Source of the DNA: Sphagnum compactum
Taxonomy: Eukaryota
Reading direction: 5' to 3'
Length of the DNA: 64,000 nt
NCBI GenBank assembly: GCA_965153455.1
Contig: OZ234493.1
Span: 32,726,213 to 32,790,212 of the forward strand
The translations under genes were made by a program, and so were the position numbers. Below, in pieces: positions 1 to 64,000 of this stretch. How positions within the stretch are numbered: position 1 is the stretch's first letter; each line of letters begins with the position of its first letter. A model generated the notes under the pieces. That model saw nothing but the letters and a program-made list of their open reading frames with translations. It did not search any database and was not told the origin of the DNA.

Positions 1-79
1 AATTAATTGTCATAAAATTAATTTAGTTATATAAAAAGACATATTTGGGTACTCAAACCACTTATTTTGAAGTGACCTT

Positions 80-350
80 ACATGTGGGTATTGCATTTAG
101 GGTTGATTATTCACCTAAAGTTGTTTAAATCACCTATGGATTATTTCAAAATGAATTTGCATGCAAGTATTGCATATAGGTTTTGGTTTCCATTGAAAGG
201 CCACCCAAACTACATACTGGTTATTTTAAAATGATTTTACATATGGGTATTGCATTTAGGGTTGGGTTTGCACCTAAGGTTATCTAAATCACCTATGGAC
301 TATATCAAAATGAACTTGAATATGGGTATTGCAATTAGGGCTAGGTATTC
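80..350. repeat. Degenerate tandem repeat (~75-80 bp period, 4 units) with core ATGGGTATTGCATTTAGGGT
   Basis: Core motif recurs near 83, 165, 243 and 322. Related (A/G)GGTATTGCA cores recur at ~870, ~50075 and ~55083. Segments ~460-650 and ~1355-1550 are also diverged copies of each other. Confidence 0.6.
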
Positions 351-2345
351 ATATAATTTTGCGATACTCGCACACATATTTATTTTCACCAACTAAAAAT
401 TTGGCTTTAATTTTTTGAATAATTAAATAAAATATGTAACAAAACACAAAAGAAGGTATGTCTTTTACCATTTGGTAATATTTCCAAGTTGAGTTCTTTC
501 ATTTTCTTTTAAAAAATATAAAATGACATTACATTATTTTACATATGCTTAAGCCCTAAAAATTTCGCCCAAAATGCACCTTAAATTTATTTTAATTATT
601 ATAGACTTGTAAAATAAATGTTAATTAATTTATATGTCCCAAACTTAACCATAATTTTAACATTAAGTAGCAAATTTTACATTAAACCCTAACCCACTGT
701 ATCATCAATGTGACCAATTTTGCATTATGTTCATTTTTATATATGTTAAATCATACTATAAAGTGAATAAATAATTTTGAAAACATGAATTTCATGATGT
801 ATTGGCAAGGAATCAAATATTTTAAAAATATTTTTAAGTTTCATGGTTAATGAATTATCACAATATGATACGGGTATTGCATTTAAAGACAAGTGGGTTA
901 TGAAATATTAAACTTTAACAACTATGGAACATATGGAAACAAAAAATATTCATAATTATGTTGTAAATCTAAACAATTGATAAGATCAAAAACCAACACA
1001 ATGAGCAAAATCTAAAGTATAAACCTTAAGCCTTGATATATACGAACCAAAGTCCTAAACATTAATCATAATACATAACCTTAGAAAATCCAAATGATAT
1101 TTTGCCATAAGCCCTATTACAACCCTAACTATACAAACCCTAACAAAAAAAAGTCCTAGTGATATATGCCCTAAACCCAAAAAACTATACAAAATATACA
1201 AATTATATAATGCAAAACAAAAAAATTGAAAAAAACATAGGAAAAAATTTAGAAACCATAATTTAAAGCTTTTAAACTACAAAGATTTACTAAGTGAAAA
1301 AAAATCTTTAATCTTTAAAAAATAAAATAATTAAAAAAAACCAAAAGAAAAAATGTCTCTTACCTTTGTGTGATCTCTCCAAATTAATTTTTTCCACTCT
1401 CTTTGAAAAAGATATAAAATGAAATTGTATTATTTCACATATATCTAAACCCTAAAATTTCCCCCCCAAATTTAACCTAGTTTAGGTTAATTACTATAGA
1501 TTTGTGAAAAACTCGCTAATTAATATATGTGTCCCAACTTTAAACCTAAACCATAATCCAATAATACATACTTATAATAATTACATGAAAAGATGTATTG
1601 TAATGTCCATTCCAAAACTAGATTAAGTAAACAAAATTTAATAAAATATACATTAACTAAACCAAAATTGTTGCAATTATGACATTGTTTCCACTATAAA
1701 TTATTTGTAATAACTACATATGGGGACCTATGTTCACCATCCATGAACTAGGCCAAACTTTAATAATTGATAGGTAGGATTGGGGGGTGGGAAAAGTGAG
1801 TAGGTAATTAGTTAGGTATTTGGCAATGTAAAAAACATAGGTAGGTAGGTGAACATAGTGGTAGGTAAGAATGTGGGTGCATAGGGAAGTAAGTAGGCAT
1901 ATACGTAGGTAGTTGGGTTAGTAGACAAGTTAGTAAGTAGAAAAAAAGTTCAAGGAGTAAAGTAGATAAATTACTAAAGTAGGTCGGCATGTAGGTAGGC
2001 AAGTTAGTAGGTAAGAAGAAAGTTACACTAACAAGGTAGCTAGGCAAGTTAGTATGTAGGAAACAAGTTACTTTATCAAGGTGACTAGGTTTGTAATGTA
2101 CTTATGTCAATAGTGTGGTTGTGTATATAGGGTTAGTAAATAGTAATGTAATTAGGTCAGTAAGGTAGGTAGTTAGTACAATGGTTAGGTCAATCGGGAA
2201 GTTAAGTCAGTAAGGTATATAGTTAATAGGGTAGCTAGGTTAGTAGGGTAGGTAGTTAGTATAGTAGTTAGGTCAATAGGATAACTAATCATTAAGGTAG
2301 GTATGTCAACAGGGGATAATTAGTAAGGTACCAAGGTTGGTACAA

Positions 2346-3055
2346 TCATATATATAAAGTCACTTGTTGTGTGCGTGCGTCTGTCGAGGTCCGTTTATCG
2401 AGGTCCTGAAACTCAGGTCCTGAGAGCCAAATGCAGCAACACTCGCGTTTATTGCACTTCGCTATGTAAAAACACGGCGGCAGCAACAGAAGAAGAGAGT
2501 CGCGAAGAACAGTAGGCAGTAGTAAGAAACGAGCACGGTAACCCTAACCCTAACCCTAAAAGCGTCTCTAAAACTGGTGAGTGCGTGTTTTCCCTCTTCG
2601 TGTGTTTCCGGCGCACATCGTCGTTCCTTTATTGTTGCTTCCGGTCTCGAGTTTCCCGTCTCTGTCTCTCTGTGTCACAGAGGCCGTGGCTAGCAAGCAT
2701 GTGTTTTGTGTCCTGAGATTTTTTTGGTGTGTTTCTTGGAAGTTTTTTTTTGCCTGCTAAGAAACAGCGAAGAAAATTGATTTGCAACAAAGAGAGAAAG
2801 GAAGGGAGGGGAGACAGGAGGAGGAGGAGAGGGGAGGGTAATAGGAGATTCGAGATTTTCAATTCCAACAGCATGGGGCGGGGGCGAGGGCATGAAGATT
2901 CTATGAGACAAATTTCAGTGAATTTAGGAGTCACTGTGAGAAATCATGTCCAATACAACTCAGGATGCATTTAGGCTCTCACTTTTTCTTGAATTAACCT
3001 AACTGCCATGGCAGGCACGGTCGGATTGTGTCCGACCGTCACGGGTACCCACTAG
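2346..3055 (+). mobile_element. Non-autonomous Helitron (~710 bp)
   Basis: Starts TCATATATATAAAG right after an A (2345) and ends CTAG right before a T (3056). Subterminal GC-rich hairpin ACGGTCGGA-ttgtg-TCCGACCGT (3017-3039) lies ~12 nt before the CTAG. No TSD. It interrupts a GTAG-rich tract that resumes after 3056. Confidence 0.8.
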
Positions 3056-4004
3056 TACTTATGAGGGTAGGAAGGTGAGTAGGGTAGCTATGTGTGAGGT
3101 CAGGTCCCTAAAACCCTAAAACAGAATGGCCATAGGGGAGGCAATTTGTTTCCCAAAATGTCCTTAGGATTCTTAAGCTCTGTAAATGTTCCTCCAAATT
3201 CACTATGAATCTGGCTGCAGGTTTTTATGAAATTGGAGGACACCTTAAATCTGTGAATATCTCTCCTAGAAAAGAGGAGTGATATTGCACCTGTGTGTGC
3301 AAAGACCTGCAAAAAAGATTCCTAGTGTATCGAGAAGCCATGTTCTAAACTGTAATTAACTGTAATTTCTCGTCGCCTGATGGAGGGGTTTGTTTTGTTC
3401 TTGAAGTAGTTCTTCCATTCCATGCCATTCCAGTTTTCCACATAACTGGTGTGCTATGGGGTTTTGTGATATGAACAGTACTGGCAAGGGCGGTTAATTC
3501 CACCCCCATGCAACCGATTCTGCAACCTACCCATTTTTTGATTAGTGACCTACCTGCCATTAATGCCACTGAACAGGCCACTGAACAGCATTCTGCCATG
3601 TTCCCATCCCCAGCCTGGCTGCCTTGGGAGTGCTTACCAGTGTTGGGTGGGTTTGGTCTAATTCACTATACACCAAATTGTGCAAAGTTTTGGGGAATTT
3701 TTTCCTCCATTAATAGTAGCTGAACTGATAGGTAGTAGCCCATGTCATGCCTGTGACAGAAGAACAGCAACATAGTCAGCTGATCAACATCCATGTAAAT
3801 TTTAATTGCAAGTGGGAAGGTCTTCAATGCATGTTGGAAGTGTCTGCAAATTGCTGCTCCTTTTTCTTACTTAGCCCAGATTTCTCAAACAACCAACCAA
3901 TACTGAGTACCTGTTTGTGTGCAAAATGATTTCTTTATTCATGGAGTATGTGCAATGGTTATGACAAAGCACCTTTAATTTTGGAGGCAAATTTCTTGAT
4001 GTTC

Positions 4005-4262
4005 ATGAGGAATCCTTTGGTGATGAAAAACCTGATCTGAGTCTCACCAAACTCCTTCCTTGCTGTCAGAAATGAGAAAACTGTAGTCTGGACAAACCAA
4101 AGATTTTCTTTCTTCAGGAACTGTCACATTTTGGCTTGCTAAGCAAAAAAGACATAGGAATGGTTAAGGTTCATGTGTAGCATGTAGTAAGTTCTGCTTC
4201 AAATCAACAGGACCTTAATCTTCACCCTGGCAGCAGCAACACAGTAGCAATGGTAGAACAAA
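4005..4262 (-). repeat. Diverged tandem duplicate of the SUT stop-codon region and 3' UTR
   Basis: 4198-4262 matches 4398-4462 (AAATCAACAGG...GCAGCAACACAG.AGCAATGG..GAACAAA). 4005-4110 matches 4272-4380 (GAGGAATCCTTTGG...AAACCTGATCTGAGT...GTCTGGACAA). Confidence 0.8.
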
Positions 4263-4403
4263 TGACAACAATGAGGAGGAATCCTTTGGGGTTCTTCAAA
4301 CCTGATCTGAGTTTCACAAACTCCTTGGTTGCTATCAGAAAACCAAGAGACTGTTGTCTGGACAACCCAAAGATGGCTTTCTATACTAAGATCTGCTTTG
4401 AAA

Positions 4404-6077
4404 TCAACAGGCCCTTCTTTGCCTTGGTAGCAGCAACACAGCAGCAATGGCGGAACAAACAGCAACTACAGCACCGAGCAAAAACGCTGGAGAATTTCCA
4501 CCTCCCCAAAGCTCATCCCAGTAGCCACTTCCAATGGAGAGAAAGATCTGTGGTACCACAACAGCAAGATTGAGCACCCCCATTGCAAGCCCCTGACCAC
4601 CCCCAATAGCTTCAGTGAAAGTTGCTGTCAGTGCATATGGCAAAGAGTAGGTGACTGCGAGAGGGATTCCAAGTAAGGCGAAAAGCCCAAGTGCAGCAGC
4701 TTTGATGTATGCTGGTGGGCCTTGATCTTTGATGAATGCTGCTGGAGGTACAGCCCATGTTATGATCAGGGTTCCCACAAAGCAAGTGCTCATGATCAAG
4801 TTGGCAACACCCCAGACACAATTTGATCCCAGATGCCGGCAAAGGTAGTTGATGATGAGTGAGAAAAGTCCAAGGATGATGGAGTTGAGCATCAACCCTA
4901 AAGCACCCATAGAAACACCGTCATAGTATTGTTTGCTGCGAGCTGGGTCAGATGGGTCACCACCGTAGACTTCCCGCCCCATCCAGTCTGTGTCATAAAG
5001 GAGGAAAGGATACCATGAAATCCATGTGAGAGCCGTGACAGCAAGAATACACCACATGGGACCCTGAAGTTGTTGTAAAGCTCCCACCAGATCCCACAAA
5101 ACATGTCCAGCCACCAATTCCTGATCCTCTGTTTCTTGGTTGCCATCTTCTTCTTTCTCATCCTCATCAATTTCAGTGGCAGCAGCTTCATTAGGTTCTT
5201 CCAGATGGTTTTCTGAAAGCAAAGGAGTGGTGCTGGTGCGTGGTATATTAGGGTTTCTCCAACTCTTGGAAGAAGAATTCCATGGAATCTCTGGGGCAGC
5301 TCTCAGGGTTAAGACCACTGTGAAAAGGAGAAGGAAGATCTCCACAAAGAAAACCGACTTCAGATTCGCACAAACCTTGTCACATGCATGGGTTTTTGTG
5401 AAGGGGAAAACCTGATACCATCGATCATAAGCACTTGCGGCAAACCCTAAGACATTCCCGAGCGCCATGAATGTAGATGAAAACCCAAATGCACTCCTGG
5501 ATCTCTTCTCGTCATCCTCCACCAAATCTGCCAAGAATGCTCGACAAGGACCTTGTATTGTATTGTTTGCAAGGTCAAAAACCCAAAACCCTAAAACAAA
5601 AATGGCGATGGCGCGTGGTCGAAAGAAGGCACCATCATCACCATCACCCAAGTTGTCACCCAACAAGTAACCCAAATCGGCAGAGAAGCTTATGATGAGA
5701 CCAGCGATGACCACAAAGACTGCACCAGCAACAAGGAAAGGTCTTCTTCTGCCGTGCTTGCTTGTACATCTATCGCTGTAATGACCCACCAGCGGTTGTA
5801 CCAAAGTTCCAGAAACTGGACCGCATAGCCATATCAGACTCACACCTGCATGAGGAATGCCAAGCTCTTGTATGTATGGAGTTAATAATGACAACTGCAA
5901 TGCCCACCCAAATTGTATCCCTAGTGCCACACTCGCTGCTTGTACCAATTCCCGGATGCTGCATCTCCTGCTGCTGGTGCTGCTACCGCTGCTTCTTCTT
6001 CTTTTGTTGTTGTTTCTTCCCTCCTGCTTGAGCATGATGATTCTCTTGGAGAGTACACTCCCAGCAGGATCCATCAT
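4404..6077 (-). CDS. SUT4: Sucrose/H+ symporter (MFS, GPH family), SUT4/type III-like, single exon
   Basis: Uninterrupted ORF with family motifs GIQFGWALQLSLLTPYIQELGIPH, IWLCGPVSG, QPLVGHYSDRCTSKHGRRRPF, DLANNTIQGPCRAFLADL, LYDTDWMGREVYGG and GGGQGLAMGVLNLAVVVPQ. First ATG is at 6077 (the ORF track starts at an upstream TTG). Subtype assignment is from remembered motif similarity. Confidence 0.92.
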   Translation of the reverse strand: MMDPAGSVLSKRIIMLKQEGRNNNKRRRSSGSSTSSRRCSIRELVQAASVALGIQFGWALQLSLLTPYIQELGIPHAGVSLIWLCGPVSGTLVQPLVGHYSDRCTSKHGRRRPFLVAGAVFVVIAGLIISFSADLGYLLGDNLGDGDDGAFFRPRAIAIFVLGFWVFDLANNTIQGPCRAFLADLVEDDEKRSRSAFGFSSTFMALGNVLGFAASAYDRWYQVFPFTKTHACDKVCANLKSVFFVEIFLLLFTVVLTLRAAPEIPWNSSSKSWRNPNIPRTSTTPLLSENHLEEPNEAAATEIDEDEKEEDGNQETEDQELVAGHVLWDLVGALQQLQGPMWCILAVTALTWISWYPFLLYDTDWMGREVYGGDPSDPARSKQYYDGVSMGALGLMLNSIILGLFSLIINYLCRHLGSNCVWGVANLIMSTCFVGTLIITWAVPPAAFIKDQGPPAYIKAAALGLFALLGIPLAVTYSLPYALTATFTEAIGGGQGLAMGVLNLAVVVPQIFLSIGSGYWDELWGGGNSPAFLLGAVVAVCSAIAAVLLLPRQRRAC

Positions 6078-6190
6078 GAAGAGCAAAATTATGACAGTTT
6101 TCAGTTGAAGTCACAATTTTAAAGGATTTTCGTTTTGAAACTTGGCAACTGATCACAGCTGCTCCATGTGATATCATTTTTAATTCTTTA

Positions 6191-6466
6191 AAGGAATCCG
6201 TAAAGTCACCTTCGTCTTCACCCTCTCTTTCACCCCCTAACCCCTCTTTTAGTGGTATCTGCAAAGTAAGGAAATCTCAGTATGAAATGCTGAAACTTAG
6301 CATTTAATGCACAAGGATGGAGAGGAATTATAATAGCTGTACAGGTAGGAGCAGTGAAAATCTTATGTAGCAGCAGTGGAGGCGCTCAGGGAAAAAGAAA
6401 GACAGGTTGAAACTCAGGAAACCATCAAAATTGAGATTCACCTCGTTGAATGCTAATGTACTTGTT
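6191..6466. mobile_element. Truncated copy of the MITE-like element at 41099-41497 (inverted), ~115 bp upstream of the SUT ATG
   Basis: Its reverse complement aligns with 41183-41497, e.g. TAGCTGTACAGGTAGGAGCAGTGAAAATCT, GTAGCAGCAGTGGAGGCGCTCAGG and TTGAATGCTAATGTACTT. Confidence 0.8.
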
Positions 6467-8787
6467 TTCGAAATAAGGTTCTCAGAAATTGGGTGTCAAA
6501 AGTTCTATTATTTGCACCAATAAGGGTTTTTAAAAAATTACTAAGATTATCAAAAAAATGGTAGAAGTTTTGAATGAAAATAATATAATGCTTTTTTCTT
6601 TCTTCAAACATTTTATATGTTCATGATTTCACACTCTTCGATAAAGCTTTCAAACTTTTAAAAGTCTTTTTCTAAATCTAATTTTTTTCAATTAATTCCA
6701 CCAAATTCAAAGACAATTTAGAATCAACTCTAGAATCATTTGGCCAATTTTTGTTCACAAAAATAAACTTTTTTTAATTGTCCAATTGTAAACGGCATCT
6801 TCGTAAATTGGGTAAGAATGTTTACTAAAATCAAATAAAATTTTGTGTCAATTTGTAATTTTAGAATGCTTATAATGTGGTGAGCCAAAAATATCAACAT
6901 TAGGAAACATGGACTTCATGTTTCTTTCACTATTGAAAAGGACATTTGATTTTTTTGGGATTCATTAGTAACATTCGAAAATAAAAAATTCTTTGGTGAG
7001 AAGTGTTTTCACTAGTTCACTTGTGTTGACAATTTATTCAAAAAATCCAAAATGTAGTTTTCAATAATTGAAACCCTAAAAAATCCAAATGTGCACATGT
7101 TCACAAAACACATACAAACACAATGAAAAAAAGAAGCAAACAAAGGAAAATTTTTAAAAACTCACCTTCAAAAATTCGAGCTTGAAGTTTGAATTTCCTT
7201 TCCTTCACTTGCAAAAGCAATCAAGCGTTGCGGTAATATCAAATTGAAAGAATCAAACTACAAAGATGAAAGGGAAGAATAGTAACGTATATCAACAAAG
7301 AGCCAAGGAACGATAGAAGGTCAAAGACTTACTTGGAAAACGATAACAACGCACAACAACGAAAAATTGAGGAACAACAACAAGAGATGGCAACAAGCAA
7401 TAACAATGCTTAACAATGAAAATTTGGGGAGTGGTATGCATGACAACGAAGAATAGCAATGCCTAACAATGAGAGACCAAGGAATGACAACGACACATGG
7501 CAACAAGGAACATCAATGCTTAACAACAAGGAGCAAGATAACAACAATGCATAATAATGAAAAGCAGCATCACACAACAACAAAGAATCAAAGAATAATA
7601 ACAATGCACATCAACGACAAGGAAAAGTAAAACTCAATAAAAAACAACAAAAATAAATAAATCAATACATAATCAAACAAATGAAAACATTAAAATGCAA
7701 AACACTAAACACAAAATACAAAAATAATAGTTAAAATTGTATTTACAGATTGAAAAGAAAGAAACGTGGAAAAGGGAAGAGGTGTCGGCTTCAATTAACC
7801 TTAATTTTTTTCCTACCTCACTAACCTACTATTGATTAATACCTTGACCTTATATTATTATTTATACCCTAACATGGTATCAATTTTTTTAAAATGTGAA
7901 AAGGTTTCAAATGGCCGATTTTTTTATCTAGTGAGAATCAATGGATGAGTTTCAAATAGGGTAACACCTTCAATGATATTCAACAATATTAAAATTAAGA
8001 ATCAATTTAAAATCTTGGTTGGTTTTCATCCAATTTTTGATACTCACCCTACACTAGTAAAAATAACCCTTATGAATGCATAAACCATCTACTTACCGAA
8101 TAATCACCTATTTTCCTACCTATATATATATATATAACTTAGTTCTTGCACAATGGGTTACTAAAGGTTTGGTTACACTAAAGACCATGGTTCAAGGCCC
8201 ATTGCAATCTTTAATATTTTATTGGTCCAAAATGACTTGGGGTGGTCACTTTGGGTTTACATTGGGGTGTTTTGAGGCCTAAGCCCAACCAAATGGTTTT
8301 GAATGAAAAGTCATGTTGGAATCCCACATGGCATGTTTTGGATAATGTCATTTGGGAATTTGTTCTAACCTAATGAAAATAATGAGGGCTCAATGGTGTT
8401 AAAAAGTCTTAATCATTCATTTATGATTTTTATTTCAAAAGAGATTTTATGCACCCCCCTTAAAAACCCCCTTTTAACATAAGAATTTTTTCACCCCTAT
8501 GCTTAACTTTTGAAAAAAATGTTCATCTATGATTTGTTTCAAAAGGGATTTTGCCCCCCCCCCCCTCTCAAACCCCTTTTAACACAAGAATTTTGCCCCC
8601 CCCACACACACACACACAAAACCTTAAACTTTAAACCTTAAGTACCATAATAGAAAAGGATCATGTGTATTTCCCTAATCATCTTATTTATGTTCTTCAA
8701 GTTTGTTGAAGTTTTTTTACATTTGAGTTTTTTTTGTGCATAGTCCAAATTGTTGTTACTTTTTTTCACATTTTTTTTTTGTAAGCC

Positions 8788-10126
8788 ATGGAAAATGGAA
8801 AGTATTCAAACTCTCAAAGGTGGAGTCAAAATTTCCAAGAAATGTGGGAACCTTCTCCAAGCATGGACCATCCTTGAAAGTGTCAAATTTTAATGCATTC
8901 TAGCCAGTAGGAAGGGCCTCCCAACCTTCACACATGAGGATCCCTTGTAGTGAAGAGGATGTGCATCTTCTTGGAGAGCAAGTCCCTATTGTGTTTTCAC
9001 AACATTCAAATTTTTTGAAGAAGATAAGGGAAATCGTGGAAATAAAAAAGGAGGAATTTAGCCAACCTACATTAAAAAAAAGGGGCAAGCCGCCAAACGT
9101 GGGTAATAAAGCAAAAAAAATCAAAAAGGGTAGTTGCTAAGAATGAATTTTTTTTTTCATAATTGGATGAAAAAAAACCAATGAACACAATTGGAAGGAT
9201 TTCAAGGTGGATGCCTTGATTGTAATTCAAAAATAAATGGATGCCGAATTTTCTAGGAGTGCCAAAAAACAAGGTATGTTTTTGGATTTTCTTTGATTTT
9301 GCACAAAATATAATTGAGGCCATTGTGCCCTTTGAAAGGCCTTGGTCTTGCCTGGTGCTTCCCCTCCCACCATGTTCATGCCTTAGGAGAATCGAATCTC
9401 AATCCTTTGGGGAAAGAAAGGAAGCCCACACCATCAACCTGTCATCACAAGTTGAAAAATTGGATCTTTATGAAATTTGTAACAAGTTCCTTCTTTTTAT
9501 TTCAAATTTTCCTTACTTCCACCAACTCTTATTTGTTGGAATTTTTTTCTTTTTTCTATTTCAAGTTCCAACCCTTTTTTTTGCTTAGGAATCACAATTA
9601 ACAAACACAGCTTTGTTGTTATAATTGGGGGAATGATTTATTATGCTTTATTTGGTTTATGTCACAAGTCAAAATGCATGGATCAAACTTGAACCTCGCA
9701 TGGTTTCTGCAATTCGTAGCTTCAATCGTTTTTAGCTTTCTTATAAAAAAAAATACAAAACTGCCTTGACAGTCTACAGAAATGACAAGGATGCATGAAC
9801 TTTTAGGGCAATGCAGGCTCTTCAAATGTAAATGGTTTCATCAAACGGATCTCTAGTATGGATTAAAGGCAAATGCTAAAAATCAAATTTTGGCATGTGC
9901 AATAGAAAAGGAAATCAATTTGTCTTTTGGAAACTCAAACACTTTGATGCCCAAACTTCATAATCAAGACAAGAAAATAAACTTGACAAAATTTAACAAA
10001 TTGGAAGGTTTCTTAGAACAAGTCATTATTAATAGCAAAGAGTTAGTGACAACCCTTTTAAACAACATTAACTTTATTGAAAATATGGATGTTCACATGG
10101 CAACATTGGTACGAAAGTTAATATAG
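8788..10126 (+). pseudogene. Decayed second Harbinger ORF (expected Myb/SANT-like DNA-binding partner)
   Basis: Fragmented ORFs (8934-9140 with basic KKRGKPP...KKIKK; 9890-10126) lie inside the TIRs, convergent with the nuclease as in PIF/Harbinger architecture. Myb identity is inferred from position only. Confidence 0.4.
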
Positions 10127-10223
10127 GCCCTTACTCACTCATGTTTTCATATTCAACCTTAGATTCAACTTTAGTTTCAGAATTTTCAAAAACCAAAAAA
10201 GTTTAGTTTTTAAATTTGTAGCT

Positions 10224-11560
10224 CTAGAGTGTTTTGGTCAAAGTTATGTGCTGATTTGTTGCTTCATTTAATAAATCTTCATCCATTTCATCCTCTCTGA
10301 TCAAGAATGTTTGGACCTCCATATCTTCACAACCTTGGTCACCTGGAATCGCCATATTTGGGTGTGATTCAATTCTACCCCTAAAATTTGTGAGAGCAAC
10401 CTGTTCACCACATAATTCAGATCCTTCTCTCAATTCCTCTCGAGTTAATTGACTTTGTAATTCTTTTTCAACATCTTCAATCCAAGTCCTATCAAAAGCA
10501 TCCTTTGACAAAATGCATATGTTATGCAAAATTATGCATGTAGAAACAACATCTAGGATAAAACACAATGAATAATCCATACGTTTTATGATAATCCTCC
10601 ACCTACATTTTATTATGCCAAATGTTCACTCAACACACATCCGAGTTGATGATTGAATGAAATTCCAATTTATATTGTATCCTTCCAAAGTTAAATCACC
10701 TCCACCCTTGAATGGACAATAAATCCATGGATGCATCAAATATGCTACAATACCGATCAACTTGTAGGGTAGAAACTTGCTTTGAATTCACATCTTCCCA
10801 ACTTTTGAAAGTTGGAAGATAGTTCAATCATGCATGCTATCAATCCAACCAAACTCATAATCCCAAAATACACATTTTGTATCAACAATTCCTTGCAATA
10901 GTGGAGAATGAAATGACTTTCAACAATAATAGTCTTCTCCCCCTACGATAGATGTTTGAATGGGGATGTGTGACCCATCTATTGCGCCAATGACGTGTGG
11001 AATTCCATGTAAACCTTCAAACTCTTTTGACAAAACCCTAAATTGAGGTTCAGTTGGAAATTGCACAAACAATTTTCGAAGATGCAACCTTACCATATGA
11101 CAAAACTCTCTCACAATCATTGAAATAGTAGCTTTAGCTACTCCAAAAAGATCACTCATTAGTTGTACGCCATTCCCACTTCCTAACCTCATCAAAGACA
11201 TTACAACCCTATCTTCCACCAAAATTGGATCTCTCATAGGTGTATGTTTGTTTTTTCAAATGTGAACCCAATTTTTCAAAAAGGTATCGAATGTGCAATG
11301 AGAAACCATAGTGCTTTGCTTGAACATTTTTTCTATGTAATCACTAAACAAAAACCGATCTATGAATCCATGTTACCTTTCAAAAGCCCAAACAATATGT
11401 TTTTCCTCCTCATGAAATCACACATGACTACAAGCAATGTAAAGCACTCCATTCCAAACCCTAAAACCAAAGCTTGAATATTCAACACTTGTTGAATCAA
11501 CATATAAAAAACCCAATACATAGCCATCACAATCAATATTCGTTTCTTTCTCTCATCCAT
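10224..11560 (-). pseudogene. Harbinger transposase (DDE_Tnp_4/HARBI1-like) pseudogene
   Basis: Motifs FGVAKATISMIVREFC, IPHVIGAIDGSHIPI and CIILHNICI are spread over ORF fragments 11360-11560, 10920-11237 and 10224-10580, separated by stops and frameshifts. Confidence 0.88.
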
Positions 11561-12271
11561 GATGTGTGAATATTATTTCAAAGTGCAAAAGAGGAGAAAA
11601 GTGTGAATATTTTTTCAAAAGTGCAAAAAAGGAGAAAAAAAAAAAGAAAACAATCAAATGAAAAAGAAAAACAAACCAAAGAAAAAACCTAAAATGAAAA
11701 AGAGGAAAAGAAGAAATAGGAGAGCACTACAAAGTTAGGGCACTCAGATTTCAACAAAAAAATAAATTAACCAGATTTTTTTTTATTATAAAAATGCATG
11801 TGGCTCATCCTTTGGTCCAAATTTGGGTTTACACGTTTACACATTGGGCCATGGCCCATGAGTTCTCTCTTGGTCTCATCCAATAAGGGGGTATCAATAG
11901 GTAGCTTCTTTGGGCCCCCGCCCATGGTCTCTAGTGTAAACAGGGCCTAAGGTGGAACCAGATATTAACTCAGCCTAGGTTCATCCACAGCGAGTCATTA
12001 CGGGCATCCAGCGCAGGGGGTGCTGATTTAGTCTGGTCGAGGTTTTAGGTTTGGGGAGCTTTTAGGGTTGGGGCGATGGGGGTAGAGAGAGAGACAGAGA
12101 GACAGGGAGAAGAGGAGGGTTTAGAGGTCGGGAGCTTTTAGTTGTTGGGCGATGGGGTAGAGAGAGACTGGGAGAAGACGAGTAGTGCATCCGCAGAGAC
12201 GGACGCGCAGAGCTCGTCCGGCCTTTTGCTGCCACAAAGGGGACCAGCAAGGGCAGTAGAGGTGGAGAGGC

Positions 12272-14793
12272 ATGAAGTTGGTGGCAGGTTCATACGAGAG
12301 GTTTTTGTGGGGGTGGGAAGTGAAGGAGAAGAAGAAGCAGTTGGAGTGGGCATTCTCCTACCCGGCGCATCTGGGAGCCATCAAGTGTATCGCGTCGTGC
12401 GGCTCCGTGGTGGCCACAGGGGGAGCTGATGATACCATTAAGGTATTTGACCTCAATGCGCAGAAAGATATGGGGTCGCTGTACAAGCATGAGGGAGCCG
12501 TGACTTGCCTCCAATTCCACGGGCCCAGAGGAGCCGGTGGTGCTCCAGTTAGCAATCACCCAACACATCTCTTAAGTGGCTCCGAGGATGGTTCCATTTT
12601 CATCTGGGATACCGATTCTTGGATCCATCTCAAGACGATGCGGAGCAAGAAGGACTCTAAGGGTGCCGTCAATGACCTGTCCGTCCATCCCACGGGGATG
12701 ATGGCTTTGTCGGTAGACAGAGACAGGCACTTGAAGATGTGGAATCTGATGAGCGGCAGGTGCAGCTTTACTTTGAAGCTGCGGTCTGAAGCCTCCATTG
12801 TCAAGTTTGCGCCACAGGATGGGGGTTCTTACTCCATGGTGAGAGACGCAGTCGTAGAGGTTCGAGATGCAGAAAGCGGCACTGTTCTTCATCCTCTAGA
12901 GCATGAAAAACGTGTTCTCTGTCTTGCTCAACAACTGGTAAGCCATCTCTTGCTTCTTCCTTCTTCCCCGTCTTCCCTCACCCTTCCCTACATGGTATCC
13001 TTCTTTTCAGGGTTTAGGGTTTTGTGGCATTCTTCAAGTGGAACTTTGAATATTCTTTCAGACACAGACAAAAAAAGGTTTGATGACCTTCTGTCTGTGA
13101 TCACAGCATTCCTGCATGCAACCCTCCTATGTGGCAATTTCCCTTCCACTCACTTGTTTCTAGTTCTGCTCATCCTTCCCTACATGGTGTCCTTTTTTTC
13201 AGGGTTTAGGGTTTAGTGGTAGAATTTCCAGAATTCTCCAAGTGGGAAGTTTGAATATTCTTTCAGACTCATGCAAAAAAGGTTTGATGACCTCCTGTCT
13301 GTGATCACAGCATGCCTGCATGTAACCCTGGGGCAATTTCCCTTCCACTTGCTTGTCTCTAGTTCTGCATATGCCCACATTTAGTGGACAGGTCTTCAAA
13401 AGGAGTGGGTCTGAAAAGTCATGACAAGTATTCAGATGCTTTGGGGAATTGTTAGCTTGTGCCCTGCTCAGATTCAGCTCTGGAGTCATTGTCCTTGGCC
13501 ACATAAAACCCTCTCTTTAATCCAGTAGTTCTGCCTCTGCACCTGTATTGATGCAGAGTGTGGTTTGATCAGTTTTAGGGGTTTTCCAGCCGAAAGACAT
13601 TTTGTTCTCCATAGAACTTAGTCAGGGGTCTGTTTTTGTGGAGCCAGGAAGCTTATCACTCATGTAAACTTCACCAAGAAAAATGGGTCTGACACTAGTG
13701 AGTGACTTTTGGGGTGTGTTTCTTTCTCAGGACCACTTATTGATTACAGGTGGCGAGGACTCAGTAGTGAGGGCATGGGACACACGCACAGGAAAGCAGG
13801 CATGGTCCATTGCAAATGCTCACACAAACAGGATTCGTGGTCTTGCAATTGTGGGATCCAATTTGGGGTCAGATGAGCACTCTAGCGGGTTGTATGATTT
13901 GATATCTTCAGCCTCATCAGATGGGATGGTGCGGGTGTGGGATTCTCGCATGGTGGACACACCAACTCCTGCCCCAATTATGGAAGCTGAGACAAAAGCA
14001 CGCCTCACTTGCCTTGTGAGCTGTGGGGTTTCCAGGAGTATGTCACACTGTCCCTGTCCAAGCAACTGAGGAAGTTTTGAAGTTTTTCACATGTCACATG
14101 AGCTGTCCCCAGATCTTAGTGTAATTGCACACTGTTAGTCCTGAAGACAAACTTTCATGATGAACCATACCACAAGACTATGCTTACAGATGGGTTTCTA
14201 CATTGATTATGAATAATCACACAATCTGCATGAAAATGACTGTCTGCATTTGTCTTCATTTTGGGACTAGTTGTTGGTGTCTCAACACCAAATCAAATCT
14301 GCCGATAGGAGAAATGCAAAAGGTGGGAGGTATGTCTTTATTAGAGTGTTTCTGATGGTAAAATGATGTTTTCATCTCAGAATCTCAACTATCTCCAACC
14401 AAGACACTTGAAGAAAAGCTAGGTGTTGGAGAAGAGAAGCTGTCAACTGCAGATATCAAACTTGGATCCAAGCCAAAAAGGAAGAAGAAAGTCAAGCCAT
14501 CAGGGGATGATGACAGCCATCTCAAAAAAGTTGCAGACGGACGACCTCCAAAACGAGCCAAGCTCAATGTCCAAGGAAAGGCAAGGGGGTTTTCACAGTT
14601 GCTGACAAAGAGTCAAGGGATGAAGAGGAAAGCTTCACGCATACCGGAACGTTTAAATGCAAGTGACAAGGATGATTTAAAACGGCAGAAACCAACATTA
14701 AAACAAAGTCCTGGAACTGAAGTGAGGAAGTCATCAGGTGGAGGAAAAGGAGTCAACACTGAGGGGAAAAAAAGGAGGAAAGTACGGAAATGA
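12272..14793 (+). CDS. WD40-repeat protein, PAK1IP1/Mak11-like (60S ribosome biogenesis)
   Basis: N-terminal MKLVAGSYERFLWG motif, WD40 repeats (ATGGADDTIKVFD, LSGSEDGSIFIWD, ITGGEDSVVRAWD, SASSDGMVRVWD), ETKARLTCL, and a Lys-rich tail. Phase-consistent GT-AG exons: 12272-12937, 13731-14037, 14381-14793. Confidence 0.88.
12982..13368. repeat. Tandem duplication (~192 bp x2) in WD40 intron 1
   Basis: CCTTCCCTACATGGT.TCC...CAGGGTTTAGGGTTT...TCTGTGATCACAGCAT...TCTAGTTCTGC occurs at 12982 and again at 13174. Confidence 0.85.
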
Positions 14794-15943
14794 GGTGCAA
14801 TCACAGAGTACATATGGAGTAGTGCTGAAGTTAAGTACAATGACCCTGTGGTCTTCATAGGACACAAGTGATTTAGGTCAGCTTCTTTTCATTTTTGTTC
14901 ACAAGGATAGCATTTTGTCATTGATCGGACATGCTGCAGTTCATCAAATCTACTCCATTGAATGTAGTCTGGTCAAAGAGTGATGAATACTTAATGTCAA
15001 CAGCCTTTTCTGAAGCAAAAGTCAGATCAAGGAGCATTGTTCTAGGCATGGTCGGAACATTGGAGCAGGTTTGGTTGTACAAAGTAGGCCCTTCCTGTAT
15101 AAATCTTAGCATCCTTGTAGCACACAACTTTATGAAAAAGGCATAGGTTATAAGTGGGACACCTAGTGGTTGAGAGACTTACAAGTTTTCTCCAGTGGTG
15201 TCACAAGAGAGCTTGTCAAGTTGGAGAAACAAGTGATTTAAGAAATTCAGCTCAGCATTTTGGAGGGCTGTGTGGTATTGGAATGGAGCAATGATTCAGA
15301 TTCAGATGAAAGCTTTCAACAGACAGGGAGCTTAGGCATTGACTAATATTTAAGCAGACTTAGTTCATGCCTAACATTTTCTTGGGTGGAAAGGATTTTG
15401 ACTGTCCAAATGTACACACATGGACCAACAATTTTTTGTAAGCATTCTCTGCATGTAGTGCATGGAAGAAAATCTCTGCTAATGTTCATCTTTCCTGCAT
15501 ACTTGATGACCTTATAATCAAAAACCATAAAGCAAAATTACTGACCAACAAGCAACTCGTTGCCTAATTGCTTTGCCCCTTCATTATGACAAGGTCAGAA
15601 AATGTCAAAAGAAAATGTTTGATCTTGTTCTCAAAAAATGAACTCACAGTTCACAGTAACACCAGGTGAACAGTTTTCAAAATGTGGTGCCAAAGAAACT
15701 TTGCATTGTTCTGTAGTCTCTCTTGACAAGCAGAGCCAACAAAAGGAGAGGTTCAGCCTATCATTTTACTGAGAGGATTCATGGATGTGGAAAGCCAAAG
15801 AGACTGACACATGATGCAGTAGGTGTACATAAGTATCAGCACCTGAAAACCAATGAAGTTTTTTCTAGGGTATACAGAGGATCGCTTATGAAACACAAGA
15901 AGCTGGTGCGCTTTATTTTCCCATGATAACTGTGCAGGCATTA

Positions 15944-16130
15944 GGGTCTTCATAAAGCCCACTGTCTTTTTTCCCATGATACCTGGCAGGTCTCATGAGA
16001 AAAAAAACCACAGTAGGCTTTACACAGTGTAAAGCCCATGGACTGAAGCTTTATGGAAATTGGGGACTCCCTTGATTCCTACCTCAGGGTCCCTAATTTC
16101 TGGTAAAAGCCATAGCCTACAAGAAAACCC
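15944..16130. mobile_element. Tourist-like MITE (187 bp) with several internal hairpins
   Basis: TTA on both flanks (15941-15943, 16131-16133). Short TIRs GGGTCTTC / GAAAACCC. Internal inverted repeats at 15953-16023, 16016-16036 and 16056-16100. Confidence 0.55.
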
Positions 16131-16368
16131 TTAACAGGTTCAACCCTAAAACTGGACTGTGTTTCTTGTTACATGCGTGGGAAAGAAATAAGCTACGGAT
16201 GCATGGGTTGCATGATCATGGATCTCGTGGGTGGAGACGATGATGATAATGATGGTGGTGTGCCAAGATCCGCTCGCACAAGATTCCGGAACAATCCCCT
16301 GTTGAAGGAATTTTTAATTCTTGGCAGGTTTGCGGATCTTGCAGTGGTAATTGTTGTGGAGAATAGCA

Positions 16369-19300
16369 ATGATTCTAGCGTGGAGAGACAGTTTCAAGGT
16401 GGAGATCATGGGTATAACCCTGTTAGAGGTTTTGTCTACTGCTGGGAGTAGTCTTCAAGAGAGGAGTTGCAAAACTCATGGCCGCATTGCTACCCAAGAA
16501 GGAGCTGGAGCTGGGAAGCCTGGTAGACAGAAGAGAATCACGAGCTCAATGGTCAGAGATGATCATTCAACGGAGATTAGAGAAAAATCAGACCGTACCA
16601 GGAGCTCCAAGGCCTTTACAGCAACGGTGCCGCGTTCTGTACATGCATCATGTGCAGCGTATTGTAGCGTAGTAGTGATCATCCTGTTGCTTCTTCATTT
16701 CACATGCTTCGCAACATTGGACACGGCACTACTTTCATCCCGCACCCATGATGATATCTCTATTCCTTCTGAATCTCTGCGTCCCCAGCGAGTTGTAGGT
16801 TCATCTCCAGTCGTTTCTAGACACCAAGAGTTCAACAGAAAAACACTCATGCCTTTGGTTTCCTTGGAGAAGCCAGCAGCTGCTGCTTCTCAAGAACTTG
16901 TTCAGTCCAGTACTGGCACAGGAGGAAGAGCAGAAGACTACGATCACATGATCTGCAGAGGGAAACACATCTATATACACAATCTACCACCTGAGTTCAA
17001 CTCCAATCTCGTTGCAAGATGTCGATACGGCATCACCAGCCGGCTCAACTTCTGTCCGCAGACAAGCAACCACGGCCTTGGTTTGAATTTGAACTCCAAG
17101 AAACAACGTCCTCGCAACATTTCTGGTTCGTCGATTGCTGTTGCTGCTGTGGACGACGCTTTCAGACATGGGTGGTACCAGACAGATCCCTACATGTTGG
17201 AGTTTATCTTCCATTCTCGCTTGCAAAGCTACCCCTGTCGAACGTCCAATGCTTCCATGGCGGATGCCTTCTTCATTCCTTACTATGCAAGATTGAATGC
17301 CCTTCGGTACTCGTACAATACGACGGTACGTAAATGTTTGCCTTTGCACTCAAAAATGTTCCCCTTTTCTCATTTGAAACGCGCAAACGAATGCGTCCAG
17401 GAAAAGAAAGGACAGCGCAAAAGTGTCACTGTGGCTACATCACAAAATTGAAAAAAAACAAAACAAAAAAACAGAGAGAGAATCCCCTGCGCCTGCATCC
17501 CTCACCTCTCCCATGCACATCTGTGTCGCTCGCTCGTCATAGTGAACCTTCGCGTATGATCTATTGACATCGCTGCCAGTGCGGGCGGGGAGCTTGAACA
17601 GGAACAGGCTGAGACACATGGCAAAAAGCTGGTGGAATGGTTGAAAGAGAACGCCGGAGACGAGTGGAGGCGCAACGGAGGCTGCGATCATTTCATGGTT
17701 CTCGGAAGAACATCGTGGGATTTTGATGTAGTGAGCGATGGCGTTGTTGAATCCTGGGGCACGGGGATGCTTTCTTTGGCCCACATGAAGAATGTGACTA
17801 CTGTTTTGCTGGAGAGAAATCCATGGCTGGAGAATGAGCAAGCCGTGCCGTATCCCACCTCGTTCCATCCTTCTTCTGTCCTTGAGCTGTACCGCTGGTT
17901 GGCCAAGGTCCGCAGCGTGGAACGAAGGTCTTTGTTTGCATTTGCAGGTGAAGCTTTTGAACCCTAAACCCACACATTATTTGTTGTTCTAACTTTCCTC
18001 TCAAAGTCTTCCCTCTTTGCAAGCCTGGTCTCTCCTTACTGCAAACCACTCTTGTACCAGACCAACGAAATCTGAGAATCTCTCAACCATTTGCAGCGAT
18101 AATTGTGGTGCTTCAGTAGCTTGGAAATGGGCCCTCAATCCACTGCTCTACCCTCCACCCTGTTTAGAGTTTAGGGTGTTGTTTTTTTCAGAGAAAAATG
18201 CAATGCTGTCTAAGATCTGAAAGTAACAGTTTAGCTTGAGATTGCATCATCTGATAACAAGGGGTGTGTCGCACGATGGCCTTGTCATTTACATTAAAAA
18301 ATATCTTAAGGCAAAAGAAGAATTATGGAAACTCAAATAATTCACCATGCAAAAATATAATCTTCAAAAAAATCCTCTAAAAGAAACCAAAATCCTTCAA
18401 GATATTGGTTTCTTTAAGCTACTATACTCTATAATGAATCTAAACACAATATCCTTGCCTTGGTAGGCAAGGCCAATAAACCCCTTAGTGATTTTGCAGG
18501 GAGAAGAAAGGGTGTGAGAGTGCTGACAGAAATATGACAGTAGGGCTGCACTTCTGCAACCAAAAATAATTAAGCCGTGCAGCTATCCAACTCTTGATCA
18601 TTGCAGTAACTCTCTGGTTCTATTGAAAATTTGATGAAGTTGATCATCTGCAGGAGTAGTGTTATATGAGAGTCCTGGCCATACATTTTGACAGTTCTCT
18701 TCTTTATTATTACCATCATGAAAGTCGGATGGTCTTTGTTGCCAGCTCTTTTTCAAATGCTTATGCAACTTTCGTTGAAGACCTAAGGCTTGTTGTCCTT
18801 TCTCTTTGCAGGTGCAACACGAGCTCATCTGAAAGACAGTATACGTAGCAGGTTGCTGCAGCAGTGCTCTGAATCAGTGGCCTGTAGCTTGATCAATTGT
18901 CACCAGCTCCAGTGCAGCAACCACAATCCAAAACCCGTCATGAATGTCTTCTTGCGATCCAAGTTTTGTCTTCAACCCAGGGGCAATATTCCCACAAGCC
19001 GCTTGACCTTTGATGGCATGATTGCTGGTTGCATTCCAGTGTTCTTCCATGAGCACTCTGCATACACACAATATACTTTGCATTTCCCATCTGATAGAAA
19101 AAGGTAAACAGAAATGAATCTTCTCTTCTTGTGCAGTTTACTTCTAAGCTGTCTGGCTTTCCTTGCCTGCAAATTATAATGCACTTGGTTTGGCATGATA
19201 TGTGTGTGTGGCAGTTACAGAGCTTTTTCATCTTTGATGGGTTAACTGTGGGCAGAGAGAATATGAAGACATAAGTGAGAAGACTGAAATCTTTGTATAT

Positions 19301-19615
19301 CTACAAATGATGTGCAGCTACTCTGTGTACATTTCTGAGGAGCAGATCACATTGGGAACATCCATAGAAGCTGAGCTTCTCAAATTCTCAGAGGATAAAA
19401 TTGAACAGATGCGTGAAACCATAGTTTCTTTCATTCCCAAACTGCTCTATGCAAGGCATTCACATGCAGCAGGATTTCAAAATGTGCAGGGAGATGCATT
19501 TGACACAACTATAGAAGGAGTTCTTCAGAAAGTCACAAGATACAAGGAACAATTGAAGCTGTCATCATATGCAGGAACAGGAAGTTCCAAGTGTATTTCA
19601 AGATTAACCCAATAA
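16369..19615 (+). CDS. GT47/exostosin-family glycosyltransferase, xyloglucan galactosyl/galacturonosyl-transferase (MUR3/XLT2/XUT1) clade-like
   Basis: Type II TM anchor (VVVIILLLLHFTCF) and motifs CRGKHIYIHNLPPEFN, WYQTDPYMLEFIFHSRL, ADAFFIPYY, DHFMVLGRTSWDF, AVPYPTSFHP, SKFCLQP, AGCIPVFF. Likely exons: ~16369-17325, ~17602-17947, 18812-19103, 19318-19615. Start codon and exon-2 acceptor are uncertain. Confidence 0.85.
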
Positions 19616-20301
19616 ATGTCATCTGCGTCATGAGATGGGTTGTATCAAATGCCAATTGGTGCAGGACATATCACCACCCAATCTCAATATTCAACAGATC
19701 TTAAGGTAAAAACATGGCTTGTCCCTAGAACAGTGCAGTTTTGAAACAGATTCCACCTATGTGAGAGAAAATTGAAATTCGTCAACAAGCTCATTCCAGG
19801 AGCAGCCTAGCCCCCAACAACACATCTGAAATCAACTGAGTGGAAAACAACGACACCTCATTTGGACCTCAGAATTTGCATTCATAAAAATACTGCAGCC
19901 AAAAATGCTCAGCTCAGGGCAAGCCTGAGGCAAGATGATCCAGCTCTGCTTTCTTTTTACAGTTAAGGTTAACACAATCTACAAGGTCAGGAAGTGCTTT
20001 AAGAACTAAAGTTGGGAACAAATGAGTTGGACCAACTCAAACCAGACATTAAGAATTATACCACCATGTTGATAATGCTCCCAACCTGGACATCAATCCT
20101 CCTGATCCCTCAAACCATGCCATGTACACATTGTTGTGTACAATACTTCCCCCCTCCTTACAATCCTCAGCTCTACAAACAGAGCTTGAATGTGATACCT
20201 TAGTCTCAGGGTGGATCAAATGAGAGGGACGTTACAATCACTTGCAGTATGTGATTGTTTTCACCAAGACACATACATCCTTTACCAGGAATATCTGGCA
20301 T

Positions 20302-23300
20302 CTAGAGTGCCAGCTTATGACCCAGATGTGGAGACAAATGTACCACTTCCCCCTCTGGAGTCCCAAAGGTCAATCTTGAACATCTTTGGAAATTCCGTTG
20401 TTGCATACAGAGAAGATATGCAATTCCTGTTGTCCACAGCTGGTGAACTGCTGCATTCTTGCACTCAAATTCCATGGCCCCATTACTTGTTTTAAGTGCA
20501 AAGTAGCGGTGCTCCTTGCTGTTCTCCAGCAGACTTCTACCTGGCCAGCCCGGTATGTCTGGATTTACTTGTAATAACATACCTGCAGCAAGCAGCTCTT
20601 CTGAGTGTCTGACAATAATACTACATGCATCTTGTTTTTAAGCACCATACCCCATAAAGCATAACCAAGTCTCGGAGCAGAAGAATTACTGCTGATATCT
20701 ATATCTCATACAGCAATAATTCTCAACAGAGGCTTACTTTTCTTGTTTTTCTTATAAACGCCACCCATGTGCTTGCTTTGTACCTTCACTGTCACCTGAT
20801 AGGCCCCAATACCATATAAGAGAGTGCGTCCATACTATTTCCATCTATAACCCCTGGTGTCACCAAGCTAAACTTCATGCTGTTGTAACATAGAGGGAAT
20901 CAAAAAACAGGGACCAAAAATCCCAAGACTAACTGTAAACGAATCTGCTGTGGAGGGATGTGATTGACAAACACACTCATCTACTGTTCCACCCAGATGC
21001 ATGATCTGATCATGGCTCATCAATTGGAGGGACAGAGCTTTATCAGTGACATGATCTCAGAGAGGACAGGAGTGGTCCAGATAGATTTGCACTCAGGAGC
21101 TAACACGTTTTGTCAGTCTTGTTGTGAAGACTATAGGACTTCAATGCCAAGAGCAAAGATCCCCTTTACCACCAGAGCAAAAACAAATAAAATGTGAAAG
21201 AAATTTACCTGGCCTAGTTTGTTGAGGTATACAAATAAAACTCTCCACTGCAATTCTCCTGGTCACATACAAACCAAGGGCTCCATCAGACTCTACATTT
21301 CATATACAATACACATAGATTCGAAGAAAATGCCTATGTCCAGTTGACCACAGACTTAGAACAAACTTGTCACCAAGATCTCTGAAATGAGGGTCTTTTC
21401 TGAAAAGCAACTCCCTTACCTTTTTTTGAGCGTTTGAGAAACTCTGCACCCCGTGCCAGACGTTCTTGACAGCTCACCTCTGCTTCAACACCTTCTTCTA
21501 TCAGCTCACCGCTAAAGCTAATAGATTGACAACTAGATCCCTGATCATAGGGTGTCACTGCTGCAAGGCTACAGGCATCCTTTGTTGTCCTTGCCTTGAG
21601 GGTCGTTGCACCTCTCAGTGCTGCAAGCAAAGAAATTACAGAGTCAATTCTGGCAGGAAAGAACAACACCATTTGAACCGACTTATCAAATAGATGTCAC
21701 AGAATCCAATAGAGGCAAACAAACTCAATATAGTGGCAGGAATACATTGAAGACAGAACACCACTATGACAATTTCAATAAGAGGTCAAAATCAGTTGAT
21801 GAGACACTCACCAGTGGCAGCTGCAGCTGTCAGAGTCATGATATCCCCACCAGTCCGCACATTGACAGCAGAGCTAACAATAGCAGCCAGATGCTCACGG
21901 TTTGCACCCATACTCTCTGCTACCTTCACACATTGAGCAGCAACCAAAGCAGCAGCTGAAGCCACTGCCATGGATGTCTTGGACAAAGAATCCTCTGAGG
22001 AAGATGCTGCTGTTGCAGCAGTAACCGCAGCAATTGCTGCTGCCACACCTGCAACTGTAACAGCTGCATGTATTTGTGCATTTTGAGAGCGATTTGCTTC
22101 TTTCCTCTTCTCTTTCAGGTCTTTGATCCAGCACCCCATTGAGTTTCCCCTTAATGGTCTCTGGACCATGCTGAAGCTTCTCCAGAACTAGAAGAAATTC
22201 CATTCCAAACCCCAGACACAAGTTTATCAGACATAGAACACACCAATCATGTTAATCAGGTTCCTGAATCAGCATACTCCTGAGTTCTTGCACTTCTGTA
22301 GAAGTTCAAAATGAGTCTTCCTAATCAGCTCCTATGCAGATCAAATCACACAAAATGTTTCAGATGAAAGCACACGACAAGAGAACAACCGATAGATGCT
22401 AAGTATGCATGCCCCCCCAATCTACCATTTGTTGACTAATCAACATGGACAGTTGGTGATAGTGGAAATCCCGCTAACAATTCTAGGGTTTTCTCTGACT
22501 TGGCAGCAACACTACTATCAGAAGAGCACACTGAGATGGGTCCACTGCTGTAACCTAATGCTCCTGATGCCACAACCGTATTCTCACATACTCTGATAGA
22601 TATGGACAGTCAGTGATAGTGGAAATCCTGGAAAGAATTCTAGGGTTTTCTCTGAGTGGGCTGCAACACCACCACTATCAGAAGAGAGCACCGAGATGGG
22701 CCCGCAACTGTAACCTAATGCTCCTAATGCCACAACCATCTTCTCACATATACTGATAGATAAGGACAGTCAGTTATAGCGGAAATCCTGCAAACAATTC
22801 TAGGGTTTCTCTGACTCGGCAGCACCACTACTATCAGAAGAGAGCACTGAGAGGGGTCCACTGCTGTAACCTAATTCTTGTAATGCCACAACCATCTTCT
22901 CACATACACTGATAGATCTCTTCACAACAATCCCAATTTTCCTTAGTCCTTTGTCAATTGGTTGTCATGAGAATCTGTGAAGCAAAATGATCAGCTAGAT
23001 AATGAGAAAGGAAAAGGATCAGGGGCAAAATCAGAAGAAGTTACATACCCTGTAGTTTTCCATAGGGTGAGGAGAATGGGGAGGGCTGGCCAAACCCAGT
23101 GGTCCACTGCTGTGCGAATTTCTCCGTGAAGTGACTGGAGAAAGCTCCTGCTACCACCGCAGAGCATATACCCCCAAATCACACACCTGTGTCCCAGAAT
23201 CAGACCCAAGGACGAAGAAGACTGCCATGCACGCTTGGCACATGCAAACGGAAAAATGCACCTAAACCCTAAACCCTAAACTCCTCTGCACCAAAGATTG

Positions 23301-23805
23301 TCTTCTTGTGAGAAGAAGAAGGGTGGTGGAAACTTACAGCTCCAGGAGTCATGATGCGCTCCAACACTAACTGGGAAGTGATAGAGGAAGCGAATGGTAC
23401 AGTTTGGAGAATAGGCTCATCAGCTTCGATAGCAGTCGTCCTCACACGGTGCTCCTGCTGATCACCTCCTCCTGTAAGCTGGGTTTTGGAAGCACGAGCT
23501 CGAGCTATATCTAGAGACGAGATGCTCCATGAGCGAGACAAAAACTCCATGGGCTCTTGAGGAGTTTCTGGAGCTGGATAACATGGCAACAACATGGGGC
23601 AATCCTCCTCTATGTTCTCCAAAACCGGCTGCTGCTGCTGCTGCTGCTGCTGCGAGAGCAGGAGGCTCTTCTCTCTCAATCCAGATCCAGGTTCCAGCAA
23701 CAGATACAGCTGCTGCTCCCTACTCCTCCTACTCCTCTCCTCCTGCTGCATAACTGGCATAACAGAATACGAACCATGTGTGCTACTCCTGCTTATACTT
23801 CCCAT
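20302..23805 (-). CDS. FORKED1/VAN3-binding-like protein (DUF828 auxin-canalisation domain + plant PH-like domain)
   Basis: Motifs [97 protein letters not shown]...LWTTGI. GT-AG exons: 23805-23338, 23147-23049, 22187-21812, 21620-21420, 21258-21209, 20795-20738, 20582-20302. Confidence 0.9.
22447..22915. repeat. Intronic tandem repeat, ~157 bp x3
   Basis: Unit GGACAGT...GGAAATCC...ATTCTAGGGTTT...CTATCAGAAGAG...CTGTAACCTAAT...ATGCCACAACC...TTCTCACATA..CTGATAGAT starts at ~22447, ~22603 and ~22763. Confidence 0.9.
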
Positions 23806-23984
23806 TGTTTCCTTGTGATCTCCCCTCCTTCTCCCCTGTAGTCACAAGAAATCCTTCGGTGGGAGACTGTAATGAAAACGTGGGAAGAAGTCCCATATTA
23901 AGCGCAAGTGATGAATCCTTTGAGTGAAATTATTATCATCTAAAATACTAATGTACCAAAACCCTTCGAACTATCTAATAAGTA

Positions 23985-24690
23985 TCAAAACCCATCAAAT
24001 TAGGTATCTACCTAGTAGGTATGTATCAAAGCCCCACCCATCAAATTATCTACCTAATAGGTATGTAATCAAAGCCCATCCATCAAATTAGGTATCTACC
24101 TAATAGGTATGTATCAAAGCTCACCCATCAAAAATTATCTACCTATCAAATTAGGTGTCTACCTAATGGGTATGTATCAAAGCTCACCCATCAAATTATC
24201 TACCTATCAAATTAGGTATCTACCTAATAGGTATGTATCAAAGCTCACCCATCAAAAATTATCTACCTAATAGGTATGTAATCAAAGCCCACCCATCAAA
24301 TTAGGTATCTACCTAATAGGTATGTATCAAAGCTCACCCATCAAATTATCTACCTAATAGGTATGTAATCAAAGCCCACCCTTCAAATTAGGTTATCTAC
24401 TTAATAGGTATGTATCAAAGCCCACCCATCAAATTATCTACCTAATAGGTATGTAATCGAAGCCCACCCATCAAATTATCTACCCTAATAGGTATGTATC
24501 AAAGCCCAACCATGAAATTATCTACCTAATAGTAGGGTATGTATCAAAGCCCACTCATCAAATTAATTATCTACCTAATATATATCCAAAGCTCACCTGT
24601 CAAAATTATCTATCAAAGTCTACCCATCAAATTATCTACTAGAGTATCAAAGCCCATCAAATTATCTAATACGTATCAAGACTCATTAAA
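23985..24690. repeat. Minisatellite, ~40-bp unit ATCAAAGCCCACCCATCAAATTA(GGTA)TCTACCTAATAGGTATGT, roughly 17 copies
   Basis: Directly visible head-to-tail copies with small indels, decaying at both ends. Begins ~180 bp upstream of the FORKED-like ATG. Confidence 0.92.
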
Positions 24691-25955
24691 TTATGTTTTG
24701 ACAAATATTTTTTTTTGAACTTTTGAAATTTTTATTAAAACCGTATCGATGGTTAGTTAGTTAACAAGATAAATTATAAAATTTTGAGAATAAAAAGTTA
24801 CATGTTTTAATGATTGTGCCAAAATGGGGTTCTCATGTTTTCAAACTAACAAGCTTATTTTAAACTAAGTTTTTCGAACTTCCCTAGGTCACCTCTTGCC
24901 AAGTTTGTTTAAATCTCTTGTCCATGACAACCAACCCTCCTACTTCACAAATTGGAAAAATAAACATTAATTATTTTCTTATTTCACAAAAGTCAAAAGT
25001 ATAAAAATGAAGCAAATATTTTCAAGAAAATGATATCATTAACAAAAATTTCAATTTCCCATTAGTAAAAAATATTAGATCTCTAAATTTTGATAAAGTT
25101 TATAATTGTTGCTAACATATAGTATCAAGACTATTATTATTACTTCCAATTATATTCATGCATGCAACTTAGAAATTCAAAATAACATGTATTATTATCA
25201 AGACAAATCCAATTATAAGGTGGATATATTAGTATGTGGTCATAAGTTTGCACAAAGTTGCAAACAAAAATATTATAAAAAAACACATAATAGAAAGATT
25301 TCTTGAAGTATGATTATATATATTGTGAAGTTTCAATTTTCAAATGTTGCGATGGTGAAAATTTTGTTAGCAAAATTATTGGCCAATCCCAATATTTAGA
25401 ATTTTCTTTTTAATATAAAATTAAACATTTTGATGATCAAAACCAATTCAACTTCACAACATGATGGCTTTGGACGTTGAAGCTTTGAACCAAATGGGGC
25501 CACACTAATGCTTTTTTATATGGTTGATAATAAGGAGATTAAAAAATGATATTGAATTGTTTAGAAAGGTTAATCAAACTTCATTTCCATACTTTTAACT
25601 AGGTTTTTGTTATCCACCTCCCATGTCATTTGTAGATACAAAGATATTTTAGGTTTTAGAAATGAAATTTGCAAAACCATGCAAATTAATTTTATTTTAT
25701 TTTCCTAAAGTACAAAAGGAAAATAAAATTGCACTACAAATTAACATGAATCAAAGTTGAAGTAGATAGCATACAAAATAAGGTTTGGTGTTGAGTCTTT
25801 TGCAACTTGGGATGGGGGGGAGGGGGTATATTCTCAAGGAAAAATATATTTTTTATTTACTTCATAAATTATAACTTGTGTATTAATTATTTTGTTGTAA
25901 TGGTTACTAAAGGATTGGTGCCAAGGAAATGAAATACGGGGAGATGATACATGTA

Positions 25956-26745
25956 CTTTAATGTGAAAGCACTCTACAATGGACCCCTTTGGGGTGCACA
26001 TTGTACTAGTTTCTAAGGATGTGCATGTTTGAGTGTATCCAACTTCACAATGTTTTTGCAAATTATGTTAGAATATAATTGAAGCAAGATATTAGGAAAA
26101 ATTTTATTTCATTTCGTTTTATAAAGTGGAAGATTGAAATATATTTGTGGAAACGAATATAGTGCATTTATGGACCCAAAAACACAAATATACTCCAAAA
26201 ATAATTTAAATGATTTATAATCTTCATGAAAGTTGGTGAAGGTATATTGAACTATGTCATTTCACACAGTTTGAACCATGTTTGGATACTATATGATTAA
26301 TTTCAAATTTTTTCCTCCCAGAAAAAAAATTCAGTAAAGATGCGATAAATGTATGATAAATTAAAATTTTGACAAGTAATCATATTCACAAGCATAGTTG
26401 GATGGGAAATATTTTTAATTCCATTAAAATTAATTAATTTAATGAATAATGAAGCCTTCAATTAATGCAATCAAAACAAGATAGTGGCCCCATTCTACTA
26501 ATGTATATTATGAATATATACCCATGGATCCTTCAATGTAAATAATGAAACTTATTATTATTTTTAAAATAATATTACACAACATTAGTATTGTAAAAAT
26601 AATCATTATAAGGCCCAAAAACCAAAATTGACACCCAAAATTAAATATACCATACTTTTGGAATAATTATATTGTATGTATTATAATACTAAATCCAAAA
26701 GTGCTCCAAAGGGGTTCATTGTAATGTGCTTTCACCTCTTAAATG
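25956..26745. mobile_element. Tc1/mariner-type (TA-flanked) MITE, ~790 bp, decayed
   Basis: Inverted termini GTGAAAGCACTCTACAATGGACCCCTTTGG (25963-25992) vs CCAAAGGGGTTCATTGTAATGTGCTTTCAC (26706-26735). TA at both outer flanks. AT-rich interior with no ORF. Confidence 0.6.
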
Positions 26746-27269
26746 TAATGTACGCAAGTTTTTGATATGTCAAATATGTTTTTATGCATTTTCATCAGTA
26801 ACCATTTACAATTACATTAATCCATATGTAATTATTTATTTGATTTAAAGTATTCCATATATTTATATAAATATTAATTTCTAAGAAATGAAGTTGCATA
26901 TGATGTCCTTATATTTTAAAACAATTGGAATCACCTACTAAGTATGATGAAAAAACTTTTAAAATGCATTTTGGTAACTTGTTTATAAATTCTTACAACA
27001 TGTAATTTTTTTGAGATCTAAATAAAATGATTTCACCGATGTGCATTTTCATGGCATGACAAAATATATCCATCATTTATCATCATTGTACCACGATATG
27101 ACATGATATAAAATCAAATTGCAAGTTTTCCCAACTTCATTTTAATCAATTTGTTTATAGAAATTCCCATTTTTTAATTTCATATTTATTATGATATTTA
27201 TCCTTAAATAGTCTAATTCGTTATGGTCATTAAGTAACATAGGTGGGTAGGAAATATCAAAACTAGTTG

Positions 27270-30168
27270 TATTACTAAAAAACATGTGATTAAACCATTG
27301 TGCAAACCACTCATTTTGCAATCGTACCACTATAGTGCGTTTCCACTAAGCTTAGTGGTTTAGAATAATGGTTGGTCGACAATGGGATAAAAAAACCACT
27401 GAATAAGCAATTGGGTGGTTTGGTTCAACTTTTGTGTGTGTGTTTTTTTAGGGTGCTTAGGCAGCAGGTGTATATTTGTGCGATTGTCATTAAGGTGATT
27501 GGTCAAACCTTGATTGATTAGTCAAACATAATTTTGATTAGTCAAATGTCATGGCATTTAGACATTGACCACCCAAGTTATGTCGCATGACATTTAAACA
27601 TTGGCCACCTAAGTTATGCCATGTGGCAATTAGACATTGGCCACTTAAGCTTGGCCACATGGCATTTAAACATTGGCTACCTAGGTTAGGTGACATGACA
27701 TTTAAACATTAACCACTTAGGTTATTCCACATGGCTAGAACCTAAATGACCTAGGTTAAACCTAAATAGGCCTAAAATTAGGTACTTAGGTTTAAGAACC
27801 TCAAATTTAAGCCTGGGACTAAGAACCTAAAACCTAAAGCCTAAGCAACTAGGCTTAGGTTTAGACACCTAAAGTAGGCTTAGGCAACCTAGGCCTACCC
27901 TAAAACCTACATTATGTCCTTTCCTAGGTTGCACCTAAAGTAGGCTTAAATATAGGCCGCCTTGGTGGGTGGGAGTAGGTAGGTAGGTAAGTATAATCCT
28001 ATTTATTATTTGCTAACACACCTTTTTTATTAGTTCATCACAAGTAATATTTGCACTTTGAGTATATTTAATGCATGTATTGTGTGCAAACTAATATTTT
28101 TTCATATAGTTATATATTTACAAAGTTCAATTTGTTAACAAATGATATGGGATAAATTTACAACATATTCTCACATTGTCATTTGTCCCATACAAGAGTA
28201 CCCAACTTTAAAAACCAAAATATCAAGTAATTTGACCAAAAATGCATTTGAATTTTCACTATTTCATACATTTGAATAACAATGATATCTTGAAGATTTT
28301 TTTTTTATAAATTCATAAAACAATTTGTAAATAAACATATTTTAAATCAACATGGTTACACACACACACACATATGCATATATTTTTTTAATTTCATAAA
28401 TTTAACAAATTTTATTTTCAGTGATAAATTTTAATCTTATTTTCAATGTTTTTTTTAGTTCATTAAATGTGATTTAATGGAAATTATTAAAAAATTGCAA
28501 GTTGTATGACCAAATACTTTGGTAAATGAATAAAAATCAAAATTTATATTCTTTGCTACCCATCACATGGAAACATTAAAAACAATGCCATTTTGGGGCA
28601 TGTGGATTTCTTTTGAAAATTTTTGGATATCATTCATAAAAATATATTTCATTATTTAATGTCAAAAAAAATTTTAATACATTCATGAAAATAAACCTTC
28701 GAGCAAGAATCTCAACTTGAATGTTTTAATCATATTCTAGGCATCAATATTTTATGGTTTCAAAATCTTTGGCAATTTGTTTGCCATCTTTTGGGAATTT
28801 TTTCAAAAACAAAAATTTCGCCACCAAATTTTTTTTAGCCACTATCTAGAAATTCACATGAAATAATTAATGATTCTAAGGCAAAAATTTTAGAAATTAT
28901 AAGGTGTTAGTTATTTATTTGTGCACTAATTATTTGTGTAATCATTTACAAGCTTATAATATGCTTACTAGGTATATACGTATGTTTACCTTCTAATTCA
29001 TTTCCTTTTTAATTTACAAGTTTTTAATGTTGCATATTGTATATTATTAAATAATTATATGGTGTTCATGAAGAAGATTTTTTAATCACATAATCATATC
29101 CATGAAGATTTTTAGTCATGTAGTCATATTCAAAGTTACATGAATACAATGAGAGACAAAAACATGGCATGTATGAATGTATGATTAGAAAATGGTCACT
29201 AGTCATATTTATCCTAATCATAAATGTCCAGTTTTGGCGTAGTGGTATATGTAGGGTATAGGCAAAGTAGGGTAAGGTATTTTGGTAATGTAACTTATAT
29301 GTAAGGTTAGGTATATATAAAGTAGGTATGTAAAGGCTACATACATATAAATTAAGTACATATAGCCTAAGTATGTATAGACCAAGTACATATAAACTAG
29401 GTTATACCTAGCTTAGCTACGTGTAATTAAGTAGGCCTAGCCCACCTTAACATAAATATAGATCATTATATACCTAAATAGGTACATAAGAAATATACTA
29501 GTACCTAGTTTTGGTACATAGGCTATGATATACTTAGCCTATGTATAAATTACAATATATTTAACCTAAGTATATTAGGCTACAATAGACATACTTTAAA
29601 TACATATCCTATTCTACCTAACCTAAGTAAAGATTGATTACCTTAACCGAGGTATAACTTAATTATTTTTAATTAGGTCATTCCTAGGTTAGGTTTATAA
29701 AGCATAACATAAGTATATTTAGTTTAGCCTAGGTATACTTCTACCTATACGTACCTAATATTCATTTTTATGTTACCCAATGGCTACATCAAACTTAAGT
29801 ACAAACATGTGGCATTTAGACATTGGCCATCCAAATTAAGCTATGTGGCATTTAATTTATATGGTGGCTACCTACCTACCTACTTACCTTGTAAGGTGAT
29901 TAACCTTGGGCACAATGCTTAAAATGACCATTAGAAAAAACCACCCAAGTGGTTTGAAAAGTGAAACAAAAAAATTTCAACCATGCCCAAAGGCATTTTG
30001 AACAGAAAATTCTTAAACCACCATTGCCCCCCATTGCATGACCACTCTGGTGAGTTTCTAGTGGGATTTGCCCACTTAACAAAATCATGAGTGGTTTGTG
30101 TAATGTGAAAACAAAAGTCAAATTAAATGGTTCAATGTAATGGTTTGTCCACACATCTTCTAGTAATG
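27270..30168. mobile_element. Possible non-autonomous CACTA-like element with internal tandem repeats
   Basis: Left end TATTACTAAAAAACATGTGATTAAACCATT vs reverse complement of right end CATTACTAGAAGATGTGTGGACAAACCATT, resembling CACTACTAGAA. Flanks TTG/TAG. Subterminal AAACCA(C/T) repeats. About five ~37-bp units TGGCATTTAGACATTGGCCACC at 27550-27740, with another copy at ~29810. Confidence 0.45.
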
Positions 30169-31396
30169 TAGTGATGTTGATGACACCAATTAAGATATTT
30201 TCAATATTTGATGCATAAGCAAATTCAAATGGGAAGACTTATTATATGGGAAAATTTTGTTTTCATATCAGAAATTATAAATTTTTAATCTTTTTTATTT
30301 GATTTCATGTTTCAATCATATAAAACAAGGTGTGGACATTAAATCACACACCTACACTTATTCCAAAGCAAGCTAGTTGTTTAAGGCAATGGTACGGTTT
30401 TGGATCACTTAAATGTATATATGCCATGTTCATAACTTGAAGTTATGTTTGTTCTATCATCCCAAGTTTCAATTGATAATCCCACTACGGATTTCTAAGC
30501 AAACCAATAATAATAAATGATGTGTTTCACCTAATCATTTGAATGTGCACCATCATGCTTGAACATTGGATATCAACTCAAAATCAATTCATGGCCTCAC
30601 AATAGATACTAACTTAGAACAACAATAATAATGTGTGTATATATGATGGTGATAGTGTATCGACATTTCTACCGTTAGCACCATTATTTTAGGCGTAGCT
30701 TGAGGAAAAAACAATCCTTGTTTTCAAAGTATATGCAACCACTTCTCAGCTTCACTCCTTATTTTTATTAAACGTTGCAAATGCTCATCAATTTGTCTTC
30801 CTAGGTTGTATACTAGAGAAGAGGATGGAGAATAGACTTTAAAAATTTACTAATTTGCAATTCCCGATTGTGGAACTTGTGCTTCTTTTCTCATGTTGTC
30901 TTTTGTAGCATTTTTTAATTTTTTTTGTCTCTTCTTCTTTTGTTCATGCACAATGTTTTTTCTAGTTTCTTCCTCTTTTTTCTCAATTATCTTCAACTTT
31001 TCATGAAAACTTTCGTCACTTATGCTACTTAGTTCAAAGAAATGAAAACCGATGTAAATATGTGATAATGATTGTTCACAAACATGGTCATTAGAAATTG
31101 GTGCTCCTAACTCCCGCCTCTTCTAATCTATCACTTCAACTTTTATGATTTCCATGTTTGAAATGATGCACTCCTACTACCATTTGACATTGGATGAAAA
31201 CACAATTCATCCAATTCCTTTACAACAAAAAAAAAAAGTCTAGAACAAGATTTTTGTTTTGTTGTTCGATCAACTGAATATATGTATTGTATGTACTACT
31301 TCATCATGATTGTCCTTTTCTTTGTCATTAATTGCACAATCACTTGTCCTTCCCAATATAGAAGTGTAAGAGCTTCTGCACTTTATGTTTCATCAT

Positions 31397-31600
31397 CCAA
31401 AAATTGGTAAGGTTTTCACTTGTTCACATTAATAAGTACAACATTCAAATCAAACTTGTTCACTATGATTAAAATAATAGTATTATTTGGTAAATAGAAA
31501 TGTACTCTATACGGGCCAAACCATTTCCTTGTGAATTTTCCAAGATGTGTTTTCTATCCTTTTGGGAACCATAACACATGATCCCCAAATTTAAACTAAT
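31397..31600 (-). pseudogene. Ty3/gypsy integrase C-terminal (GPY/F motif) remnant
   Basis: Minus-strand translation reads FKFGDHVLWFPKG*KTHLGKFTRKWFGPYRVHFYLPNNT...INVNK*KPY, the FxxGDxV...KWxGPY...NVxxLKPY signature, with two in-frame stops. Confidence 0.75.
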
Positions 31601-32506
31601 TTTTTGGATATTGCTACTAACTCCAAAATGCACGATTCCACCATTGATCAGTAGTGGTTTGTTGTGCTTGTAATTTGTTAGTATGCAATTTTTCCAAATC
31701 TATTAGTCTACTAATGAATATCCTAACAAACTGCGTGCTTACAAAAAATTAGTGTTAACAGTTTTGTATGTTCCAAGTTGTTGTGCTTTTGACGAGGAGT
31801 TGGAAATTTTTCATCACTACCATTACAACCTATTTTGTTGTTGCCATGACCCCTTCCTTGACCATTTGTTAGTCCGCTTCCTATTGGTGAAAATCCTTTT
31901 TGTAAAGATCCAAGTCCTATTTGCATTTGTGCACCATGCAAATTTGTTCTTGATGCTTGTGAATTTGTTGTGGGTACTTGTGAATTTGTTGTTGATGCTT
32001 GCAAGTGCACTTTTGCTTGTGGTGAAACACCTGTTTATGAATTACAACTAGAGATTGCTTACAGATTTGTTATCAATGTTTGCAAATTTGTTGTTGTTGC
32101 CTATGAGTGCACTTTTGCTTGTGATCAAATGTTTGTTCACGAACTACCACCAAAGATTGATGCCATCACAACAACACCAAAACTTCATGGCAAAACTTCT
32201 TCCCAACAATATTTTTTCATAATACAACACTTTGTCACAACAAACGCTTCTTCACAATTGCATGATAAAGTTGTAATGATGCTACTTTAACATCCTTGTT
32301 TCAGGATTGTTAGTTTACCAATGTTGTTAGCATTTTGATCAAACAAGATTCTAAGAATTTAAAAGGATTGTTAGTTTACCAATGTTGTTAGCATTCTGAT
32401 CAAACAAGATTTTAAGAATTTTTTAAAAAAATTCCTTTCGCGCTTGTGTCCTAAATTAAACGATCATTTGTTGATAAACATGTTAATATGTCATGTAGGC
32501 AATACA

Positions 32507-33596
32507 TGTCGCAACCCTAGCCTTTGGCTTGCGACCAAGGCAAGGGGGTTGTGAGGTTGCGGGCCTAGTAGTAGACCCGGGAGGCACATCACATGCTCCC
32601 GGGAGTGCAAGGAGTGCAAAGAGTCTAGAGAGTGTGAGGGAATGAACCCTCACACTCCCAAGTGAACTCCCACGTTGGGAGTTGGTGAGAGTTGGAGTCC
32701 CGGAGGGACTCCCGAAACTTCAGAGAGCGTTTTGAGGGGTCAAAACTCCATGGCTTGTTTTGCTCTTTATATCAATGGAAAGCTCTTGAAGCGTAGATAT
32801 CCAAAATGGGCTCGCATTGCTCATTTGGACATCTGAAACACAAGTTATGGCCAAAAGAAGGATCGGGAGTCGAATTCCCGGGAGTCGTCCAGTTTTGACT
32901 CCCGACCACTAAAAGTCGGGAATCGACCCGAAATACTAGGCTGCAGAGGACGTGCCACATATCGTTGGAAAGCTCTCGACGAGAGCTACAACTTTGCTTC
33001 AGACCGCATCGCGATCCGAGGTCTGCTCGCAAAGTTATGGGGCTCCAAAGTCGCGGGAGTCCCATTTGGCGCGATTTCGGGACTCCCATTCGGGAGTCCC
33101 GGGAAAAATAGCCATTTGGATGTAGCCTCCGTGGAGAGTCACAGAGTATACTATAAGGGGGGAAGTGGTTGGCTTCCCCAAGGGGGAAGGTGCTGGCTTC
33201 CCCACCAAAGGGAGTGAGGTGGTGGCTTACTCCCGAGCCCGGAGTGTGTGTGTGTTCAAAGTGAGTCCGAGTTCACCCGTGGCTTGTCCCAACACCAAAA
33301 AGGATTCAACATGAGTCCCAAGGGGGAAGGTGATGGCTTCCCCAAGGTCCGGGCCGTGGCTCTTCCTAGCACCAAAGGTGCTCCAACTTTGGACTAACCA
33401 CTTGGAGTGGTTAATGGAGGGTCCGTGTGAGTGAGTCAAGCTTGTCAACTCTTCCTAGTCCCATCCCGGAGCTCCAACACACCCTTCTACCCCTCAAGTG
33501 TTGTGAGCTAGGGAGCGGCTCCAAGTTCCAACCGCTTCCGCATTGCCGCATACTTGGACCCTCGAGTGGGTCCACAAGGAACTTGGGGGCGCGTCA
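32507..33596. mobile_element. Solo LTR (1090 bp)
   Basis: TG...CA termini (TGTCGCAACC...GGCGCGTCA) and perfect 5-bp TSD ATACA (32502-32506, 33597-33601). GC-rich with many GGGAGTCC/GGACTCCC motifs. Homologous in inverted orientation to 56348-57155. Confidence 0.92.
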
Positions 33597-34210
33597 ATAC
33601 ATGTCAACTATCTAGCGACAGACATTGAGATGTATGAACACTATTATTTTCACGACAAATTAACATTGTTATTATATATGTTGGTGTTAATGAACCTTAA
33701 GATAGTTAGGCTTTGTAGACGAAGGTTCAAATGACATAAATAAACATCATTTATAAGGTTAATTTTTTTTTAATTCAAAAATTATGTAATTCTGTTGACA
33801 CCTAGCCCAAAGGATAATTCAACCCTAACAATGAGAAGGTTTGGAGTGGTTTTTTTCTTGTTATACCCGATGGGTATCATGTGTAACAAAAGGTATCATG
33901 ACAAAGCCCAAAAAAATGTGACGGGTATGATGGGGAACACTGGGTATCACCCCCAAAAAAACCAGAAAAATAAAATGTGAGGCGTTTCAAAAAAGACAGA
34001 ACTGCCCAAAGACAGCAGAGAAAAATATACATATTTTTTGCAATAAATATTTTTCTGATATTTTACACGAAATAATAATAATAATCAGAGCAAGTCTTTA
34101 CAAGATTTCACATTGGTCAGGCCAATTTATTTTTGGGGCCAACCCACTTCTTTGGGAAATATTGAATACCGAACCTGAGTGACAGGTCTGGTACCCGGCG
34201 GGTTTGGATT

Positions 34211-34294
34211 TGGGCCAGTTAGGGCGGGCTCTTCAGTGAACCCCTAAACTAGGGTTCAATCTGCCTCCAACGGTGAGGCAATGAATTAGGGTTT
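34211..34294 (+). promoter_or_regulatory. Site II (TGGGCC) plus telo-box (TAGGGTTT) module upstream of eIF2-gamma
   Basis: TGGGCC at 34211-34216 and TAGGGTTT at 34287-34294, just before a pyrimidine-rich 5' region. This pairing is typical of plant translation-machinery promoters. Confidence 0.5.
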
Positions 34295-34624
34295 GGAGGA
34301 AACACGCACCTCGTCTCCCTTCTGCCGCAGCTCTCTGGCTTTCTTCCGTTGCCGCTTCTTCCACTTCGCAACCTCTAACATTCCTGCGCCACTTTTTTTC
34401 TCCAGTCTCTAAATCCTCTTGCTTGGTTTTTGACGCACTGAATTGAGTTGTTTTGCACTTGAATTATTTTTTGATTGAGATTTCCGCCGACCCGGCACCA
34501 CCAGTGCAACAGTTTGGGGTTTTTGTTATTTTGTTTGAGGACTTGGGGGTGAGCGAGGGGAGGGGGGGGGGGGGGGAGAGGAGAGGAGATCGAGGAGGTC
34601 TTGTGATCTCGGAAGCTTGGAAAC

Positions 34625-37600
34625 ATGGCGAAGCGTGGACTGATGGAGCAGGATCTCAGTAAGCTAGATGTGACTATTTTGCATCCCTTATCGCCCGAGG
34701 TGATTTCTCGGCAAGCCACAATCAATATCGGTAACTCTTTCCCGGTTTTCTCTTCCCTGTTTTTCTCTATTTTCGTCTTCTTTGCTCCACGAGTTTTTCC
34801 CCTCTCTTTCTTTTCTGAATTTACCCTTATCCCTTAGATGGATAGGCTTTTCCTTGTGATTGAGATTTTCAGAGCCTTTCTGCTTCTTTTGACCCAGTCA
34901 GCTGCACACTTCAGAACGTTTCTTCTGAGTTTGAAAAGCTGGAAATAAGGGAGAGGAGAGATGGCTTGGTCTTGACAAATGTGATGCCATGGTCTTGACA
35001 AATATCAGGCACAATTGGTCATGTGGCACATGGGAAATCAACTGTGGTGAAGGCAATATCTGGTGTGCAGGTATGTCTTTCATTGTTCTTTTCCATTGTG
35101 TTATTCTGATGCAGGTTTTTTGTTATTGAAAGGAAATCCGAACATTCAGGTGTCTGTCAACTTGTGCAGTTGTTCTTTGTCTCATATCTAGGTTTTTTGT
35201 TAAGGTCTGTGTATATTGTCTGTTTTGCTTGGAACACAGCTGCAACATGCAGCTTTCAGGAATGTCCCTTGTGGCTTTTTCTTGCTTCCTAGCAGTTTCC
35301 TCATACATTCAACACTGTCTCTGATGCCTTTTGATTATGGTTAGGGCTGGTTCTTCCTTGCAAGGTGGAAATGTGGGCAGCATGTTTAGCAGTTCTGGCA
35401 AAATAAGTTTTATGATTTTCATGACCTTTGTTCTCACACTTCCTTTAGTCTATTGGCCAAATTGGGTATTCTGCTTCATATACCGTGCCAGCAGTTAGCA
35501 GATTTAAACCTGCAACTACTAGCAGGAGGGTTATGACACCCAACTCAATATGGCATTGATCTCTGAGCTGGGAACAAGCTGGTTGCAGTTTGGATGAGGA
35601 TAATGTTGACTTTTTTATTAGCTATGTCTTTTTAGTCCTGGCCTACAACATGATGGAGTCTTCCCATTGCTTTTAGAAATGTGACAGAGACTCAGCACAC
35701 AGATTCTGTACAATGGTTTTCCCAAAGTCTGGGCCAATTGTTATAAACTTATTGATGTCCACTGTTGGGAGCTGATAAGGTCAGTGGGTAGTCATGGCAG
35801 CTTGTCAATGGTATTTGTGATGAAGGTGATGGTCTGACACTTTGTGAGTGACTCTCACAAGGTTGTGACTGCATTATTCTCATGTTACATTTAAAGTGTT
35901 GTGGAGATTTCTCTGCAATGTCATATGAGCTCTGAGCTGGGGTGCACTATAGAATTCATGTTTGTTTCATGTGTGTTGATTTTTGCCCACAAGATTTTAA
36001 TGCTGGTTGCCATTATGTGACTCAGAGTCTGGTGTACTTGAAGAATGCACCATTGTTATGATGATTGGGAGTCTGTACATTGTTCTCTCAGTTTCGTTAG
36101 CTTGTCCTCTTTAGTTGGAGTTTTTGGCAGAAATGAGATGCATATTTTTATATGGTGGTATGCAGACTGTGCGGTTCAAGAATGAGCTGGAGCGCAATAT
36201 TACAATCAAGCTGGGTTATGCCAATGCTAAAATCTATAAATGCGAGGATGAACGCTGCCCTCGACCCATGGCTTACAAGTAGGGCCATGCACATAATACC
36301 TTGGGTAGACTTGTGTACCAAGTACATGTAACTGTAACCAAGACAAGAGTTGTATTTGTCTTATCTTCCCTGTCACTGCATCCAAGGGGATGCAATCCAA
36401 GAATTCCTTCCCTACTAGTTCTCTTACCTTTCCTGAAGTGCAGTGTTATTTGGCTTTTATACTAGACTATTGAAAAGCTGGGGATCTCGTGTGTGAAGAT
36501 ATGAGAAAGAAGGAAAAGTTATTTGGTTGGCCTTCATCTGAGAGCTCTTCTAATGGCTTGTTTCTTTTCTAGGTGACATCTTTTTATGGAGGCTGAGGCA
36601 GGAGTGCAATTGTGGTTGCAGGGCTTATGGGAGTGGAAAGGAGGATAGTCCACTCTGTGATGTTCCTGATTTTGAATCTGCACGCATGAAGTTGTTGCGC
36701 CATGTGTCATTTGTTGATTGCCCTGTAAGTGACCCCAGAGTTGCTCACTTTCTCTTCATTGCTCATGTTCCACTCAACAAATATGTATTTTTCACATTCT
36801 TGCTGCAGTTATGCTGTGCTGCAAGCAGAAACAAGAGATATTTCAGTACTGTCATGTTCAGAACTCTCAATTATCCTCAACATAGAAGATGATGTGTTCT
36901 GGGATTTGACGTGTTCTAATCATTGTGGGTATTTGTCTGAAGGGTCATGATATTCTCATGGCCACCATGCTTAATGGAGCAGCTATCATGGATGGAGCAT
37001 TGCTGCTGATCGCAAGCAATGAGAGCTGCCCCCAACCTCAAACATCTGAACATCTTGCAGCTGTTGAGATCATGCGGCTAAAGCACATCATCATTCTGCA
37101 AAACAAGATTGATCTCATTCAAGAAAGTGTGGCCATCAATCAGCATGAGTCCATTCAAAAGTTTATTCAGGTGCAGGGAAGTCTACTCCTGTGTTTACAA
37201 CAGGATTGCTGTTAGAGATACGTGTCTATTTTAATATGTGCAAGAGTCTTTTGGGTGTGGTAGGGAGAGGAGCATGATGCAAGACAGCAGTGATCAGGGT
37301 GTTACATGTATCTTACACCTTCATCTGCTTTTGGTCATGGCAGTCGACGATTGCAGATGGAGCTCCTGTGGTTCCAATTTCAGCACAGCTCAAATACAAC
37401 ATTGATGTGGTGTGTGAGTACATTGTGAATAAGATCCCAATCCCAGTGCGTGACTTTGTTTCACCCCCAAAAATGATTGTTATTCGCTCATTTGATGTTA
37501 ACAAGCCTGGTGCTGAAGTGGAAGAGATCAAGGGAGGAGTTGCTGGTGGCAGTATTTTGAGGGTATGTCATCTTCCTGAAACTTGTTCTGTTATTGCCGT

Positions 37601-38611
37601 AACTAATGAAGTCAGGGGTTCTCATGACAGCTAGTCACTGTTATTCATGGTGAAGGTGTCTGGTGCTTTGTGAGTGACACTTCTAAGGTTATCATAACAC
37701 ATTGTTGTTGGGTTAGTTTTGTTCTCTCTGGAACTGACATGAGGTTCATTCAGAGTCTTTTTGTGGACTTTTCTCTGCAGTCTCCATTGTATGCTACTCC
37801 AGTACCTCACCACTACAAACTATCTGCCGTATTTTGTATCTGATATCCTCAACTTGAATTTGGATGTATCCAGGGAGTGTTGAGAGTTGGGCAGAAAATT
37901 GAAGTACGGCCTGGAATCACAACCAAGGATGAGAGTGGTGGGATCAAGTGCACACCTATATTTTCTCGGATTATATCTTTGTTTGCAGAGCAGAATGAAC
38001 TGCAGTTTGCTGTGCCTGGTGGCCTGATTGGAGTGGGAACCACAATAGACCCTACACTCACACGAGCTGATCGTTTGGTTGGTCAAGTTCTTGGGGAGGT
38101 TGGAGCACTCCCAGATGTATTTGTTGAGCTTGAGGTTTTCCCAAATCCCAAAAACAAATCCCTTTTTCTGTTTAACCAGGAGGTTGTATGGCCACATCAT
38201 ATGCTGAGGCGTGAATCTTAGATTACATCAATGTCTGGACTCTTAAGATTAGAGATGCCTACAAGTGCTTGAAACTGACATTATTGTGGAATATGTTTTG
38301 GAATTGTGCAGGTGAACTTCTTCTTGCTCCGCCGATTGCTAGGTGTCCGAACCAAAGGCACAGAGAAGCAAGGCAAGGTGTCAAAGCTAGCCAAGAGTGA
38401 GGTCCTGATGCTCAACATTGGGTCCATGTCAACAGGGGCTCGTGTGATTGCAGTCAAGAATGATCTTGCCAAACTGCAACTGACCACTCCAGTCTGTACA
38501 AGCAAGGGAGAGAAAGTGGCTCTCAGCCGAAGAGTTGAAAAGCATTGGCGACTAATAGGATGGGGTCAAATCCAAGCTGGGGCGGTAATTGAGATGCCAA
38601 AAGCAGTATAA
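34625..38611 (+). CDS. EIF2G: Eukaryotic translation initiation factor 2 subunit gamma
   Basis: Motifs [85 protein letters not shown]. Exons: 34625-34730, 35009-35070, 36166-36278, 36622-36724, 36943-37170, 37344-37562, 37874-38134, 38312-38611. Confidence 0.97.
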
Positions 38612-39491
38612 AAAATTGGTTGTCTGTGAATTACACCCAACAAAAAACAGACAAAACAGGTCTTTCTCACAGGGAGCAGTCAAGACCAGAAACCAAACGT
38701 AGTTACAAGAGACATACCAACAATGTGGATGGGAAGGGCGTTGCTGGGAACTATTTTTGTAAGATGGAGAAGACGATGGGGTATGAGTGTTGCTGGACGT
38801 CTTCATAGTTTCTATTATCCAGTTGGACTTGCAGAGGCTTGCACCACAGCAAGCGTCGGGTGTTGCCGACCATTCTTAGGCTTCAGTCGCAACTTCTGTT
38901 ATACATCTCTGTCAATGTATCTTACATATTTGTTTTTTGCATCAAAACATTGTGATGCCTTTCCTCACCTTTCATCACCTGCTTTTTTTAACCTGTTGAT
39001 GAGAATGGAGTGTCTTCATGCAGGATGCTGTAGAGGACTTGGCATCTACTGCTCTCACATCATGTGTGCTCCTGTGCGCCTTGTTGTGCCTCTTGTGGGG
39101 ATATTCAAAATCTTGCAATTAGTCAATTCTTAAAAATTTGGAAAATTCCTCAGCACGGGTTTGAATTAAATCATTGACAAATTAAAATCAGCGTTTCTTT
39201 TCCAGAGACACTTGGCTACACAAAAGTATTGCCCCATATAAAATGGTTTTTGTGAATCGAATCATCAGATTTTGAGGATAAAGTTGTCATATTTGATCCT
39301 AGCAGATCGCCAGAACATAGCAGGATGCGGAAAACTTCCTACTTTTCACTGTGACCGGTAGGCAAATTTGGATCATTCCAATTGTGGATGATCGCCATTG
39401 TGGCGACATCATAAAATTGAAAAAAGAAAACAAACACTGCAAAATGAGCGAGAGCTAGATCTCTAAAAAAAAAGCAAATATATCAAATTTT

Positions 39492-39564
39492 CGATCACGG
39501 TGGGACTCGAACCCACAATCTCCCGCTCCGGAGGCGAGCGCCTTATCCATTAGGCCACGCGACC
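39492..39564 (-). tRNA. tRNA-Arg (anticodon CCG)
   Basis: Minus strand reads GGTCGCGTGGCCTAATGGATAAGGCGCTCGCCTCCGGAGCGGGAGATTGTGGGTTCGAGTCCCACCGTGATCG, a 73-nt cloverleaf with anticodon loop CT-CCG-GA and T-loop TTCGAGT. Confidence 0.95.
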
Positions 39565-41098
39565 ACATACACAATTAAATTTCTCAAATATTATTTACAA
39601 CTTAAAATAGTTTGCTTGCATGTCATCATTCCCCATATTCTTTTTACACACTCCAAAACTCCAAAACGTGAGGAAGTCCAGCTGCTGGATGTTTTTGAAG
39701 GGAGCCAACGATCACATATGGCCAGAGACTAAAACAAAAAGAGAAGAAGAAGATGGTTGGGTTGAAGCAGCCTTTGATATGATGCCTTCACGAAGCACAA
39801 CAACAGACAAGCAGAGAAGTTCAATGCAACAGAGATTAAAAATCGCAAAAATAATAATGTCAAGGAGGAAAATATTTGTGTTTCTCTAACATGATTCATT
39901 TATATGCTGGGTTTAAAGCCTGAGGCTGCAGGTTATACCAGAATAAGGGCCCATGTGAGGTGGAGTCTGAGTGTGGGCCTGATTCTGGGTTATAAACCTG
40001 TGGCCTAGTGCTTCACCAATTGTAAAGACCCTCCTTCATATGGTGCTCTCCCATTACATGTAATGATCATTGTTGTGAGGGTTATGCGGTTTGAAGGGTA
40101 AAAATCAACGGTTCAGGTTTAGGTTCTTGTAACCCAGACCCAAGTTGACATCAACTTGGTTGAACAAGCACAAAGAACTGGACCATTGAAAAAATGTTTT
40201 GCTAGATTCGAAAGTGAAATTAGAACTGTGAAAAGATATTATTGAAAATAGGGTAAGAATATATATGTTAAAAAGTTGACTTTTTTGCAAAAAGTTAATA
40301 AGTAGACTGAACTTTATAATTAATTATTAATTAGTTGTTTTACTCTCTATTTACATAGACCCCTATTTAAATTTGTTGTAAAACTTTGTATTCACCTAAT
40401 TTTTAGCATTGGGGAATGTGTAATGTGTACATGAAACCAGACTCGCCCCATTCAAAATCGAGTCCAAAGGTTCTTGAATTTGAAAGAATGTGATAAAACA
40501 AGAACAGAATGGTTCAAATTTTGGAAGAACCTGGCTCAAATCCTTAACTAGAGAACCATCACATACAAATTTTAAAATGTCAGAACCGAACAGGAGCTTC
40601 TCTCAAAAAGGAAGAACCAGACAAAACTGGTAATGACCTACCAGAAATTTTGCAGTGTATCTGGAGGTAACATTTCGTTTTTCATAATACCCCCCTCCTA
40701 TTTCGCCTCGGTTTCTCCACTTAATTTTTTGGCAGGTCTTATTGCCTTGTGTGCCCTTATTTTGGTAATGCCCCTCGACCTAGTGCTTTACCCTACACCA
40801 AAAAAATTGGCACAGGTCTGTACAGCTCCTTCACGCTTCCTTCTCATGCAATGAAACTGGGACACTAGCATCCATGAGGATTGGTGCAGGTATCAAGACA
40901 TAAGTCTTTGGATCTTGTCCTGAAGACTCTACTCCCCTCACCCCTAAACGTCAGGGCAGATCACTTTCCCTTGGGATTTCGCCCCTGACATTTAGGGATT
41001 AATGAGTCTAGAGGTACAACTGAACTTAACCTGAAGGAAAGGTGGAATGATACAGCAGTGCAAGTGCCCCTTCCATTGTATCCACAATTTAAACATTA

Positions 41099-41497
41099 GA
41101 GATATCCGTAAAGTGAGGAAAAGACAGGGTCAGTACTCCGAGTTTGGTCATACACAGGGTGAGATTTTTTAATCCTACAAAAAAGTACATTAGCATTCAA
41201 GGGGGAGTGAAACTCAGAAAACCATCAATTTTGAGGGTTTTCTGAGTTTCACTCCTGTCTTTCTTTTTTCCTGAGCGCCTCCACTGCTGCTACATAGATT
41301 TTCACTGCTCCTACCTGTACAGCTACTATAATTCCTCTTGAACCTTGTGCATTAAATGCTGAGTTTCAGCATTTCGCACCGGGTTTCAGCATTTCACAGT
41401 GAGATTTAATAAAATTTCCTTACCTTGCGGATACCACTAAAAAAGGGATTAGGGGGTGAAAGACAGGGTGAAGACAGGGTGACTTTACGGATACCTT
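41099..41497. mobile_element. MITE-like element (~400 bp) with central near-perfect hairpin
   Basis: Termini GAGATATCCGTAAAGT / ACTTTACGGATACCTT with TA on both flanks. Internal hairpin GGAGTGAAACTCAGAAAACC...GGTTTTCTGAGTTTCACTCC (41204-41255). Second copy at 6191-6466. Confidence 0.65.
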
Positions 41498-42092
41498 TAT
41501 TGTGTGCAGGAAATCCAGGGCCACAACCAAAGGGCATAACAAATATGCGAGGTTCAAGTTCCTCCATTTCCACATCTGTTGAAAATTTATATTAGGTAGT
41601 CATATTGATGCAAATTCTTACAAACCTCCGCGGAGAAATATTTCAGGAGTGATAGTGCAAATCACCTTAATTTCTTCTCACTTGCCTTCTGATTGCTGGA
41701 GGTGGAACCACACAAAGCCCACCTTCAATTGGTCCTACTTTTCACACTAACTTACTAACGGATTAGTGCTAACATTCTAGAGAGTTGGGTCCTTCAGTTT
41801 ATGATAGACACTTCAGAGGATGGTACTAGTCTGGCATGATAGCTTTCCATGTTGGAACAAATATGGAGTTTGAGGTTGCAGGGAAGCTAAATAGAGATGC
41901 CGTCTGCTCCAACTTTCTGCTCACCCTACACCCACATAAACATCTGCTCATCATCCCCCAGCAATACATATACAATTTATGGACATGTTGCAGAGGCAAA
42001 AATCGTGGTAGTGAAACGTTAAAAGAAGCTCTGTTTATATATATATTTTAAAAACTATATTATTTGTTAATGCTTGAAAAGGTCTTGCGTTT

Positions 42093-42164
42093 GCCTTCGT
42101 AGCATAGTGGTAGTGCGTTCCCTTCGTAAGGGAAAGGTCGTGAGTTCGATCCTCACCGTGGGCT
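42093..42164 (+). tRNA. tRNA-Thr (anticodon CGT)
   Basis: GCCTTCGTAGCATAGTGGTAGTGCGTTCCCTTCGTAAGGGAAAGGTCGTGAGTTCGATCCTCACCGTGGGCT forms a cloverleaf with anticodon loop TT-CGT-AA and one U-U mismatch in the acceptor stem. Followed by an oligo-T Pol III terminator. Confidence 0.93.
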
Positions 42165-43840
42165 TTTTTCATTTTACTCTTTTTGGTTCGTTTTGTATTA
42201 TATCCCCACTAAATTTACAGATCTGCTCACACACTTTTTCTGATGTTAGAACCCACAAGATCAAATCTTTCTGAGAACCCTTGTTCCCTTATTACCACAG
42301 AGGGGATTGCTTCATCTTCCATATTAGGGGTTTTTTCGTTTTTCTTTTTTAATTATATGCATTTCCTTCAATTTTGTGCTTTCCAAAGTTTTTGTGAATT
42401 TTTCCAAATTTCTAGCAAATTTTCCGAATTTCTTGCTCACTATAGTGCAAAAAATTGTTCAGAAAAAAACATGGTTCCCTATTAGTAGGGATCTAATGTG
42501 TGTGTGTGTATTGGAAAGTCATCCATTCCAAGACTATTTTCAACAGGTCAGGTGTTCAAGTTCATCCAATTTTTTCAATGTTGGTGTCAGGGCTTTTTTT
42601 TTTTTTTTTTAAATATTAAATTTCATTTTTGTGGTTTCTAGAGTTTGGCAATTTTTCTGATGGCATTTTATTCTCAGATTTTCACTCAAAAAACGAAAAT
42701 TTCCAAATTTTTCCCTTTTTTTGGGGGGTCATAAAGTGGCAAAAAAATCACCAAAATAATAAATCACTGGTCAGTGTCCAGATGAGGCTAAGCTAGAGAG
42801 AGGTACACCTAATTCCATCACTACACTCTAAACCAACCCTTATGGTGGTCTCATATCACCATAAGATATCACCATGGTTAGGTGATATGGTTCTTTGTGG
42901 GGGGGGGGGATGGGTAACATTCTACAATAATGGATTAATTTACCATAAGGCACCTTTTTTATCACCTAACCAAAGCCATTATGCATGTTTTAAAAAACAG
43001 TCTTTTGCACTAATAAAACCATAATGGATGTTTTTTTTTAAAATTTTTTATACACTGAATAAACAGCAATGGAACTAATTTTGTGTGTATTTTATGGATC
43101 TTTCATAAATAATAGATTTAGGTGATTAGAAGGCTGGTTTTCAAGATGAATTATGTTTAATTTCAAAATTTGAGATGGCAATAAAAAGACATGTTTTCGA
43201 TCTATTGGTAGCACTCTTCTGAATGGTTCGAAGCATCTCAGATGCAATAAAATCAGGTCTATGGGCTCTTTTCAAGTTGAAGTATGTAAAATATGTTTCA
43301 ATACTTTCAGCTGATTTCTAACTCAATGATTACAACTTGGCACCCTAAACCATTCTACTTTGCTGAATCGATGTTTCTCTTCGGTTGCATTCAACTTTTG
43401 AATGTGAAGACAACAGCGCAATAGATAAATTGTTTGCAAGTTCATCATTGAAGAGCTTTACAAACATGGATAGTGTTCTAGTTTGGGGTACACAAATGTT
43501 CATTCCACCATCTCCAAATTCAGACCAAATATGTGAGAGTACTAGCATAGAAAGTCTTTGTCAAAATGAGGAACTTCAATATTCAGCGAAGAGTGAGGGT
43601 CAAAAGGAGCATGATCCAACCTTCATGCATCCTGATGTATAAGGAGAAGATGAAGGTTCAACAAGTTGGGAGGAGCTGAAGCAGTAGTTCAATTCAAGGA
43701 CTCTTGGGCTACACTAGGTGATGTCACCAAACTCACCCCTAAATATTAGAATCATGCCATACACCAGCATTTGGAAATGGTCCACAGTCTTCCAACAATC
43801 CTACACTTGCTGCCCAAAAAAAAAACATTTGACTTACAAG

Positions 43841-45450
43841 ATGCAAGCAAATGGAAATTGGAATGACGAGTCCTTGAAAAGGGCCTTGAAGGCAGTGGAC
43901 ATGGGTTCTGCAGTTAGTATGGCAAGCTGCAGCTTGTCATTTTGGCATTCCAAGGACCTTTTTGAAGGACCATGTCAATGGAAAAACAAAATCTCGGAAG
44001 AGTGGATAGGATGCAATGTTATCTGCATGAGAAAAGAAACACATTGTCAATTGGGTGCTAAAGATGCAACAAATTGGTCTATCTGTGTCAATTCAAACTC
44101 AAGTTTAAAATTGCAGAAATAACACAAGAGAAAGTGACACCATTCACACATGGTGTTCCTACACAAAGCTAGTGAAAATGGTCCAAAATAAAACACCCTC
44201 ATTGACTTTGAGAGTGGCTCAAGGGCTAGAAGTAAGTAAGGTCAGAGGGTTAAATGTGGACAATGTTGCAAGTTTCTATGCAAATCTGGAAAAACTCTAT
44301 GAACTCCATCCCACAATTGGAATTGTGATGAGTCAAGAGCACAAGCTAGATGTGGTGGCCAAGGGCGAATCTTTGCAAAGAAGGGCTCACATTTCGTACA
44401 TTGTTATTCCAAAAGAGCAAAAGTGGATGTCTATGCTCACTTGTATCAATGTTGCATGAATAAACATTCCCAATTTCTACATTTTCAAAGGGAAATGGAT
44501 GTGCAGGAACTACATTAAACAATGCGAAAATGGTGTCACCATGGCCATGCAATCCAAAGCTTGGATGACCAATTATTTGCCAATTGGATTGTTCATTTTG
44601 TGAAGTTGGTGAATAATAACATGGATTACATTTCTCATTTCTCATTCTAATCAACACCTTCTAATCCTTGATGGACATAATTCCCACGTCACTTTGGAGA
44701 CTATCCAGCAAGCTAAGGATGTGGGTTTGGATTTACCCACCTTACCAGCGCACACCTCTCATGAACTCCAACCTTTGGATGTGAATGTCTTCAAGTCATT
44801 CAAAATTGCCTTCCGCAAGTTTCGAGGTATTTGGAGTCTAGCCAACAAGCACAAATTTGCACAAAAGGAGGATTTGGCACAATGGGTTTCATTGACCTTG
44901 CAAAAATCCATGACAAGAAACATCTTGAAGGACTTTAAGAAAACATGAATTTGGCCTTTTGATCTTAATGCAATGGAGGGAAAAATGGGGCCAAGCAACA
45001 TTTTTAGCCATGGACGTCTTTTATCCAGATTCAAATAGCACATCTGATGATGAAACTAACCAATAAACATTACAAGTCAATGTTTTTGAATTTCAAAAGC
45101 CAATGGAGGAGGGCATATTTGAAACACAACAAAAACAATGTCACTACTTCATGGAGGAAATGGAAAATGATGATTGAAACATGTCCAACCACACACCACA
45201 ATCAAGTGTCACTACTTATGTCCAAGATAAAGAGCAACAAGACATCCCCAAGTTTTTGACTATGTCGCAACTAGAAGGCCCAAAAAGAAAGAGGTTAGAT
45301 CATCCCATTCTTGATTATAACAAGTCAATCATCATGACAAGTGAGGAGTACCTACAAGCTTTGGAAGAAAAAATTAAAAGGAAAAAAAAACCTACCAATG
45401 AGTGTGAACAGAAAAGGCAAGAGTTGAAAGAAACTAAAGAAATATGAATG
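43841..45450 (+). pseudogene. Decayed pogo/Tigger-like (HTH_psq + DDE_1) transposase
   Basis: N-terminal GNWNDESLKRALKAV (psq-type HTH), plus LTCINVA, FYIFKGK, MAMQSKAWM, LLILDGHNSHVT and LPAHTSHELQPLDVNVFKSFK, spread over several frames with stops. Element ends not found. Confidence 0.85.
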
Positions 45451-48400
45451 CTCAAAATAGTAGTTGAAAAGGCAGCAAAGCTCGAAAGAGCTCGATAGAA
45501 ATCTATCAAGAAAATTTATAATGAGTAATGGTCATCAAAGAACTTGAAGGCTACTAGTGATTGATAACATGATGCCATCAAATCAAGTGAACCAATCCAA
45601 CAAGAAGGTTATTTAACACCATATTCTGGAACTATCCCATCATGGTGCAAATATAACTAGGCGATTCTAATCAAGAGGAGAAAAATGAAACTACAAAGAA
45701 AAGACACATCAGGGTTGCCACCATTCATAGAGCACCCAACACTTTTTCGACCTTCAACATTTCAAGTTGGAAGACTCTAATGATGTTATTAAATAAGCTT
45801 ACTTACCAAATTGATTAGTTAATATTTTCAATAGGTTAAGTTTTTTAGCACCATAGACAATTTTGCCCCTTCCAAATGCAAATATAAGTTAGTATAAACA
45901 ACTATTAAACCCATACCTCAACAAACAAACAAAAATTGAAAAAAATGCATTGTCATGTTAATAGTACATTTTTCTTATAATGAGGAAGAGATAACTATCT
46001 AGTAGTTAATGTAGTAATTTGCAAATACATTAGAGTTGATGAAGCATTGGATCAATCCAACATTAGTGACCATTACGTAAACCATCAACATTCAATAATA
46101 CATTTACATGCAATGATGTTATAAACTCACAGTCACATTGTATGAAATGTAAGGATGTATAACTTCACAAACAAAAACTACAATGTCAAGTATAAAATTG
46201 TTTGACTTTATTTATAGTTCAACCTTACAATGACCACACTCTCATGGATTTGCATTATCTTGCTCAACCACCATCACCATTTGCCAAACATTTCTACCTA
46301 CACCAAGTTCTCCTACCAATCTTTTCAAAGTGAAACAAATGTGATCAAAAACTGAGATGCACTCATATTTTAATAATACAAATGAAATAATTGAATATTT
46401 TGATTGGGGATCACATTGACTTTGCTATTAAATTTCATTAAAAATTGTTACTTCAAGAATTGTAACCAATATGTTTACAAACAAATAGAAATTACAAAAC
46501 ATTCGCTACAACAAAAAAAATTCTTCCAATATGTGTTTAGCAATACTAGCATTATGAACATATATACCCGTTTTGTAACATTATTGATACATAGAACAAT
46601 TGTGTAGTATTCGGCATGTCTATTCAAGCCATGTTCATTCTTAAATCCTTGCAATTAATGTATCACCTTAAAAAATAGACATAGGAGTCTAGGTTTGGTT
46701 GATTTGATGCAACACACCTCCACAATTCTAGGATGATTACACTTGTCAAATCATCTACATGGTCCTATACGTCTCTTAATAGTTCTTTGTGATAGCCCCA
46801 AACACTTTTTAACAATCCTTTCACTAGAAGAATTCATGTCCTATGCAACCACTTCTTAAACAACTAGTGATCCTCAATAACTAAACAAACAACTATGAAC
46901 CATATTTGCAACTATCTAGCTTATGTGGCAATATGTGTAGTTACAATCTAATGGTTATTACAACTAATGGATTAATGGAATGAATGTTTAACATAATGTG
47001 GGCATGTATTCAATTTTATATACTCTCAAACTAAATATGTAAAGTTGTTAAAGTGATTACCAACAATAATAACTATGACATTATGATATTGCATATGATA
47101 TTAAAAGAATTTGGTATTTTATGTAACTACCTACTTTTAAAATTATAATATTATTTAAGATCTATGATGTGGAAAATTAATGTCTATCACTTTACATTTA
47201 ACATGTGCAAATTTGCCACATGGTGCAAATATGTAATCAAATTAACATAATTGTAATCATAAGTTAATTGTATATTGTGAATTATATCGAAAATATAAAT
47301 AATAATTTTACATCATACATCATAAAATATAATTTAACATGTACATTCATAAAATTTTTCATAAGTCATTTTGTAATGGCAATAGTCATGTATGCATTAC
47401 ATGAAAACACATGTGTATATGAAGTTCAAATGGAATCATTTTTTAGGGATCTATAAAAACAATTAATTTTAGTTTTTTTATTTCTACAAATGGCATGCAT
47501 ACATGTATAAAGGTTTAATTAATGATAATTTTAAAAAATCTAAATTAAATGTGATATTGATTTGTTTGTTTATAGTTTAAAATTTAAAGTGAAATTTTTG
47601 AAATGAATATTTAAATTGATATAATATATTTACATCTGAAATTTTTGAAAATTAAATTTTTTATAGAAGTATGGAATTAAAAATATGGATTAAATTAAAT
47701 TTAAAATATTAATTAAATTTATACTTTATGGCCCAAAATTATTAAATCAGTTTGACTTAATTATTTAAAAATACATATATATAATTAAAATGAATTAAAA
47801 ATTAAAAATTAAATTTATTTTATAACTAAAAATATGGTAAATTATTAGTTAAATTTAAATATTTTTTTTTAAATGACAGTATTTTATTGTCATGATTCAT
47901 CATTTTTTTGATGAAAAAGCTTAATTATAAAAGAATTTTTTGTTAAAAATAGCTTGGGTGATATATTTCAATTTACATTAAAATTTTATTTCAACAAAAA
48001 AATAATTAACCCGTTTAAAAATATGTTCTTGTAATGCATTTTTTAACTTGAATGTCAATGGATACAATTTTAAATCCATTTCATGTTTATAAATAGTGAT
48101 GGAATGCAATTATGCACCATCTAACATAATTTGGACAATGATAATGTGTGTGCAAAGTTTGCACATTTGCACTATAAGTTGCAATTTAATTGGTTAGTGT
48201 TACTAAAATCAGCTGACATACAAATATTTTGGAACCCATAACTAAACAATTAGTTGCAAAAGACATCAACAATTTCATTTGTTAATGGATGAATGAAAAA
48301 TCATACAACATTAGGTTTGTCAATGGATGAATAAAAAATCACACAAGCATTAGGTTCATCAATGGAAAAACTTGTTTAGTAGTTATTCTAGTAATCATTT

Positions 48401-50974
48401 AGTTGCCATTTACAAATTGGGCACATTGTAGTTACAGTTACACACAAGTACTACCTTGTGTCAATGTGAATTGTCACATAGTTATGAGTTAATAGCCAAT
48501 AATATTTTCCACCACACTTGTAGTTGCAAGAGAATTGCAACAAATATCAACAAAGTTCATTATTGATAGATGAATGGACAAAAAACAATGTTAGCATGAC
48601 ATTATGATGATAGTTTCAATTTAGTTTCCTTAGAATTGCACAATAATTATTCATGCATAATTGCAACTAAATTGCATAATTTGCATACATATATGGTTCC
48701 ATATGATGAATTGCATGTGTTGCAACTCATGTAACTCATTTGATAACACTCATGTCGTAGAAATACATTGAATTGCAATGAAATTGCAAGTGGTCATTAA
48801 TTTAAAAACCCAATTGCAAGGCTAGTTGCATGACCAATTTCAAATCATCCTATTTCTCATACTATGAAGGAATGAATCATGAATGAGAACCCCACTCAAA
48901 GGCCATCATGTTTCATTATGAATGACATCCATCGACAACATCATGCAACATAATACAATTCTCAACTTCAATCCTTAGTTTTTTTGGGGTTCATTTTAAT
49001 TGTCATCTTTTCATTTTATTTTTTTCTCTTTGATTTTTTTAAATTTTCTTTTATACCAATATTTTTTGTTTTATCTTATAGCCATGTGTGGGAGGACACA
49101 AATGTGTCAATGTTTTTGTGTGTTTGGGATGTTTTAAAGAATTGGAAAAAGATGATCATGTCCAAGGTGCCAAAGGTTAGGGATAAAAAGGAAGTACCAT
49201 AGTACCTTTACCTATCGAAATTTTCAGAATTAAAAAATCAAGTGCCGAAGTTAAGATTTTAAATTTAATTAATTATTCAGCATTCTATTGCCAAAATGGT
49301 AAAGGTACTACGGTAATGTTCTAAGCTTTGCAACACACCATGTAGAAGTCTATTGAATATGAAGAAATTGTGGATGAATTTGTCCAACACACAAGGGAAA
49401 AACTAATGATGACCAAAGTGGAGGATTTTGGAGGGGAAACATTCCACAATTACTTTTGGACCTATTATGATAAGTTTGGTAAGAACAACTAATCACCATT
49501 GTTTAAAAAATTCAAACATAAGTTTTACACATTTACAAAATATTAGACATGGATATTGCATCAAATAACATACAAAGATCATTGGCATTGACCTTGTGCA
49601 TAAAATTGTGTTCATATATTGCTTGTAATGTGTTCCCTAGTTTGAACATATATATATTGCATGATCTTAACATTATACTTGTCGTACCTTATGGTTACAA
49701 CACTTGTGGAATGATTGTTGTGAACCTCAAAACTTAACATAGGCATTACATTGCTGGTTAGATGGTTTTTTTAAACCCCACTTCAATGCCACATACATTC
49801 ATGTTTGCATACCCAAGTCATTGGTATTATTATAATCATCCATATGACTAGTACAACTATAAGAATTTACATGTGTTATGTGATGCATAATATATGTTCA
49901 AGAACATAAGTATTGCCATTTTGAGGTCTTATCTTGTTGGTTATCTTGTTTATATGCTTGATAAATGCACATTTTCAATAAACCTTAAGCATTATTAAGG
50001 ATGATCAAAGTACATCTGCAATATGTACTATGTTATCCATGTTAAACCATTTTTATATATGTCAATGTGAACATAGGTATTGCAAATGACATATTCATAA
50101 ATAATGTATCATTTCCATTATTACCTATGGTTTGGGTATTGTTTGAATTATAATATTTGTATCAATTGATATTGCGAGCATGATTGTACTTTGACATAAC
50201 AATACCTAAATTCAATGCTTTGAATGTAGTTTTTCAATTGATAAAATACGTTAAAAAAATAGTAACCTTATTGATTACAAATTCACAAATCACAATACCT
50301 ATGTTGTGACTTTCAAACATTAAATGAAATCTTGTAATATGCAACCATCCTTTTTACAACGACATGCAACTAAGTGTTGGTTGCGACTATATTTGATTTT
50401 TTTTGCAACTGATTATTAATGTTCATACTTTATATGGTGAAATGTGACTATATTGGGACTACCATGTGACTATTGAAATATCCATCTTTTCATTTGGATG
50501 ATTGTTGGGATTGTTTTCATCCAAAAATAGGTTCATATGTCCATTAGTTATATTTGGGATCAAAATTAGTCGCAACCATATGCCATATACATAGTTCTTT
50601 CATGTACACTAAGGTGTATTATAACTAAATTTGGGATACAATTATGTGAAGTATTAGGGTTGCATTAAAGGTATATTTAAAAAGTTTATTAGGAGTATAT
50701 TATACGTTCATTATGGATAGATTAATCATATATTGTGCATATTAAGGGTTTTATGAATGTGGTTTTTGTGGTGAATTTTTGCCATTTGGCGACATTGTTT
50801 ATTTAAAATTAAACCTTTGTTTTGGTTTTGATATTCTCAACAACCTTCTCACCTTTCTTTGTCCTTGACACAACAAATTTATTGTGACACCCTTGTTCCA
50901 TAACAAAACAAATACAATGATCACAATGTGAAATGCAATGGAAGATGCAATTCATGCCCATTACACCCAATTCT

Positions 50975-52503
50975 TTTGAAATTGCAATTGGAATTTCAAA
51001 CAAGTTACATGAACTTGAAATCAATTCATATTTCAATTTTGAGAATTGTTATTTATATATATATATATATATATATACTTTAATTTTGAATGTTTTTATT
51101 TGAATATGAAATTTCATATTTCAATTCGGAAAATTATTATTTCAATCTAAAAATTTGATTTTCAATTATGTAAATTATTATATGAATTTGAATTTTTATT
51201 CTAAAAACTGTTATTTAAATTCTGAAAATTATTATTTGAATAAATAAATATATATATGTATATATATTTCAATCCGCAAATGGTTATTTTCATTCTGAGA
51301 ATTAATATTTTAATTTTAAAAATGCTATTTGGATCTGAAAATTCATTTTTCTATTCTAAAATTTGATATTCAATTCTAAAAATTCAAATTTCAGTTATGA
51401 AATTTTTTATTGGAATTCAACAATTGTTCAATGAATCTGAAATTGAAACTTGTATTCTAGAAATTTTATTGTTTAAATTAAAAATTTGATATTTGAATTC
51501 TGAAAATTATGATTCAAATCTGAAAATTACCCCATATTTTGATTTTTAAAAATTCAAATAACAATTTCCAAAATGGAAATATTAAGTTTCAATTTCAAAT
51601 AAAACATTTTGAATTCAAATAATTTTTTAAGGATTCAAATACAAATTTTAGAACTCAAATAACTAGTTTTGAATTCAACTGAAAATTCTCAGAATTGATA
51701 TATCAATTTTTAGATTCAAATAATGATTTTCAAAATTCAAAAAACAAAATTTAGATTCAAATAATAATTTTCAATATTCAATTACAGTTTTTTAAATTCA
51801 AGTAATAATTTTATGAATTTAAATATGAATTTTCAAAATCCAATAACATTTTTTGGAATTGAAATATCACTTTTCAGTTGCAACTAGCAATTTTTAGAAT
51901 TAAAATATCAAATTTCATATTCAAATAAATTTTATTGGGATTTAAATATCAATTTTCAGACTCAAATAAATATTTTCTGAAATAAAATATCAAATTTGAG
52001 ATTCAAATATTGTTTTTTAGAATTCAAATGTCATTTTTCAAATTTTAAATATCAATTTTGAGATTGAAATATTAATTTTTGAATACCAAAATAAAAAGCA
52101 GATTTCCAATATGAATTTTTGAATCCAAATCATTATCTTTACATTTGAAATATCAATTTTGAGATTCAATTTTTTTTTAAAGAATTAAAATATCAATTTT
52201 CATAACGAAATGACAATTTTTGGATTGAATTATCACTTTATGGTGGAAATAATAATTTTCGAAATTCAAATATCAAATCTTATATTCAAATAACAACTTT
52301 TAGGATTGAAATATTAATTTTCAAAAATCAAATATCAAGTTGATATTCAAATAACACTTTTCAGAGTTGAAATATCTATTTTCAGAATTTAAATTTGTCA
52401 AATTTCATATTCAATTACAATTTTCAGAATTGATATATTAATTTTCAGAACTTAAATGTCAAGTCCATCTTCAAACAATTTTTTTTAGATTTTAAATATC
52501 ACT
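50975..52503. repeat. Fold-back array of ~21-bp AT-rich units (consensus ~ATTTTCAGAATTCAAATATCA) that switches orientation at ~51530
   Basis: Left part carries TGATATTTGAATTCTGAAAAT-type units, right part carries the reverse complements. (TA)n tracts at ~51054-51077 and ~52505-52526. Confidence 0.75.
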
Positions 52504-55500
52504 TATATATATATATATATATATATTGTATAATGTATATTAAAATAACAATTGATACTTCAAATAATTGTTATGTGGAAAGGTTATGTGAGGTGGGAGG
52601 ATTAGCATATATAATTTACAACATGAAAAAAAAGAATAGAAGATATGGGATAAAAAATTTAGTCGTAAATTAATATGCGACTAATTGCAATTAAGATTTT
52701 ATCCCATATTTTTTGTCCTCCATTTCAGTCTTGTAAATTATATAAGGAAATGCATTTGGAAGATTGAAAATACACATTTGTTCGGATGAGCCTATCATAA
52801 AAGGATAAACCTAAAATAAAATAAGAAAATCTATCTAATTACCTACTTCCCTACTTCCCTACCAATTTAATATATATTTGTAAAATTTTAAGTAATATGC
52901 CATGTGGCAAATTGTTATTATGCCATGTGTCACAATCTATAACCATCCAAAATGGATGATGCAGATTTAATTTTTTTATCAATTTTTTTTCAAAATTCAA
53001 TTGTCATGCCACATGGCAAAAATCAATTGAGCCACATGGATCAATTCAAAATCATTAAACATGGACGATTGAGATTATACATTTCATAGGAAAATGATTT
53101 ATTTATTATTTAATTTCAATTTTCAAAATGCACTAATTATGCCACATGGCAATAAAGGGTTGGTGACCATTTTAGTTGCAATTTTTAGCAAATAATCACA
53201 AGTTGCCATTATATAATCAATGAATGAAGACGTATTTGTTGACCATATGTTTCATCCATGGACTGTGATGACAGAAGGAATGATGTCATCATTTGTGATT
53301 ATATGTTGGATGCAATTTCACTTATGCAACTAAATTTTTTTAAATTATATAGATGGGGTACAATTAATTTATAGTTGCAAAGTTTAGTTGAGAATTTATA
53401 CTTTTCTTCTTGTGTCATCATTCTTGCCGGAGGAGGAGTTGTTTTGCACATCGTTGTAATATCTATGTTGGGAGTATTCAACCATGCAATACATGGGTTC
53501 AATGTGTGAACATACTTTTTGAACTAAGAAAATATCTAAACATTGGGTACAAGTTAAGTATTATGAAAATTTCACATGTAATCCTACCACTTAGCAATAT
53601 CAAAGACATGTGCAATTCATTTACATACCTTTAATGTGAGGATGAACATTCATTGCAACATTTATGCTTTGAAACATGAAAAAAACAATTAGTTAGTAAA
53701 ATAGTAATATCATTGTTGAGTATGAAAAAGATGAAAATGCATCACATTGAATCCAACTATTTTTTTATTGTGAACTTTTGTTTTACTTTGCATTCTCTTA
53801 GCAACTTCCTTTCATCACCTTCCTCTCCCTATTGCAATGTCCTTTATTTTTTCCTTGGCCTTCTCTTTGGCATGTTCCTTACCTTTTTCTTTGACCACCT
53901 CTTTGGCCTTTTCCTTGGCCTTGTCCACCTTTTAAAATGAAGTTATTGGTGTGGATTGTGAAAAACATAACTTGGTTTCCCTCTCTTGCTAGGCGATACA
54001 ACAATTCCTCCATTATAATTTCTTTTTCACCATCATCATTACCTTCACCATTTTCACCTTCTTCACCCTCTTTGCTCTCATTCTCAAAAATTACATTTAT
54101 TCACATCTCCCTATAATGTCTTGTGGCTTCCAATGCACCAAAGTAATGCCTCCCTGCATTCATATTTCGTTCCTTCTTCTTTATTCCAACAAATGCATCA
54201 ATGCAATTCTTTCTTCATTCCTCTTTCACACCCCACCTCATAGTCCTACAATGAACATGTGTTAAAATTAAAATTGAAAAACACTGAACTTAAAGGTCAA
54301 AGTAAAAGTGTTCACAAAAAAATTATCATTTGATTGATGTGATACTTCTCTAATTTCAAGATTGTCTTCCTCTCCTTAGCAAACCTAGGGTGCTTAAATT
54401 CATATGCCCAAGCCTCTTTCATGTATGGTTGAAAGTGTTTGGAGGCATGGACAATGTTATTGACCTTATCATTGTCCTCTAACTTGAGAATGTTTTTCCA
54501 TGAGACCTCCCCCCACTCCATGCATATATGTCTAAGAATTCCTCTAAATCATCCTCCAATACTAATGCCAAATGAGGTGGTCTCACATTAGGGTTCTTCT
54601 TACTCCATTCCAACAAGAAAAGCCCATTCCTTGTTGTTTTCTTCTTGCAGTCAATTTCCATTCTTTCCACTCTTTTTTTTGCTTGAAAATGAACATGGCC
54701 TTGAACATGTTAATTCATCTTGGAATGTTCTTATTTATAGGGACCGATTGGGTTGGTGGATGGTTTGCCCCTTTCTCCTAAGATGCCACATGTGGTGAAG
54801 ATCTTTCATATGGTGTTACAAAACAATTTTTTTTCTCCATCGAACCATGTTACACAAAGAACACACGATCCACACCCACTCCTTCCCAACTTCTTCCCTT
54901 TCTTCCAATGATGCCCTCTTTAGCTATTGGGTAGTAGATATCTATAAAAATTAAATATCAAGCCAATTAGACCCAACGTAGGTATTGCAAGAAACATGGA
55001 AACAAACTACCAAACAATTGTACCAATGACATTAGGAATGCATTTACAACCCCAATATGTGACAAATATATAATCTCCAAACATGGGTATTGCATTTTGG
55101 GTCTTATTACATAAACGTTAAACACAGGTAGTATAGGATTGGGTCAACATATTTACAAAATCTAAATGAAGGGAACATAAGTATTGCACCAAAATTATTA
55201 AAACATTAATATTGTATTTACAAACCATAACCGTAGCCTTGATATTGTCATAGATGTTTGTTTCCACTATGCATGATATAAAATCTTTTGAATATGGTAG
55301 TCATTGGTTTCACATACAAAAGACAAAGTCAAACATGGGCATTTACTGTAAAAATAAAAATAAAATCATCAAATCAATGGTGAAGTTTAGTATGGGTTGA
55401 AATTGAAGTTCATGCTCACAATAAAACCCTTTACAACAACACTTATAGATTTTGCAATGACCATAATCTCTACAAGTTTAAGAGCCAAAGGCTGTGTTTG

Positions 55501-56347
55501 TTATGCCTCGTTTACCTTTCCATAACTTCATTATGATTGACAAAAAAAATGTTATATCACGGTGTCATCCATTGGATTTATAATACCCATGCTAGAACCC
55601 AAAATAACATATTATGTCTCATTCCCAAAATAAATTGTAATGAAAAAAAATGTCATGTTAATAAAACAACGAGGTGAATTTCACCAAAAAAATAAAAAGA
55701 AACAAACATAGAGATATAACAAAATATTGCACTTTCACCTTAGACAAAATCTGATACAATATTACATTTTCAAATAAAAAATACCGAAAAAAATTAGTTA
55801 TGTTTTAGGTGGTGGTCATAGTCATGTTTATTGATAGAACAAAGGAATGAATATGATGTTCTATACAAACACATGGTAAGTTTATGTCTTTGCTTGATCA
55901 ACCTTTACATACACCATTGAACCAAACTTGCAAAAATACAAATTAATGATGATGCACAAACAACAAAGTTGGACCTTCACTATTCCTTACCATAAAAAAA
56001 TTCATTCAACAAAACCTTGGATTAGCCTTAATGAAAAATCAATTAAGTTCAATTGATCCACCTTTTTTGTTGCAAGTTTTGAGGAAGGCAATGAAGATGT
56101 AAAGCTCTTCACATTCCCCCCTTTGAACAAAATATAAAACTAACACAAAAAGGAAACGACCCATTTCTCTACTGTAAGTAACAATGAAAGTGATGAAAAT
56201 GGGGGGTGAACTTCCCTTTAATTAACATGTTAAAAGAAAAAAAGGAAATCAAAGAAAGAAAACAAAAACATTGCAACAAAAAAAACAAGTAGATGGGGCA
56301 AATATATATTTATTACAACTTGTGAAAAACTTGCTTCGGAGATGGTA

Positions 56348-57155
56348 TGACGCGCTCCTAAGTCCCTTGTTGAACCCACTTGAGCGTCCAACTATATGGA
56401 GTTGCAGAAAGTTGGGACTTGGGGGCCGCTCCCGACTTCCAACACTAAAGAAGGGTAGAGAAGTCCCGGGATTAGACTAGGAAGAGGACAAATGTTTCAC
56501 CTATTCAAATCTGCATCAAAACCAACCCCAAGTTGGTTAGAACTCATTCTGCACCCTTTTGGTGTTGGGACAAGCCACGGGCTAACTCGGACTCACTTGA
56601 CTCACCACGGCCCGAATTCGGGGGAAGCCACCACCTTCCCCCATATAGTATACTCTGCTGCTCTCCGCTGAGGCTACATCCGAATGGCACTTTTTCCCGG
56701 GACTCCCAAGTTGGAGTCCCGAAACTATCCCGGGTTGGAGTCCCGGGACTTCGGGAGCTCGTATTTCCCGGCTCCAACCTCCGATCGGAGTGAGGTCTAA
56801 ACCAAAGTTGTAGCCCTCTTCGAGAGCTTTCCAACACCATGTCGCACTCCTTCAGGCGACGTCGGGAAAGGGTCGATTCCCGACAATTAGTGGTCGGGAG
56901 TCAAACTACCAGTTTGACTCCCGGCCCTTCTTTTGCCCATAACTTCGGCTGCAGATGTCCAAATCGCCAATGCGAGGGCATTTTAGACATCTACACTTCA
57001 AGACCTTTCCATTGATATAAAGAACACCTCAAGGAGAGGTGTTTTGACCCCCTGTAATCGCTTCTGAGTTTTCGGGAGTCCCGGAGGACTCCAACTTCCC
57101 ACTTTTGGGAGTGTGGGCTTCACCCTCACACTTAGCCTAAAGTGGGGTTGCAACA
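56348..57155. mobile_element. Solo LTR (808 bp), same family as 32507-33596, opposite orientation
   Basis: TG...CA termini (TGACGCGC...GGGGTTGCAACA) and perfect 5-bp TSD TGGTA (56343-56347, 57156-57160). Shared blocks include CAGATGTCCAAAT, CGAGAGCTTTCCAAC and TATAGTATACTCTG. Confidence 0.92.
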
Positions 57156-58984
57156 TGGTAGGTGTTTTGAAATTGAAAACAATCAAGTGATGGTGATCGA
57201 GTTTTGAAGATGGTGACATCAAATAACAAGCTTTTAAAAACAAACTAAAAAAAAATGAAAGATGAAACAAAGATCACAAATAATAATAATAATTAGTTTA
57301 AAATTAGAAGAAAAAAACTTGGCGGTAGTTTAAAAGGAAAAATAAACAAGAAAAATAAAATTAGGAAGGAGGCAAATATTTAGGACAACTTCCATAAAAA
57401 GAAGAGCTAAAACAAATAGTGATTTCCAAAATTAAATAGTGAAGGGTTCCCTCCCATTACTCCAAAAGGGGTGAGGAGCTTCATATGCTTGCCTCCATCC
57501 ACCATGGATGGGACTCGGGAATAGTAACACCCTTGAAGGAGGGCGTTACTAGAATAAAGGGATTGTGCAAGGTGGTATTTTAAGGGCGTTACCGAATGTA
57601 AAATAACTACCAAAAACAAACTTCACAAAATTTATAGTCACAATATAACAAAACAAAACAAAAATTAACAATAGATCTTCATATTCCAAATTGAAAATGA
57701 TGTTGAAAGAAGAAAGTGTTTGATCAAGATTCTAAGGCACGAAACATTGCTAAATTTGTTTTGATGTATTTTTGGTTTGTTACAATAGCAAAGTTGCAAC
57801 ACATGACCTATTCTTTTGTGTTGATTGAAAACTTTCACAACAATTTATATTTGTTATTGTAATGTAAATTACAAAAAATAAAATAAAATTTGCTTTCATT
57901 AATGTGAAGAATGAAAAATGTCTAAACATAATGAATTTTTTAATCAAGTTTAATTACTTGGAGACCTACTATTACTTATTTGTATCCCACATAATCAAAC
58001 ACCTAACCAATTTTTCATAGGAAATAGACAACATAACAAATCCTTAAAAACCAATGAACAACATGAACATCATGTCTATGTATTCACACTTTTGTAATCC
58101 AACCAAAATCTACATAGATCTTCCACTTTGCTCGAAGAGGTTCTCTTAATAGATGTACAACCAAATAAAACATAAATAAAACATTTGCAAATCTACTAGA
58201 GCAATGGAATGAAAAAACATTTCCCAAAAAAAATTAAAAAGAATTACAACCATGGATTGTTGAAATGACTTACAACTCCATTATTTTATATCAACAAAAA
58301 AATGGTCACCTCAAGGTTTCAAACCCAAACCTCCTTACAAATGTTGGAATGTTATTTATTCATCTCCTTTGCATCTAAAATGTGGTAGTAGAATGTTTTT
58401 TTTTATGGAGAGGTTTTATGTAGTAGCATACTCAAATTGATTTATGTCAACACAATGTTCAAGAAGGTTCGTGTAGACCATGTCAATAGCACTCCCACTT
58501 AGTAAACAAAGAGGCAAAACATGCTAAAAGAATAGGCATTATGAAATCATTCGTATTGTAAATTGAACAACTACAATTAGTTAACTCTACAATCCAATGG
58601 TCAAAAATTTAGACCTACTTTCAATTTCACGATACTGTAGAGAAAAAAAAAATGCCTTGAAAAACTCATAAATGATTGCTTAATGGACTTAAAATGACAT
58701 ATTTTGGGGACATTATTTAAATCAAACTTTACTATGATAATATAATGCAACATCTTTGAGAGTCAAAAGGATTTTTTAAATCTTTTTTTAAATTTACAAA
58801 TGGAATATATTATGGAAATATTTTGGAATAAACAGTCATTAACCAAGGAGGTGAGTGTGGGTCCTAACAATGTGATTACAATCAATTCTCATGTTTTGTA
58901 GGTGGGAGTCCCATGGTATTGATTTGGTATTATTGTAATTATGTGTGATGGATTTTATAGGTTGTTTGTTTGTTGTTAATGTAA

Positions 58985-60670
58985 GTGAGACTATTGCTGA
59001 TGATGTTGATTATGAAAAACCAAATAGTCACTATGGAAACAACTTTTTTTTTAATGGGCGTTTGTGATGTAGTTAGGTTTGTTCAAGAGGATTATTTTGA
59101 TCCTTGTGCTTATGGAAACGATGGTGATGAGGTTATGAATTTTGATATTGATGGTGATGATGATAAGGAGATCAATTGTTGCTTCAAGGATTTGGATTTT
59201 CAAAAGTTGGAAAATATGAAGGTCGGTGGACATCATCACAATATTCACTTCAAAATCTAGGCTACCAATGCTTTGCATGCTTGGTGGCAATATAAATAGG
59301 ATATTTTGAAATTAAATACAAAATTACATGCTTTTAAACCAAAGCTACTTATCGATTATCTTTCAAATGTTTTGTTGTAAATGGCAAAGAATAAGAACAA
59401 GTTTTCTCCCCCTACTAGGTTTTCCTTCTTATCCTTTGTTTTTATTTCATTTGTTGGTTATGTTATTTGAATTAGGTTTTTAAAAAAAATGACGGTCTTA
59501 TTTTTATAGCTTGTTTGTAGCATAGTTAGTCTATTTTGGGTGCTTGATAGAGTGATATGATTAAGAGAGGACGCACAACTACAGAGATTGGCAAGTTGGG
59601 GTCGAAATTCAATATATACATTGATGATGTTTTTGAAAAAGTAAAATTGGCTGCAAATGAAGCCATTAACATATCCATAGTTGTTGGGCTTGGGAGATGT
59701 ATTACACAATTAAATGTTCTTTCTTTGTCAAAAGAGAGACTCATGTTGAATCAAGAAAATGACAAGTAACTTCACCTCAAGGTATCAACCTTTGTTTTGG
59801 GTAATATTGCATTTGGAGCTTTGGTATTCATGGAGCCCAAGACTTAAAGAGGTTCAATGATATTGACTTCTCTTGCACAAGGATGAATTTGGTCCATTTT
59901 TAAGGTGATGTTTTTAATTTATCTCTTGTCTTAAGTTTGGGTTTTTATTGTTGGTGTTGAAATATGTTAGTCATTCTTGTCATTTGTTATGGAAGTTTGT
60001 CAAAAAAAAAAAATTAATATATTACTAGCAAGGTTAGTTTAAAAAATTGGAAATTTGATTGTTGATCATTATGTTGTGGAACACCATTAGCCAATAGTGA
60101 ATTGTTTCATCATAGATGTCATTGAAATGTACAAAGTGATGATTTTGTATTGGCCTACAATTGATGATGTGCTTTCACCTCATCCATTTTTTTTGACCTT
60201 CAAGGCAAAATGCTTTAATATAGAGCAAATTTGGTTCATGAAAACACTAGTGGGTAGTCTAACATTATTGATTAGTTGAATAAGAAGTTGACAAATGATA
60301 TTCTAGCCCTGAAAAAAAATGCATTATTCACAAGATTGGGTAGTGCATTGCAAGTTCAAGAATGGTAAAAGCTTTAGTACCAGTGGAATAGGGGATCAAA
60401 ATTTTAAACCATCACAATGCAAAAAGCTATGTAAAGCAAATCTACTAATAGTTAGGTGTTGCTCAAATTTTCAATCTTTTTTGTTTTTTTCAAATTTTTG
60501 TGTTGTTTGATGAATTGTTGTTTGCAGTGCTAAATATGATTAGGTGGATAACAACATTCAGGATTATGGCTTACAATGAATTGTTTTTTGTGGATTGAAC
60601 ATAAATTACCCTCTTACATATGAGGAGGCCATTACTCATGAACAGAATATGCACAAAAAGCTTAAAATAA
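58985..60670 (+). pseudogene. Decayed intron-containing DUF3504/Crypton-like tyrosine recombinase gene
   Basis: Stitched translation: NIHFKI*ATNALHAWW...LIDYLSNVLL*MAKNKNKFSPPT|S-IVSLFWVLDRVI (GT-AG intron 59419-59520) ... FNIYIDDVFEKVKLAANEAINISIVVGLGRCITQLNVLSLSKERLML ... TSPQGINLCFG*YCIWSFGIHGAQDL ... VIEMYKVM..WP...HPFFLTFK...IWFMKTLVGSLTL ... IIHKIG*CIASSRMVKALVPVE*GIKILNHHNAKSY|AKYD. Motif order is colinear with the DUF3504/Crypton recombinase as I recall it. Confidence 0.7.
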
Positions 60671-61266
60671 TTCATTTTTTCATTTTTGGTCTTTTGGTTA
60701 TGGTTTTTTGTTTTGAATTCCAAGTTTTAGTGCTCTTTTTTTGCTTTTTTGTAGTCTATTTTTCCATTAGGGTTTCCTAGATATTAGGTAATGATTTTTT
60801 TACATTGTATGTTCTACCAAGGTTTCCATTTTTTGTTGTAGGTTTTTCTCCTTCATTTCTTTGGTATTGTTGGTTGCATGTTTAATTATTGATTTTGCTT
60901 TGCTTGTTTATTTTCATTTGCAACTCTTTGATGCATCTGCAATCTAGTTCAATCACAATAGATGCAATGCATCCATCCAATTAAAAACAATTGGCACCAA
61001 GCTCAAGTATGCAACTTGAAAAATCATCTAAGTCTACAACAATTACATGTTTGTAGAATGTTAATTTTCAAAAAATCAAATGCCCAATTATGATATACCA
61101 CCATGGTTATCAAAACCTCAAATACTCAATTCCGACATATAACCATGATTCTCAATTTTTGGAGAAAGTCAAATTAACATAGGCGGTCGTGTAAGGTAAT
61201 TCCCAAAATAAGGGGCCTAGGAAAAGGCGGTAGCTAAGTCCGGCATTGCATTTTGGAAATGTCCTC

Positions 61267-61604
61267 AACCCATGGGTATTACCCATAGTAAAGTACACGA
61301 CTAAGGTTTTCATAACCTAAACATAAATAGATCACAAGGTGTAGGAGGTGGAGGGTTAATACATCTATTCCTTAAGAGAACCCATGGGTATTACCCATAG
61401 TAAAGTACATGGCTAAGGTTTTCATAACCTAAAACATAAGTAGATCACAAGGTGTAGGAGGTGGAGGGTTAATACATCTATTCCTTAAGAGAACCCATGG
61501 GTATTACCCATAGTAAAGTACACGGCCAAGGTTTTCATAACCTAAAACATAAGTAGATCACAAGGTGTAGGAGGTGGAGGGTTAATACATCTACTCCTAA
61601 AGAG
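61267..61604. repeat. Near-perfect tandem repeat, 112-113 bp x3
   Basis: Unit AACCCATGGGTATTACCCATAGTAAAGTACA...GTGTAGGAGGTGGAGGGTTAATACATCTA starts at 61267, 61379 and 61492 with only a few differences. Confidence 0.95.
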
Positions 61605-63240
61605 AGTGAGAGAGATCTTACACCAATAAATAGCAACAATAGTGGAAGATCTTATAGGCATAAGATCACTCCCTCTTAAGGAATAGGCTTAATATCCCTC
61701 CTCTTTTCTAGTAGGGATATTCGCAGACATAAGGGGCCCTCCAAATATGCTAAGAAAATTTCTCCAAGTGATTCATTCTTTTTCATTTGCCCCCATCCAT
61801 TCCCCACCCCAAAAACTTATTAGGGGGGTGAAGGGGGTGGGCTCAAAGCATTGAGTTCCCAAGTTCCTGACATGTTCCCCAAAGAGTTCCCAATAGCACC
61901 TCACTTTTATCCCATATTATGCTTTGGCAAATGTGTTGTCCTCCTTTCATGTATTATAGTATAGCTGGGCCAAAGGGAAGGAACTCAATACTTCAAAATG
62001 GGACCTTTTATTGGGGGGGGGGGAGCTTCCTTACCACAATTTCTTCTCTTTCTTTTTTTTTTTGAATGATGGGGGCAAATCAAATTGGCTCATTGCCAAA
62101 AGAAGAACATTGAAGTGGGGAGGCACCTCATCTAGTTAATGCAAAGCACAATAAAGTCAAATAGAATTTCTACTTGCATCCAACCCTTGAAACATTGAGA
62201 ACCCACAAAAATCTTTCAAAAGTATCATTCTATATATCTCTAATATATGACTAGGTAGATCAAAATAATAACCCTTACTATTAGGTTTCAAAAATATGAT
62301 CTCCCAATAGATTCTCCCCACCCCAAAAACAATGAACAACAAACATGAGTTTGTTTTAATTTATGAGCCAAATTTTCAAAAAAATAAAAATAAAATTAAT
62401 TTAAATAAATTTAAATAAATTTTTTAAATTTTTTTTATAAAAAAACTACAAGATATTTTCCTTCTCCCTTCTTTCTTGCCACTGAGAAAATTTGTTATTG
62501 TTTTTATTGTTGTGGCAAAAGCCTAGATTTCATGATTGCTGCCTATTGCTGTTGCTGATGGCTTCTTTTTTATGCAATTTTTATTAATTTCTCAGGAATT
62601 TGCCCCCCCCCGCTCTTGCTAGCTTAGCCTTTCCAAGAGCATAAGATTTGGGTGAAGAACTGGGCCATGGTTTTGTTTTGCATTTTGAGGAAGTGGGAAG
62701 TGGGTCTTGTGTTGTTGTTGTTGTTGTTGGTAGTGGAGTGGTGAGCAAAAAATTGGTGTGAAAGTTTTGTTGTTGGTGCTGTTTGGGTTTGTTGGGTTTG
62801 TGAGGTTTGTGGTTGTTGTTGGATGGATCTGGTGGGATGTGTAGTGCAAGAAGAGATGAACACAAAGCCATGAGCTAACTGAGCATATTGAGTGATGAGA
62901 TGCTGCTGGTGTTGAAGAAGAAGAAGAAGAAGAAGAAGAAGATCTGTTTAGGCAGTCTGCACACTCTGGTGCACATTTTTGGGGTGTTTTTCTATGAGAT
63001 TCTTTCACTTCCTATCCTCCCATCTAGGTTGGATTCGACAGAGTGCAAAAGTGCTTTGTCTATGAGCTGCTGCTGCCGTTTCTCTGAAGATTTTATGTGG
63101 GAAGAAGTTAACAACTAGGGTTTGATGATGGGTCTCCCTCTTTGGGATTTTGTGATGTAAATGGGTGGCTAAATCTTTGGTTCCTTTTGTTTGTGGTGGC
63201 AGGTGTTGTGTGGGTGGTTCAAGGTGTGAACATTGGACAC

Positions 63241-64000
63241 ATGTCGATGTTGGTATGGAATGGATCAGGTGCACGAGGAGATTCCTTAGAGATTGTGGAA
63301 CATGAGAGGTCGGTATCAACTAAAACAAGGCCAACAACATCAAGCCTCCTCCCTGTGGAGTTGCCCTACTGCCCCGTATGCTGGGATGGTTATGACCATG
63401 GGAAACGAATGCCTCGGGTTCTTCACTGTGGGCACACCATATGTCAGGTACTTTTTTCCTTTTATCATTACTGATTGAAATCATGCCTTCTGGAATGTAG
63501 TGTTTATGAGCTGCAAGTATCTAGTATTTGCCTCATGTGCTTGCAGTATAGATGTAGAGAGATCTAGATTCTCTTTCCAAAAGAAATCAAATCTCGTGAT
63601 GGGTATATGGGAAACTAGTAATGCATTTGTGAAAGGCAGTTAGAAGATTGTGCAGTGAGTGTCCAATGGTGCAAGCTCAGGTAATGGATGTACAGCATGC
63701 TGAATCTCTTCAAAAGAACATGCCCTTAAAAAAACTTTCAGTGTTGTTTCTCTCTTCTCTTCATCTTTCCTTGTTTAGTTATCTTCTGGGTTTCTGTTTT
63801 CCCCTTAAATTCTTCTTGGTTTCCTTTGTCATCTCCATCTCTTTTATGTTTTGTTGAGTTAGCCAGTGTCATGGCTGAGTGTTCCTGTTACTGCCAGGTT
63901 TGAGACAGAAACTCAACTCAACCAAGTGACCCCTGCTGTAGTCAAGTTGAATACCAAAAAGTATCCATCTAAGATATGCATCTTTCTTTTCCAGGATTGC
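63241..64000 (+). CDS. 5' part of a RING-HC (C3HC4) zinc-finger protein, probable E3 ligase; runs off the window
   Basis: Exon 63241-63447 encodes LPYCPVCWDGYDHGKRMPRVLHCGHTICQ. After GT-AG intron 63448-63994 the frame continues DC (63995-64000), completing CGHTICQDC. Confidence 0.85.

Follow-up and report, generated by a model that had tools for sequence, protein, structure and literature searches.

The locus considered here raises the question of what produced a series of broken, recombinase-like reading frames in the genome of Sphagnum compactum. A preliminary description, made from the letters of the window alone (the window being the whole stretch of 64,000 nucleotides that was analysed), had read six peptide blocks as the remains of a Crypton-type, DUF3504-containing tyrosine-recombinase DNA transposon. 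All six blocks are present at their places in three-frame translations. What lies at about 57520–61065 is one copy of a repeat unit; the copy is shortened, has an internal deletion and many mutations, and is itself without function. The evidence presented below supports identification of the single four-exon gene within the unit (58948–60670 in the window) as a DUF3504/Crypton-type tyrosine recombinase. In our opinion, the best reading of the whole is that of a relic of a Crypton-type transposon, to which we assign a probability of roughly 0.7. We infer the mobility of the element, and with it its status as a transposon, from the dispersed multi-copy family, the unrelated flanks and the sharp 3' end, which together support it. 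In the published papers searched, on Cryptons, DUF3504 and tyrosine recombinases in plants and mosses, no described bryophyte Crypton or DUF3504 family was found.

Homology of the encoded protein

The frame-1 read-through of the gene has 32 matches at E ≤ 1e-3 among 1.84 billion proteins, the best at 6.3e-15 (phmmer). When the intact relatives P0033, P0050, P0018 and P0049 are compared with the 64-kb window by tblastn, they align in one collinear plus-strand chain at 59081–60669, with E values from 1e-13 to 2e-19; the same four queries found no second copy in the window. At the DNA level, homology of 65–88% extends to 24 other loci. These observations refute the idea that the resemblance is due to chance, i.e., that AT-rich junk DNA happens to yield recombinase-like peptides, an idea that could draw on the lack of any Pfam family in the three per-frame read-throughs of the window (X at stops) and on an empty word-index protein search (6416 candidates for the frame-1 read-through, none of which scored).

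The DUF3504/Crypton-type homology proposed in the preliminary description holds by Pfam (in the intact relatives), by profile–profile comparison and by fold. Against PF12012, whose curated cut-off is 29.7 bits, P0050, P0018 and P0003 score 32.7, 31.7 and 30.1 bits over profile positions 2–160 of 162, barely exceeding the cut-off, and P0033 falls just under it at 28.2 bits. No DUF3504 match was found in P0049, P0051, P0052 or P0053, which are cut or mis-spliced models. For the window ORF at 60091–60276, DUF3504 is the sole Pfam family reported, at a non-significant 12.6 bits (E 0.14). The profile check that had been suggested gave a far clearer result: profile A8, built from 19 bryophyte sequences, aligns to P0054 at 98.3% and E 2.4e-14 over 307 columns, from the N-terminal domain through the tyrosine (hhalign). 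Identity to P0054 is only about 22%. P0054 itself is matched in Pfam by DUF3504 (116.6 bits), QRICH1 (54 bits) and Phage_integrase (24.6 bits). It is also, together with a frog KRAB-DUF3504 protein, one of the two non-bryophyte members among the nine proteins found with profile A1.

The predicted catalytic fold is that of a tyrosine recombinase, the best profile and fold matches being DUF3504/QRICH1. The nearest ESM Atlas clusters are DUF3504/Phage_integrase/QRICH1 (score 0.97, TM 0.71). The structure model is of intermediate confidence (pLDDT 64.6), and with Foldseek alone no PDB entry matched it at E ≤ 1e-3, the strongest match reaching 1.9e-2. The only PDB sequence match to A8, VANC21 (Arabidopsis VANDAL21; E 0.89), was rejected as chance and is not among the best 50 rows of a wide fold search. 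In the portion of a 2026 paper drawn on here, VANC is related to MAIN (PMC13547354).

Gene structure and decay in the window

The features of the window copy are the following.

57520–58363, + strand: 5' non-coding part of the unit; start approximate; blastn to paralogs L013/15, L017/18 and L020 covers 57582–58363
58559–58646, + strand: small remnant of a non-coding segment of about 1.8 kb that is retained in other copies (L017 3000–4820)
58948–59418, + strand: exon 1, with the conserved ATG, an acidic N-terminal stretch and the beginning of the predicted QRICH1/SAM-like DNA-binding domain (blocks 1 and 2)
59419–59520, + strand: intron 1, 102 nt, GT..AG, between phase-2 codon halves (AG|C = Ser)
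59521–59904, + strand: exon 2, with blocks 3 and 4 and the position of the first catalytic arginine; several stops and at least two frameshifts
59905–60021, + strand: intron 2; donor GTGATG kept, acceptor (TAG|G in paralogs) lost in the window, run of A inserted
60022–60436, + strand: exon 3, with the conserved KNW lysine, block 5 (VNCYI..VWFMK..VG), K-x-x-R ('HKIG*') and G-H, now N-H; at least three frameshifts
60437–60534, + strand: intron 3, 98 nt; paralogs read AAG|GTAAGT ... TTAAG|TATGAT
60535–60670, + strand: exon 4, opening with TAT, which encodes the predicted nucleophile tyrosine, nine residues past G-H
60671–61065, + strand: 3' non-coding part of the unit; ends early, other copies being about 780 bp longer with a common end

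The introns noticed earlier are real and common to the paralogous copies, which shows that the unit was copied as DNA. Intron 1 had been placed exactly. The family alignment moves the start of the reading frame from 58985 to the conserved ATG at 58948 and intron 3 from about 60430–60527 to 60437–60534. It leaves the start of intron 2 at 59905, with the ancestral acceptor at about 60021 and not at 59994, and it reveals more frameshifts than had been counted. The donor GT of intron 1 is kept in all 8 copies of the alignment that span it; the AG survives in 7 of 11 copies, with AA in 3 others and a gap across the site in the remaining 1. Of one relative, P0033 lacks this intron, and P0049, P0050 and P0051 are versions in which it is read through. 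Analogously, the paralog protein P0009 is a read-through ORF across intron 2. In the window, both splice sites of intron 3 are mutated (GTAAGT to CAAATC and AG to AA).

In exon 1 the frame shifts near 59050, and there are stop codons at 59257 (TGG to TAG), about 59293 and 59378 (CAA to TAA). The stop at 59257, rightly recognised beforehand as TAG in place of a tryptophan codon, is TGG in other copies and is private to the window, as are the stops at the Tyr codon of 'FG*YC' and at the codon in 'VE*GI'. Exon 4 encodes a C-terminal helix after its Tyr codon ('PLTYEEA..HEQNMHKKLK') and has stops at about 60541 and 60577. In total, the window copy carries about 13 stops, at least 6 frameshifts and 3 ruined splice sites, and both catalytic arginine codons are gone. 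The tblastn chain and the family alignment agree in this respect with the preliminary description, which had called the locus a relic.

Catalytic residues and the family ancestor

The catalytic set R...H-x-x-R...H...Y, to which the locus had been matched, is incomplete in the window copy. The first arginine codon is CAT (His, in 'FGIHG'), where the ancestor had CGT; the second is TAG (CGR to TAG); G-H has become N-H; and the Tyr codon is kept. Since catalytic residues are lost, the relic is a dead descendant rather than a working member of the family. In the reconstructed ancestor and the intact relatives the set reads R, K-x-x-R, G-H, Y, so that the R, R, H and Y originally named are there, and the first His is replaced by Lys. 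The arginine codons were lost independently in separate copies by CGN to TGN, CAN or TAG changes, and CGT or CGA survive in L020 and L005; at the first arginine, L020 has CGT and other copies have CAT, TGT or TAT.

The family alignment shows that the ancestor encoded a protein of about 470–520 residues, with an acidic N-terminus, a predicted QRICH1/SAM-like DNA-binding domain and a catalytic domain. The latter includes the Arg (RGxxE), a conserved Lys (NKN), K-x-x-R, G-H and, nine residues on, the Tyr. In the majority consensus the frameshifts are removed and every exon lies in one frame, raising the score to 295 bits versus 174 for the window. Nine stops remain in its aligned parts because CpG decay ran in parallel in many copies. 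The observed/expected CpG ratio is 0.13–0.38 across copies. Private substitutions comprise 399 C>T/G>A versus 374 T>C/A>G, with 467 transversions. In raw counts, C>T is not in excess; signs of deamination are confined to the rate per site (GC about 31%) and the depressed CpG ratio.

Copies of the repeat unit and its ends

The search for further copies that had been recommended was productive: with profile A3, 25 of 320 pattern-matched metagenome stretches were found to encode relatives. These stretches and the window form 11 locus clusters, whose paralogs are 66–86% identical (median 70.6%). The copies are dispersed and their flanks are unrelated; homology is confined to the unit, in which it extends across the introns and over several kb of non-coding DNA, and the 5' truncation points differ among some copies. 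No intact ORF remains at any of the 25 related loci. At L001–L004, the relic occupies the syntenic locus with 82–87% identity, the neighbouring gene being 95–98% identical. The window copy had already died when its lineage separated from that of the related genome in which the relic sits at the same locus. As judged from the matching sequences, the family is spread through bryophyte genomes, both in mosses and in the liverwort Riccia, which favours an old origin.

The unit is at least 5.7 kb long and has no terminal repeats. Its sharp 3' end is common to 5 paralogs within about 10–15 bp. The 5' end is blurred and rests on 3–4 copies. Their alignment puts the probable beginning of homology near 57520, where short palindromes of the type GGGCATTACC..GGTAATGCCC occur. 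At these aligned ends (5 paralogs at the 3' end, 3–4 copies at the 5' end), no target-site or flanking direct repeats are readable. As anticipated, the ends lack terminal inverted repeats: nothing pairs both ends in L013 4300–11400 or L017 1–9800, and neither LTR nor TIR is present. The 5' non-coding DNA of the unit, about 3.4 kb, is long for a Crypton, and about 1.6–1.8 kb of it is deleted from the window copy. The segment of about 1.8 kb is considered non-coding because its six frames are equally conserved between copies. A second conserved ORF (at least 130 residues) common to the copies was not found in the 25 loci, a test limited by decay. An unrelated repeat of about 700 bp (56430–57156) precedes the recombinase relic in 3 of the 11 loci; it was rejected as part of the element since it also stands alone at window 32690–33596. 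The earlier identification as a DNA-transposon remnant is supported by the dispersed multi-copy family, the unrelated flanks and the sharp 3' end. In the lineage of the window, no target-site signature, empty site, insertion polymorphism or intact copy was found; at the one shared locus (L001–L004), the related genome carries the relic as well.

Were the element to work as proposed, its recombinase would cut the unit out as a circle by recombining the unit ends, and the circle would reinsert by a second recombination, with a covalent 3'-phosphotyrosine link. Such transposition would need neither DNA synthesis nor terminal inverted repeats. This scheme is that of the tyrosine-recombinase family in general and of the Crypton model. 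The copies did spread as DNA, introns included, to at least 11 loci, and they then decayed with marked loss of CpG.

Intact relatives and alternative explanations

The intact relatives are stand-alone proteins of 357–489 residues. In the named genomes, two are found in Riccia and one locus in Physcomitrium, where the annotation treats them as ordinary genes of low copy number. In the Physcomitrium protein, Lys stands at the position of the first catalytic Arg, and the K-x-x-R, His, Tyr part is missing; some gene models fuse this protein to Coilin_N, which passes the Pfam cut-off. The small number of intact relatives per genome and the Physcomitrium case are such that a host gene family also fits. 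On that account, a domesticated Crypton-derived DUF3504 gene would have been multiplied by segmental or whole-genome duplication together with its promoter and flanks, with no transposition in the moss lineage, and the relic would be a pseudogene. The upstream non-coding DNA shared by the copies over several kb is what such duplication with a promoter would leave, and the target-site signature was not found. We nevertheless consider this origin unlikely. The family occupies 11 separate loci whose flanks are unrelated and which share one sharp 3' end, and all 11 are dead; the strong CpG loss and AT-richness resemble those of silenced repeats; and the 5' truncation points vary among some copies. 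Moreover, the catalytic set was still complete in the ancestor, and a domesticated DNA-binding derivative could have done without it.

Far less probable, and already disfavoured, is the view that the gene was only one part of some bigger or other kind of tyrosine-recombinase element, for example a retroelement of the DIRS/Ngaro/PAT type or a giant element borne by a recombinase. The unfixed 5' limit of the unit leaves room for it, as does the 700-bp repeat upstream in some of the loci. However, that repeat also occurs by itself, the 25 loci contain no reverse transcriptase or other long ORF, the upstream 1.8 kb is conserved to the same degree in all six frames, and there are no inverted or split direct terminal repeats. 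The stand-alone size of the intact relatives and the top profile and fold matches to DUF3504/QRICH1 argue against it as well.

The Crypton-type reading can be joined with the intact relatives in a broader picture, which we offer tentatively and to which, taken as a whole, we give a modest chance. Bryophytes would have their own old lineage of CryptonA-like (DUF3504) K-x-x-R elements, which amplified in mosses and then died; intact genes would survive in other bryophytes, at least one of them without intron 1, with possible domestication in Physcomitrium and possible passage between fungus and plant. The catalytically dead Coilin_N fusion of Physcomitrium may be a domesticated recombinase, a plant parallel to animal ZMYM/QRICH1/KCTD1. 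The lineage could also have passed between a fungus and a plant. Arbuscular-mycorrhizal fungi colonise bryophyte thalli, and their Glomhoppers are, outside animals, the closest relatives described in the portions of the literature drawn on here.

With a curated bryophyte family, a gap in the known hosts of tyrosine-recombinase DNA transposons would be closed, and plant repeat libraries would gain a model for sequence that at present goes unclassified. Such a family would also be material for the questions of whether plants, like animals, have made such recombinases into host regulators, for which the Physcomitrium fusion is the candidate, and whether the family was inherited or exchanged with mycorrhizal fungi.

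Comparison with known systems

QRICH1, ZMYM2/3/4, KCTD1 and KIAA1958 are domesticated DUF3504 genes of animals. The copy in the window and those at the 10 paralogous loci are, in contrast, dead repeats and not conserved genes; their ancestor kept the catalytic residues. Fungal Cryptons have introns. Compared by description, fungal CryptonF (e.g., Crypton-Cn1) and CryptonS of oomycetes and diatoms are, like the moss family, intron-bearing tyrosine-recombinase DNA elements without terminal inverted repeats. CryptonF proteins carry a GCR1_C domain, according to a figure legend of one source (PMC3212892, Fig. 1), whereas no GCR1_C match was found by Pfam in the bryophyte relatives.

The DIRS, Ngaro and PAT retrotransposons have recombinases of the same superfamily. 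The moss copies are set apart from DIRS and Ngaro in that neither RT or RNase H genes nor terminal repeats were found in them. An earlier known route of such recombinases into plant genes is represented by the ALOG domains of plants, described, in the portion of the source used, as derived from those of DIRS/Ngaro/PAT elements (Iyer and Aravind 2012, PMC3537659). ALOG_dom gave no match here, and one Atlas cluster with ALOG and Phage_integrase ranked only tenth.

Two papers on Cryptons report these elements and derivatives of their DUF3504 proteins in animals, fungi and stramenopiles (Kojima and Jurka 2011, PMC3212892; PMC13465315). Plants are not listed as Crypton hosts in the portions drawn on here; one plant species, Chlamydomonas, appears in PMC3212892 among the species abbreviations of a figure legend. 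The Glomhoppers are presented as a subfamily in Glomeromycota (Krysinska et al. 2026, PMC13465315), with copies that, in the sections used here, bear introns and are mostly truncated or decayed, as are those of the moss family. With CryptonA of animals and with the Glomhoppers, the moss family shares a QRICH1/SAM-like N-terminal domain followed by DUF3504 with a catalytic C-terminus, and a single-gene unit without terminal repeats. It differs from both in having a land plant as host, in the Lys that replaces the His of H-x-x-R, and in its long 5' non-coding part.

Identification of the relic and its relatives

The decisive evidence that the relic is real comes from a phmmer search, in which its frame-1 read-through, compared with 1.84 billion proteins, gave 32 matches at E ≤ 1e-3, six of them at E ≤ 1e-10. 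Most of these matches are short ORF predictions from other degenerate copies; the long ones are P0018 (357 aa) and P0003 (257 aa). Every peptide block of the preliminary description is present in the three forward frames of 58900-60720. When the region was translated frame by frame, with X at stops, it had no Pfam match and no word-index protein match, and for the ORF at 60091-60276 DUF3504 is the only Pfam family, with a weak match (E 0.14, profile positions 106-152 of 162). By tblastn, the relatives form a single collinear chain on the + strand of the window at 59081-60669 (E 1e-13 to 2e-19), with repeated frame changes and stops included; no second copy was found by this search within the 64 kb. 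Intact relatives carry only hypothetical or uncharacterised annotation. The relatives examined, intact or not, include:

P0033, 489 aa, without intron 1
P0050, 425 aa, with a complete C-terminus
P0049 and P0051, from further protein look-ups
P0018 and P0052, hypothetical proteins of Riccia sorocarpa
P0053, Physcomitrium patens LOC112277641

The DUF3504 kinship claimed in the preliminary description is upheld by three results. P0050, P0018 and P0003 pass the curated Pfam DUF3504 cut-off of 29.7 bits (32.7, 31.7 and 30.1 bits, respectively) over nearly the full profile, with P0033 just under it at 28.2 bits. A profile of 19 bryophyte sequences (A8) aligns with P0054, an undoubted non-bryophyte DUF3504, QRICH1 and Phage_integrase protein, over 307 columns that stretch from the N-terminal domain as far as the catalytic tyrosine (probability 98.3%, E 2.4e-14). 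In the ESM Atlas, P0018 adjoins cnidarian and mollusc DUF3504/Phage_integrase/QRICH1 clusters (score 0.97, TM 0.71). The relic is thus homologous to the DUF3504 family. P0018 also matches the C-terminal part of Phage_integrase weakly, and the N-terminal domain of several relatives gives weak QRICH1-domain matches. Foldseek with the AlphaFold model of P0018 (pLDDT 64.6) returned no PDB match at E ≤ 1e-3, its top rows being Cre, topoisomerase I and QRICH1 throughout. Only two non-bryophyte relatives appeared in the last protein search.

The only PDB sequence match of A8 is VANC21, the Arabidopsis VANDAL21 anti-silencing protein (9lnj_A; E 0.89). There are three collinear motif matches, yet the fold search gave no support among the matches listed, and this kinship was rejected.

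Gene model and decay

The following gene model was fixed by aligning the window with ten further copies:

58948-59418, exon 1, with a conserved ATG at 58948
59419-59520, intron 1; GT in 8 of the 8 copies that include the donor, AG in 7 of 11
59521-59904, exon 2
59905 to ~60021, intron 2; donor kept, acceptor lost in the window
to 60436, exon 3
60437-60534, intron 3; ancestral GTAAGT...AG, now CAAATC...AA in the window
60535 (tyrosine codon) to ~60670, exon 4

Intron 1 is exactly as first proposed. The coding region starts at the conserved ATG rather than at 58985; intron 2 keeps its proposed start but ends later than ~59994, and intron 3 exists, with limits other than ~60430-60527. Since P0049, P0050 and P0051 read through intron 1 and P0033 lacks it, this intron is real and removable in a relative. 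P0049 reads through the place of moss intron 2 as well, ending shortly after at '...SVKDF', which suggests that the lineages of the family do not share all their intron positions.

About 13 in-frame stops and at least six frameshifts interrupt the coding sequence of the window copy. The suspected replacement of W by TAG is seen at 59257 (TGG to TAG), private to the window among the copies, and the stop at 59378 (ancestral CAA to TAA) is found in two paralogs too. A majority consensus of the copies has one frame per exon and scores 295 bits against P0033 (window, 174), and it still contains 9 stops because CpG decay ran in parallel across copies, whose GC content is 29-34% and CpG observed/expected ratio 0.13-0.38.

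Alignment with P0054 predicts the catalytic residues of the bryophyte family (positions in P0018): an Arg in 'IRGxxE', a conserved Lys in 'NKN', K-x-x-R in place of the canonical H-x-x-R, and G-H followed nine residues on by Tyr. The H-x-x-R of the preliminary description is accordingly incorrect for this family. Lysine at that histidine position is the state in type IB topoisomerases. The two catalytic Arg codons are CAT and TAG in the window; across copies they decayed independently to TGN, CAN or TAG, with CGT surviving in the copy L020 and CGA in L005. The family ancestor had an intact predicted catalytic set.

The repeat family and its unit

Scanning metagenome contigs with two conserved peptides gave 320 pattern matches, and 25 of these stretches encode relatives, forming 11 locus clusters together with the window. 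Paralogs in ten clusters are 66-86% identical (median 70.6%). Homology to the window continues through the introns (58883-60717 and 60843-61065), and some copies also match 57582-58363 and 58559-58646; the unit has propagated as DNA, introns included. Between better copies it measures ~5.7 kb (copy L017, 171-8947, minus two private insertions), the window copy having lost ~1.6-1.8 kb from the upstream segment as well as the final ~780 bp. Five paralogs share the 3' end of homology, about 80 bp inside which L017 has a palindrome whose 34-nt arms flank a 6-nt spacer (8801-8874). The same palindrome occupies matching places in L013, L009, L007 and L024, and the window copy ends before it; a role as a recombination or termination site is conceivable. 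The 5' limit of the unit is less clear-cut. Flanks of the copies are unrelated to one another, the copies being dispersed to unrelated sites. Searches of the unit for long terminal repeats, direct or inverted, and for another ORF common to the copies found none. Upstream of the gene, the 1.8-kb segment shows equal conservation in all six frames and is therefore non-coding.

Genomic surroundings and age

The window is plant nuclear DNA, with these other features:

4404-6107, - strand, MFS sugar-transporter ORF
10224-11255, - strand, decayed DNA-transposon gene; weak HTH_Tnp_4 match at 10920-11252 (E 0.0024, 17.9 bits against a cut-off of 27), presumably Harbinger-like
37844-38218, eIF2-gamma-like EF-Tu domain
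43718-44948, + strand, decayed pogo/Tigger-type DNA-transposon gene; DDE_1 domain at 44613-44945 (E 3.5e-11)
63112-63471, RING-finger exon
within the window, two tRNA genes

A tandem array at 61207-61657 comprises four 113-nt units, with fewer in the related contigs L002-L004. Another repeat of ~700-800 bp, unrelated to the relic, lies at 56348-57156 and 32690-33596 on opposite strands (72-88% identical); its ORFs have no Pfam match. In L009/L010 (reversed) and L022/L023 it also precedes the recombinase relic, at a distance of ~1.1 kb.

The stretches L001-L004 come from the corresponding locus of a related genome, syntenic with 39119-43908 and 59440-64000. The relic is 82-87% identical there, the neighbouring gene 95-98%; shared at a syntenic locus, the relic is older than that split. 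The related genome lacks the 5' half of the recombinase relic. There, the segment 43915-45578, bearing the pogo-type DDE_1 relic, is inverted and directly adjoins 59440, so that window positions 45579-59439 (~13.9 kb, AT-rich) are absent. Such an arrangement suggests that the two lineages differ by an inversion together with a deletion or insertion, and that one of the breaks fell within intron 1.

Interpretation

The main rival explanation is a duplicated host gene family rather than a transposon. That the intact relatives occur in low copy number speaks for it, as does the Physcomitrium gene LOC112277641, in which Lys replaces the first Arg and the part with K-x-x-R, His and Tyr is wholly missing. 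Its UniProt models (P0060, P0061 and P0063; 562-799 residues) carry Coilin_N (40.8-46.7 bits against a cut-off of 32.9) ahead of the Crypton-like N-terminal domain and a recombinase domain that has none of the catalytic residues; in the newer RefSeq annotation the locus is broken up into 'coilin-like' and other models. The fusion predicted by the UniProt models may represent a Crypton domesticated in a plant. Dispersed, intron-bearing DNA copies with a common 3' end favor the transposon proposed in the preliminary description, and the relic is best read as a defunct copy of a Crypton-type element, a DNA unit with one gene and no terminal repeats. Judging from the enzyme family, the recombinase would excise and reinsert this unit by site-specific recombination.

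Crypton and DUF3504 proteins are described from animals, fungi and stramenopiles (Kojima & Jurka 2011, PMC3212892; Glomhopper study 2026, PMC13465315), and the portions consulted of these papers make no mention of a land-plant Crypton family. A 2015 survey table places Crypton among superfamilies present in all groups studied, including land plants, without detail (PMC4438587). Targeted literature searches found no description of a bryophyte Crypton family, although Repbase, Dfam or paper supplements might contain one; the bryophyte family is thus apparently undescribed, whereas the type of enzyme and element is itself already known.
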